NCBI GenBank assembly: GCA_030704615.1
Contig: CM060733.1
Location: forward strand, 12,214,001 to 12,278,000
Length of the DNA: 64,000 bases
Direction: 5' to 3'
From: Takakia lepidozioides
Taxonomy: Eukaryota > Plantae > Bryophyta
Shown here in pieces: positions 1 through 64,000 of this stretch. A program made the position numbers and the translations under genes. The number at the start of each line of letters is the position of its first letter. Position 1 is the stretch's first letter. The notes below the pieces were generated by a model that ran no database searches, was not told where the DNA came from, and was given only the letters and a program-made list of their open reading frames with translations.

Positions 1-378
1 TTTTACCCTGGTGACTATGTTTATCTACAGCAGACTGCTCCAACGACCCTAGATGTGACTGCATGACGTGTTATTTTGAGGGTTCGAAAGGTATTGCCCT
101 CAAACGTCCTGATCTTGGAGGGTCGGATGGCATGACTTGGAAGGACCATGTGCGTAATTGTGCGCCATGTCACCTTCCGAATGTCGATGGCAGGATTGAC
201 CCAAACCTGACAGTGGTACTTGCAAGTTTGAGGTGCATGTTGTGTGGGTCTGCTAGAGGGGCAGCCATCATGATGGTGTGTGATCGATGCTCTAGAGATT
301 GACATATGGGATGCTTGACTCTACCTCTTCAGATGGTTCCTGATGGGGATTGGTTATGTCCGCATTGCATTGGATAGT
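1..378 (+). pseudogene. 3' end of a Ty3/gypsy pol: integrase C-terminal (GPY/F-type) region followed by a PHD finger; disrupted
   Basis: Manual translation with one frameshift: FYPGDYVYLQQTAPTTLDVTA*RVILRVRKVLPSNVLILEGR/DGMTWKDHVRNCAPCHLP...CMLCGSARGAAIMMVCDRCSRD*HMGCLTLPLQMVPDGDWLCPHC. This is a C4-H-C3 PHD pattern with the typical 'VPDGDWLCP' end. A PPT and LTR follow. Confidence 0.85.
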
Positions 379-634
379 GGGAGTGGATACAACCATGGAA
401 GGCTAACAAAAAATGCAAGGTCAAGCTACTAGGAGACCAATACACGAGATCTTCGCTCAAGTTCACAGATTGCAAGACGGCGACTAACGATGGGGCTACT
501 CTTGTACCCGGCCTCTTGGTCTATAGAGTTTGAGTACAATAGGGACCGTGATAGAGGACTTAGTACGGCTGTGGCTATTACATCTTGTAGCTATCTAGAG
601 TTAGAGGGACCTAACCATCAGCTAGGGGGGCGAT

Positions 635-1063
635 TGTGGCAGACTACTATGTGTGGTGTGGTTTGGACAGCGATGTAGTTGTGTAGCGATACGTATGTGC
701 ACGACAGCTGTCAAGTTAAATAAACACAGTGTGAAACTAACTAGAATAAATCTAGTTATTTGTATTTAACATTTAGAATTAGTTCAAGTGTTAAGTCAGG
801 TGTCAAGTTTAGCTTGACACTTAAATCATCTTATCTTCACGAGCTCGTCAGTCGTGCGGCTCATCTCTCTCGAGTTGAGCCTGCACGACTGAGCTCCATC
901 GTTGCTTAACATCTGAGTGTACTTATGGAGGGAGAGTAGGATGTTGTGAGGTGGAGTCCCCATAGCTTGGGGTGCCCCTGGCTCGACACTTATTTTAAAG
1001 AGTGATTGTGTTGTATTTCGTGTTTTTGTGTCAACAAACAGCGTGAGTTTAGTTTTCATATTA
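635..1063 (+). repeat. 3' LTR of the PHD-bearing gypsy element ('LTR-P'), preceded by a PPT
   Basis: Purine tract AGGGGGGCGAT (624-634), then TGTGG. Ends CATATTA here and CATATCA in the inverted copy. 705-1063 is highly similar to 26025-26382 reverse-complemented. Confidence 0.7.
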
Positions 1064-1064
1064 T

Positions 1065-1147
1065 TGTGGTAGACTACTTTATTGTGCATATATGTGTGGT
1101 GTGGTTTGGACAGCGATATAGTTGTGTAGCGATACGTATGCGCACGA
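1065..1147 (+). repeat. Second copy of the first ~70-80 bp of LTR-P, joined directly to the LTR-P end
   Basis: tgtggtagactac...gatacgtatgcgcacga duplicates 635-704 (tgtggcagactac...gatacgtatgtgcacga) with a short internal insertion. Confidence 0.85.
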
Positions 1148-4118
1148 TACGGGACTTGAGGATGGGGGTTAAATCACAGTTCCACTTGTACAATGGACTG
1201 CTCCGGTACAAGCAAAAGCGCCTCTACGTGCCGAAGGGATGGATCAGAGAGATTCTCTTGAGAGAATGTCACGATGGCCCGCTTTCGGGCCACAGTGGAG
1301 CCAAACGCACCGCAACACTCTTGAAGAAAAAATATTTCTGGCCCAAACTGAGGGAGGAGGCCGAGAAGTATGTCAAGACATACACCACATACCAACAAAA
1401 CCGGAGCGAGTACAAAAAACAAGCGGGGCTGTTACAACCCTTGCCGATTCCAGATGGGTCTTGATGTGTCTCGGGAAAGTGTCTCGATGGATTTCATAAC
1501 TGCTATGCCGCTGTCAAAAGGATTCGATGCAATCATGGAGGTGGTGGATAGGTTCAGTAAAATGGGTCATTTCATTCCCACCAAAGAGACGGCAACGGCG
1601 CAGGAGACGAGGCGACTTTACTTCGCCCACGTCTTCAAGCATCATGGACTCCCGAAGGATATTGTCTCGGACCACAATCCAAAGTTTACAAGTAAATTTT
1701 GGAAGGCACTTTGGAAGAAAATGGGGACGAGGCTGAAGATGAGCACCGCCTTCCGACCTACGACGGACGGCCAAACCGAAAAAGTCAATTTTTTTGGTGA
1801 AGCAGATCTTGCGGAATTATGTGTCGGTAGACCAATCAGACTGGGTGGAGCACTTAGATGCGGCAGAGTTCTGTTATAATAACACAAAATACTCCGCAGC
1901 AAGAGTTTCCCCTTTTGTATTGGTCTATGGAAAAGCACCTCTGGTGCCGACAAGTTGGGCCGCCCAGGACATTGCGGAACCGGCAGCAGCGGCGGTGCCG
2001 GAAGAACGTGAGCGTTTGTTGGAGCTCACAAAGTACAACATTGTCAAAGCTAGGAAACGGTATGAACGGCAGATGAATCGGAAGCGGAGGGAAGTTAAGT
2101 TTGAGGCAGGCACAGAGGTCTGGTTGAACATCAAGAATTTTCGACTACCTCCAGAAGTGAGTCCGAAGTTTGTACCTCCGTATGCGGGGCCCTTTCACAT
2201 CCGGAAGGTTATGAATGAGGATATGTATGAATTGGAGCTGCCGGCAAACAGCAAGGTGCATCCAGTATTCCATGTCTCCTTTTTGTAGCCTTACTTCAAA
2301 GATGAAGCACGTCTGAATCGGTGCTTAAGACGAGGAGGTTCAAGAATCAAGAAACGGAGTATCTCGTGAAATAGAAAGGCTATCATCAAGTTGAGGCAAC
2401 TTGGGTGCGTGCCTCAGAAATGGGAAACGCATCCGAGGCGGTTGCAGCTATCGAAAGGCGACCTCAAAAGCGGAAGAAGCGTTGATGGGGACATCAACCT
2501 TGGATCGTGGGGGAGGAAATGCATGTTTAGCTCGGCTTAGCTAGCTCAGGAATCCGATTGCAAAAACTTGTGTTGTACAAATTTTGTTTATAAATGAAAT
2601 GGTTTCCAAATGTTGTGCTTCTTATTTTGTTTGGAATGGTGATGCATGGTATGGTTGGCTAGTGTGTAGAATGCATGCTAGCTTACAAAAGTGGGAGAGG
2701 TAAATTGGATTAATCGTGTGTTTGCGCAGTGCCGAAATCGGGTGACTCCCATCCAAGGAGCAAGGAAACTTACGCCTTCTTTGGGAGTTCACGTGCTAGT
2801 GCGCACCTGGCGTGTGCGCGTACTATAACTGTGCTACCGAGGGGGTTGTCTTGTAGTGCGGATTAACGCGGAAGCTACGTGCTTCTGTTCACGTACTATA
2901 TCGTGTAACCTCGGGACGAAGTCGTAGTGCGGCTTCGGCGTATTTCCGTACCTCAGGCCAGCATTCCAAGGCAGACCCAATTGTAGTAATTAGGGTGCGC
3001 AATTGATTCAAGGTTATCTTCTTAGTCAAAAAAAATTCAAGGTGAACCCTTGCTCAAAGTGATACCAAAAGCGGCATCATGAGCGATCGCAAACAATGTT
3101 GTTGCAGTAAGGCGATTCGATCCTCGGGAATGATCGTTCATTGGCCTTGAAGTGGGCCAAGAAGAGTGCACTAGGTGGAGCTTGAGAGGCTCCACCCTTG
3201 GCCGGGACTTGGAGGAAGTCGGCCGAACTAGCTAGTGGAGAGTTGAGTCAAGTGGGGGTTTGGTTTTTTGTCATGGGACGCCATGGTACGGAAACAAACT
3301 CCTTGATGTGGGACGCCACAACTTGGATGTTCGTTTCTACAAAATGGACAAGTCGATGAGGACATCGTCTTCCTGTTGGTAGGGGTGTGTGTCGCGGCCC
3401 TTCGCCTTGAGGGCAGGGGGGTAGGGACACAAGAGGGGCTGCCCCTATGGTGGGGGCAATGGCAACAATAGATACGGGGGCTGAAGCACCCTTGAGTGTC
3501 TAAGGCACTCGAGGAGGCGGAGACGATCACTAGGTGGAACCCCGCACACCGGGTTGCGGTAGGGGTGGTTCCACGAGGGCAGGTGGTAGCTTAGTGGGAC
3601 TTAGTGGGGGTGACATAGGACTCACCATGGGGCGAAGACCTTGTGGTGGGAGTCGTGGGGAGTCTTGGGACTCATCACGGTCCATTGGGGCCGTGGTGGG
3701 TGGGCCAAGACTCACCGCAACTCACCACCGGGAATGGAGGGTCTTCGTGATGGTTCGCCATAAAAGGATGGTATTGTTTGTGAAACCCCCGCGGACAGTC
3801 ACAGAAGTATATATAGGGAGTAATAACCCCGAGAACGGTGCAAGCCCGTTGGTGACCAAAAACTAGTGAGTAAGCGTGCGAGCCGGAAAGCGACCAAGAT
3901 GTGGGGAGCTGTTCCGGACTGCCAACAACCAAAGGGAATTTCCATTAGGCCCAAATTGAGAGAGGGTCTTGTGGAGGAGTAAAGGGGGACCGTTATGTCC
4001 CGGTGAGCAGCCGAAGCTCCGAGTTGGCCCGACGGCCAGTTTGGGAGTTAGGCGGCGCGCGCATCAAAGCGAGTAACTATGACTTGAAGGGGAGTTTACC
4101 GAAGTGAGGTGCGCGACA
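1146..4118 (+). mobile_element. 3' half of chromovirus-type Ty3/gypsy element (family A): integrase + chromodomain, 3' UTR, PPT, 3' LTR
   Basis: HHCC region (ECHDGPLSGHSG), rve core (SMDFITAMP, DIVSDHNPKF, TTDGQTEK), GPF motif (YAGPFHI) and chromodomain (EYLVK*KGYHQVEATW) ending at 2485, with frameshifts and stops. LTR 3390-4118 is followed by GTTTT. Confidence 0.92.
3390..4118 (+). repeat. Family-A LTR (~730 bp), 3' LTR
   Basis: Termini TGTCGCG...CGCGACA; PPT-like GGTAGGGGTGTG just upstream; homologous to 36804-37527, 48048-48753 and 60825-61545. Confidence 0.95.
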
Positions 4119-4343
4119 GTTTTACATAACAACTTCAAAATCCCCATCCCTCCTATTCACAAATGTTTCAAAGAAATCCACCTCACGGCCCTCCGATCCC
4201 TCACATCTATTATTACCAACAAACAGCAACTGGAATCCAACTCTGCGTCGGTACTCTAGGTTCCTCTGGGTACCCGGGGTACCATTGGTACCTCTCTAAC
4301 CTCGGCTACCTGGTGTCCCACATGACACCTATCTGTACTTATA

Positions 4344-4586
4344 GGACCCACCCCGAAAAGGCGCAGTAGCCACAACGTGAAGTGGCTCTTAGTTACGCCG
4401 GCTTAGGCCGGAGTTTTTTCTCTCTCAGCTATGGCGATGATCGAGGCCTGGGGAGGCTCGACTATAAGAAGATTGAGGCCTCGCGAGCCTCCTTGTGAGA
4501 TAACCTAGAGAAAGAAGAAGACTCCGGCCGGCGTAACTAAGAGCCATTTCGCCTCACTGCTACTGCCCCTTTTCTGGGGTGGGCCC
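4344..4586. mobile_element. Foldback/MITE-like element with ~80-bp imperfect terminal inverted repeats
   Basis: cccaccccgaaaaggcgcagtagc...gtggctcttagttacgccggc is the near reverse complement of gccggcgtaactaagagccat...gctactgccccttttctggggtggg. TSD unclear. Confidence 0.65.
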
Positions 4587-5491
4587 TTTCGGTGAAATAA
4601 CCCACTTTCTTACTTGTTTAAAGTTCCCAACAAAATCACTCCGATTATTTGCAGTTTCTTTTCAGACGATCTTTCTTCTGTCTTGCATTCCAAACCCAAT
4701 TCATTTGCTAGCTCTTGGATTACAAAGGGTGATGTTATCGCCTCCTCTTTCATGACCGACTTAGAGTTACTTCTGGTTCTTCGGTTCATGCCTTCACAAA
4801 TTATTGGGTGCCTCGCAAACTTGTTTCGTCAACGTCTTGCCAATTATGATGTTATCGAAAGTTTGCATGGATACTCCGGGTCTTGCTAACCTTCGCTGGA
4901 TGTCAGGCTCTTGCATCCCTAACGATGTGGGCACTCCAGTAAGCAGACCCTATTTGTCTTCAGTCTTCGAATCCAAGCTAAAATTGATGCACGCCATGGC
5001 AAACTCCCAAGGCAATCTAGAGCGAGGGGTCCGGTCAGAGGCATCTGTAGTATCTCATGAGGCAGCCAATATCATGGAGGTGTCTATCCCCGATCCCGCC
5101 TCTCAGCAGGAGGTGTCTTCTCCAACCTTGGCTCTGGCTCCGATCAATTTGACCATTCCTTCTCCTCCCCCGGTGATCCGCACGTTAGATCTCTCATCTT
5201 TCACCTTTTACTTGGTGCGCCTCAATGATTTCTTCCTCCTTCTCGTTTTTTCTTTACATGGTTGTTTCTTCTTGTGTTCGAACTTCTTTACCTTCTCTTG
5301 CAGCTGGTGTTCAACTTCCCTTTCTTATTCTGCTTCCATCCACTACATTTTGTATTCCTCTCCGCTCAAATTGCTCCTCGCACCTTGCAGGATGCTTGCC
5401 TCTATCATTCATCTATTTCGTATGTTGATCTTCGTCTGGTTCCCTCAGCTATCAAATCCTGGCTTCGTGATGGGCTGTCATCAAGATCCCA

Positions 5492-5940
5492 CATGACCTG
5501 GTCCCTTTTTTCTTGGAATATTAGGGGAGTTGGTTCTGATGCAACGGTCCCCAAACGTCGTCGTATCCATAGATGGTCCTCTTCCCTAATCTCTCAAGAC
5601 TCCATTATCTTCTTGCAAGAGCAGAAGTCGGATGAAAAAAAAAATCAATCTCTAGGACATTTTTTCTGGGATCCAAAGGTAGCCTTTTGGAACTCCACTA
5701 TCGTGTATTCAAGAGGGGGCACTGCCATTCTTCTTTCTGGTTCCATCTCTAGCTTCTTTTCTAGTGTCGCCATATGGGAACGTGATAGAGCTCAACCTGT
5801 CTTCAGCTCTCCCATTTCCCCTTTGGAGACTGGCTTTATTGATATTTCCACTCATAATCAAGCTTCGGATAGAGCGATCTTCTGGTCTATGCTCCGCCAA
5901 AAGATTTTGGATCATCCTCATTGGGTCTTGGCCAGTGATT
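5492..5940 (+). pseudogene. L1-type LINE ORF2 AP-endonuclease fragment
   Basis: SWNIRGVG, IIFLQEQK, SRGGTAILLS and HWVLASD match APE motifs (SWNxRG, LQETK, GGxAIL, GDFN region). Truncated, no RT. Confidence 0.75.
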
Positions 5941-6854
5941 TGTGGTGTACATACCGGAAGATCTAAAAGTTCTGTTTGAGAAGCTTCAGAGACAGCTCAC
6001 ATAAGGGCAACAGAAAGGCAGTCTTGTGTGTTGCAAAAGTCACCTACTTCCTTTCAGCTCAATACACTGTCTACAAAGGGACGGTAGGTTGACAAACAAA
6101 CTCAGTAATACACAGCTGCAAGATGGGTAACTTTTTGAGGCCAACCACAATTTGAAAACATTACCCTTCACGTAAAAGATAAATGGGCAACTGTATGAGA
6201 CTGTCCTTTTAAAGCCAAATCCACCAATGCAGCTGAAGGAACAGGGTAGTTGATCTCCAGTCTTTGTTTTGAGCCAGTGCCTCTTCAGCTGTCTCAAACT
6301 CTCTTTCATGGATTCCAGACAGATCTTGCACCAGTCCAAGTTAAAACCTAAACTTGTCTAACATAGAGAGTGCAGTCTTGACATTGTGGTGTCAATCACA
6401 AAATTTCATTGGAGTATCCAGTAAGGAAAATGAAATTGCAGAATCTGAGCAGGGTGAGTGACTGAGCTCCGTAACAGGGCAGTCGGTTTGAATACTCAGA
6501 GGAAGGCCTGAAATACTCCCATTCCAGGGCTGCTTTCCGGTGTGAGGAGACTTCCTCTGCGAGGATGATGGCCTTCTAGATAAATGCGATTCTAAGGTAG
6601 CGTCCGCAGGTTCAAATGTAGCATTCTCGGGCTTAATCCAGTAAATTTCTGCATAAAATGATACATCTTTGCCTAATAAGGCTTTCATTTGTTCTTCAGT
6701 TTCACAACAGGTCTCCATGATAAAATCCTGACAATTCGAAGAGATAGACAATGCTTGACAAGAAAGTAATCTAGCTGCGCACCCACAGATCTTGACACCC
6801 TTTCACATCCTCATTTGCTCGAAAAGACAAAGTCTGCCAAAGAAAACACACTCT

Positions 6855-8218
6855 TCAATACCGACGTCTGACAGGACTCCGTGATCTGTGGCCCCCGCGA
6901 GGTGACCTGCAATGACCAAAAGGAACAATACTAGGAGGTCAGCACCATTGATTGGCTTCAAGCATAAGGAGAGGACACCAAGTTGCCCTCCACTGTAACA
7001 AAGACATCCATCCCTATGTAGATACACACAACAGACCTGGGAGTTAAATGACTAAGAGGGCCTCAAGATACTGCCATGCATGTGCACTCAGTCAGTGACT
7101 ACAGGAGTTCCTGATTATAATAGGGTATGCCTCTGCATGCACTAGACAGATGCTGGGTCAGGGTATCATATTATAATAAATCAGGCTAGACCTCTCACCT
7201 TCTGCGAACATTGCGCCGGCGAAGGGGGCCACTGCTGAAGGCCCAGTTCACAGAAATAGTTTGTGTGAGCAGCTGTTTCCCATTGAGGTTATCAATCGCT
7301 GCCTGTGCCTCGTTCTTCGTCTCATACTCAATCAATGCATAACCCTAGAAAGAAAGCCACACATGGCCCTGGATTAGAAGTACACAACAGATCTTGAAAC
7401 AAATTCACCGCTGAAGATGCTGAACTTAAGAATCCCGGCGTTTTTCCAAACTATCTTGCAGCTAAAGAATGTACTCAACTCGAACAACCGCCCTTCTCTC
7501 CTAGTGAGAAGGTTGATGAAATGATGAAATATACAGACCTTGACAAACCCAGTTCGACGATCGAGATTGAGGTGCAAGTTCTTGATCTCTCCATATTCGG
7601 AAAAGTTCTCGTGGAGGTCATCCTCCTGGGCTTCTTCATGGACACCCGTTATCAAAATTATCCAACCCTCTACCGCTGTTGCCCTTTTTGTCAAGGACCT
7701 CAAGACAATGAACCAACAATACAGATGAAAACGCTATCACTACCCACAACGAAGGATTGCAATCCCAACAGTATCAAGGTGCTTAGGTTAACTATAACTC
7801 TTACTCGGTCTCCCTTGCAGCAGCATCAGTAACCCACCACTATCAAGGCCTTGCCCGAATCAGCACGCCAAAGTATACTCCTAACTGCCATAAAATCTCC
7901 TTGGAAAAAAAATTGACATGAATGGATACAGCGCTGAGGGCCAGGCCCACCCCCTGAATCCAATGACTCGAACTCTTTGGCAGCATAGCGATTTGCTCGG
8001 TCCAAGTCGGCTTCCTCTCGAAACCCTCTCCCCTTTGTCTTCCTTCCTGCAGCCCCTGGACCGCCAAGGGAAGCTCCCACCCCACCGGTAGTTATGGTGG
8101 ACTTGAGCTTGGGGGCTGGTGCAGGCACAGCATCCATATCGTCCATGGGAACATCGTCGTCTAAGAGATCATCTTCTTCTGGCTCGAAATCCACAGCATC
8201 GACCTCTGCCGTTGTCAT
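6855..8218 (-). CDS. RBM8A: RNA-binding protein Y14 / RBM8A (exon junction complex); 4 coding exons 8218-7930, 7675-7539, 7344-7199, 6906-6855
   Basis: Spliced with GT-AG introns: [18 protein letters not shown]...KTKGRGFRE...[60 protein letters not shown]...[34 protein letters not shown]. Diagnostic plant Y14 RRM; frame intact. Confidence 0.97.
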
Positions 8219-8340
8219 TGTCACCTTCTCAACTGGTCCTTCGCACTCACTGAATTATTCCGAACGAAGTAATCTGACAGCAATGGACGCGGGACAAACA
8301 CACATACACAACACAAGGCCAGGCTCAACACAGGAAGCAA

Positions 8341-8355
8341 GTTTAGGGTTTAGGG
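8341..8355 (-). promoter_or_regulatory. Telo-box-like motif (AAACCCTA) upstream of Y14
   Basis: gtttagggtttaggg about 120 bp 5' of the ATG; telo-boxes are common near plant RNA-processing and translation gene starts. Confidence 0.5.
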
Positions 8356-9121
8356 CGTGCAGCGAGCCAAGCGATGGATGCACTCGCTAACCACGTCCTC
8401 CACCTGGATTTTCATTGTCATTTTTCTTCGTGAGAGGATAGTAGAAACACATATAAGTTATGTCAAACTATCTAACATTTTAATTATTAATATATATATT
8501 TTTAATCTTGAAGGAAGGTTTTTTTTTTGTTTTTTTTTTGGGAAGTTTGGACGTCACTGAGTTTGGGCATGAAGTAACAATTATTGTTCTTACCCCCCAA
8601 AAGCCTTCCCCCTCATCTATTTTTCGCCTTAGATGAATGGAGGGCGCAGGATGTAAAAGGGATGGATGGAGTTAGGATGTAGTCTGGATGAACTTCTACC
8701 TAATGCATGAGGATGGGTTGGCAGCAGCTTACGGCTTTATTATATGATGTCTTATTCTAACAGCTAGTTTAGGATTAGATTAGGATGGAACTGGATGATG
8801 TGGCTTTTTTCTATGGTCAAGTTGGAACGATATCTGGCTGGCCTGTGTGTAAGTGCCATGCGGCACAAGGATTAGATTGACCTAATGTTATTTAAGCTAC
8901 ATTGTCGTGGCAGTGAGGGTGGTGGTTTTGCTCTAATGTTTGTACGAATACGGAGTGATGGCGTGTTCAAGTGCTAGCATGAACACTGTGTGAATGTTTG
9001 AGTCTGTCGCGTCCTCTGCGTGAGATTCCATCTTCTCTGCCTGGCCCGTCTACTGACTACATTCCCTTGATAAAGCTGAACCCGGTAGAGGAAGGAGAAT
9101 AAACCCATAGCGTCGGAATCG

Positions 9122-9136
9122 TGGTGGAGATGCGGG
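9122..9136 (+). promoter_or_regulatory. Primer-binding site complementary to the tRNA-Ala 3' end
   Basis: TGGTGGAGATGCGGG immediately after the 5' LTR; complement of ...CCCGCATCTCCACCA. Confidence 0.7.
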
Positions 9137-11721
9137 TTACCTAGAAGTCGTTAACAGAGAATGTGCCTAGTACGAAACACCTAAGGCAGTAGATTGCGTA
9201 CGGGGATCTGGCATGATTGAGGGGAGAGGTGATAGCAAAATGGCGGCTTGTATGTCATGCACAGTAAAGGAGAGAGAAGGTCTGAGTGCTAGAGCTATCC
9301 TGCGTTTAGAGAGTTTCGTGAGCAAACACTATGGCGTCCAGCTCTGAGCGCGGTTGGTTTGAGCTTGATCAGTTTGAGGTTCTGCGTATGCGACAAACCC
9401 AGGCATTGGAATCACGTTACATTTGCGAGCTCGCCCACAATTTGCTTCCTGAACATATTGTGTTTGTAGATTATCCGGAAGGAGAGCATCTCCCTCGTCC
9501 TAAGCTTCCGTTGGATACACCCTCCGAGTTCTGGGCTAAGACGTTTGAGGAGACTGCCCGTAAGGAGGCCTCCAAACCAATCCACACCAAAGCTGAACAA
9601 AAAGAACAAAGTCGCCATATTCAAGAGCCTCTTCAAGGGGCTTATGCTTCCCGCCTCCCTTAGTTGGGCTGTGTTGGGCATCCCACAGTTTTCTGTGAGT
9701 CAGAAATTGGGTGTTGAACTTGAGACTTTCTGCCGCCTGGGAAGCCGAGCCCTCTGCGATTGTGGGAACTGGTTAAGGGCGAGACCTCCATCCTTCTTGC
9801 TAATTTGAGGCCTAGAATTCCTCCTCCCCCTACTCAAGATCCCACTTGGGAAGAGCTAATCACCGGCATTGCAAACCCTGATTTTCCTTTTTGTCCCAGT
9901 GATGTGTTGGTCTTTCCAGGGATCTGCTTTCGCCGGGAAACGATTGGATTGTACAGCCAGAAGCTGCGAAGAGCTACCCTGCTCACAGTTTTTTGGTAAA
10001 AGAAAAGGTAGTTCGCAGCATTGTTCGGGTCATGTTTTGGCTCAAGAGTGAGGACGAAGTGTGGCAATTCTTGGGTGAGGGAGTGTACCTGCTACACAAG
10101 CATCGCTTCATCACCTCCCACTGTGTGACCGGGTGGGACTCAAAGCTCAGTGCCCCTTCAGACAGGACGTAGTGGGTTCTCTTCCTCATGCCTATTTTCA
10201 CAAGATCTATGCTAGAAAAAGAAGCAGAAGAAACAATGGGGCTGAGTGAATTGGAACAACGTGCAGTGGAGGAGAGGGAAGAGACAACAGCTAATGAACA
10301 AAAGAACTTTGAGAGGGGAGAGTCGTTCGGGGATTTCAAACAGAAGAACCCGGCGACTGAGTCTCCACCCACATTTGATGTGGAGGAACTGTGCGAAGCC
10401 ATGGGGGTGATTTCTAATTGCCCCCCTCTCATGAAAATGTTGTTGAAACAAACGGAGGTCTCCGACACTCCAACTCGGAAGTCCGAGCCTGACGAGCGAA
10501 TGCACAAGTAGCAATACCCTGAATTCAACTTAGGGGAAGATTTTGAATCGTTCTTGGAGTTGTTTGAGATTAGTACCGAGATGAATGGTGTTCCGCCTAG
10601 GTTTCAAGTCAAGTCCTTCTGGATTTGTCTCAAAGGAGAGGCCAGAAAGTTGTTTGAATCCAACATCAAGGACAAAGCTGATATTACCTGGATAGAAACA
10701 AGGGAGTTGGCTCGCAAGCTGTTTCGTGAAGAACAGCCCATAGCTTAGTACACCACTCCAGACTTGAAATTCCACTATGGTGACAGTGTTTGGAAGTACT
10801 ACTCTGAGTTAAGGACTGCAATTTGTAAGTCAGTCCTAATTGCCTCTGAAAGACCACGTATTTTGAAACATTGCTTTGTGAAAGGTCTTCCCCCTGCTGA
10901 GAAAGTGTTTCTTCAAAAGCAAATTTATACTACTGAAGATGAGATGGTGGAATTAATTGAAGAGAGACTCCGCCTCAAAGTTGCCAAGACAGACTTATCT
11001 AAAGCCACCACTGCAAAACACACGCATCTTGCTAGTGACAGTAAACATGTAGGGCATACTGATGGGGACACCTTGGGGTGAAAGGTATTGCGGAAGATCT
11101 AGTTCCTTCCATTGTGCATGAGTTGTCATCTTTTCGTAATGAAATCTAGGGAGAACTCCAAGCCTTCAAAGCTGAGGTAGGCTGGAACTCTGCTATCCCT
11201 GCCAAGACTGGGTCTCAAGGTAAGACTAATGTTGGAATTCGTCATGAAGCCAAGCCTTTTGTGGTGGCATGCATGATCTGCAAGTCCACAAAGCATTACA
11301 CCAGATGGTGCCTTGTTTGACTTACCTGCCCTTATTGAACAATTGCAAAAGGACAAGAAGCAGAAGGGCACTTTAAACGAACCAGGTCATCTGTGAGGGT
11401 GCCAGATAACCATGGTAAGAGCCCCGAGACTCTGGTAAGTGTCATTTTCTCTCGTGATTTCAAACTCATGCACTGTGAAGTCTTTAAACGCATTAGTAGA
11501 GAACGGATTCACCCATTGATGACCCAATGTCATGTGGGAGACCTTTCATTTCCTTGTGTTATTGATACAGGATGCACCATGTCTGCTATCCCTCTTAGTA
11601 CAGTTCGAATTCTTGGATTGAAGCTTAGCTCTACCCATGGCCTTGAAGTCACCATTGCCGATGGCACGGCCTATGAACCCATGGGATTGAGTATTTTGCC
11701 TATTTGTATCAGTGGAAAGAC

Positions 11722-12133
11722 CCTGGGGGGTGCACTCTTTATAAAATGTGCGTATCAGGTGCATTCGCCGGCTAATAAAAAAAACCCCATGTATATGGGT
11801 CCTGGGATAATTTATACCCCCTCTGTACATACTTTTTGAAGATTATAAAACCCTCTCCTGTAAATATTTAAAAAACACCCCCATTCTGTATGTATATTCC
11901 CATTTTCAATCATTAAAAATACCCTCAAATATGTATATGTATGTCTTTATATTATATCAAATACATTCATTTAAAAACAGACCTCGGCCGGTAGGTCCAA
12001 ATTTTATGAAACCAAGTTGGTGCATCCCTACTCATTGAGGGCTTTCCAACGGTACCAAAATCGTGGCTAGAAGCCCTGCAGTTTGGAAGATCTCAGGGAT
12101 CCTACAAACAATATTGTGTTAATGTCATATTTG

Positions 12134-12166
<33 letters not shown>

Positions 12167-12802
12167 AATTTACATTTATGTCCCCGTGCACAAATGACAA
12201 ATGAAGGGCCAATCATTGTTGCAAGAAAGCCCACTTTGCTATTTTTCGCGAGTTTCCAATGACCAAAAGTACTTGAAAATTCATATCTCCCACACCGCAA
12301 GTCCCAAAATTATGAGACCAAGCCGGTGCACCCCTCCTTATTGAGGGCTTTCCAATGGTACCAAACACCAGGGCTGGGGCCATGCGGTTTGGGAGATCTC
12401 AATGATGACACAAAACACAACAAACTGTCTTTCTTCTATATTACTGTTAATCATTACAGTTGCATCAAGAATTGTGGAGTAGCCTAGTGGTATGGAGGTA
12501 CTCGTGGTGTGAAGGTGGTCAGTTCAAATTTGTGCAGGGAAATACATGCATTTTCGAAGTTTTCGAAAAACTCAAAATTGCATAGTGATTTGAACCCACT
12601 ATGGGTGTCATGACATTGCTAATCCATACCACTACGTTACCTTCTTAATCATGATAATAGTTTGTTGTAGACTTATATTTAAGGTATTGTTTACCCCCCT
12701 ATGTATGTATAATGTTGTACATGGGGGGGTTAAAAATACCCCCTCTTGTGCACGCACGTGGATGGTACAGGTTGGCAGGGGTGCCCCCCCCCCCCCCCCG
12801 AG
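11722..12802. mobile_element. Non-autonomous DNA transposon (MULE/hAT-like) inserted in the family-B protease
   Basis: Ends CCTGGGGGGTGCAC...GTGCCCCCC(n)GAG, flanked by duplicated GGAAAGAC (11714-11721 and 12803-12810). The protease frame ICISGKT/VLLTC rejoins on removal. Internal ~100-bp direct repeats near 11994 and 12301. Confidence 0.75.
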
Positions 12803-14571
12803 GGAAAGACTGTCTTGCTTACCTGCCTTTGTAGCCAATCCCGATAACAGAACCATTCGCCAGAGTTGGTTTAGATCTTGTCGGACCCCTTAAATCCACG
12901 TCCAATGGCCATGCATTCATTGCTGTGACGAAATGGGTTGAGCTCCGACCTCTGGTTGCTAAGGATAGTGATAAGGTCGTACAGTTCTTTTTTGATAAGG
13001 TGATCCTTCGCCATGGTTGTCCTCTTGAGATCCTCACGGATCAAGGTACAAAATTCTATAACCAACTCATGGAGATTGTCTTGTTTAATCCCAACACTAA
13101 GCATGCAGTCACTGCCCCCTATAACCCCCAATGCAATGGTTTGACAGAACGCTTTAACAAAATTATGTGTCAGATGTTAGAGAAGAATGGTTCTCTCATC
13201 GATGAATGGGATATTGTCATGCCTATTCTGCTATTTACTTATATGACTTCTATTCACGCCAGTACCAAGATTTTCCATTTTGAGCTTTTGTATGGTAGGA
13301 AGTGTAGGACTCATTTGCAACCTGGCTGCAGGTATCAGCTACTGAACCCGAGAATTGGGAAAAATTCTTACTCTCTATGGATACTAAGCGTCGTCATTTG
13401 CGTGAAACAGCTAAATCTAACATTGTCTTTGTTCAGGCATCTCAGGCTAAACATTACAACCGTCGAATTGTGTATTCTGAGTCCTTCAAAGTAGGGTAGT
13501 CGGTCTGTGTAAGGCGTTAGCCTGGTAAGCAGGTGTCTAAAACTAAACGAGGGATTGATGGACCTTATCTAATTTCTGAGATAATTCCCGACAGGCAATA
13601 TGTGTTGCTTCCACAACATGCCTCCATTCCTCACTTAGCTAGTTCTATTCATGTTTCGTTGCTTGTTCCATGCACTCTTGATTTTGATCTAACGTGTTTG
13701 AATGTCGAGAACGGCCAGGTGATCTTCACCCCTACAACTTGCTCAGCTCGTGCTCAGACCATTGCTTCTCCTATTCTAGAGTAGTTTTGCATTCCGTGAT
13801 AGTTTTCTGCACCATGTGTAGCAATTGGGGTTTTTCCTAGGGGATGGTTTTCTTGTTTAGGCTAGATCTTTCTTCGTTCCTCCGGTGATCTTAGCTCGCA
13901 GGAACTCACAGCTTAAAGTGGCCCCGACATGCTTCACATATGTGAAGATGGGATTCCCCCTCATCTATTTTTTGCCTTAGATGAATGGAGGGAGGATGAG
14001 CGCAAGATGTAAAAAGGATGGACGGAGTTAGGATGTAGTCTGGATGAACTTCTACCTAATGCATGAGGATGAGCTAGAAGCAGCTTACGGCTTTATTATA
14101 TGTTGTCTTATTCTAACATCTAGTTTAGGATTAGATTAGGATGAAACTTTAACTGGATGATGTGGCTTCTTTCTATGGTCAGGCTGGAACGACATCTGGC
14201 TGGCATGTGTGTAAGTGCCACGCGGCACAAAGATTAGATTATGACCTAATGCTATTTAAGCTACACTGCCATGGCAATGAGGGTGGTGGTTTTGCTCTAA
14301 TGTTTGTACGAATACGGAGTGACGGCGTGTTCAAGTGCTGGCATGAACACTGTGTGGATGTTTGATTATGTCGTGTCCCCTGCGTGAGATTCCGTCTTCT
14401 CTACCTGGTCCCGTCTACTGACTACATTCCCCTGATAAAGCTGAACCCCGTAGAGGAGGGAGAATAAACCATAGTGTCAGAATCGTGCTTCATAGCCCAA
14501 ACCTCTTAATTACTTATTTATTTCTTATATCCCTAAAAATAGGATTGAGGAATACTCATCCTGAACTTATG

Positions 14572-15148
14572 ATGTCACTCCCCTCTCATCGTGTCACTCC
14601 CCCTCCTATTGTGTCACTCCACCTCTTAGGATGTCACTCCTCTTATGGTGTCACTCGTCCTCTTAGGGTGTCAATCCATCTCTTAGGATGTCGCTCCTCC
14701 TCCTCTTATGGTGTCACTCCACCTCTTAGGATGCCACTCCTCTTATGGTGTCACTCGTCCTCTTAGGGTGTTACTCCATCTCTTAGGATGTCGCTCCTCC
14801 TCTTATTGTGTCACTTCACCTCTTAGGATGCCACTCCTCTTATGGTGTCACTCGTCCTCTTAGGGTGTCACTCCACCGGGCTCCTCCTGTTATGGTGTCA
14901 CTCCACCTCTTAGGGTGTCACTCCTCTTCTTATGGTGTCACTCCTCCTCTTAGGGTGTCACTCCTCTTCTTATGGTGTCACTCCTCCTCTTAGGGTGTCA
15001 CTCCTCTTCTTATGGTGTCACTCCTCCTCTTAGGGTGTCACTCCTCTTCTTATGGTGTCACTCCTCCTCTTATGGTGTCACTCCTCCTCGTAGGGTGTCA
15101 CTTCACCTCTTAGGATGTCACTCCTCCTCTTATCGTGTCACTCCACCT
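14572..15148. repeat. 20-bp minisatellite (consensus ~CTCCTCCTCTTA(G/T)GGTGTCA), roughly 28-29 units
   Basis: Head-to-tail units without spacers; alternating variants give a 40-bp higher-order period at 14900-15060. Confidence 0.95.
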
Positions 15149-15578
15149 CGGCCATTTATTTTCATAATTTCTTCTAGATTTCAATTTTTCTATCTATTTC
15201 TGTACATTTTGAAAACTATTTTTGCAGCGTTAATCTCCAATTGCAGTAAAAGCTGGAAAGTTTTGGGCATTTTGTTGTGCAGAGAAGGCTCAAGAATATG
15301 GATTTTGGAGAGCCCCTCCTTCTCCTTAGGTCTACTACTTGTGAATTGGTTGGGGGGGAATGCTTGCCTTCAGGGCTTTTGGGAAGGTTATTTTTTCTTT
15401 TGCATTTTGATTCGTGGGAACGGCCTCTGTCCCCTTTTATATACTGGTATACCGTACTTACCTAGCTTATTAGGCACTTCCGCGCCTAATAATTAATAAA
15501 AATGGAATATTATTAGGCAGATTCATTTTTATTATTTAGGCACCTCACCTAGGTAATTTCCAAACATTAGGCATGTAT

Positions 15579-15794
15579 TACAATCGACCCTAGATAAATG
15601 TTACCTGCTTTTGTATTATGTCACCCTTAATGTTATGAAATCTTTGCTTTGTAAAAATTTACACTTGAAAATGGCATGACTAGAGCGTTATTTGATATGT
15701 GTTATGAAAATATGGCTCTCCTCTCCATAGTTGTTAGATCTTATGCTGAGCCTTAATATAGTTGGTTTGACAAAACATTCATCCACTCTTATCA
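15579..15794 (+). mobile_element. Truncated left part of the Tc1/pogo-like MITE also found at 46396-46965
   Basis: tacaatcgaccctagataaatgttacctgc...catccactcttatca aligns with 46394-46616. Confidence 0.75.
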
Positions 15795-16109
15795 AGGATC
15801 TACGGTTCTTATCCAAAGGCACCACGTCTATAACAAAATAACATCACGAACAATTGTTCTTAACCTCCCTCAAAAAGGTAATTTTTTTCTTAGAAAACAT
15901 AATGGTTTTGAAAATAGATATTACCTCAACAATAGTTTTTGAGAGACGTCAAAAACCATTGTTGAGGTAATTTTCTTTTAAGGATGATGTTCCTGATCTT
16001 AACAATCTCTCAGATTCAGAAGATTCACATGAGATAGGTGATGAGACTTATGCGGATGTAGTTGCATCAATACAGGGCCATTTGGAAGTTGTGTGGACAT
16101 GAACCCAAT

Positions 16110-17077
16110 AGATGCGGGCAAATCTGGCTCTCGGCCAAAGAGAAGGAAATAAGACGAGAATGAGGCAAGTGTTGCTTGCTTGCTGAACCTGTAGCCCATG
16201 GCTAACCAGGGTAGCTGAAGGTCCCAATCTCCAAGGTGTCCCTTCAGTAAGCCATACTTGCGCAAACCCCTCTTAACCGTTTGCACAACCCTCTCTGCCA
16301 AGTCATCGGCCTCAGGATGATCCCGAGAATGGTGCGGTGGTCTATCAAGGCCTTGTCACATAACGCCTGAAACTGATCCAAGAATGCATACGTAGCTCCC
16401 TCACTAGCTTTATCAAGCAATGGAACCAACTCGATCCACTTGGAGAAGTGCTCCACCATTACCAATACGTACTTGTTGTGGCGCATGGTCAGTGACAACG
16501 GTCCTGCAAAGTCAAGACTCCATCTGTAGCCCAATCCCATGATCGGAAGAGGGTGCAATTATGGTGTAGGGCCGTTGAATGAAGCACGCATCCTATCACA
16601 CACCATGCACCTAGCCACAAATTGTTGCATTTCTATGTGCATACCACGCCACCAATATTGCCCCTGCAGTAGACTATGAGTGCGTCGCACCCCAAAATGC
16701 CCCAACTCCTCATGGGTATGCCGCACTAACCGTGCCCGTTGTGTTGGGTGAGGCACAATCCTCACTTGACCATCCTCCCACACTCGGAGCAGGTATGTCC
16801 CCTCCCACTTGAACCTCTTGGCTCGTTGTAGGATCCGATCCCTCTCCTTGGCAGTCACAGTGGCTGCCGTGTCTCCAGTGCGGAGATAGTCCAACGCAGC
16901 TGAATCCTCATGTATATCTTTGGTGCCATCTTGCTCATTGCTGGCCACAGGGTCCTCAGACACTTGGTCTACAGTCATCCATGTTGTAGATCCAACCAGG
17001 CCTTCTGCTGCCAAGATACACAGAAATGCAGATGCATGCCATCCGGGCACCATCTCCTCGTCCATCCACCATGTCAC
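16110..17077 (-). pseudogene. Integrase (HHCC zinc finger + rve core) of the DNMT-gypsy element
   Basis: HTHEELGHFGVRRT...CMVC; RWSLDFAGPL; AERVVQTVKRGL; LLFGREP. Internal deletion and stops; truncated after DLPASI. Confidence 0.9.
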
Positions 17078-17097
17078 TGAGCTCCAGTGTCATCCTG

Positions 17098-18446
17098 CTA
17101 GCTCGTGCATGGATTGTGACTCAACCCATCCGCATCCCGATTGACCAAACCCGGTCGATGCACAACCTGAAAGTCATACTCTTGAAGTATGAGTGCCCAC
17201 CGTGCAAGCTTCCCTGTAAGCTTGTGTGACTCCATCAACCACTTGAGTGGCTTGTGATCCGTGACAAGGGTGAAGAGATTGCCGTATAGATAGCACCTGA
17301 AGTGTGCCACGGCCAACACTGCAGCTAAGCACTCTCCCTCATATGAGCTATACTTAGCCTCTGCAGCGTTGTTCGAGCGGCTAGCATAAACCACTACGAA
17401 CTCTCTTCCCTCATCATCCACTTGTGTGAGCACCGCTCCAAGCCCCAGCATGCTCCAATCTGTATGCAGTTGAAAAGGACGCCCGCTGATAGGTCGTCTC
17501 AAGATGGGCGCCGAGCTCAACCTCGCCTTGAGCTCTTGAAAATTAAAGCTCGTTCTTGCTCATCTTCCCACTGCCACTCCTGATCAACCTTGGTCAGCTT
17601 GGTTAGCGCCTTTGCAATGGCACTAAATCCCTTGACAAACCGTCTATATTAGTTTGCCAACCCCATGAAAGCTCGAACTCGGCTCACATCCGTGGGGCGT
17701 GGAATCTGAGCAATGGCCTCTACCTTAGTCTGTTGTACCCCCAATCCTCCAGGATATATCACGTGACCCAGATACTCAATCTGGTTGTGGAAAAACTTGC
17801 ACTTCCCCGGATGTAACTTCAATCCGTGCGCCCTCAAGCCCTCAAATACCACCTGAAGGTGTCTCTCATGCTTCTCCACCGTAGCACTAAAGATGATGAT
17901 GTCATCTATGTAGCACCGAGCAAACTCCACCCCTGCTAGAATCTTGTCCATGACTCTCTGAAACTCTGCAGGAGCGTTCTTAAGCCCAAATGGTAAGAAC
18001 CGCCACTGGTATAGGCAATCCTTCCCGTGCTCATTGATTCGCAACTAGTGATATCCGGATCGTAAATCCAAAATGCTAAAGACCTTGGCATGCCCAATGG
18101 CATCAAAGATCTCCTTTTGTGTTGGCATGGCATACCTATCAGATTTGGTCTGACGATTTATAGGCCGGTAATCACCGCACATACGTCTCTCCGTCCAATT
18201 GCCATAGATATCCTTCTTGGCTGGCATCACTGTGGCTGAAGCATACTCTCCACCAGATAGCTCTACCAAACCAGCCTCCCAGAGGTCCTGAGTCCTCATT
18301 TGAATCAAGGACCTCTCCATGTCACTGTATCTATAGGGTCTCCGAAAGATTGGCGTATCAGTGGCCAATTCAATGCGAATCTCTTGACCCTTCAGTACTC
18401 CCAAGTCCTTCAAACTGAAGGCAAAGCAGTTCCTGTAAGCCCTCAA
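17098..18446 (-). pseudogene. Reverse transcriptase and RNase H of the DNMT-gypsy element
   Basis: RMCGDYRPIN, FSILDLRSGYH*, LPFGLKNAPAEFQR, CYIDDIIIFS, EYLGH; RNase H FQLHTDWS...EGECLA...VTDHKPL. Confidence 0.95.
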
Positions 18447-18869
18447 GAACCGCCGTATACGTCGTCTCTCTTCTCCGGTGACTATGGGTCCAACATCAGG
18501 CTCCCAGTTGTCCTTCGTGACTGCAACCTTGAGTCCAACAGACCTAGAGGTAGAAGACGCGTCCCGTGGTTGCTATGCTGCAATCTCTTGAGCAGTGACC
18601 ACTACCTGCTCTGTCAGTGATAATGCCTCATCCTGCCTTATCATCTCATCCTTGAAGACCTCCTCAACCCGAGAAAAATCCCCAACCTCATCCATCACTG
18701 CCGCCTGGCTGCCAACTCCCTCTGAACCTCGAGCACCTCCCACGTGTGCCATGGATGCGACCTGCACCTCGTGGTCCTCACCTGTTCGTCCCCACTCGCT
18801 GCCTGTACCGTCTCGGTAGGCAGAGAGACCATCAAGGGAAGTGTACTCTGTACTCTGCGCTACTCAGCC

Positions 18870-19820
18870 ATAGCCAAGCTGATAATCCAGGTCAAGCAAT
18901 TGAGATCCATTGCTTGCCCCAACACCTGACGACGTGATGCCTCAGAAAGAGATGGCACCACCGTAGTACCAGTGGTAAAACCCATCGCCCGCTTGCGCTC
19001 GTCAGCATTGGGCTCCACTAACTCCTGCAACTGGCTATCCCACAAGAGGCCAGGTCCACCATCCCGGAAAGCATGAGATCCTGGAAAGCTGAGCAGTGTA
19101 GGCAATGTTGCTCGTGGGTGACCTACCTTATTGATCACTGCCAAAGGTGACCGGTCATCGTGTCTCACACGCTGAGACGGGTTTTTTTAATGTCAAAAAT
19201 GCTATCCACCGTGAGGTTTGGTGGCCGCTGCACCCCATCAAATGCACGCTTAAGCAGTGCAGGTGGGGTCCACCATAGTCGTGGGCGATGAGCCCGTGAC
19301 CCCACTGCAGCTGTATCCAGCAACACTGCTAGCCCAAGCCAAGACCATACTTGATGCATACTGGCCATCACCTTGGCCCGAGAATCACCCATCAATGGCA
19401 CATTCTCCAAGATATATGCCGGAGAGTTTGTCTGCTGAAGTTGTAAATAACGCAAGACCCTTAACATCTCCCAAAACAGGCGTGACCTTGAGTCTTGTAA
19501 CCCATTGCCATGCCCGGCTGATGAATGCCCTTGGCAGGGCCAACCTGCCACTACCAAGTGAATAAGGCCAACCCGCTCCAAATCATGCGCCCCCAGCAAA
19601 GAGATGTCTGCTGGCAAGGCTTGTTGGTATCCACGAACTGCAGACACTGGCAACAAATCAGGGTACTGCTGCACAAACTGAGCAACATGGCGCAGTGAGA
19701 CGCGTCATGCAATCTCATCCCTCTCCACATACAAGTAATGTCGAACTCGTACACCTGCCTGCAGCACTGCAGCCAATCCAGTGCTGATCCCGCCAAACAA
19801 GTCCAGAAGGCATATACCTT
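18870..19820 (-). pseudogene. C5 DNA cytosine methyltransferase domain (DNMT3-like) embedded in gypsy pol
   Basis: Motif I LDLFGGISTG, II YVERD, IV AGWPCQGHS (catalytic Cys codon 19536-19534), GLQDSRSRLFWE, VI ILENV, VIII AHRPRLWW, IX-X ERKRAMGF...RRQVLGQAMD, in canonical order. One in-frame TGA (19707-19705) and a frameshift near 19190. Confidence 0.92.
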
Positions 19821-20279
19821 CATCCGGGCACTGCCATACAAGAGGTATGGTGTCTAGTGGCAACAACTGAGGTGGTCCTGGTGCAATCACCGCACTCTCC
19901 TCCTCTCCTGACGGTACAAATGTCTCTATCCAGGCTTGTTGCACCCGTCTATCAGCAGCCTGCTGCAAATCCTTGCTCGTACCCCACAATGGAGTATGAG
20001 CAACCATGGCAGGCAACTCTGTCGTACCATGCATATCATTCTGTTCTGCTAGAGGTGACACATCCTCTACGTGGGCATTGCCCTCCAGCAACTCTCCAGG
20101 CCAACTAACTGCAGCTGTGAAGGCTGCTAGTGTTGACATCTTGCCCCGCTGGGCGGCAGCAACACCCCCAATGAATATCACAGGCAGCTGTACACGACGA
20201 CCATCCCCTGACTGCCATCCAGGCCTGTAGGATGCTGACTCCTCCAAAAAATCTAGGGTGAAGCCCATGGAATATAACA

Positions 20280-20600
20280 CTGCCCACCAACAAGGACATC
20301 GTAAGAGACCGTTTCTATCACAATGGCCTTGGCTCATATCACTGAGCCATCTATAGGATGATCCGGCTGTAGTCTAATGGCCAACTCACGCCGTATCATG
20401 CCCCGAGCCTGCTCTGATCCTCCTAGAGATGTCAGTATCTGAAAAGAACAAGGCTCCATATCCGTCTCCATGAGGCCCAAACCCGCAATAGCAGCTCTGC
20501 CCAACATCAGTGGCTGAGCTCCCGAGTCTAACAAGACCCGCAGTGGCCGGTATCTCTTGCCTGCCGGTCCACTCAAAGCGAAAATATCATCGTGGTTGTC
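20280..20600 (-). pseudogene. Retropepsin (aspartic protease) of the DNMT-gypsy element
   Basis: RVLLDSGAQPLMLG...YDVLVGG (DSG catalytic motif and the C-terminal DxLxG motif). Confidence 0.85.
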
Positions 20601-21049
20601 TAACAAGACAACTCCAGGTGTCATCATGGCTCGCTCAAAAGCTGGCCTAGCTGGCACCTCCATCAACCTAGCAGCTGCAGCTTGCCATGGCGCAGCTGTG
20701 GCAGTCATGACCCTCAAATCCGAGGATCCCTCTACTACTACACCTTCTTCTAACTCCGTAGAAGATGAAGTGACCTCCCCACTGTCACAGAGTGTTGCTG
20801 CTAGTCTGAACACTGTAGCTGGTCTTATCCCCGACGTCGCAATCATGGTTGTCGAGAACTGTGGGGCCTGACACACAGAGATGGCCGCCCCCAACAACAT
20901 ACTGGCTGCACTAACCTTGGCAGCAGGTGTTAATGCTGCACGTGTAGCTCTCCCCAATGGCACAATAACCTCCGCCTCGGTATCCGTGGGGCGAGAATTA
21001 GGTGCCATGGATGTCGTCGACACTGTCTCCGCCAAGATGAATGATTAAG

Positions 21050-22760
21050 GCAACCTAGCCTGACGGCTTGCCTCCCCACGCTATGGATCCAACTCCACCT
21101 CTGCACCTCGTGGCTCAGGAACTCGTGTTGTTCCTCGAGTGACGGCTGCAACAGACGCCACCTACACTAGTGGTAGTGCTGCCCCACACATAAATCTCAT
21201 GCCTCCCAAGTCTCCTCCAGGATGACATTGCTGAGGAGGAACAGGAGGTGGACCCTCAGGTCTTGGAGCTGGTACCACCTAACCTGTGGCCATGGCAGCA
21301 AGCCTTTGCTCTAGCTATTGAAGCCGGTTGGCCATGCCTTGGTCAACACCCTGACCTCCACGTCCTTGGCCATAATGTGCTTGCCCGTATGGACAGAGAA
21401 GCTGCGAAATTTGCAAGACTTCCAGCGCAAATTCAGTGAGAGCTTGCGAGAAACCTACACTCGTATGAGGCGCTTGATAAGTGTGACCCAAGGGGTTACT
21501 GAAGCTTAGGCAGTCCAGTTCTGGTATGGAATTTTGGACTAAGGAGCTCAGGAGAAGGGTGTGGGATGCAACCCTGTTACAAGCGGCCCAACCCACATTA
21601 GCAGATGTATTTCTGCTGGCTGAGCGGATTGAGCTCAACATGGTGGAGGAGCAAGTTGTTACCATTGGATTTGGCAAGGACATGCCTGCACGAGACACAA
21701 CTGCCAGCCAAAAAGCACAAGGGATTACCCAACAGCGTGGTCAGGGGGGCAAGGTTGCCCAACCCAAATTCCATGGAGCTTACAGGGGACCTCAGGTGCA
21801 GATGCCAGTAGCTTCTTTTGCAGGCCAATAGCAACCGGGGGTGGTATGTTGGACATGTGGAGGACCCCATGTCAAGAAAGATTGCCCAGAAAGTGACAAA
21901 GGGTCGGCACAAGCACAACCTGCACAGTTGCAGTGTGGGCATTGTGGCAAGTATGGGCATGGAGATGCCCAGTGTTATAACTTGCACCCTGAGTTGCGGC
22001 GAGGCCAGTTCCAAGGGAACAATGGGTGGCCAAGGGCGAGGTGGAACACCTCAGAGAGGATGAGGTGGTCAGGCACGAGGTGTAGTTCTTCCGCAACTCC
22101 TGGAAGAACTCCACCACCGGGTTGAATCTAGGCACATGTGTTGTAGTCGTGGCAGGAGGAATGGTAACACCTTTAGAACTGGTACCACCTGCAGAAGTAC
22201 CGGCACTACTTGTTCCACTACTAATGTTGGCAGTGGGAGATATTGGTGCTAATGCAACTACTGGTCACGTTGTGCCTCAAGTAATGGAGACGTAGTCAGG
22301 TGACCAATACATCCTCCACTCCTCAATCTCTGCTTCATGTCCTCGTCTGAACTCGTGGTATTCGTCCAGGCGGGCCTTCCAAATGCTGGAACAGTCCCTT
22401 CCACGCCATGAATGGGGTGAACAGCTGTGGATTGCGCATCTGCTGCAAATCACACCAGCTGTCGAACTCCTGGATAAAGTCATCCAGCTCCATTGTGCCC
22501 ACAGCTCCAAAGTACCTACGAGGCCCCTTGGTAGCTCCATACATCTCCTCCATGTCGTCCCACAACAATGGCGAAGGAAACTGCACACCTGTTGATGAAG
22601 CCTCCGAGTCTGTGTCAGACTCTGCACTAGTTGAGGATGGAGGTAAAGGTGGTCTGAACCGAACACCTCGTCTTGTAAACCCACTCTCACTGCTACTGCC
22701 TGTAGCCGTACTCCCCTCAAAACCCTTGGGTAACTCCATGATGACACTCACAACCCGCAC
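21050..22760 (-). pseudogene. gag of the DNMT-gypsy element with two CCHC zinc knuckles; central 21387-22081 segment inverted onto the + strand
   Basis: Minus strand LDDFIQEFDSWCD...PRFNPVVEFFQELRKNY; continues on + from 21387 as TEKLRNLQDFQRK...CWTCGGPHVKKDC...CGHCGKYGHGDAQC; returns to minus at 21386 as GQAHYGQGRGG. Confidence 0.85.
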
Positions 22761-24564
22761 CTACCCGACGTGACACTATAAGGCTCTAGTATTAGTTCTA
22801 ATAGTAGCACGGGTGGGCACCTGTTGCGGTTTAAGGGTCATATCCCAGTGGCTAAGGACACCTGCACCTGCATCCACCGCAAGAACTCCTATGGTTGGCT
22901 GGTCATCAACCCAGCCTCACCATAGAAGAAACACTAGTGGTCTTGCTGGTCATCACTCCAGCCTCGCCACCGACATCATACTCTAGGATTGACCGGTGAT
23001 CAAATCCGGTCTAACCCCTACAAAACCAACATGATGTACAGTCAAGCATGCAGGTGTGGGAGGGATCCAAACACAAGAAATCAAAACATCAACACCCCCA
23101 CACCAAAATCCCTCCGCAGTGCTGCTCCTGCAGAATACCCCAGCCCAAAAACCCGGACTGACTCTTGCCTCCACCTATGGAAAGGTTTTGGCATACCGAG
23201 AGGGTGGAACGTTATGGGGAGGAGAGACTAAAGCAATTCCTAACCCCAGCATGCCCTCATCCCAACATTCACCATTTCCTATGTAGCCATACACTAATGT
23301 CAAAGAGCGACATGTGTGTTACAAACAGACATCCCTGACTTGACACAGCTTCTTCAATAAACCTCAAATAGATGTGGGGAAGATCTAATTTAAATTAGAA
23401 AAAATCTATAGATTTTTTTGTCAGGTCCAAAAAACTAAAACCACGCTATCCCCCCAAAAACTACGTCAAACGGAGCTCTTTTGACAAAGATATGACCAAC
23501 CAAAGTTTATCTAATCCCATAAACATACTATTTGTCCATTTAATCGACAATAGGCCTGATTTGATTTGATTTTCCTTTCTCCTTTCTCTCAAACGGTTTT
23601 GTGGGATCAACAACTATCGAAAACCAAAGCCACACTAACGATGGAGGCATTAAGGCAGGTGGGGCCACTGCTCACAAATCGTATAATACTGAAGGCCAAC
23701 GATTGACTTCAAGAATTCTATCCCAGTTCACAACCCTGATCAGAGCCAATGTTTTCAAATAACCTCTTTTCCTCGAGGTCGATATAGCCACAGAGTTCAA
23801 TTGCGGAGCTGTTGGGGACAGGATCCATGGAATAATTATATCAGTGATATTATCCACATCCTTGTGCCCTCCGTTCCCTGCAGGTTCCCGAGTTCTATGT
23901 GCCTTCTAGATCATGAATATCAATGTCCAAAACACTGGCATGGGTGCAAATGAAACATGAATTGCATTGCAGGCTTGGGAATTTTGTTGTGCAACTGTAC
24001 AATATGGAAATAAGTCAGAGCGACTTGCCTTCGCTATTCGGTTTCCACCTCACGGTGTTGTCCACGCCAGCCACTACCAATTCCTGATAATCACAACCTG
24101 AAGGGCAACTCTGCAAGGCTTTCGTGAGAAAGTGGCATATCCCATGCAAGCAGTACAACATCCGACAGTGCCCCAACACCTACCAAGGGTCACTGGGGTG
24201 GCAGCCACGCTAATTTTCCTCCAATCCTTGTGTACAGGTTCCCTCTTGGCTAAGCCGACTTGACCTCAATGTCTTAGTCCACGATCTTGCATGTGTAGAG
24301 GAATCGAGTAGGGAAGCATTGACGAGTGTGAGTGCCAGCCGCTTGTGCATGAGCCCTGCAGAGGATATCACTTGTACCGCTCCAGTAAGGGAGGGGCCCT
24401 ACTACGATTCAGGCACTTTTATTTTTGAAGATGTGAACCATCGTAGAGATTCCGATCAGTAGAAATTCCTAGCATGAGAGTCTGCTGGGCAGAATGGTAT
24501 ATATTCTCGAGGCTGCTCCAAGACCTAACGGTACAACTATGACTATTGTTCATATCGTCACATG

Positions 24565-24675
24565 AAGAAGTTGGTCTTGGTCTTACCTCCCTGCAGGGCA
24601 TGTGCAGCTGAATCATAGACCCTTGCCGCGGCCTGCTCTGCTATGTCAAAAGTGCCTAGCCACGACTTGACAGCC
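24565..24675 (-). pseudogene. Isolated AP2/ERF DNA-binding-domain fragment (C-terminal half)
   Basis: Translates AVKSWLGTFDIAEQAAARVYDSAAHALQGGKTKTNF, matching the WLGTF/RAYD/KTNF consensus. No N-terminal YRGVR half and no open frame. Confidence 0.85.
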
Positions 24676-26024
24676 TAGGTGGCTGCTGGTTGCACTTTTG
24701 CATTACCTGCCAGGCTGCCTCTACCAGAGCAATTAATCAGCTTCATGGCCAGCAGGCACAAACCTTGAACTAAATCATAGATCAGAAGCCATTATCGAGA
24801 CGTCCATAGATCCAAAGAACTAGCACCGTCATAGAGCGTGGAGCGATCCATGCGATCAAGGCCAACCGAGCCGAGATTGAGATCTTTGCTTAAACCAAAC
24901 TTCCATCTTCCAACGAGAATTCAATTCTCTGCGGTACTGAGGTTGGTTGGCCTACTAATTTCATGTGCCATCGCATAGAAAAGAATCAACAAAGCAGTTC
25001 CGGCCACCTCAGCCCACATATGTGCTGGCTACCCAAATTCGACCAGTCCTTCTTGAAACTCCGAAATCCTAATAAATGCTGAACCCCAACACCAATGGAA
25101 GAAACTGAGCTGTTGTCTTGGAACACAGACTGCCCTCGACCTATTATTAGCTGCAATCCATCTTACGTGAGGGAAAATCCATGTATCCGTGAACCTTCTT
25201 CACAACCGTGGGTGATACCATTGTAAAGAGTCTAAGAAAAATTCCTGCCATAGCCGTTCTTTACTCATGGCTTCGCCTTCTGAAAGCAGTCCACCGTCAG
25301 CAGCCCAACTTGGATCGAGCTGAGTATGAAACCCCCATTCGCTAGCCTTATCATCACCAAGTTGTTACAGGCCCTGTCCATACTGATTAGCCCCATAATA
25401 TCCTGCAGCAGATTCAAGACAAACACGGCTAACTGAAGGTGGCCATGAGCTTCCGCCTTCAGTTCCAGATGTTGCCGCGTTCAACATACACGAGGTTGCT
25501 AGTAAAAGAGAGCTTACATGTCCAATGGCCAACAACAGTGCCACCTCTCGTCTTTTCAGACCGTAACTCTCATACAATGCTTCCCCGTAACTGTAGCAGT
25601 TCTGCACACCGTCACCGTCTGATCTACCATTCTTGGTGACCTCACTAGCCCCAATACATGCTTCCACTTATGCTCCGCTCAGTGATTTCAGATGGCGCCG
25701 CTAGTACTTGGACTGGCCCCCATGGTGAGGATTGAATCGGCTCAGCCTTCAGTGTTGGGCGATGCACCAGTTAACCTTAGTTGCGGGAAGCAATACCTTC
25801 TTTCACATAGGCTTCTCAGTTCGTCCTCTTCCAACAACCATGTACAAAGCAGCGCGGTCCTTTCTGTTCTCATAGCCACTATCTTCTATTCTACATATAT
25901 ATGGATTACATAATTCTCCACTTCACCAGCTCTCAAAACAAGCTTTGAAACAAAAACAGTGCTAAACTAAAAACTCACATCTCGCACTAACGATGCAAGC
26001 TCATGCAAGCTCATCTCTCTCGAG

Positions 26025-26382
26025 TGATATGAAAACTAAACTCACACTGTTTGTTGACACAAAAACACGAAGTACAACACAATCACTCGTAAAATAAGAG
26101 TAGAGCCTGGGGCACCCCAAGCTATGGGGACTCCACCCCACAACATCCCACTCTCCCTCCATAAGTACACTCAGATGCTAAGCAGCGAGGGAGCTCGGCT
26201 GTGCAGGCTCAACTCGAGAGAGATGAGCCGCACGACTGATGAGCTCCTGAAGATAAGATGGTTCAGGTGTCAAATTAAACTTGACACCTGACTTAACACT
26301 TGAACTAATTTCAAGTGTTAAATACAAATAACTAGATTTATTCTAGTTAGTTTCACACTGTGTTTATTTAACTTGACACCTG
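26025..26382 (-). repeat. Partial LTR-P copy, inverted relative to 705-1063
   Basis: Reverse complement caggtgtcaagttaaataaacacagtgtgaaac...gtttagttttcatatca aligns across 705-1063. Confidence 0.92.
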
Positions 26383-29066
26383 CATCACGGACTTCGCCAT
26401 CTCATCCTTTCGGTAAGCCTTCCGGATCTTCTTTTGAAGCGTCGTCTCGCCCCTGTACACCAACATGAGCTGCTACTTTCTACTTAAAGCATCGGCCACC
26501 ACATTGTCTCGTCCCGGTTTGTACTGGATATCCACATCGAACACTACCAAAGTGTCTTGCCACCTAAGTTGTTTTGGGGACAACTTAGGCTGCGTGGCTC
26601 CGGGATGTTCTGGACTGGAGCTACCGCCATCCGCTGCTTCAACTCGGCAAAAGCTTGGCCACAAAAGGTGTTCCATACCCATACCTTGGACTTACACAGA
26701 AGGTCTGATAGCAGCCCCGCGATCCTGGCAAAATTTCTCACATACTTTCGGTAATAGGAGGCGAGTCCTAGAAAGGATCGCACTCCCGGGACCGAAGTCG
26801 GAGGCTCCCAGTCCAAGATCGCCCTCACCTTTCTGTCATCCATTTTGACCTCATCCTGAGGAACTCCACTTTTGTGACCCCGAATTCGCATTTTGAAGCT
26901 TTGGCATACAGCTTCCAGGGTTCCCGCAATTTCGGGAACTCCCTTTTGAGGTGCTCCAGGTACTCTTCATTTGTTTTCGAGTACACCAAGATGTCGTCGA
27001 TGTACACGATCACAAAGTCATCCAACCACTCCTGAAAAAGGCTGTTCATTAGCATGCTAAAGGTCGCGGGTGCATTGGTGAGCCCAAAAGGCATCACCAA
27101 GAACTCATATGAACCATATCTTGTCCTACACGCGGTCTTCTCCTCATCTCTTTTCGCCACTCGGATTTGATGGTAGTCGGAGCGCAAATCGATCCGGCTG
27201 AAATACTTCGCTCCTGCCAACCGATCGAAGAGGTCGTCGATCCTTGGCAAAGGGTACCGGTTTTTGATAGTCACTTTATTCAGAGCCCTGTAATCGACAC
27301 ACATCCACAATGTCCCATCTTTCTTGTCTGCGAATAGCACCGGGGCTCCGTAGGGTGAGTTACTCGGCTGGATGTACCCCTTTGACATTAGATCCTTGAG
27401 CTGAGCCTTCAGCTCGACCAACTCTCTGTGGCTCAACCGGTAGGGCGCCTTGGCAGGCGGCTCCGATCCCGGTATCACCTCAATCTTGTGGTCAACTCCC
27501 TTCGCGGTGGCAAGCCGCTTGGTAAATCCTCCGGCATCACATCCTAGTATTCTCCAAGATCCCCTTGTTCCAATGTGGGCTCGGCTCCCTATCGCCTTCT
27601 CCCTCCACTTGTCTTATGTAAAGCAAAAACTGGGGCTCGTGTGGCTCCCCCACGGCCCACTCTTTTGCTAATAGCAGGTTTATTCGCCCTCCCACTGGGT
27701 TAGGTGTTTCCGACACTCGTAAAACTTCACCACCATTCCCACACGGTAGCGTGACTATTCTCTTGCGGCCATCTGTGACTGCTCCGGATTTGCTCAAAAA
27801 GGTCATCCCCAAAATGAGATCCACTCTATCAATCTCGCAAATGGTGAAGTTCTCACGTCCCTCCCAATTCCCGAGCTGAAGAGGAACATCGAACGCCAAC
27901 CTCGTCGCCAATTGTGGTTTTCCTTTGGCAGAATGCACTTCAAAGGAGGCCCCCACATCACTTGTCGAGAGCCCCAGCTTCCTTCCGTTGTCGGTGTCAT
28001 GAAGGAGTGCGACACTCCTGTGTCCATCAACAACGACACGTTAGTTCCGGAAATCATCCCACTCACGAACATTAACTGACTCCCTTTACGTAAAGGGCCA
28101 GTCTCTTGATACAACTCACAAAAGTAGTTGCCTACCTTGCAAGTCTTGGCGACCACTGCTTCCACCAAACGGTTGATGGAATCTTTGGACAGCTCCGTGG
28201 CCGCCCGAGTCATGTTCAATTGACGGGGCTTCGCGCACTTCTTAGCCATGTGCCCGGGCTCTCCGCAATTAAAGCACACTCCATCGAAGGTCGCCTTCTG
28301 TCCATTATAAGCCGTCGCACCTGATTTTCTTTTCGGAGCACCGGGTGCCGCCTTGACGTGTGAAGGCCCTCCTTTCGATTTCCATGTGTCATTGTCGCCG
28401 CGTGGCCTATCCCACTTCTTTTCCGGTCGGAAGGAATCACCCTCCCGCCAAGTCTTCTTGCGGTTCAGCTCCGTACAGCCTTGTCTTTCGCCCCTAGGGA
28501 CATCCGAAAAACATTCAGCCCTTTCAATTGCCTTGTTCAAAGTCTTAGGTGGCTTCTCCTCCAACTTCCGCCTGGCCCATGGGGCCAGTCCCGCCACAAA
28601 GTTGAAGACCATTTCTGGTTCCGCCATATCCGCGACTTCGAGCAACAGCACATTGAAAGCCTGAACATAAGCCCGAATGTCACCCGTTTGCTTCAAATTC
28701 CTCATCTTGTCCCGGGCGAGCCTGGACGCGTTGAGAGGCACAAACTGTGTTTTCATAAGTTCCTTGAACCCACTCTAGCTCAAGGTTTCTGGGTTTGGAT
28801 TTTGATCGTGAAGGCGTTTCTGCCACCATTGTTGAGCATAGCCCCTCAAATAGGTGGGAGACACTTCCACCCGATCCTCGTTACTCAACTTGGCCACCCG
28901 GAAGTACTGCTCTAGCTCCAAGAGCCAAGTGTTGAGTGCCTTCCGATTTCGGACGCCCTCGAAGGTGTTGGGTTCCTTAGGCTTCACCTTAAACTTTGCC
29001 TTAGTGGAAGTGACATTAGCCGCTTTCAACACGTCTTTCAACGTCCCGCCAAACTGCGCCAACAAC

Positions 29067-32000
29067 CACTACAATAGATCGCGGTATATATGACTGTATA
29101 TATGACTATCCCGTAGTCATAAACGGTACATATGACTGCAATGACATTAAGTCATGCAAACCAAGTGAATACAATGAATATAGTATGGTCGGTCATGGAT
29201 GACTACAATTAGATGAACCAAGTGATACATCTCACTGTCATGTGGCAGTCATATGTACTTCTACTATATATGACTTAGTGTGCTACTGCAAACTGTACAC
29301 ATGTCTCTTTTTTATAAGTCCAGGAGGTTTTGTGGATGTGTGCCATATGGCGTCTCCCGAAACTGCCATGTGGCATATCCATGAGGAGGATCTGCAGTCA
29401 TCATCTTGACTACAACCATGCTAATATCTGGACACGTGGCATATAAGGAGAGGTCTTACAGTCATTGTCATGACTACAAACATCCTGATATGTGGACACG
29501 TGGCATGTATCGAGGAGGTCTTGCAGTCATGATCATGACTATGACATGCTGATAAATGGACACGTGGTGTCATATGAGGGGTTGTTTTGAACTTTTAAAT
29601 GTATTGGATAGTCAGAGCAGCGACTATGCTTATCTTGTTAGGGCTAGTAGAGATCAGGGTTAGTATTATTCAATACTAAACAAAGAGAAGAACAAAGGGA
29701 AGAACAGAGACAAAAAATGACTCTGCAAATGAATGCTTTATTCACAGGCAAGAATCACAGGAAAGAACAAAGTCAGCAAGTGGAAAGGACAAAACATAGG
29801 CACTTAAAGACAACAGTAGATGTAAGAACTGCTGCCAGTCAAATTTACAATATAACACTGGAGTCCCAAAATTTGCTCCTCAAACAATAGTATGACAAAG
29901 TGCAAAGGACACTACATATGCACTGAAGATAGCAACAGATGTAAAATGCGTATGTCTTTCTACATTTGCTACTGTTCCAGCACAACAACAAATCAGCAGG
30001 ATTCACGTCCGGCCTGCTGTGTGTACCCTGCAAACATCGCATTCCACGACACCACATCTCGTTCAGCCATGGTGTTGAAAACTCCCTTCGCATCCTTAAT
30101 GCACCCACATTTGGCATACATGTCCACCAGGACAGTGTTCAGAATGACATCCGGCACAATTCCAGCTTTGACGATGTCACCATGGACCTCTTTCTGGCCC
30201 TCTTGGATGAATCTGGGCCCACACTCTATCCCTGCTCCTTCAGCTATCCATGCCTATGCACAAATCATGCATACATCCTTGCCTTGCTACTAGCAGCTGA
30301 CGATGACAGCCTAGATTTGTTTTAGGAAACACCCAACTCAACTTATCACACTAGTTCCTATGCTCAATTGCATCTGTTACTCTCTATAATCAGACAGACA
30401 TTCACTTTCTTGCCTCGATTGTCCCACCATTGACTGGGTAAGAAAGTATTCATTCCACAACTTCTCCTCATCTCTGTTACCTGTTTCTGGATACTTTTAT
30501 GTTGTCACATTGGCAGTACTCTTCGTAGTCATACTTCAAACAGGCATATGCCCTGCAAAACATGCAAGAGCAAGAGACAGACAGAAGGGAGACAGAAATC
30601 AAGACAGAAGGGAGACATAAATCAAGAGTGTCCCTTCCAAATCCAGGTACTAAATGTACAGTAAGAGAAATTATACCTCCTCAACATCCCGGAGCTTAAG
30701 CTGCTCAATAAGGAACAACTGCTCAAAAACATCTCGCTCCTCTTCAAGCTTATTAAGTTCAATAAGATTCCAAAAACCGTAGCCCATGCAAACACCCAAA
30801 CACAACAAAGTCATTGGAAGTAGCATAAGTAACATTCATTTATCTAAGATGATGATGCTTCCAGACAAAATATCAGCCTGCAACCAACACACATAATGCC
30901 ATTTCTCTCATTTCTTACTTGCCAGATTGTCTGAGCTGACTGAGACAGCACATAAAAAAGAAGTCCCAAGGGAAAGGACCTGTTTGCATGCTTGCTCCAG
31001 TTGCAAAATGTTGCTGACATGCGAGCCCATCAGTAATGATCCAGTACTGTCGCTCCTTATGTGGCCCAGCCTCTAGCATTCAGGCAGCTTACATCACCCT
31101 CTTTTCACTTTAACTTCCAAGTTGTGCTCAAATTTCAGCACCAAGAAACATCTCCTCATAGTAAACTGGATAAAGGACGATATTAGACTGGTGTGACTGG
31201 CACAAATGCTCCACTGACCATGACCACATTTCCTGACTGTTTAGACAGAAGATAGCATAAGCTTAGGCCTGAACAAGTTGCTTACACTAACAAATGGTCG
31301 ATGAGTGATTCTTGGACGGCACCTAGGCAGCATTACCTAGGACCCCTGCCATGAGGAGGCAGAGTAAATCAGTTGGGAGAGTCTGGTGTTCCCAGCAGCT
31401 CTGACAACGAAACACAAATGAAACAATAGAAGAAATACGTTTGCTTCAAGAAAATCCAAACTCTTGTGAATCCTTGGAGATTCTGACAGCCTGAAAAGGA
31501 ATTTCAACTAGTGAGATGGTCACAAATGCCGCATGTGAAAACAATCCCCCACTAATGAGCAACTCATCCGGTCATTCCATCATCAACCATTGACAAGTCT
31601 CTTTATTGTTATGCAATCTGCTGAGAGAGAGCGAGAAGTATAAATTAGACTAAGCCTGCCTACAGTTTCACATCTTGAATGTTATCCCATGTTATCCCAT
31701 AGGGACAGCTCCGGCACCTCAACAATCAGTTCCAGAGTAACAATGCAATCTTATCAAAAAAATCTCATACACTCTAACTGAGTGTGGATTGAGCATCGTA
31801 AGTATTCATAACAACATCCATTCTACCAATAAAGTGTAAAAGGTTGAGCAAAGAATTGTATGAAGAATGCATGACAAGTTTCAGTATAAATAGAAACACT
31901 TGCCTCACATCAGAAAGAGTTCGCAATTCTTGCCCTGGCAAAGTTGAGCTGGCCATGCAATGCTCCCCGCAGTCCTGCTCAGGAACAACAACATTCACTC

Positions 32001-35000
32001 ACTGATCCCACTGGAGCTCTTTGACAACTTTTGAGCTACAAGACAGTTCTCTAGAAGAGAGAGACAACGTCAGCCAAAGCCAACATAAATGAGAGCCCCA
32101 TCCCCACCAGGGCTACCGCCCTCTTTGGAGGAGGGCTCTAAAGGCCCTAGACAAATGTTGGCTAACAGCTGCATGGGACCCCTCATAATATGAAGACTGT
32201 CCACAATCAATAGCATTTAATGTCACTTGCATCTGGGGGACTCTCTTTTCAAGTTGTTGCTTTGAGTTTGGAAAAAATCTTCCAATTGTCTCAACATGGA
32301 GCATCACAGTCTCCAACAGCTTCATATGGGTAAACTACTTCACATTTACACAAAAAAGGTGATACATTCCCAGATAACTGAGGCTGTCTCAGTGAAGGAA
32401 TGGACATTGCTACAACAGATGAAGACAGCAAGATAGCAATTGCCCTCTCAATTGAGAATTGTTTCATCCAGCTGAGGTACTTCAAAGCAGCAGTAATCAG
32501 TGCTTACAGCGGTAACTTATGGCTTGCTCCACAGCTGTAATTGGACAAAGGAAGTTTCTACAACATGTCTGACACATTGTTTAGGCATCCCTAGGTCCCT
32601 GCAGATTTCTGATACTAGAACAAAAGATTGTTGTTGCCTCCTTTGAAGCACCCTTAACCTCCAAGCATAACTATCCTGATCCGAGAGGGCCACAATGTCG
32701 AGAGCACCATTCTCCTAATTAAGGGAAACAGAGGGGCAGAAACTATCAAAGGTTCACTCAACCAACTAACATGCAGAATTCAACATGGAAACTTAGGGTC
32801 GATTCTAATAAGAAGGAAAAATAGGGTGAAATATGTTGAAGAAAGTGCCTTCATTAGCAGTGCCTGATTTATCAATTCCGCCACTACTGCTGCAGCTTCC
32901 AGTTGACCATCTATCCATGTAGGTTGCTAGCAGCTATTGATCCACAAGGAATCATAGGAGCTTGAAGTCCGGCCCTCTTCGATGAATCTGGACCCACACT
33001 CTATCCCTGCTCCTTCAGCTATCCATGCCTCTACCAAACTCATGCATTCACCCTTGCCTTGCTGCTAGCAGCTGACAATGAAAGCCTCAAATTGTTCTAG
33101 GAAATACCCAACTCAACTTATCACACTAATTCCTATGCTCAATTGCATCTTCTACTCTCTGTAATCCAACATGCATTCACCTTTTTGCCTTGATTGTCCC
33201 ACCATTGAAAAGTATTCTCTAAACAGAACGCTCCCAGGCTTGCATACGCATTGCAAACACAAACAAATGTGATGCGGTTGGGCTTTAACCTTTCGCGCAA
33301 CATTTGCTCATAGGTCTCCAAAGCATTCCTACCAACCGTATGGTTGGTAAATCCTGCCAACATTATATTCCACATGATCAAAGATCGTTGAGGGATTCTG
33401 TTGAACACTTGGTGAGCATAGATGTACACCAGGGGAATGTTCAGAATGACATTTGATACAATTCCAGCTTTGATAATGTCACCATGAACCTCTTTGACCA
33501 TTCCCAGGGCTCTAAGCGCATATGCATATTATAAACACAAATTAGCATGACCTGGTTTGGCTTCATCCCTTCCCACATCATTTGATCTTAGGTTTCTAAA
33601 GCCTTAATCCCATACCCATGGCGCTACACATACCTTGCAATCATGGCACTCCAAAACACCATATCTCGTTCAGCCATATTGTCGAACTATCCCTTTGCAT
33701 CAGGCTTGCTGCACCCACATTTGGCATACATGTCCACCAGGGCAGTGTTCAGAATGACATCTGGTACAAATCCAGCTTTGATGATGTCACCATGGACCTC
33801 GATCTTTCCCCTTTTCCAGAGCTCCCAAGCTTGCACACGCATTGCAAACACAAACAAACGTGATGTGGTTGGGCTTCACCCCTTCGTGCATGCTCATAGG
33901 TCTCCAAAGCATTCCTACCACACCCATGCTTGGTAACTCCTGCCAACATTATATTCCACGTGATCAAAGATTGTTGAGGCATTCTGTTGAACACTTGGTG
34001 AGCACCATGATGCTTCCGCACTTAACATACATGGAGACAAGGGTGTTGAGTAGAAAAACATTTGGCGTGCATCTACTTTGGATAATGTAAGTGTGCACCT
34101 TCTTTCCAGCGTCCAGACCTTCCATCTTGTTGCACTTAAGCAAGGGACAGACATACGTACCTCAAACTGCTAAAATGCCTCATTGGTTTTAAGTCTGTAG
34201 AGCCTCTGTCAGTCTGCTTGCCGCAAAGCATCTTCACATGCCCAGAAGTGCCAGAAGAGGCATGGTGGACTCCCTCTCTTGATCCTCTTTTAGAAGCTAT
34301 GGTCATGGTTGAGGTGCGTGGTTTCATGAACTGTGCCGCTGCAGCTGCAACCTTTAGTTGACCATCTACCATGCAGGTTTCTTGTAGCTATTGATCCATA
34401 GGGAATCACATCTGGTAAAATTCCAGCTTTGGCGATGCAACCATGCACCTCTTTGCCCTTTTCCAAGGCTGCCAGGCATGCACACGCACACAAACCTGAT
34501 GTGGTCGGGCTTCACCCTTCCCCAATCATTTGCTCATAGGTCTCCAAAGCCTCCATCCCATGCCCCTGCTATGCATACCCTGCAAGCATGGCGTTCCACG
34601 ACACCACATCTCGTTCAGTCAGAGTTTAGAAAACTCCCTTCGCATCCTGAATGCACCCACATTTGACAAACATGTCCACCAGGGCAGTGTACATGATGAC
34701 ATTTGGTACAATTCTAGCTTTGACGATGTCACCATGGACCTCTTTCCCCTTTCCCAGAGCTCACACACATTGCAAACACAAACAAATCTGATGTGGTTGG
34801 GCTTCTCCCCTTCGCACATCATTTGGTCATAGTTCTCAAAAGCCTCCATCCCACGCCGTAGTTGTGCATATCCTGCAATCATCGCACTCCACGATACCCA
34901 CATCTTGTTCAGCCATATTGTCGAACACTCCCTTCATACATGTCCACGAGGGTATTGTTCAAAATGACATGTGGTACAATTGCAGCTCTGACAATGTTGC

Positions 35001-36515
35001 CATGGACCTCTTTGCCCTTCTCCAGAGCTGCCAGGCTTGCACATACATTGCAAACTATCAAAGGTTCACTCAACCAATAACTTACAGAAATTCAACCTGA
35101 AAATTTAGGGCCGAAATTTTTGATAAGAGGGGAAAACAGGGTGAAATGTGTTGATGAAGGTTGCCTTCATTAGTAGTGCCTAATTTATCAATTGTGTCGC
35201 TGCTGCTGCGGCTTCCAGTTCACCATCTACCCATGCAGGTTTCTTGTAGCAATGGATCCACAGGGAATCATAGGTAATCTTGTGCTTGAAATCTGGTCCT
35301 CTTCCAGCAAACACCCCAACCCTAATGATGAGAGGGCAAAACAGACTGAAATAGGTTGAAGAAAAGGTGCCCTCACCAATTTAGGGCCGATTCTGATAAG
35401 AGGAGAAAACAGGGTGAAATGTGTTGAAGAATGTGCCTTGAGTAGTAGTGCCTGATTTTATCAATTATGCCGCTACTGCAATTTCCACAGCTGAACGGGC
35501 AGAGATTGAAATGCGGTCTGCTAAGACCAAGCTGACTCTCCCAAGAACCTTGTAAACATTAGGAAGAATACCAAATCATAACAGGAGCCAAGAGCCCACA
35601 TTTGCAGGATGGACTAACTTAGAAATTTACATGGTACATTAAGAAAAAGCCACACCTTGTGATTGCGGTTGTCCCACCATCATAAAGAAATTCAGGGCCG
35701 AGTCTGATGAGAGGTCAAAACAGGCTGAAATAGGTCGAAGAAGAAGGTGCCCTCACCACATTGTCCTCGACCTTGTGTCATGACCCATGGAGGATTTGAC
35801 TGACCATGAACACAATAGGACCTCTTGTGTGTGTTGCTTGTGTTTGTAGTCAGGTAATGTCGTATTGGTCTGTGAGAACCACCACGGTGCAACTGAGCGG
35901 GCGTCGATTGAAACACGGACTGCTAAGACCAGGCTGTCTCTCCCAAGAACCTTGTAAACATTAGGAAGAATACCAAATCATGGTACTAACAGGAGCCAAG
36001 AGCCCATTGCGGTTGCGGTGTAGATTGCGCTTCGTCCCTTCCTGCATCAGTAGCTCAAGAATAGGTCTGCAAAGCCTCCATCCCACACCTTTATCCTGCG
36101 ATCATCGCGTTCCATGACCCAACACAACAGCTCGAAACTAGGAAACCGCGCAGGGAAGGAAAAAAAAAAAAAAAACGAAGTCCCAGCCCTCTCATGCGCA
36201 ACCCTATAAGCAACTTTTTAAACCTTTTTAACCTTTTGGCTACCAGGCTTGGACTAGAAGTCATTCCGGCGACTATTTGGTGGTGAGCTCGCACTGGTCA
36301 ACCATCATTGACCAACCATCCGTTTAGTGTGGAGCCATGCAGTCATGACGACGTCTATCAAAGTAATCGCCCAAAGGACTACGTAGTCACGTAGTCATTT
36401 AAACGACTACGTGAAGCCCCATTTGGTCCAAAAATACAGGGAAGTCATGGTCAAAGTCAGAAAAACCATGACTACCACGGCTCGGCAGTTAAATATACCT
36501 CGATCTGTTGTAGTG
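29067..36515. mobile_element. Non-autonomous CACTA element (~7.4 kb) carrying captured gene fragments (Pack-CACTA)
   Basis: TIRs CACTACAATAGATCG...CGATCTGTTGTAGTG; 3-bp TSD AAC (29064-29066 and 36516-36518); subterminal GACTAC/GTCAT repeats; gag rejoins when removed; no transposase recognised inside. Confidence 0.93.
33215..35050 (-). pseudogene. Degenerate PLS-class pentatricopeptide-repeat (PPR) fragments; more at ~29970-30190 and ~36000-36120
   Basis: Repeated motifs KEVHGDIIKAGI..NVIL, AHQVFNRMPQQSLITWNIML, VSWSAMIAGYAQ, KPNRITFVCVCNA, with many frameshifts and stops. Confidence 0.9.
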
Positions 36516-36803
36516 AACCTTTCCCAAAAGGTTGCTGGCATGGGAGACATCTATTGGTCTGGCGGAGCCTCCGGAAAGTCCTCGGGCTCCGACTCCCTAG
36601 ATTCATCCCGTTCTTGAGTGGCCTCGCTTTCAAAAGCATGAATCGCCTCCTCAAATTGCCGCTTCGGTGACACGTCGCCCCCATCGGGCTCACCAGGATC
36701 ATCATCTTTCGGGCCGTTCCGCTTTCGTTTTGGCTTGCCCGACCCCATGATGAGGTCGATCTCAAGGACGATCGCGTACAGAACTCTAAGCTCTGATACC
36801 AAG

Positions 36804-37527
36804 TGACGCGCACCTCACTTCGGTAAGCTCCCCTTCAAGTCATAGTTACTCGCTTGATGCGTGCGCCTAATTTCCAAACTGGCCGCCGGGCCAACTCGGA
36901 GCTTCGGCTGCTCACCGGGACATAACGGTCCCCCTTTACTCCTCCACAAGACCCTCTCTCAATTTGGGCCTGGTGGAAATTCCCTTTGGTTGTTGGCAGT
37001 CCGAAACAACTCCCCACACCTTGATCGCTTTCCGGCTCGCACGCTTACTCACTAGTTTTTGGTCACCAACGGGCTTGCACCGTTCTTGGGGTTACTACTC
37101 CCTATATATACTTCTGTGACTGTCCGCAGGGGTTTCACAAACAACACCATCATTTTATGGCGAACCACCACGAATACCCTCCATTCCGGTGGTGAGTCGC
37201 GGTGAGTCTTGGCCCACCCACCACGGCCCCAATGGACCGTGATGAATCCCAAGACTCCTCACGACTCCCACCACAAGGTCTCCGCCCCATGGTGAGTCCT
37301 ATGCCACCCCCACTAAGTCCCACTAAGCTACCACCACCCCTCGTGGAACCACCCCCACCGCAACCCGGTGTGTGGGGTTCCACCTAGTGATCGCCTCCGC
37401 CTCCTCGAGTGCCTTGGGCACTCCAGGGTTCTTCAGCCCCCGTACCTATTGTTGCCACTGCCCCCACCACAGGGGCAGCCCCTCTTGTGTCCCGACCCCC
37501 CAGCCCTCAAGGCGAAGGGCCGCGACC
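36804..37527 (-). repeat. Family-A 5' LTR
   Basis: Reverse complement of the 3390-4118 type; followed by the iMet PBS; outer flank AAAAC (GTTTT on -). Confidence 0.95.
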
Positions 37528-39585
37528 AAAACGTTGATACTAGCATTATGGATTCCGCCTCTAGTTCCAGCAGTGATGACGGTTAGTGGGCCTGTGGATC
37601 AACCCCTGTGGCGAAGTGCAAAAATGAGTGGGACATATTTTTGTCGTTTGTCCAAGATTGAATCATTGGGGTAGCTATCACGACAATATGTAGATTCAGT
37701 GAAGTGGATGGTGTAGTGGGGGGCAGAATGTTAGTGGGTAGGCCTTGGACAAGTAAGATATCAAGGCAGAGTCTGATGAGGCAGGTGCATGGTGAGCGGA
37801 TACATTAGTTCTTGAGTTGGAGTGTGTCTGTAGGTTAGGCTCTCTCACCGCCATAGCTGTAGTTCTTGAGTTGGAATGTGTGGGAGGTATGCATGTCAAG
37901 TGGATTAAATGTCACAGCCTAGTCTGATTAACAAAAGTGAGTTATGGGCTTAAGCAAACCATAAATAATAAAAGTATAATAAAAGCTTTAAGCAAAGCCA
38001 TAAAGTATATATATATATATACTTAAACAAAGACAAATTGGCAAAAGTTTAAAAGGCTAGAGCCAAGTAAAGCAAAGAATAAGCAAAGAAAGATATCAGG
38101 AATAGCTACAGCCTGGATATCTTAAGAGCAAGGGGGTAAGACCTCAATGAGTACTTAAAGGGGACTTGGGGGATTTGGTGCTGAGTCTACAAAGATAAAC
38201 ACATAGAGAATCGTTGGATGTGGTTGTGGGTTCAAACCACGGTATGGTGTGTCATGAAGGTGTCCACCTTTCAGTCGAAGGCACTAGCCCTTGTGGTGAC
38301 GAGACACCATAATTTACGCTCCCTTGGGGAGGCATCTATATTTTATTTTATTTTATTTTTGTCTAAAGTAGAATGTTAGACGAGCCCAACAAGACTCCCT
38401 ATCTACTAACTACTTAATTTAATAAGTAGTAAGTTAGTAGGTAGTAAGAGGGGGCCCTCCTTATATACCCTCTCACGGCGGTGGGACCCTTCTAGAAGCC
38501 CACCAACTATGGACCCTTCTAAGAAGGCGCTGGACACATGTCAGCCCTACAAGACTCCCTATCTAAATTTGGCCAATCTAATTAATCTGGCGTTCCTCCC
38601 TTTTTTTTTTTTGGACCCCTTGATCTCATTCCTTAATACACGTGGCCCCTCACTGTAATTCCTGGGCCACAGTAATTCCTGGACCACTCTAGAATGAACA
38701 GGCCCGAATGAAACTGCTCACATATCATATTGTGAAGTGATACGAATTAATCATCTGTCAAGGAGGATTGGGAGCAGGGAGAGAAATGGCCATCACAATA
38801 CCATGACCAGTCTCGTATAATATTTTTGTCATACCAGTCCAACACTGTTTAGAACAACTCCCAACCATGACGCCTCTCAATGAAAATAATAGGGTCTTCA
38901 TGGGTGGGTGGCCCCCGCCGACCGGTATGGGCCATGGTGCTGGCTTGGGGCTGGTCCGGTTGTCCAGTGAGTCCATTGGTAGACAGCGTCGCTTGGGGGT
39001 GACATTCCTACAAGGCAAATACCATAGACCACCATATTTGAAATTCTGGATAGAGCCTCGTTGTAGTATTTGAATGTTACCTTGCAAATTCTGGCTAAGT
39101 ATGGGGTGACAGCAGTCCTGGCAAAAAAAAAAAAAAAAAAAAAAAAGTCCTGGAAAAATGAGCAAGCAAGCAAACAAATCCGGAAACTTGGTTGGATCAA
39201 AACCTTTTCAGCAAATCTCCGTCTAGATGTTTATGGAGAACAAAAGCTCCTTACACAAATGTACCCTTCTAACTGGCGTCGAAACTTGAAACTATACAAG
39301 CGTCTTCCATCTTCAAGCTAAAGCTGAAACTTCTGAGAGGCAGGGATGGCAAGTTTGTGCAATGGTCTCAATCCTGGTTGCGCAAAGAAGAGGTCACTTC
39401 AGAGGTGATATCGTTTGAGAAATTTTAATGTATGTGGAGATGAGCTTACAAGGAGTGGAGAGAGAGTACCTGACTAAGACTACACCACAGTTTCTCTCAA
39501 GGACTCTTGCATTTATTGTTATGATAGCTGGGAAGTTGACAGTTCATTAGTCTAGATCTCGGTACAGTAGATGGCAGTCCCTTGT

Positions 39586-41232
39586 TTAGTAGTATCGATA
39601 GACGTGGTTGTAATCCGGGGCAAGGACAAAGCTGATAGGGTTGGGATCCTCCTCGGGCTTTTCTTCCTTCTTTTCTTCTTTCTTTTCTTCTTTCTTTTCT
39701 TCTCCTTTGGGCGCCTCACTTTTCGCATCCTCCTTCTTCTCCTCCTTCTTCTCCTCTGCTTTCGGTTCCTCCTTCTTCTCTTTCGCCTTAGGCTCATCCT
39801 TCTTCGCCTCTTCGGGCTTTTTCTCTTCGGCTTTGGGCTCCTGACACAATATTGCAGAACTTCTGGAAGTCGGTACCCGTTGTTTGTCGAAATTGATTTT
39901 GCAAGAGAAGCCTTGCGTGAATTTTTGTGGGAATCAGGAACCTCATGAAGATTCTACCATCGTCCATGGCAGACCGGCAGACCCACTTTGACAAGCATAG
40001 CCATAACAGTAAATGCTCACCCCTGATCATTGTGAGTATACGAGCTGTGTAGAGTTCATGAACATACCTCTTTTTTGGCTTCCTCTTTCTTTTCTTCAGG
40101 TTTGGCCCCTTCAGTTTTAGGCGCTGCCTCTTTCTTCTCTTCAGCCTTGGGCGCCTCCTCCTTCTTTGCTTCCTCCTTTTTGGGTTCTTCCTTCTTGGGC
40201 TCTTCCGGCCAAAACGATGTGCGCTTCCCGGACTTTTTCGCTATGCGTTTGAGCACGTCCTCCGGTTTGACATCCGAACCCACACGCACTGTCACTTTCT
40301 GTAGCCCATAGTCTAGCGTGTAGGACTCCAATCCTGTGCAAATATTTCCTCAGTTGGTTAGAACGGCTGTCAAATCTAAGACTGGCGGCAGCTCTAGGAG
40401 CCAGCAGAACCAGCTCGTTCATTCTTGGGCCTGAGCACTATCAACTGACGCTATTGAAAGAGTTCGATTCCACATGTGCAAGTGCTCAAGGTTGATGAGG
40501 TGATGCCGCACCCCCTGCCATTAGCTGACTGGATCGCTATGATTTACTTTTCATTTCACAACCTTTTCAACCCTGAGGTCTTCTGAGGATGATTGCTCGC
40601 CTACGGTCCTCTTATTACTCGAAGTTTTTCTTGCGAATCATTCGGGCTGCTTCACGTAAATATTGTGATTCAGGCCGACTCGTCTACTGGAGTGGTCAAG
40701 GCTGTTCAAAGACGGTTCAAATCCTCTCGATAGCATCTCTCCTGATATGTACAAATCCCTGTTCAGTCTCTAAATTGTACATGCATGCACGTTACATTTT
40801 TACGGTCACTGCAAAAGCTTTGCGAGAGTGCAAGCCTGGAATTCATCTCTCGAGACTTGCGGTCGTGAAGTTATTACAAACATGAATTCCTGGGCGTGCA
40901 GTCAATTATTCGTTCTTTGAGTTTGCAGTTGAGAAAGTGCATCCTCCTACACGAACTTGTACAGCCAATTGGAAAGTTCTTAGTTTTCATCACAGCTCAG
41001 TGAGAAGAAGTCTACCCGGAACCTTGAAAACAGCTCTCTTCACAGCGGCCGCGCACCCTTGACAGTGCATCACCACCCTTAACGAGACCATCTTAAACGG
41101 CGGCGGCGCTGGTGGCGCTGGTGGAGCTTCAGTTGGCGCTGCAGCTGGAGCTTCTGGCGCTTTAGCCGGAGCTTCAGCTAGGGCCTTAGCTGGTGCTTCA
41201 GCTGGTGCTGCAGCTGCCTGTATCCGAGGCAT
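39586..41232 (-). CDS. Heavy-metal-associated (HMA) domain protein, ATX1/CCH-like, with Ala/Pro-rich N-terminus and Glu/Lys-rich tail; exons ~41232-41016, 40333-40068, 39840-39586 (true start may be further upstream)
   Basis: Spliced: MVSLRVVMHCQGCAAAVKRAVFKVPG/LESYTLDYGLQKVTV...PEDVLKRIAKKSGKRTSFWPEE...; MxCxxC metal-binding motif; GT-AG introns in phase; no C-terminal CaaX. Confidence 0.85.
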
Positions 41233-44200
41233 GAGTTAGATAATATGTACAATTTGCTAGCAGGAAAACTGAGCCGCTAGTTTATAACATGCATTTTACC
41301 AAAGACAATCAACCCATGACCGGCACACAACGAGAAATTCGACTTAGAGCTTCTGGACCCATGAATCATGAATAAGACGTAGTACTAAACTATAACCTGC
41401 AGCTAGATTCAATTTTTTTTGCAGAATCGTAGAATAATCTGATCAAGACCTCAACAGAAAGCCTTCCTTGAGCAGCCTGCATCTATAGTGTTCATCGACC
41501 GAAGCCAGCGCCAATTCTACAGCATCAAACTAATCCCTGAACTAGAATCGTGTACATGTTGTCATCGTGCATGTGCCTAAAGCCTAACGGTGATCATACG
41601 GTTGATCTCAAGTGGATGTACAACAATGTACAATCTAGATGTACGTAGCAAAATGTTCCTGATATTTCTCCCCATAAAAACTTACTCCCCATAGTCTGAC
41701 ATGATCACTCTTGCCCACATGTGGCATGTTTTGCTTATACCGAGGTCGATAAGATGTAGAGAGCAAGGCTACAACCGTGGGTCAAACCGTCTGCCATAAC
41801 GAGGAGTGGCTCAAGTCGATCGTGCAAACTAACGTATGGACATGATAGATTATCTTGAACATTTGGAAAATTGTCTGGTCAATGTACATTGGAGAATGTT
41901 AAATTCAAACGAGATTCCCACTGCAAAGTTCAATCAATGTATATGGACATGGATCATATGCGCAAAATGTTCGCACTGTAATCAATCGTCTCGACAGTCC
42001 TGACTATTGAGTTATGGTTTGAACACCAATCTAATATTTGGTCCAATATGTCCTCGTCAGCCATGGATTAAGAACTCTCAACGATCTTTTCGTTTGATTG
42101 CGGTCTGGTGGATTCATCACAGAGCTAGGAGGGTTGACGAACCTTCTACACAAAGGTACTTACACAGATTACTAAATGCAGACTGATCCCTGGGAGTTCA
42201 CATTCAAAATTGCAGCTTTGGGGGTGCGTTCTTCCAATAGATAAGCCTATGCGCTGACAGGTACTGAGACTAGAAAGCAGATCGGAAGAAAAGACTGATC
42301 AGTGTGCACTGTCAAGAGGACTCTGGACATGAAGATCTTGCAGCACTTGAGGAATGTTAGACATCTCGAGATCGTATGGTTCGTCTTTTATAGACTGTGC
42401 AGAACACATTTAAAAGACGGGGTATGATTGGAATCTGAAGCCCAGGCGGGGCATCATTTGATTACCGCTTTTACGATACCTCATAGACGTAGCTCTTCCT
42501 TCAAGTAGAGATTTTCTTCATCCGACAGGGAGAAGTTCGTATCTAATATAGGACTCCTCTAGGTCGTATCCTTTGTTGTCTGCCGATGGGGTACTCTTGT
42601 AAAGGAGATGTGTGCGAAATTAGAAGGATTATGACAGAGACCTCTGGACACATGCAAAGTGTACATAAACTATTGTCAAGATTTCAAACAAGACAATCGA
42701 CTGATAAATTGTACAGTCTTTAGTCGATTGCTGATTGATCTCGACTACAGACTTGCGTGAGCTACAGAGCTCCTGGAGTCTCGGTTGCAATAAATTCCAT
42801 TCACATTTTACACATTTCTTCAAACATAGCTCTCGAGGCTCATTACCACGATTACCACCTGAAATAGGGGATCTTTACAACAGTTTCTAGATTCACCACT
42901 GCATGTCCAGCTACATGCTACCTTAATAGCCCTTACATAGGCCATACTGACCCATTTGATCAAAGGCACCCTCAGGCACCCTCTAGTTGCAGACCTGTGC
43001 GTGGCACATCTCACGAGTCAGATCAATTGAGGTCTGACTGTAGATAGAAGTCGATGGGGTCGTCAAAGGTTTCCCGCGGAATCCATACAGTAATTTGGAA
43101 AGACGAACTACATGTTTAAGAAAGAGCCGTGCAATTGAACTTTCAACTAAGACCTGTATCGAACTCTGGTCAAATCTATTGTGGGCACCATAAATTAACG
43201 AAAGCCAAGGGACAAGGAGAAAGGGAAAGAGAGAGATCACCGTATCAGGCATCGTGCTTGACGATGTGGAAGACCAGCTGTCGTTGAAAGGTGCTCTTGT
43301 ACCTGCAGATAGGCGGTGGTAATCCCTGTAACTACCTCACCTCAAGCTTTCACAGTTTCAAGCTTCCAGATGAGGGAGAGCTCCAGAACGCACACGTAGA
43401 CTACCAGGAGTGCAGGAGAACCAAGCGCTCTTAAAAAAGCTTCCCAGCCACCATCTAAGCTTAGCCCCTGCTGTGCTGAAGACCGATTCCTTTTGATAAG
43501 CGCTGCCTACCACCTGGCACCCAGCACATTCTGGATTAGAGAATGCACATCACCCATCTTCCAGGATGCTTCTGGTCACAATAGTAGTGTGTAGGTACAC
43601 TACTGGCATGTCGCCTGACCCACACACAGCTGCCCTGCCATAGTCAGACCTGTGCAGACTAGATCAACACGCCTCCCACACCAAATGCCCACCAAATGAA
43701 AGAGACGGAACCACACCCATCACCAGCTGCCCACTTGCTCCTTTTCGCCTCCAAATTAGCAAACTCAAAGTTGGCTGCTAGTCAGCGCAAATGAGGTCAC
43801 AAACACATCAATTTGACATCATGTCAAAGTTACCAGATAGACCTATGTTTCCCCATGGAGCTCATAGATCTATGGCGCAGTCTCGAATATCCAGGAGCTA
43901 GAACCATGCCTGTGACACAATTTCCAATCATCCCCATTCTATAGACTGTCAGAAGTTTATCAGCTCCCATTGCATCTCAAGTATGTACAGGTCTAGCATG
44001 TTTAAAGTTTAAACTAAGGCAAGAGTCTCTTTACACCTTGAGCATGAAAAATAAGTATATGTCTCTCATACCCCACCGCACTACTGCAACATGGAATGTC
44101 CGGCACTTGTACTGCACAGTGCCAAAGTCCTGGCAATTGTCATTACTTTTGTAATATACTGCAGCTTTCTGAAGCATGGGTTTAGGAATTCTAATTTGAG

Positions 44201-45520
44201 ATTACTTAGACAGGCAAGTAGAGCCTGGAGTTCACTCACATTCCAAGTGTGGGGCCATCATGTTCCTCAACAATACAGCAGGTGGCCCCCTTTTGTTGAA
44301 CCTGGTGATCCTCGCAGCCCACCGATTGATGAAATAGTCTAAAGCCAAGCAATGGCACAACGTCTCCTGGGAATATCGTGGTCGGAAATCTGAGGTTCAA
44401 AGAACAAGGCCAGTGGACTGAGTCCCATGTTTGAAAAAGCCTTCAAGAATTTTAGGCGCCTATGGAGTTTGGCGGCCTACAATGATGTCATCTACTAAGG
44501 GACATCACGTGACTTTGTTTCACCCAAGTTGCCCAAATGGCATAGAGTGGAGGCATCATATTGTTTGCACTTGGGAATTAAACATGTTGGGTGCTAAGTT
44601 TTAGGATAACTTCGGTTGGCGTCATGTATGTATATATATACATACAGGTATATATATGTGTTGGATGGTGCCTTAACGATATTACATTGTGCCAGGCTGG
44701 ACTTGGTCCTTATTGTGGAGAAGAATGTGAATTTGATGTACAGATCTTTGTAGCTGTCGACAGGAATGATGGTATGCATGCACCATGTTTTTTGGGACGG
44801 TTTGGTAGGGTGGCCCAAAATGGACGGCACCGCTTCAATCAATTTGTGGTGACTGCAGTCCATGGTACCACCTATTTTTTTCTATAACATCACTATTGCG
44901 TCCTATCTATCAAAGTTGCGTGAGCCCGGATTGGAGCAGCCCAGTCAAATGCCTTCTCTGCTGATAAGATGTGAGGTACCTAGCTGTCCTCCATGATGGT
45001 AATGGATGTAATCACTTTGAAGAAAGAAGTGAACGACTATTTTCAAAATTGTCCGTGAAACAAACAGCTGACGATAGAAGTTACCTTCAAAATGACTCTC
45101 AAGACATATGATACATTTACAGAAGGACATTGGATGATGAGTCTGCATTTATCCTTGTGCATGGGCAATTGAGTAGGGGTTAATCTATAGCACTTGGCTT
45201 TGCCTGCTGGGACACAGCTGAGTCGCCCTCCATTCCCTGTAATAAAGTTGCTGGGTGTGCACTCTGTGGGCATCTCATTCACTCTTCACAACCGTTTGGC
45301 TCTTGAGAGTGGGCTAGGCTCAAGTACAGTTAGTGCGGTAAACCTCCCTCCTTTCTGCCTTGGTTTGCCAATTTGAAGATGTTATTGTCTTCTTCTCTGA
45401 CCTTCTGTAGTCATTTGGAGTTATGGCATTCTGGGATTAGAAACCCCCACATAATCCTCATCAAGCTAACTTCTAATTGTTTATATTGTATCCTGTGACT
45501 CACTCCAAATGTTTTTATTT

Positions 45521-46085
45521 CTGGCAAAGTTTCGCAATATTTTGACAAGAAAAATAAAATAGAATATTCTGTCATAAATTCCCTGTTTTCTGATGGATGA
45601 AATCACCAAATTTCTCAAACTAAAATATAAATTATGGATGAATTTGTCAAATATGGATGATATACATGGATGAAAGTATGAAGAGGATGATTCTATCCCA
45701 ATTTGAGTGGATGAACAAACTTTATCGCTATTTCTTGCAAAACTCAGTAGCCACTCCTGTTACTTTCCAAATTTCAAAAAAGAAACACTAGTAGTTCCTT
45801 TCAGGCAGCTTTTTTTTAGCTGGTGAATTTTCGTCATATTTCGACCTCAAAAAATAAAATGGAATATTTTGTCAAAAATTCCATGTTTTTTCATGGATGA
45901 GATCACCAAACTTCTCCAAATAAGAAAACAAATTATGGATGAATTTTCCACATATGGATGATATAAATGGATTACAGTATGGAGGTGGATGATTTTGTCC
46001 TAATTTCAATGGATGAACAAAATGTATGGCTATTTTTTGCAAAACTCTGTAGCCTCTCGTGTTTTTTTCCAAATTTCAGAAAAAA
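45521..46085. repeat. Tandem duplication of a ~300-bp AT-rich unit, probably DNA-transposon subterminal sequence
   Basis: 45521-45780 aligns with 45820-46085 (aaataaaat.gaatatt...atggatga...gcaaaactc.gtagcc...tttccaaatttc). Confidence 0.8.
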
Positions 46086-46395
46086 ACGCCCCATTCACCT
46101 ACCCAGACTGCCCGAAAAACCTAAAACAACTTCTTGAACTCTGAAGAGCTTGTATGAATGGCGGCCTATTGGGCGTTTCGTCGAGAGATAGCTCACAATC
46201 CAACCAGATGTTGGGATGTGGACTGTTACATTTATGCTCAAGCATTGGGACAAGAAGAGAAGACATAAAAGGTGTGTGTGTTTCTGTTTATAAAAATCTC
46301 TTCACATATTGTGTAATATAACTCTTCATATTTATGATATTAATGGTCATGACTAATGACTAATGGTACTGATCCTAATATTTAGGATAGTACTA

Positions 46396-46965
46396 TAGTG
46401 GACCTGGATAAATGTTACTTGCTTTTTTGTTATGTCACCCTTAATGTTATGAAATCTCTGCTCTGTAAAAATTTACACTTGAAAATGGCATGAGAGCGTT
46501 ATTTGATGTGTTATGAAAATGTGGCTCTCCTCTTTGTTAGCACACCTCCATAGTTGTTAGATCTTATGCGGAGCCTTAATATAGTTGGTTTGACAAAACA
46601 TTCATCCACTCTTATCATTCATCACTCTTAACATTCTCCATGTGTATTTTCAACCCTCTAATGAGTAGATATTGTATTCTGTTGGACTGAAGAAATACTA
46701 TATGCAGTGAAGGCTGTATGTACTAAATCCTAAACCTTTCCAACTGTTATTTTTGTGATTTTTTACCTGCTTTATTGTTTTTTTTCTCAAATGTTATGTT
46801 TTGGATTTTGACCTCTATTTTATTTTTTATTTTTTATTTTTTATTTTTAAAGGCAAAGGGGACAGAGACCCTTTTAATCAAATTCTATTTCTGTTATCTG
46901 ATATATCTACATAAATGTTATAATTTTTCTGCTCTATAGGCATAACAATTATCCAGGGTCGACTG
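46396..46965. mobile_element. Tc1/pogo-like MITE with TA target duplication
   Basis: Ends TA|tagtggacctggataaatgtta ... taacaattatccagggtcgactg|TA. Confidence 0.75.
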
Positions 46966-46967
46966 TA

Positions 46968-47225
46968 ACACTTCATATCTTAACATTCCCCCTGAAGGAG
47001 TGTCACACTTAACATCTGCATACAATATAAAGGTTTTTCTCCGGATACACTTTCGTAAGAAAATCTGCAGCCATTTCCTCGCTAGTACAATATTCTAATT
47101 TTCATTCCCCACTAAGTATTTTTTCTCTTATATAATGGAACTGTATTTCAATATGTTTTGATTTCGAATGATATGTCGGATTCGCTATTAACGCAATTGC
47201 GCTTTCATTATCACACTTAATAGGG
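46968..47225 (-). pseudogene. Ty1/copia RNase H end, PPT and LTR start
   Basis: IKCDNESAIALIANPTYHSKSKHIEIQFHYIRE...EMAADFLTK; AGGGGGAA then TGTTAAG. Confidence 0.88.
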
Positions 47226-48047
47226 TAACCAGGTCTATCACCATGCATGTGCATATTACTGCGCAACATGACTCCTGCAAATCCTGCAAATAATAGTTGT
47301 GCATTCAGCCTATGATCACTCACACTATGGGCCCCCCAAAGTACACGGAGATACACCTGCGCCATTACGATATTAACACTATGCTAGCGCGGATTTCAAA
47401 ATTGAATTCAGTGGAGATACACCAGTACCCGTACGATATTATACAAATGTGAGCACGTTTTTCAATTTTGTTTTGATAGCTAGATAGGATGTCTTAACTA
47501 TAGGTCCAGTCCATAGCATTTGTCTTGTTTGTGGGACCTGAACAGGGACTAATCGGTGGCAGTATTTGTAGGTCACAGAGAACAGGAGCATGTGTACTTG
47601 GGTTACAGTGGCGGTTTGCAATTACAGTAAAGGGCTTATCTACCCCTCAAAACCAAAGTACAACAACACTAGTATTTTTACAATGTATACATGTACACAT
47701 ATAAACTATGGATAAATGCCACTAGTTTCTGAACTGATGTATGTGTGCAGGGAATGAGACTGCAGAGACAATGACATACTTTGGAATTATATTGAACTTG
47801 ATATTTTACTTGGTACATAGCATCCGTATCAGCTTCCCATATTCATCTACTTTGGTCACAAACTTTGTGGGGACTACTACCGTCACACCCTTGCTCAGAG
47901 CCTTCTCGCTGACCCATATCCGGGACAATGTATTAGAAAATAGATATCGTCTTAGGCTGCCCGCTGTTTGGCCAATTACAAACTCTTTTCTTATCTGCAT
48001 CTATTTATTGTTGAAAGGTAGGCAAGCCGCATCCTTGAAAAGATATA

Positions 48048-49059
48048 TGTCGCGCACCTCATTTCGGTAAGCTTCCCTTCAAGTCATAGTTACTCGCTTG
48101 ATGCGCGCGCCTAACTCCCAAACTGGTCGTCGGGCCAACTCGAAGCTTCTGCTGCTCACCGGGACATAATCGTCCCCCCTCTTTCTCCTCCACGAGACCC
48201 TCGCTCACTCTGGGACTAGTGGAAATTCCCTTTGGTTGTTGGCAGTCCGGAACATCTCCCCACACCTTGGTCGCTTTCCGACTTGCATGCTTACTCACTA
48301 GTTTTTGGTCACCAACGGGCTTGCACCGTTCTCGGGGTTACTACTCCCTATATATACTTCTGTGACTGTCCGCGGGGGTTTCACAAACAACCCAGTCATT
48401 TTATGGCGAACCACCACGAAGACCCTCGATTCCCGGTGATGAGTCGCGGTGAGTCTTGGCCCACCCACCACGGCCCCATTGGACCGTGATGAGTCCCAAG
48501 ACTCCCCACGACTCCCACCACAAGGTCTCCGCCCCATGGTGAGTCCTATGCCACCCAAGACCCACTAAGCTACCACCACCCCCACCGCAACCCGGTGTGC
48601 GGGGCTCCACTTAGTGAGCGCCTCTGCCTCCTTGAGTGCCTTGGGCACTCAAGGGTGCTTCAGCCCCCGTACCTATTTTTGCCATTGCCCCCACCACAGG
48701 GGCAGCCCCTCTTGTGTCCCGACCCCCTGCCCTCAAGGCAAAGGGCCGCGACACACACCCCTACCAATAGGGAGTCGATGTCCTCATCGACTTGTCCACT
48801 TTGTAGAAATGAACATCCAAGTTATGGCGTCCCACATCAAGGAGTTTGTTTCCGTACCATGGTGTCTCATGGCCAGGAACCAAACCCCCACTTGACTCAA
48901 CTCTCCATTAGTAGTTCGGCCGACTCCTCCAAGTCCTCTCAAGCTCCACCCAGTGCACTGTTCTTGGCGCACTTCAAGGCCAAGAAACGACCCTCCCCGA
49001 GGATCGAATCACCTTACTGCAACAACATTGCTTACGATTGCTCATGATGCCGCTTTTGG
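48048..49059 (-). mobile_element. Truncated family-A 3' end (3' UTR, PPT and LTR 48048-48753)
   Basis: Reverse complement of ~3065-4118. Confidence 0.92.
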
Positions 49060-49269
49060 CCATTTGTCCCGCCAATAGATTCCCTCGCTTTGCACACTTT
49101 TTACTGTATCCCTAAGCTATCATCAGAAGTGGAAGCCACTCGATGCAGGTGGAATTGTGAGGTCAGCTTCTCTCTGCATGCTGTTCTATGAAGCTGTAGC
49201 AAGCTGCTAAGGATTCGTAGCAATTTATCAGGAATTCCCTTGCGCCCCAATTTTACTTGGGTCACCACA

Positions 49270-50983
49270 AGGTCCTCAATAGCATACGACTTTGGCTTTT
49301 CCCCAACCTCAAGAGGTTTTCCCTGCACCCAAGCAAAACATACCGGAGCAGTAAATTTCAAAGTCAACTTACACTGAATGGATGACAACCACAAAAAAAA
49401 ATTGGGGTGAAGGTGCACAAACCACCTTCTCTGTAGCAGTCTTGCCTCCCAAGCCTACGTCGAAATCGCAAGGTTCAATAACAGTACATATTGGGATAGT
49501 AGTTGGAGGAGGGGCGGTTGCTGACATTCCCAACATCATTGCCATCAATGCATCCAGTTTTTTGCTATTGTCCGCAGAAACCTTAGCAACTTCTGCTTTT
49601 ATAGTGGCCAATTCGCCCTCAATCGTCGGGATCTGAACGTCTGCCAAGGCAAACACACTGCCCTCAAGGGACGACAGTCGAGACTGCATCGCACTGCCCC
49701 CTCCCTATACAGCCAAAGAAAGATACATAATCAGCCCGCATGGCCTGGCTACTGCTCCAGCAAAATGAATGCAACAAAAAAAAAAATACCCACATGCCAT
49801 TTACCTGTGCACCTCCAATTGACTAGGAGCCGAAACCCTTGTCCGCCTTCGATGCGTGTGCCAGCTCAGTGATGCTTGGACTTCATGCTCTCTCTTTCTT
49901 CTGCCAGGGCCACAAAAAAAATAAAAAAAATAGCCCCTATTCATCCAAACAAGTGGGGCGTTTACAGAGGCATGACTGTAGTGACAGTTTGCAACTACCT
50001 CAGAGGGCAGAGATGGTATCCTACTCCATCACATATATGTGTATATATGTACATACATATAGATGTATACATATACTAAAATGTGGTGCAGATATTCATA
50101 TTATCAAGCGTCAGGCCTGTCCAGCCAACCCTGCTCTTCCAACCCTCGATGGGTTGGTAACATTGGATCGTGCTCTCTTCATGTTCTCACTCTCTTTCTT
50201 GCCCTTGGGGGAATCCCAGTACTTCACCAATGCATCCCAATGGCAGGACTCTACACTCGGAGGGCATGGACCTCCAACCAACCACACCAGCTTTAACTTT
50301 TGGCGGTGTACTTTTATAATCCTCCCACATGCTTTCTGGAACTTGTCAACGCTCATAAGTTTAGGATAGTACTCAAAATCCGCGTCCATGGATTCCTTAA
50401 CCTTGGCCATGTCACCGGGTTCCTGCTTGTCTGCTAGCAAAATGCTAGGATCAAGATATCTGATGCAGAGTCCCCGCAAGGAGCTCTGCCAGTAATCCTT
50501 CCCCTCACACCCCTGGTCTACTTCCCCCTTAGAGTTTAGTTGTACCTTGTGCGGCTTCAGCCCAACAGATTTGCAGGCTTTTGCATCAGTTTCATGTTCA
50601 TTTGCAGCCAGCTTTTTTTGTCTTTTTTTGTTTGCAGCCTGCGATGCCACATCCCCTTGCTGTGTGGAATCTTGATCATCACCAGCAGGGGGGATGAATG
50701 GAGGAGCAGCACCATTAAAAGGGGGGCCTGCCCACTGCCCACCAACGGCGTTGCATGGAGGGCCCCAAGTTTGGGCACCTCCTTGTACCCAAGCTCCTTG
50801 GGGTCCTCCATTGGACCCACTTGGAATCCATGACCATGTGTTCGTCGTCTGTAGAGGGGCCATGGGCTGCTGCCAGGTAGGTGCTCCTTGCTGCAGCCAC
50901 GTTTGCCCACCTCTGGATTGCACCCATGGGCCATTCGGGCCTTGTTGCACCCATGTCGTAGGTGGACCAGTAGCATTCGCCAC
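49270..50983 (-). pseudogene. TnpA/Ptta-like CACTA accessory gene (multi-exon)
   Basis: CPPSVESCHWDALVKYWDSPKGKKESENMKRARSNVTNPSRVGRAG resembles the plant transposase_24 (Ptta/En/Spm) region; downstream exon-like coiled-coil ORF 49369-49689. Confidence 0.65.
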
Positions 50984-51819
50984 AGCCTCAGTCCCCCCTT
51001 CCTTTGCACGCTTTGATGCAGCCTAACACAAGCCCCTCCACCCCACAAAGTTAGCAATGATGGAAAATAAGGCCAACCGGGCAACGAACAAGGTCGGCAG
51101 TTCGTGAACGCATACAAACCTTGGCCCAACGTGCCAAGAAAAGTTTGGCATCCAATGGCGTGAATGCATGGAATGTCATGCTCTGGTGCCCTAGCAATGT
51201 CCCACATCCATTCAGTATTAAAACCCTAACACATGTTCTAACCCTTTGAAATTTAATCCAGCAGTCAAGCCATACATAGTCCAACTCGTAAGCCATTCAT
51301 CTTTCTAACAAAGTTTCCAGGTCATTCACATTTAGGAAAGAACCAAGGTTTGATATATAACATTTACCACCATATATGCAGATTGTAAACTCATCACAAA
51401 AGCTAATTGCAGGTCTAGAGATAAATCTCCAGAACCAGGCTCAAAGCATATCAGGTTCGAAATGAAACAATCAACCACTCATGCCTTAAGTTCACAAGCC
51501 AATCATAGTAGTAATAGGCTTGGTTATATAAACCAATCACCATCTCAGTCACTGTAAGCATATACATTTCATGAGCCATTCTCCAGCCTCTCCCTCACTC
51601 TCAGTCCAGCCCCACACACTCCCTTCTCCATCAATTCATCACTCCAAAGATCATTCCTCCGCCATACACCCCAGCCTCTTACTCACTTAGATTTACCCTA
51701 AACCTTGCTCGGTTCTGCCTCTACCTCTGCTTTACACAAAACCCTACCCTAAACCCTACACATCATGAAAATGCTCAATTGCTTCCACAATATGAGAGGA
51801 ACTAAGGGTGAGATTGTAC

Positions 51820-53075
51820 TCATAAGACGTTGTTTGCCGTAGCCTTGTGGCATTGACCCCGCGCCCAGTTTGAGCGGGAACAAAAGGAACAGAACCTACC
51901 TCTGTCAGGGGCTGACGTTGGTAGTAAGACTTACCTTCATATAAAGAATTAATCCGGGTTTTCCATATATCCTCTAGAAATCCCTTCACACAAGCATCAA
52001 TCTGTTGTGTGTGATTTGCCCAAAAACTAGGCCTCAGGAGGGCCTGGGCTTTTGGCTCAGCCTCGAGACTTTCAAAGTTGGTAAACAGGGGTACAGGCAC
52101 AATTCCCTTGATAGAATTGAAGAGAGCGTCTCTTTGGTGAGAGAACCCTGGATAGTGTATCAGAAAATGAATATTGTCTTCAGATTGCCCACACAACGGA
52201 CAATTGCACTCTCCCTTTCCTCTCTGCTTCTGTTAGCTGTTCAAAGGTAGGCTTCCTGCCCTGAGTTTAAATTTCAGTCTAGTGCCGAGAGTGGGTAGAC
52301 CCTTGAGGTCATCCAAAATGTCGTCCACCATGTCACTGACTGGAAACAAGTTCAGGGAAGTTTTCTGCCTAACTTCATTTTCATCAGACAATCTCATGGC
52401 AACAGACATGGCTTTGGACACTATAGCCTCTAAGTCAGATTTATCCAGCAGGGTCAAGACTTGGGGATCCAGGTCTAGGTCCTTGAGAATCTCTTCTACT
52501 CTCTTCTACCAGGACTTCGCCTGTTTGACAGGGCGATCCTGTTTCCAAGATATAGAGTCGATTAACTTAGGATATCTAGTCTTGGGCATATGTTACAGCT
52601 GACCCCACCATCTGACCTTGAATTCATCTCATCGGGAGCTTAAGGACGGAATGCCAAACTCACCCCGAACAGCCACATTGGCTGTTTTGGAGCATGCTGA
52701 CATACACTCCTTAAGCACCCCCACTTGAATGGATTCTACAGACTTAGCCTGGTTGGAGTTATCAACCCATATAGCAGATTCGTACTTCCATGCAGGTCTA
52801 ATAACGCCACAAAGCATGGTTTTCTAAACCTCAGAGTTGACCCCTCTGCAGTGGAAAAATTTAGTGAGCCCTAGACCTTTGCCCTTGCCAGTTTGAACAA
52901 CTTTCCGGATATGTGCATCCCAATTACAATTGGAGGAAAACTGAACGCCCAGGTAAGTGTAGGGTTTAGGGTGGACCGGGATCTCTTGGGTACCCCACTG
53001 CCACTTAAGATCACTTCCTCCCTCTCCTCTGTCGTTGAATGCTACCATTGCACATTTGCTGACATTAGCCTCTAG
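51820..53075 (-). mobile_element. 5'-truncated non-LTR retrotransposon (RTE-X/L2-like C-terminus) inserted in the start of the CACTA transposase
   Basis: ANVSKCAMVAF, YTYLGVQFSSNCNWDAHI, VIRPAWKYESAIW, NVAVRGEFG, FKLRAGSLPL and a C-terminal zinc finger CPLCGQSEDNIHFLIH. Confidence 0.8.
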
Positions 53076-56000
53076 CCCCTGTAAGGGTGGACGACCGGTC
53101 TCTATAGAGAGAGTGAGAAAACATATAATGGCCAATCATAGATCCCCTGCATTCAGATCCTGGAGAGGAGCAAGGAGGCATGCTTCTGACGATGAATGGG
53201 AAGACACGGCCGTGGTGGTTGGTGACGACGTAGCTTTAGCAAATCATCGGACACAGGGAGAATTGGACAGAAATATTGAGGTACAGCGCATGATCCAAGA
53301 GACCTTTCAGATCATAGACACACCTGAAACTGGAAATGGGGCAGAAGTGGAATTAGATGACCTAGATGTTCCCGGTGACACGAACATCCCTTCCTTAGCC
53401 CATGACCCGGTTGCGGGTGGGGACTCTCACACTGATGATCCCATCTCATTGGAAGAGGCATGTCTACCTTTGTATGAAGGCTGTAAATCCTCTAAGCTTG
53501 CATCCACCATGCTTATAATGAATCTATGCACAACACATGGGTTTACAAATGGCTTTGCGGATGAAATGTTCTCTTTGCTGCAGAAAACCTTGTTGCCACA
53601 ACCAAACGTACTACCCACATCTTTCTACCATGCAAAGACCATGGTGAGCAAGCTTGGGCTTGCTTATGAGAAGATCGATGCTTGCCCAAAGGGGTGTGTG
53701 TTGTTTAGGGGGGACTTGAAAATTTCAGAGAGTTGCCCCAAGTGTCAAAGCGCCCGATTCAAAAATGTGGGGAGATCCAAGGTACCTGTTAAGGTGCTTC
53801 GCCATTTTCCATTGATACCACGCCTTTTGCGGATGTATAGATGTTCTTCTATTGTAGAATTAATGACATGACACAGTCGGAATGCATGCAACGATGGCCT
53901 TGTGCGCCATGCAGCTGATTCAAAGGCTTGGAAACACATTGATGCTACTTGGCCCGACTTTGCAGCAGAGCCTCACAATGTAAGGCTTGGTTTTTCCTTC
54001 GATGGAGTCAACCCGTTTGGTGATAAGAACAATTGCTGGTCAACATGGTCAGTGTTGACGCTGGTATACAACCTATCTCCCTAGCTTACTACAAAGAAGT
54101 TCTTTATCATGCTTACTCTCTTGATTCCAGGAAAGCAGTCAGTTACAAGTGAACACATAGATGTGTACTTAGCACCACTGATGGAGGAGTTACTTGTTTT
54201 GTGGAGGGGGGTTCGGGCATATGACATATGCAAACCTGTTGGTGAGAGAACCTTCATACTACGCGCCATACTATTGTGGAGCATCCACGATTTTCCTGCT
54301 TATGGCCTACTTGCAGGATGTGTCACAAAATGCTACAAAGGGTGTCCAGTATGCGGTCCTCATGTAGATGCAAGACACTCAAATTTTTTGGGCAAAACTG
54401 TCTACCAAGGTCACCGCGGGTTCCTCCCTCAGGCCTATCCATACCGCAGGAACCGCATACACTTCAATGGACAGGTGGAGATGCGTGCGAAGCCACATCC
54501 GTTCACACCGGTTGAACAAGAGGCCGCTGGTGTTGAGGCTGAAGGTTATGACCTTGACCCCCGTGCTTTTCCTTATGCTGAAGTTCACCCAGCCAAGGTT
54601 CATGGTATCAAAAGGCGCAGCTGCCTATGGGATTTACCATACTGGAAGGTACCCCCTGCACTTGTACTTGTTTGAGTTCAATGTTCTTTGTAAATGGAAA
54701 AGGTAGTGCCTCTGTAGTGGTTACTTCTTACTTTCCGAGTGGTAAGTAGCAGTATTACATGTAATTTGGACTTCACATTAATAACTCGTGGAGTGGTAAA
54801 AGGTAGTATCCATGATGCTCAGGAAGTTGTTGACATCACTTGAGAGGCTAATAATGCACTAAAGGAGTTGTTTGAACCACTGAGGAGGGACTGTCATGCA
54901 TCACAGCCACTTTAGACATTGAAGTATATAGTGCTCATAAAGGAATCTGATTTGTATAGGACTGCAATCTGTCGGAATGTTCCTGAAATGGTGTCACCAA
55001 TTGCAGGATCTGTTGCAACGCTACTTACTGGATCCCATGCATTGCGAAAAGAATTTTTGTGAAAACTTGTTGAAGACAATTTTCGGACGGAATGACACGA
55101 TGAAGGTGAGGAACGACATGGAGGTAATCGGCATCAGACGTCACTTGTGGCTTCGGCCTGATCCACAGAACCTTCACGTATCATGAAACCAGCAGCACCA
55201 TATGTTCTCACTCCCGCTGAAATCACGATATTTCTTGATACTTTGGGGGCTATCAAAACTCCTTCGGGATTTGCAGGTGCATTTCAGAAACACATACACC
55301 CGTATAGGAAACATTTGACGAGTATGAAGTCCCATGATTATCACGTTTTAATGCAACAGATTTTACCTGTGTGTATTCGCCATTGCATGGCGGGGGGCCC
55401 ACGTGGGGTCATTATGCGTGTGAGTCGCATTTTCCGCCGGATTTGTGCCAAAGTATGGGACCCTAATGAAATAGACTCATTGCGTGAGGATGTTGCTACC
55501 TTGTGTCTGTTAGAGAAAGAGTTCCCCCCTTCTTTTTTTGATGTCATGACCTGCTAGTTCATCTCGTAGATGAACTAGACACATGTGGTCCGGTGTCTTC
55601 ACGGTGGATGTATCCCATGGAGCGTTACATGAAAGATCTCAAGGGATACGTTAGGAATTACGCAAAGCCAGAAGGGAGTATGGCTACAGGGTATGTTCTT
55701 GATGAGGCCATGGGGTTCATGAGTGAGTTTATGCAATCATTTGATGCAACTCAACGGCAGATTTGGGATGCAAATGCAGAGGAAGGGGTTGAGAACATAG
55801 GCTGTAGCATGCCAAACCAGGAGCAGTCGGGTTGAATTCGGGGCTGCAGGCAGCAGCCACTTCAAGGCGCCATAACTTACATGTCTCCTCAACCCATATC
55901 CCCAAGTGCATGCTCAAGAAATTTTAAAGTAAGTGAGGATCCTCACCTGGTCCCATCACAAGCCCCCACAAAATCAACAGATTAGTGAGGATTGTGGAAC

Positions 56001-57687
56001 TCCAGGTGAATCACAAACCCTCATACTTGTCATCGATGTCAACTAAGAATCTGAAAAGCAAGAGAAGAAGATAAGAACACAAGGATCCCTAAACTCCAAA
56101 TGCATCTTAAGCGATTGGGGAAGAGGGTTATGCGCCATCACCACCCGCGGCAAGTCGCCTCCACAAAGCACATGAGCAATGAAGCAAACAAGCAAACTCG
56201 CAAGGCAATAGAAGGGAGGGAGAGAGACTTCCTAGCACAAATGCCACTGCTAAAATTAAAAGCCAGAGGAGGGAATATGCCACTGCATTCACAACAGTGT
56301 TTCCCGCTGCTAGAGAGACAAGGCGCCGCCTTCGCACATCCCCAGGCGCTCGCCCAACACGGGTACGACACCACACGAGGTCTTGGAAAGTGTCGGCAAA
56401 AAACGGGACATGAGTGGAGCTGAGAGAGATGCAGCACATTTGTATGTGCTGAACAATACCAATGTGATGGTTCATTGGGTGCAGTGAGTTCTTCTTTTCA
56501 TTGCATCTTATTCATATCAAGTTCAAATGCAATTGTGACTGTCACCAGTGTAATAGAACCACCCACAAAGTCACAAATGTCAGTGGTTCATCATAATGAT
56601 AACCACTTCTGTAGTAACTGAATGTCTAAGTGAGTGACTTTTTGGAAGAGCATGTTCATTTATAAGTCATTATGCTCACTCATCCAGTGGTTTTCAAAGT
56701 ATCATTCATGCTAGGTATTTTTTGCAAAGTAATGCAACACTTCATTGCTAACATGTATCATTCTTGTTGCCATTTTGTGATAGAAAGTATGCAACAGAGA
56801 AGGCACAGTTCACTGCAGACAGAGAGGCATGTGCTCGTGAGTGGCGTGCCAATCGTCGACATCACCGCCGCCTTCCAGTGCCATACCCTCCCCATTTGTT
56901 GGAGTTTCCACCCCTACCGGTATGGATATGCCATGCAGTCCAGGCCCATGTCTCTGAGTATGGTGTTGAAGATACGGATGTAATTCATTTGTCTACTCCC
57001 CCCTCATTGAGATCAGCTTCATTTCGTGGCATGAAGGCGTATGGAAATCATTATCGAGTGGATGACACGGAGAGTCGTCTTCTTGTCTCTTTTGATTCTG
57101 GAGTTGCATCCGTCTTCTAGCAACAGAGCAGAAAATAGTGTGCGTGATAGAAATCCAGTCATGTCACCATTAGAGTACGTTGGGGTCATCAAAGAGATCT
57201 TCAAATTGGATTACGGACGAGTGCACCCCATTGTATTTCGTTGTGCCTGGGTGAGGGCCAACCTCGTTGGACAAAATGCTACAATGAAGCAGGATTCGTA
57301 TGGTTTCTACTTGCAAATTTTGGGAGGATGTTATCCGCCAATGATCAGCCGTTCATCTTTCCATCTCAAGTTGAACAGGTGTTCTTTTCGGATGAGTCCC
57401 CAAGTTCGGAGTGGAAGGTAGTCCTTCGGAAGGATCCAAGAGCAAAAAGGATTGTGGCGGACATAGATCAATGTGACATTGGCGAAAATGCAGATTTCGA
57501 TGGCCTTCAGGCACCGTCCACCTTATCAGATCAGCCAATACCTAGGTCATTAGATGGTGCCACGGCTCTAAATAAAGAAGACCTGGCTATGTTGGCTAGC
57601 ATTCAAGCGGCGTTTGTGCAACCAACCGCTATTCCAGTTGAGCAAAGTGATTCAGAGGGTGACGAATATGTTTCAGATTCAGAATAA
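53076..57687 (+). pseudogene. CACTA TnpD/Tnp2 transposase (Transposase_21 plus downstream conserved domains), with introns; disrupted
   Basis: KIDACPKGCVLF, LRHFPLIPRL, RHAADSKAWKHID, NVRLGFSFDGVNPF, SIHDFPAYG, DPMHCEKN, MKSHDYH, RWMYPMERYM, PFIFPSQVEQVFF. First codons (MRGTKGEIV) lie at 51792-51819, before the LINE. Confidence 0.93.
55794..56410 (-). mobile_element. ~620-bp insertion (LTR-like fragment) in the CACTA transposase
   Basis: Transposase frame DANAEEGVE stops at ~55793 and resumes SGAERDAAHLYVLNNT at 56411; the insert begins TGTCCCG on the - strand. Confidence 0.55.
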
Positions 57688-58469
57688 AGTTTATTGTTGG
57701 AACCATTTGTTCAATAGCATCATGCCACAATGATCTGGCCACTTGTCTGTTTTTCAAAGTCTGTCATAGTTGCACAAACCACTTAAAATTTTTCATGTAT
57801 CTGTAGGCAAGCACTCATGAGCAACCTTCTAGTGGTTCCAATTACTGCAGTATCTTTCACCACCCACTCTCCACCACTATCAAAGTGGTACAAATCAATG
57901 AGGTGTCTTTAACCACTCAAGATCAACGTGCAGCACTGTCCCCGTCCACGTGGAATATTATATTTATGAATTAATACATATTTCCAAATCATAAATCACA
58001 AATAAAATTTGAATTATTACACGTGGAGTAGCAAGTGGTTTCAACCACTTCCCATCACTGAGGTGTCTATAACCATTCACAATGTACCACTGCACTCGTC
58101 CATGTGGAATATTATATTATATTAATTAAAATGTATTACCAAATAAATAAATAAAAATAAAAACAATTTATTACACGTGGACTACTGAGTGGTTGAAACC
58201 ACTTCCAACCACTGTCTGTGATGTCACCGTGGCATTTCATTGGGATTAATCACTGGCAAGTGGTTACTAGTGGTTTATAGAGTGGAAAAAGACAGTAGTG
58301 GTTAAAGGGCCAGTGGTTATTCCACGTTTTTCTTCTAGTGTTGAGACTGGGATTGAAAATTGGCGAGTTTCTTTGTTTGGTTGGCTTGGGGTACACATAT
58401 TGCCCTCAAGTCACTGCTATACCGTCACAGTGGACCTTGTTCGACCTTGCCAATAGGACCTTTGAAAAT

Positions 58470-60180
58470 ATGTGTGATTTGTCTGCTGAGGATTCCGATA
58501 GTGGCACCTATAATATTTCAAACATGGATTTTGACCCGGATGAAGATATGAGGGACTATCCGGATGCTCATCTTGATCCTGACCTGTGGGACTTCTGTGT
58601 GGATACTGGGAATGCTACCCAGCAGCTTGGCCTCTATGATTTGTCGGAATCTTGGCAGGAGTGGCCACCTAAACTAAAATTTGCAGATGATATGTGAAAT
58701 TCAATTAAGTCTTAGTTGCCAGAGGTATGTAGTAGTGGGGGTGAGCAAGGGCCTAACATTCCTTTTGATGATACAAATTCACCTGAGGATTTCTTCAATT
58801 TATTCTTATCTCCATAATGCGGAACCCGGTTTGTAGCATGACAAATTTGTATGCCCAAACCTTGGACCATAGAGGCCAGATAAAAAGAGGGAAGTGGTGG
58901 TATCCTGTCAGTGTTCCTGAATTGAAAGCTTGGTTGGCAGTTCGCATTCTCATGGGAATTAAAAAATTGCCTAACACTAGATTGTATTGAAAGGCCAGTG
59001 CTGACATTTTCAGATGTCCTTTGATTGTAAAGATCATGATCAATAGGCATAGATGGGAAGCCATTCTCAGATGTCTGCATTTGGTAGACAAGCGCGGTAC
59101 GGTGGAGGTGGATAAGGGGGCCCCTTATACTTATGATAAGATTGTCAAAACCGGATGGCTGTTAGAGCAGCAAAATGACTTGTACATGCACAGTATTAGA
59201 AACCAGATCAGAACTTGTGTGTGGACGAGATGATGGTGAAGTACAAAGGGAAATACTCCAACCTCAAGCAATATATGAGCAAAAAAATATGTCAAGTGGG
59301 GTATAAAATGTTAATGGTGCTTGGCTGGTGGGAATAGCAGATGTGCACAGAATGGAAGTTTATCTTGGGAAGGATGACTCCCTTGATTTGAGCAATGAGC
59401 AAGGATACTCAGTAGTGACCAAACTCTAGAAAGTCTTTAAGGGGAAAAGACACATTCTTACAATGGACAACTTATTTTCCAACCCAAAACTTTTCCTAGA
59501 TTTTGGTGGACAAACAAATCTATGCTACTGGGACTGTGAAGACTAACTGTATTAGCTCTCCATCATGTCTGGACTTGGGGAAGAATGGAGAGAGGGGGTC
59601 CATGGAGTACCGCATGCACATATTCAACCAATTGGTTGCATTGGCATGGGTTGACAAGAAGTGTATCACTTTGTTGAGTACCACTTTCAGTCCCGTAGGT
59701 CAGAATTATTTTGTTGAGAGGTGGCACAATGGCAGACGCAGACCTGTTCCTACCTCCCCTATTCTGAATATATGAGAGGGGTTGATGTGCACGATCAATT
59801 GAGAGGCTATTACAATGTCAAAACCCGGGACCATAAGTAGTGGCACCGGCTCAATTTTCATAGCTGTGTGGATACCTCTTTGGTCAATGGTTACTTGTTG
59901 TATGTGGCTTTCATAAAAGGCAGGGGCAAGAAGCCACGATCTCACTGCATGCACTTCAATCTTGTTGTGGCGAATGGCCTGACTGCCGAGTGGGTTGATC
60001 CCAAGAGAACAGTGGTGGGAGGGCAGATCGATGTTCCAAACCAGCGTGCCATTCACTTCTCCCAAAAATCATCTAGAAGGAGGAAGTGTGTGCAATGTGG
60101 TATCCGCCAGAGGTACTTTTGTGCCACTTATAGAGATGTGCCTATGTATTTGGAAACCTGTTATGTCAACCATCACATGA
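58470..60180 (+). pseudogene. piggyBac-family (PGBD-like) DDD transposase, decayed
   Basis: Acidic N-terminus; PEDFFNLF; ELKAWL..RILMGIKKLP; RWEAILRCLHL; catalytic-region motifs CVDEMMVKYKG, TMDNLFSNP and YMRGVDVHDQL; YATGTVK; AWVDKK; C-terminal Cys-rich RKCVQC...YFCAT...CYVNHH. Confidence 0.9.
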
Positions 60181-60824
60181 GTCCCGGTGTGAGTGCATAT
60201 GAGTTTCCCATTTTGTGTGTTTATCCTCATATTTTTTGTTTGTGTCAATGGTTGCAGTGACATGGAGGAAGTGCCTGCCTTGTGGCTATCATACATAGTG
60301 GTGGTGCTCAGTCTTATTTTCAATAGCATAGTATGCATGCTTGTCTTTGGGTGCATATATGCTAGGATTAGCTCTGAAACACCTATACTAATTGAGTCTT
60401 GGCTAGAGAGAGAGACATCCAAAGTTCAGATTGAGTCTTGGCTAGCTGGAGTATCATTTAGAAGTCCTTAGATTGATGTGATTGTCAACCTGATGTTGTT
60501 GATGCAGGGCTGGTGGCGAAGGTAAATTTTTGAGTGCCCAGGCCTGATATGCTCTTAGTGCCATTAGGTAGAGTTTAGTACTTACTAGTGCTTAGTGGTG
60601 GTCTGCCCAATTTTGCTGCACCAAGTGCCAATTTTGTAGAATCCTGCAATGCTAGAATTTTGGTAGATTTAGCTAGTTTTGCCTATGGGACTTGTGTGCA
60701 TTAGGTGCATTGAGGGTAGGACATATTAGCATTTAGATACAGTGTCTTTGTTTTGCATGTAGGAGAGGAGTGTTGTAGCGTAGTCCCCTTGCCAAGCGGG
60801 GTGTACATATTAAGGGGGGGGGGA

Positions 60825-63800
60825 TGTCGCGGCCCTTTGCCTTGAGGGCAGGGGTCGGGACACAGGAGGGGCTGCCCCTGTGGTGGGGGCAGTAGCAACG
60901 ATAGGTACAGGGGCTGAAGCACCCTTGAGTGCCCAAGGCACTCAAGGAGGCGGAGGCGCTCACTAGGTGGAGCCCGCACACCGGGTTGTGGTGGGTGGCT
61001 CCACAAGGGGTGGTGGTAGCTTAGCGGGACTTAGTGGGGGTGGCATAGGACTCACCATGGGGTGGAGACCTCGAGGTGGGAGTCGTGGGGAGTCTTGGGA
61101 CTCATCACGGTCCATTGGAGCCGCAGTGAGTGGGCCAAGACTCACCGCGACTCACCACCGGGAATCGAGGGTCTTCGTGGTGGTTCACCATAAAATGGCA
61201 TGGCTGTTTGTGGAACCCCCGCGGACAGCTACAGAAGTATATATAGGGAGTAGTAACCCCGAGAACGGTGCAAGCCCGTTGGTGACCAAAAACTAGTGAA
61301 TAAGCGAGCGAGCCGGAAAGCGACCAAAGAGCGGGGAGCTGTTCCGGACTGCCAACTACCAAAGGGAATTCCCGCTGGTTCCAAATCGGTGGAGGGTTCT
61401 TCAGGAGAACAAAGGGGGACCGTTATGCCCTGGTGAGCAGCCGAAGCTCCAAGTTGGCCCGGCGGCCAGGTTGGGAGTTAGGCGCGCGCATCAAAGCGAG
61501 TAACTATGACTTGAGGGGGAGCTTATCAAAGTGAGGTGCGCGACACTTGGTATCAGAGCTTAGAGTTCAGTACGCGATCGTCCTTGGGATTGGCCTCATC
61601 ATGGGGTCGGGCAAGCCAAAGCGAAAGCGGAACGGCCCAAAAGATGATGACCCTGGTGAGCCCGATGGGGGCGACGTGTCACCGAGGCGGCCGTTTGAGG
61701 AAGTGATGCATGCTTCTGAAAATGAGGCCGCGCAAGAGCGGGAGGAATCTGAGGAGTCGGAGCCCGAGGAATCCTTGAGAGCTCCAACAAACCAACAGAT
61801 GCCTCCCATGCCGGCAGCCTTTTGGGAAGGGTTGCTGGCGCAGTTTGGCGGGACATTGAAAGACGTGTTGAAGGCGGCTAATGCCACTTCCACTAAGGCG
61901 AAGTTTAAGGTGAAGCCTAAGGAACCCGGCACCTTCGAGGGCGTCCGAAATCGGAAGGCACTCAACACCTGGCTCCTGGAGCTAGAGCAGTACTTCCGTG
62001 CGGCCAAGTTGAGTGACGAGGATCAGGTGGAAGTGGCTCCCACCTATTTGAGGGGCTATGCTCAACAATGGTGGTAAAAACGCCTTCACGACCGAGGTCC
62101 AAGCCCGGAAACCTTGAACTGGAGTGGGTTCAAGGAATTAATGAAGAGACAGTTTGTGCCCCTCAACGCGTCCTGGATCGCCCGAGACAAGATGAGGAAT
62201 TTGAAGCAAACAGATGACATTCGGGGATATGTCCAGGCTTTCAATGTGCTGTTGCTCGAAGTCGTGGATATGGCAGAACCAGAAATGGTCTTCAACTTTG
62301 TGGCGGGACTGGCCCCATGGACCAGGCGGAAGTTGGAGGAAGCCACCCAAGACTTTGAACGAGGCCATTGAGAGGGCTGAATGTTTCTCGGATGTCCCTA
62401 GGGGCGACAGACAAGGCCGTACGGAGCTGAACCACAAGAAGACCCGGCGGGAAGGTGACTCCTTCCGACTGGAAAAGAAGTGGGATAGGCCACGCGGCGA
62501 CAATGGCACGTGGAAATCGAAGGGAGGGCCTTCACACGTCAAGGCGGCACCTGGTGCTCCGAAAGGAAAAATAGGTGCAGCGCCTTATGGCGGACAGAAG
62601 GCGACATTCGATGGAGTGTGTTTCAATTGCGGGGAGCCCGGGCACATGGCCAAGAAGTGCACGAAACCCCGACAATTGAACATGACTCGGGCGACCACGG
62701 AGCTGTTGGAAGATACCATCAGTTGCTTAGTGGAAGCGGTGGTCGCGAGGACTCGCAAGGTAGGCAAATTTTCTTGTGAGTTGTATCAGGAAACGGGCGC
62801 CTTACGTAAAGGGAGTCAGTTACTGTTCGTGGATGGGATAATATCCGGAACTAACGTGTCATTGTTGGTGGACACATGAGCGTCGCACTCCTTCATGACA
62901 CCGGCAACGGCACAAAAGCTGGGACTTCCGACAAGTGACGTGGGGGCCTCCATTGAGGTGCGTTCTGCCAAAGGAGAACCGCAATTGGCGACGAGGTTGG
63001 CATTCGATGTCCCTCTTCAACTGGGGAGTTGGGAAGGACGTGAGAACTTCACCATCTGCGAGATCGATGGAGTGGATCTCATTTTGGGGATGACCTTTTT
63101 GAGCAAATCCGGAGCGGTCATAGATGGCCGCAAGAGAGTAGTCACGCTGCCATGTGGGAATGGTGGCGAGGTCTTACGAGTGTCGGAAACGCCCAAACCC
63201 GTGGGAGGGCGAATAAACCTTCTGTCAGCAAGGGAGTGGGCCGTGGAGGAGGCACACGAGCCCCAGTTTTTGCTTTACATTAGAGAAGTGAAGGGAGAAG
63301 GCGATGGGAGCCGAGCCCAGATTGGATCAAGGGGATTTTGGAGAAATACCAGGATGTGATGCCGAAGGATTTACCAAGCGGCTTGCCACCGCGAAGAGGA
63401 GTTGACCACAAGATTGAGGTGATACCGGGATCGGAACCGCCTGCCAAGGCGCCCTACCGGTTGAGCCACAGAGAGTTGGTCGAGCTGAAGACTCAGCTCA
63501 AGGATCTAATGTCAAAGGGGTACATCCGGCCGAGTAAGTCACCTTACGGAGCCCCGGTGCTATTCGCAGACAAGAAGGATGGGACGTTGCGGATGTGTGT
63601 CGATTACAGGGCTTTGAATAAGGTGACTATCAAAAACCGGTACCCTTTGCCAAGGATCGACGACCTTTTCGACCGGTTGGCAGGAGCGAAGTATTTCAGC
63701 CGGATCGATTTGCGCTCCGGCTATCATCAAATTCGGGTGGCGGAAGGAGATGAGGAGAAGACCGCGTGCAGGACAAGGTATGGTTCATATGAGTTCTTAG

Positions 63801-64000
63801 TGATGTCTTTTGGGCTCACCAATGCACCCGCAACCTTTAGCACGCTAATGAACAGCCTCTTCCAGGAGTGGTTGGATGACTTTGTGATCGTGTACATCGA
63901 CGACATCTTGGTGTATTCGAAAACAAAGGAGGAGCACATGGAGCACCTCAAAAGGGTGTTCCAGAAATTGCGGGAAGGGAAGCTGTATGCCAAAGCTTCA
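60825..64000 (+). mobile_element. Family-A chromovirus copy: 5' LTR (60825-61545), iMet PBS (61548-61559), gag, protease, RT; runs off the window
   Basis: TGTCGCG...CGCGACA LTR; TGGTATCAGAGC; CFNCGEPGHMAKKC; LLVDT*ASHSF; [10 protein letters not shown]; YIDD near 63893; premature stops near 62075 and 62878. Confidence 0.95.

Follow-up and report, generated by a model that had tools for sequence, protein, structure and literature searches.

A decayed bryophyte Gypsy retrotransposon with a DNMT3-like methyltransferase and a conserved stop, a candidate for readthrough, ahead of its reverse transcriptase

Cytosine methyltransferases carried by transposons are on record in dinoflagellates and algae. 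The kind of element considered here is already known from the alga Klebsormidium nitens as KnitGypsy-Dnmt3, the enzyme of which gave no methylation in yeast, a result called inconclusive by its authors; SymbioDIRS-Dnmt3 is described in the text of the same paper as producing de novo CG methylation in yeast (PMC5890265). A later preprint mentions 'streptophytes (Gypsy-DNMT3)', with land plants unnamed at that point (bioRxiv 10.64898/2026.05.21.726589). Our literature search, which covered few subscription papers and took in PMC5890265 and the 2026 preprint without figures and some supplements, recovered no methyltransferase (MTase)-bearing Gypsy element in land plants and no account of a conserved stop between MTase and reverse transcriptase (RT); in the REXdb paper with the non-chromovirus Phygy and Selgy lineages, neither 'methyltransferase' nor 'PHD' appears in the main text (PMC6317226).

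The window, a 64,000-nucleotide stretch of the moss Takakia lepidozioides, contains one copy, now decayed, of a Gypsy retrotransposon from a bryophyte PHD-finger family, with the following features:

22740..23323, minus strand: probable 5' terminal repeat and leader, starting TGTAAC at about 23323 (boundary inferred, partner repeat missing)
22082..22739, minus strand: N-terminal part of gag, ATG at 22739, frameshift near 22369
21387..22081, plus strand: inverted block, mid-gag with two zinc knuckles, right edge approximate (22025-22081)
20244..21365, minus strand: last part of gag, then aspartic protease (DSG at 20528-20520), several stops, frameshift near 20260
18863..19821, minus strand: DNMT3-like C5 cytosine methyltransferase, unpermuted, about 325 aa (PF00145)
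18567..18575, minus strand: stop TAG followed by CAA CCA, ending ORF1, in frame with RT and fitting CAR-YYA
17650..18446, minus strand: reverse transcriptase (RVT_1, E 1.6e-24), stops at 18047-18045 and 17651-17649
17071..17541, minus strand: RNase H (RT_RNaseH, E 4.5e-35)
16107..16783, minus strand: integrase (H2C2 finger and core), truncated at about 16105

The Gypsy identity proposed in the first-pass annotation holds: RVT_1, RT_RNaseH and Integrase_H2C2 pass their Pfam cut-offs and the order is protease (PR) ... RT-RNase H (RH)-integrase (INT), with rve below its cut-off (22.1 bits vs 32.6) and Asp_protease_2 sub-threshold in broken pieces (14.8 bits vs 24.3), as it likewise is in the near-intact relative L021 (E 2e-4). 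The N-terminal part of gag matches the Marchantia model P0005 over 62 aa at 82% identity. This copy had been called dead, and so it is: it has stops and frameshifts throughout, part of gag is inverted, and the 3' end is missing, as are the PHD finger at the C-terminus and the 3' repeats known from relatives. The inversion is marked by a strand switch of the tblastn matches and is private to the window copy, since sister contigs connect 22082, on one strand, with 21387 on the other in 4/4 runs. The span first given, 16110..22770, comes close at its 3' end, which is cut at about 16105, and falls short at the other, where the minus-strand 5' start is probably near 23323: a TG start is present there, and in run X1 the summed depth of contigs, through which sister copies were read and which does not equal copy number, falls from 284,720 (23025-23325) to 12,818 (23326-23626) and to 220-650 past 23627. 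With the 3' end cut, the window shows neither a pair of terminal repeats nor a target-site duplication; a search for a tRNA gene found none, and that for a primer-binding site gave no convincing candidate. The probable start near 23323, the 3' truncation, the gag inversion and the stop at 18575-18573 had all been overlooked previously.

The MTase lies between the protease and RT, as had been claimed, and its named motifs and that of the protease are all on the minus strand in the order proposed: LDLFGG of motif I from 19806, the Cys of GWPCQG at 19536-19534 and ENV at 19407-19399, followed by RPRLWW, ERKRAMGF and RRQVLG. The domain passes PF00145 (E 4.9e-11, 43.1 bits vs a cut-off of 22), and its description as an unpermuted DNMT3-like domain is borne out by the motif order I-IV-VI-VIII-IX-X and by DNMT3A as the best PDB match; for the MTase of the relative L007 DNMT3A is again the top PDB sequence match (E 1e-11). 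As the motifs are unpermuted and DNMT3A/B/C rank by sequence above DRM2 and HhaI, a DRM identity was rejected. A predicted MTase model (pLDDT 93.2) has DNMT3A 6f57 as its top fold (TM 0.73/0.83), and all 32 listed fold matches are DNMT3A/B/C. Two stops (19707-19705 and 18862-18860) and a frameshift near 19180 interrupt the window domain, which retains FGG, PC, ENV and RxR; by pattern match PC is present in 44/54 rows and ENV in 46/54 rows of the alignment. The CpG observed/expected ratio is 0.48 in the element vs 0.80-0.87 for three Gypsy stretches elsewhere in the window that lack an MTase, a weak contrast given 0.55 for the whole window and 0.52 for a CACTA-like stretch.

The MTase is a family trait of bryophyte Gypsy elements and not a stray host fragment. 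Relatives of the window element occur in Marchantia, Calypogeia and Sphagnum, and the family reaches a very high repeat level in the runs holding the window DNA. Among 33 related loci the order PR-MTase-RT is seen in 16, MTase-RT in 4 and PR-MTase in 8, with five having the MTase without a PR or RT neighbor; further, 97 of the best 150 profile matches carry another retroelement domain. The notion that a piece of a host DNMT3 or DRM gene fell into this copy in a single event and has been decaying neutrally might draw on the broken state of the domain in the window and on the dN/dS of 0.4-0.7 between dead moss-like copies (a value similar to that of their own RT, RH and INT), but it is exceedingly improbable. 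It is refuted by the X1 depth over the MTase, which equals that of the rest of the element (4.6e5-7.5e5), by the shared position in 28/33 loci and in liverwort gene models, by the retroelement neighbors, by the lack of a DUF3444 Pfam match after the MTase in the window pieces, L007, L021, P0455 and P0459, and by a dN/dS of about 0.1 in uninterrupted relatives (0.12, 0.11 and 0.09 among L021, L022 and L024). None of the outcomes that the first-pass annotation named as fatal to its reading was observed, these being an MTase at this position in one copy alone, failure against PF00145, and grouping with the host's own intron-containing DNMT gene together with neutral evolution. The MTase is under purifying selection in relatives; selection is not measurable inside the window's own family.

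The near-intact L021 encodes gag-PR-MTase in one ORF (976-5082), then a single stop, and then RT-RH-INT-PHD in the same frame (ORF 5086-8226); the C-terminus of its second ORF is a PHD finger (E 2.6e-10), and the chromodomain that marks chromoviruses had no match after the integrase in that ORF (the window copy is cut before this point). REM1 is presumably a PHD-bearing relative as well. Another relative, L023, has DIRS-like split repeats arranged A1 ... B1 A2 B2 (A at 1679-2017 and 10350-10691; B at 10238-10350 and 10693-10805). The RT and MTase trees, which are quick IQ-TREE runs with no bootstrap, agree in grouping the window copy with those of liverworts and mosses, beside L021 and L024. 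Left out of these trees were P0003, P0012, P0023, P0025 and P0032 (gene models with probable false introns) and six redundant PR-MTase rows, and only 14/83 RH-MTase-INT rows were kept; the 22 moss-like rows represent one family with several near-duplicates. A search of viral contigs with P0035 gave no match, and one with the MTase profile gave six weak partial matches (32-39% identity) that were left unused.

The claim that finds no support as first worded is that the MTase is made as part of pol in one frame with RT: the conserved stop at 18575-18573 ends the gag-protease-MTase ORF first. The junction is spanned by 27/33 related loci, and a stop followed by CAR-YY is present in 27/27. The signal CAR-YYA of tobacco mosaic virus (TMV) is functional in plants with UAG or UAA (PMC2754532, PMC2194720), and its exact form is found in the window and five loci, amounting to 4 of 5 lineages: CAACCA (window, L007), CAGTTA (L021, L022) and CAATCA (L024, L032), which vary at degenerate positions only. 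This is set in divergent surroundings, with just 6-18/30 bases on each side of the junction common between lineages and synonymous sites near saturation between most lineage pairs. As controls, CARYYA follows 0/265 decay stops inside domains (CARYY follows 8) and occurs at 16/5,186 in-frame positions. In run X1, 396 contigs cover 18520-18630 with no alternative letter listed at the stop, and the only hexamer variant listed is at 18572 (depth 59/792,641 in X1; 1/2 contigs in X7). None of 19 proteins picked from the window's MTase clade extends into RT: 17 end 51-183 aa past the MTase and two sooner. A contig of run X8 also crosses the junction with no joint listed; none of the runs listed is recorded as RNA and the RNA origin of X8 is a guess, so that the contig is evidence neither of expression nor against splicing.

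We consider it highly probable, judging from these sequence patterns, that the stop is read through. Some observations speak against this: the 22 moss-like copies have the imperfect hexamer CAACCC, i.e. CAR-YYC (after TAG in 15 and TAA in 7), with an in-frame ATG 3 codons after the stop; the Coleochaete transcript P0045, a member of this RT clade, is open for 90 residues ahead of RT vs 43-50 in the loci; and in L007 another stop, lacking a readthrough context, lies between PR and MTase. No consistent RNA structure was found 3' of the stop in six sequences (z +1.4 to -2.9). The same element with an active enzyme might instead express RT-RH-INT through splicing, re-initiation or a promoter inside the element, which we regard as unlikely. 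Re-initiation could use the in-frame ATG of the moss-like copies or those at 5 codons in L022 and 14 in L024, but the first ATG is 85 codons past the stop in the window and 48 in L007, and L021 has none before RT. Splicing has a precedent in the Ogre intron, which divides GAG-PROT from RT-RH-INT (PMC6317226); an intron of that type was rejected here, as donor- or acceptor-like sites are not common to five loci, the linker is about 50% AT and the ORFs abut at one codon. In favor of such routes, a similar-looking stop in Tca2 gave no readthrough in yeast (PMC2194720). None of these routes, however, needs CAR-YY to be conserved, and in the four unshifted lineages the linkers (369, 411, 486 and 495 nt) are multiples of three with a single stop.

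The likely layout suggested by sequence is Gag-PR-DNMT3 / leaky stop / RT-RH-INT-PHD, in which ribosomes would read through UAG-CAR-YYA to make RT-RNase H-integrase. Since the stop ends the gag-protease-MTase ORF, the MTase would mostly be made with Gag, at Gag-like (capsid-like) amounts, and in a Gag-Pol fusion only via readthrough. The element's protease probably frees the MTase, which would then be packaged in the particle. More tentatively, with the balance tilting slightly toward doubt, the packaged enzyme may place CG methylation on newly made cDNA of the element ahead of integration; the least certain part is the purpose, whereby a pre-methylated insert may resemble host chromatin or silence itself. 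The PHD finger of the integrase would pick the landing chromatin. Taken as a whole, Gag-PR-DNMT3 with a readthrough stop and a packaged MTase that methylates cDNA at CG is the account we favor as reasonably probable.

That the MTase is kept for another job, such as nucleic-acid binding in the particle, RNA methylation, or nuclear action on host chromatin or sister copies, has a small though appreciable chance of being right. With a single cDNA molecule or two in each particle, Gag-level dosage would be far in excess; the KnitGypsy-Dnmt3 enzyme of the alga was inactive on yeast DNA, and RNA methylation and host benefit are among the options raised in the source paper (PMC5890265). Against this, the catalytic PC, ENV and RxR motifs are kept across lineages, the closest fold is that of DNA-bound DNMT3A/B, and the SymbioDIRS-Dnmt3 domains do show de novo methylation at CG (PMC5890265). 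A point against the account we favor is that Gag-level dosage is not required across the whole group, because some related elements have MTase and RT in one ORF and in others the MTase sits between RH and INT.

With copies in Marchantia and Sphagnum, what such enzymes do can be asked in land plants that are tractable and have methylation mutants. The conserved stop, as a leaky one, would change the model, making the enzyme a Gag-level product rather than a one-per-RT passenger, and, because plant retrotransposons offer just candidate readthrough cases in the 2009 paper (PMC2754532), it gives a clean test. Where a gene model leaves out the linker (e.g. MARPO_0091s0058) or terminates at the stop, it can be miscounted as a host DNA methyltransferase. 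A broader conjecture, which we would sooner doubt than accept, is that an old PHD-finger Gypsy clade, extending from streptophyte algae to liverworts and mosses, relies on a leaky stop of the TMV type to load particles with DNMT3 at capsid stoichiometry and CG-methylates its cDNA before insertion, thereby adding transposon-encoded de novo methylation to the land-plant epigenome where it is very highly repeated.

Among known systems, the host plant DNMT3 proteins (PpDNMT3a/b) and DRM share the DNMT3-type catalytic domain, but plant DNMT3 has DUF3444 as its companion domain and DRM is permuted, and the window element shows neither feature (PMC6453930). SymbioDIRS-Dnmt3, SymbioLINE-Dnmt and the EpiLTRs are likewise retrotransposons with cytosine methyltransferases, but belong to other element classes or DNMT clades and are described in those papers as independent captures (PMC5890265; bioRxiv 10.64898/2026.05.21.726589). 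Ogre (Tat) resembles the bryophyte family in its split, with GAG-PROT on one side and RT-RH-INT on the other; however, its gap of about 274 bp is bridged by splicing and it has no methyltransferase, whereas the bryophyte gap is one codon (PMC6317226). TMV, the SIRE1 pol/env junction and the RIRE2 candidate share the single in-frame stop with CAR-YYA that separates an abundant from a rarer product (PMC2754532, PMC2194720), but the bryophyte stop, a readthrough candidate only, sits after the protease and a captured enzyme and before RT. KnitGypsy-Dnmt3 is comparable in its Gypsy domain set, its intronless unpermuted Dnmt3-type domain with conserved catalytic residues under purifying selection (PMC5890265). 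Its DIRS-like split repeats have a counterpart in the relative L023, the window copy being cut before its 3' end. The K. nitens MTase GAQ93235.1 falls in a clade separate from the window MTase in a quick tree with no host DNMT3 outgroup, and P0367, not necessarily the published element, belongs by profile match (6e-66) to the same wider family. The published DNMT shares the Pol ORF with RT and RNase H, in contrast to the conserved stop between them in the bryophyte family (PMC5890265); yet GAQ93235.1 ends 12 aa past its MTase and the adjoining model KFL_013780010 holds RT, and hence the alga may have a split too. The bryophyte family further differs in its land-plant host and its very high repeat level.

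The first-pass annotation had placed a DNMT3-like C5 cytosine methyltransferase (MTase) between the protease (PR) and RT of a Gypsy element, and this is borne out: the MTase piece at 19165-19704 passes PF00145 (E 4.9e-11, over the curated cut-off), every MTase motif listed there was found in unpermuted order, and the domain order is as claimed. The copy is indeed dead, with stops at 19707, 18862, 18047 and 17651 among others and several frameshifts. Contig depth suggests an element start near 23323 and a truncation at ~16105. Its features are:

16107-22739, minus strand: gag, protease, MTase, RT, RNase H (RH) and truncated integrase (INT), from domain searches and tblastn
~21387-22081, opposite strand: inverted block in gag, bridged on opposite strands by contigs of four of four runs
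18575-18573, minus strand: in-frame stop between MTase and RT, as in the metagenome loci L007, L021 and L024, from sequence comparison

The remainder of the window contains:

7374-8254, minus strand: Y14/RBM8A host exons
14577-15189: tandem repeats, unit length 20 bases, >20 copies
~24660, minus strand: short AP2-domain-like stretch between stops
26400-29070 (minus strand), 61500-64000 (plus strand) and 1000-2300: a second Gypsy family, in copies 88-94% alike, without MTase, chromovirus-like by our reading
3065-4120, 36500-37530, 48050-49060, 60850-61830: repeats related to the second Gypsy family
29900-35050, minus strand: degenerate PLS-type PPR repeats with stops (CpG o/e 0.30)
50111-57687: CACTA/En-Spm-like transposon remains, with weak Transposase_24 and DUF4216 matches under cut-off

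Y14 exon 1 is 78-80% identical to its best Sphagnum and Calypogeia counterparts; identity is 76% for Riccia, 70% for Ceratodon and no more than 64% for the vascular plants named in the search, so that the host is a bryophyte distinct from the ones listed.

The MTase is a trait of the element family. With the MTase piece as query 40 proteins were matched, including Marchantia, Calypogeia and Sphagnum models (51-76% identity), and in some of these models RT and RNase H are joined to the MTase. Among 33 metagenome loci with related elements, the MTase lies directly after the protease and/or before RT in 28. In X1, a DNA sequencing run whose contigs carry sister copies, 55,427 contigs fall on the element region, and summed depth, which is not a copy number, is 2.8e5-1.1e6 over the whole element including the MTase versus 220-650 in the flank past 23627. 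The dN/dS comparison also proposed gave 0.09-0.12 for the MTase among uninterrupted relatives (RT there 0.02-0.04) and 0.4-0.7 among dead moss-like copies. Two moss-like elements (L023:1679-10805 and L014:5936-13483) are bounded by TG...CA termini, and the 4 bases on either side agree (AAGG, CACA).

Against PDB sequences the natural MTase of L007 matches DNMT3A best (E 1e-11); DNMT3B and 3C come next, well ahead of DRM2 and HhaI. The top fold match of its predicted structure (mean pLDDT 93.2) is DNA-bound DNMT3A (TM 0.73/0.83, 21% identity). Whereas host plant DNMT3 has DUF3444, per the accessible text of PMC6453930, the element MTase proteins and pieces examined gave no match to it. A profile search yielded 401 clusters at E <= 1e-30, and among the best 150 of these, examined for neighbouring domains, 97 carry a further domain of retroelement type. 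Three arrangements occur: the protein ends after PR-MTase, MTase and RT share one ORF, or the order is RT-RH-MTase-INT. In most of the best matches (P0285-P0427) the MTase family lies between RH and INT, RH preceding the MTase and/or INT directly following it in 80 of the best 150. Fourteen sampled RH-MTase-INT rows form one supported group in the MTase tree, and the domain therefore seems, on this phylogeny, to have moved within pol. In quick trees of both RT and MTase, the window element groups with copies from liverworts and mosses and has L021/L024 as neighbours, within a PHD-finger Gypsy group that also includes Coleochaete, Closterium and Klebsormidium elements.

That the MTase is simply made as part of pol with RT, as had been supposed, is not supported, for the conserved stop at 18575-18573 intervenes. 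The junction is spanned by 27 of the 33 loci, and all 27 share the stop followed by CAR-YY; in L007, L021 and L024 a single stop divides the MTase-bearing ORF from RT-RH-INT with the frame kept. The hexamers after it are CAACCA (window, L007), CAGTTA (L021, L022), CAATCA (L024, L032) and CAACCC (22 moss-like copies), while the junction flanks have 6-18 of 30 bases in common between lineages. At 265 decay stops the next hexamer is never CARYYA, and among 396 sister contigs over the junction no other letter is listed at the stop. Marchantia and Calypogeia models that reach a natural end terminate 76-80 residues past the MTase; the model P0003 seems to leave the linker out. CAR-YYA behind UAG is the TMV readthrough signal and works in plants with UAA too (PMC2754532; PMC2194720, in the portions available). 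Against readthrough, the moss-like CAACCC is imperfect and followed by ATG, the open leader is longer in the Coleochaete transcript P0045, no consistent RNA structure was found downstream of the stop, and, as Tca2 shows, a stop of this kind need not be leaky (PMC2194720, same portion). Production of RT-RH-INT by splicing or re-initiation fits worse, because the compared loci have no splice-like sites in common and the first ATG lies 3, 5, 14, 48 or 85 codons past the stop, or is absent. The picture is of a land-plant element lineage with probable programmed readthrough, by which a captured MTase would be made at Gag level.

Layout, fold, motifs, selection and the stop with its context are observed; the ribosome, release and methylation steps are inferred, as follows. 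Most ribosomes would end at the stop, giving Gag-PR-DNMT3, and some would continue into RT-RH-INT-PHD; the protease would free the MTase inside the particle, where it would methylate cDNA, likely at CG. CpG o/e is 0.48 in the element and higher, 0.80-0.87, in the second, non-MTase Gypsy family, which fits CG methylation, though the whole window is also low (0.55). The related algal enzyme of KnitGypsy-Dnmt3 was inactive in yeast (PMC5890265, accessible text), and the MTase may therefore have a non-catalytic or nuclear role instead.

The bryophyte papers searched by term and the moss DNMT3 paper do not mention this element type in the passages available; later papers, in the parts available, give hosts only as 'streptophytes'. 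In Klebsormidium nitens, P0367 (KFL_013780020) and P0074 (KFL_013780010), with neighbouring gene numbers and each on a 7,497-base contig, divide PR-MTase from RT-RH-INT. The protein models P0373, P0386, P0395 and P0412 likewise terminate 12-13 aa past the MTase; the algal clade may have a second kind of MTase/RT split. The precedent is KnitGypsy-Dnmt3 (PMC5890265, same text), whose DIRS-like split direct repeats are matched by the relative L023 (A1 ... B1 A2 B2). There, however, the DNMT is placed in the ORF of RT, whereas in the window element a stop separates the two, and we accordingly file the latter as a variant that works like KnitGypsy-Dnmt3 rather than as a member of the same family.
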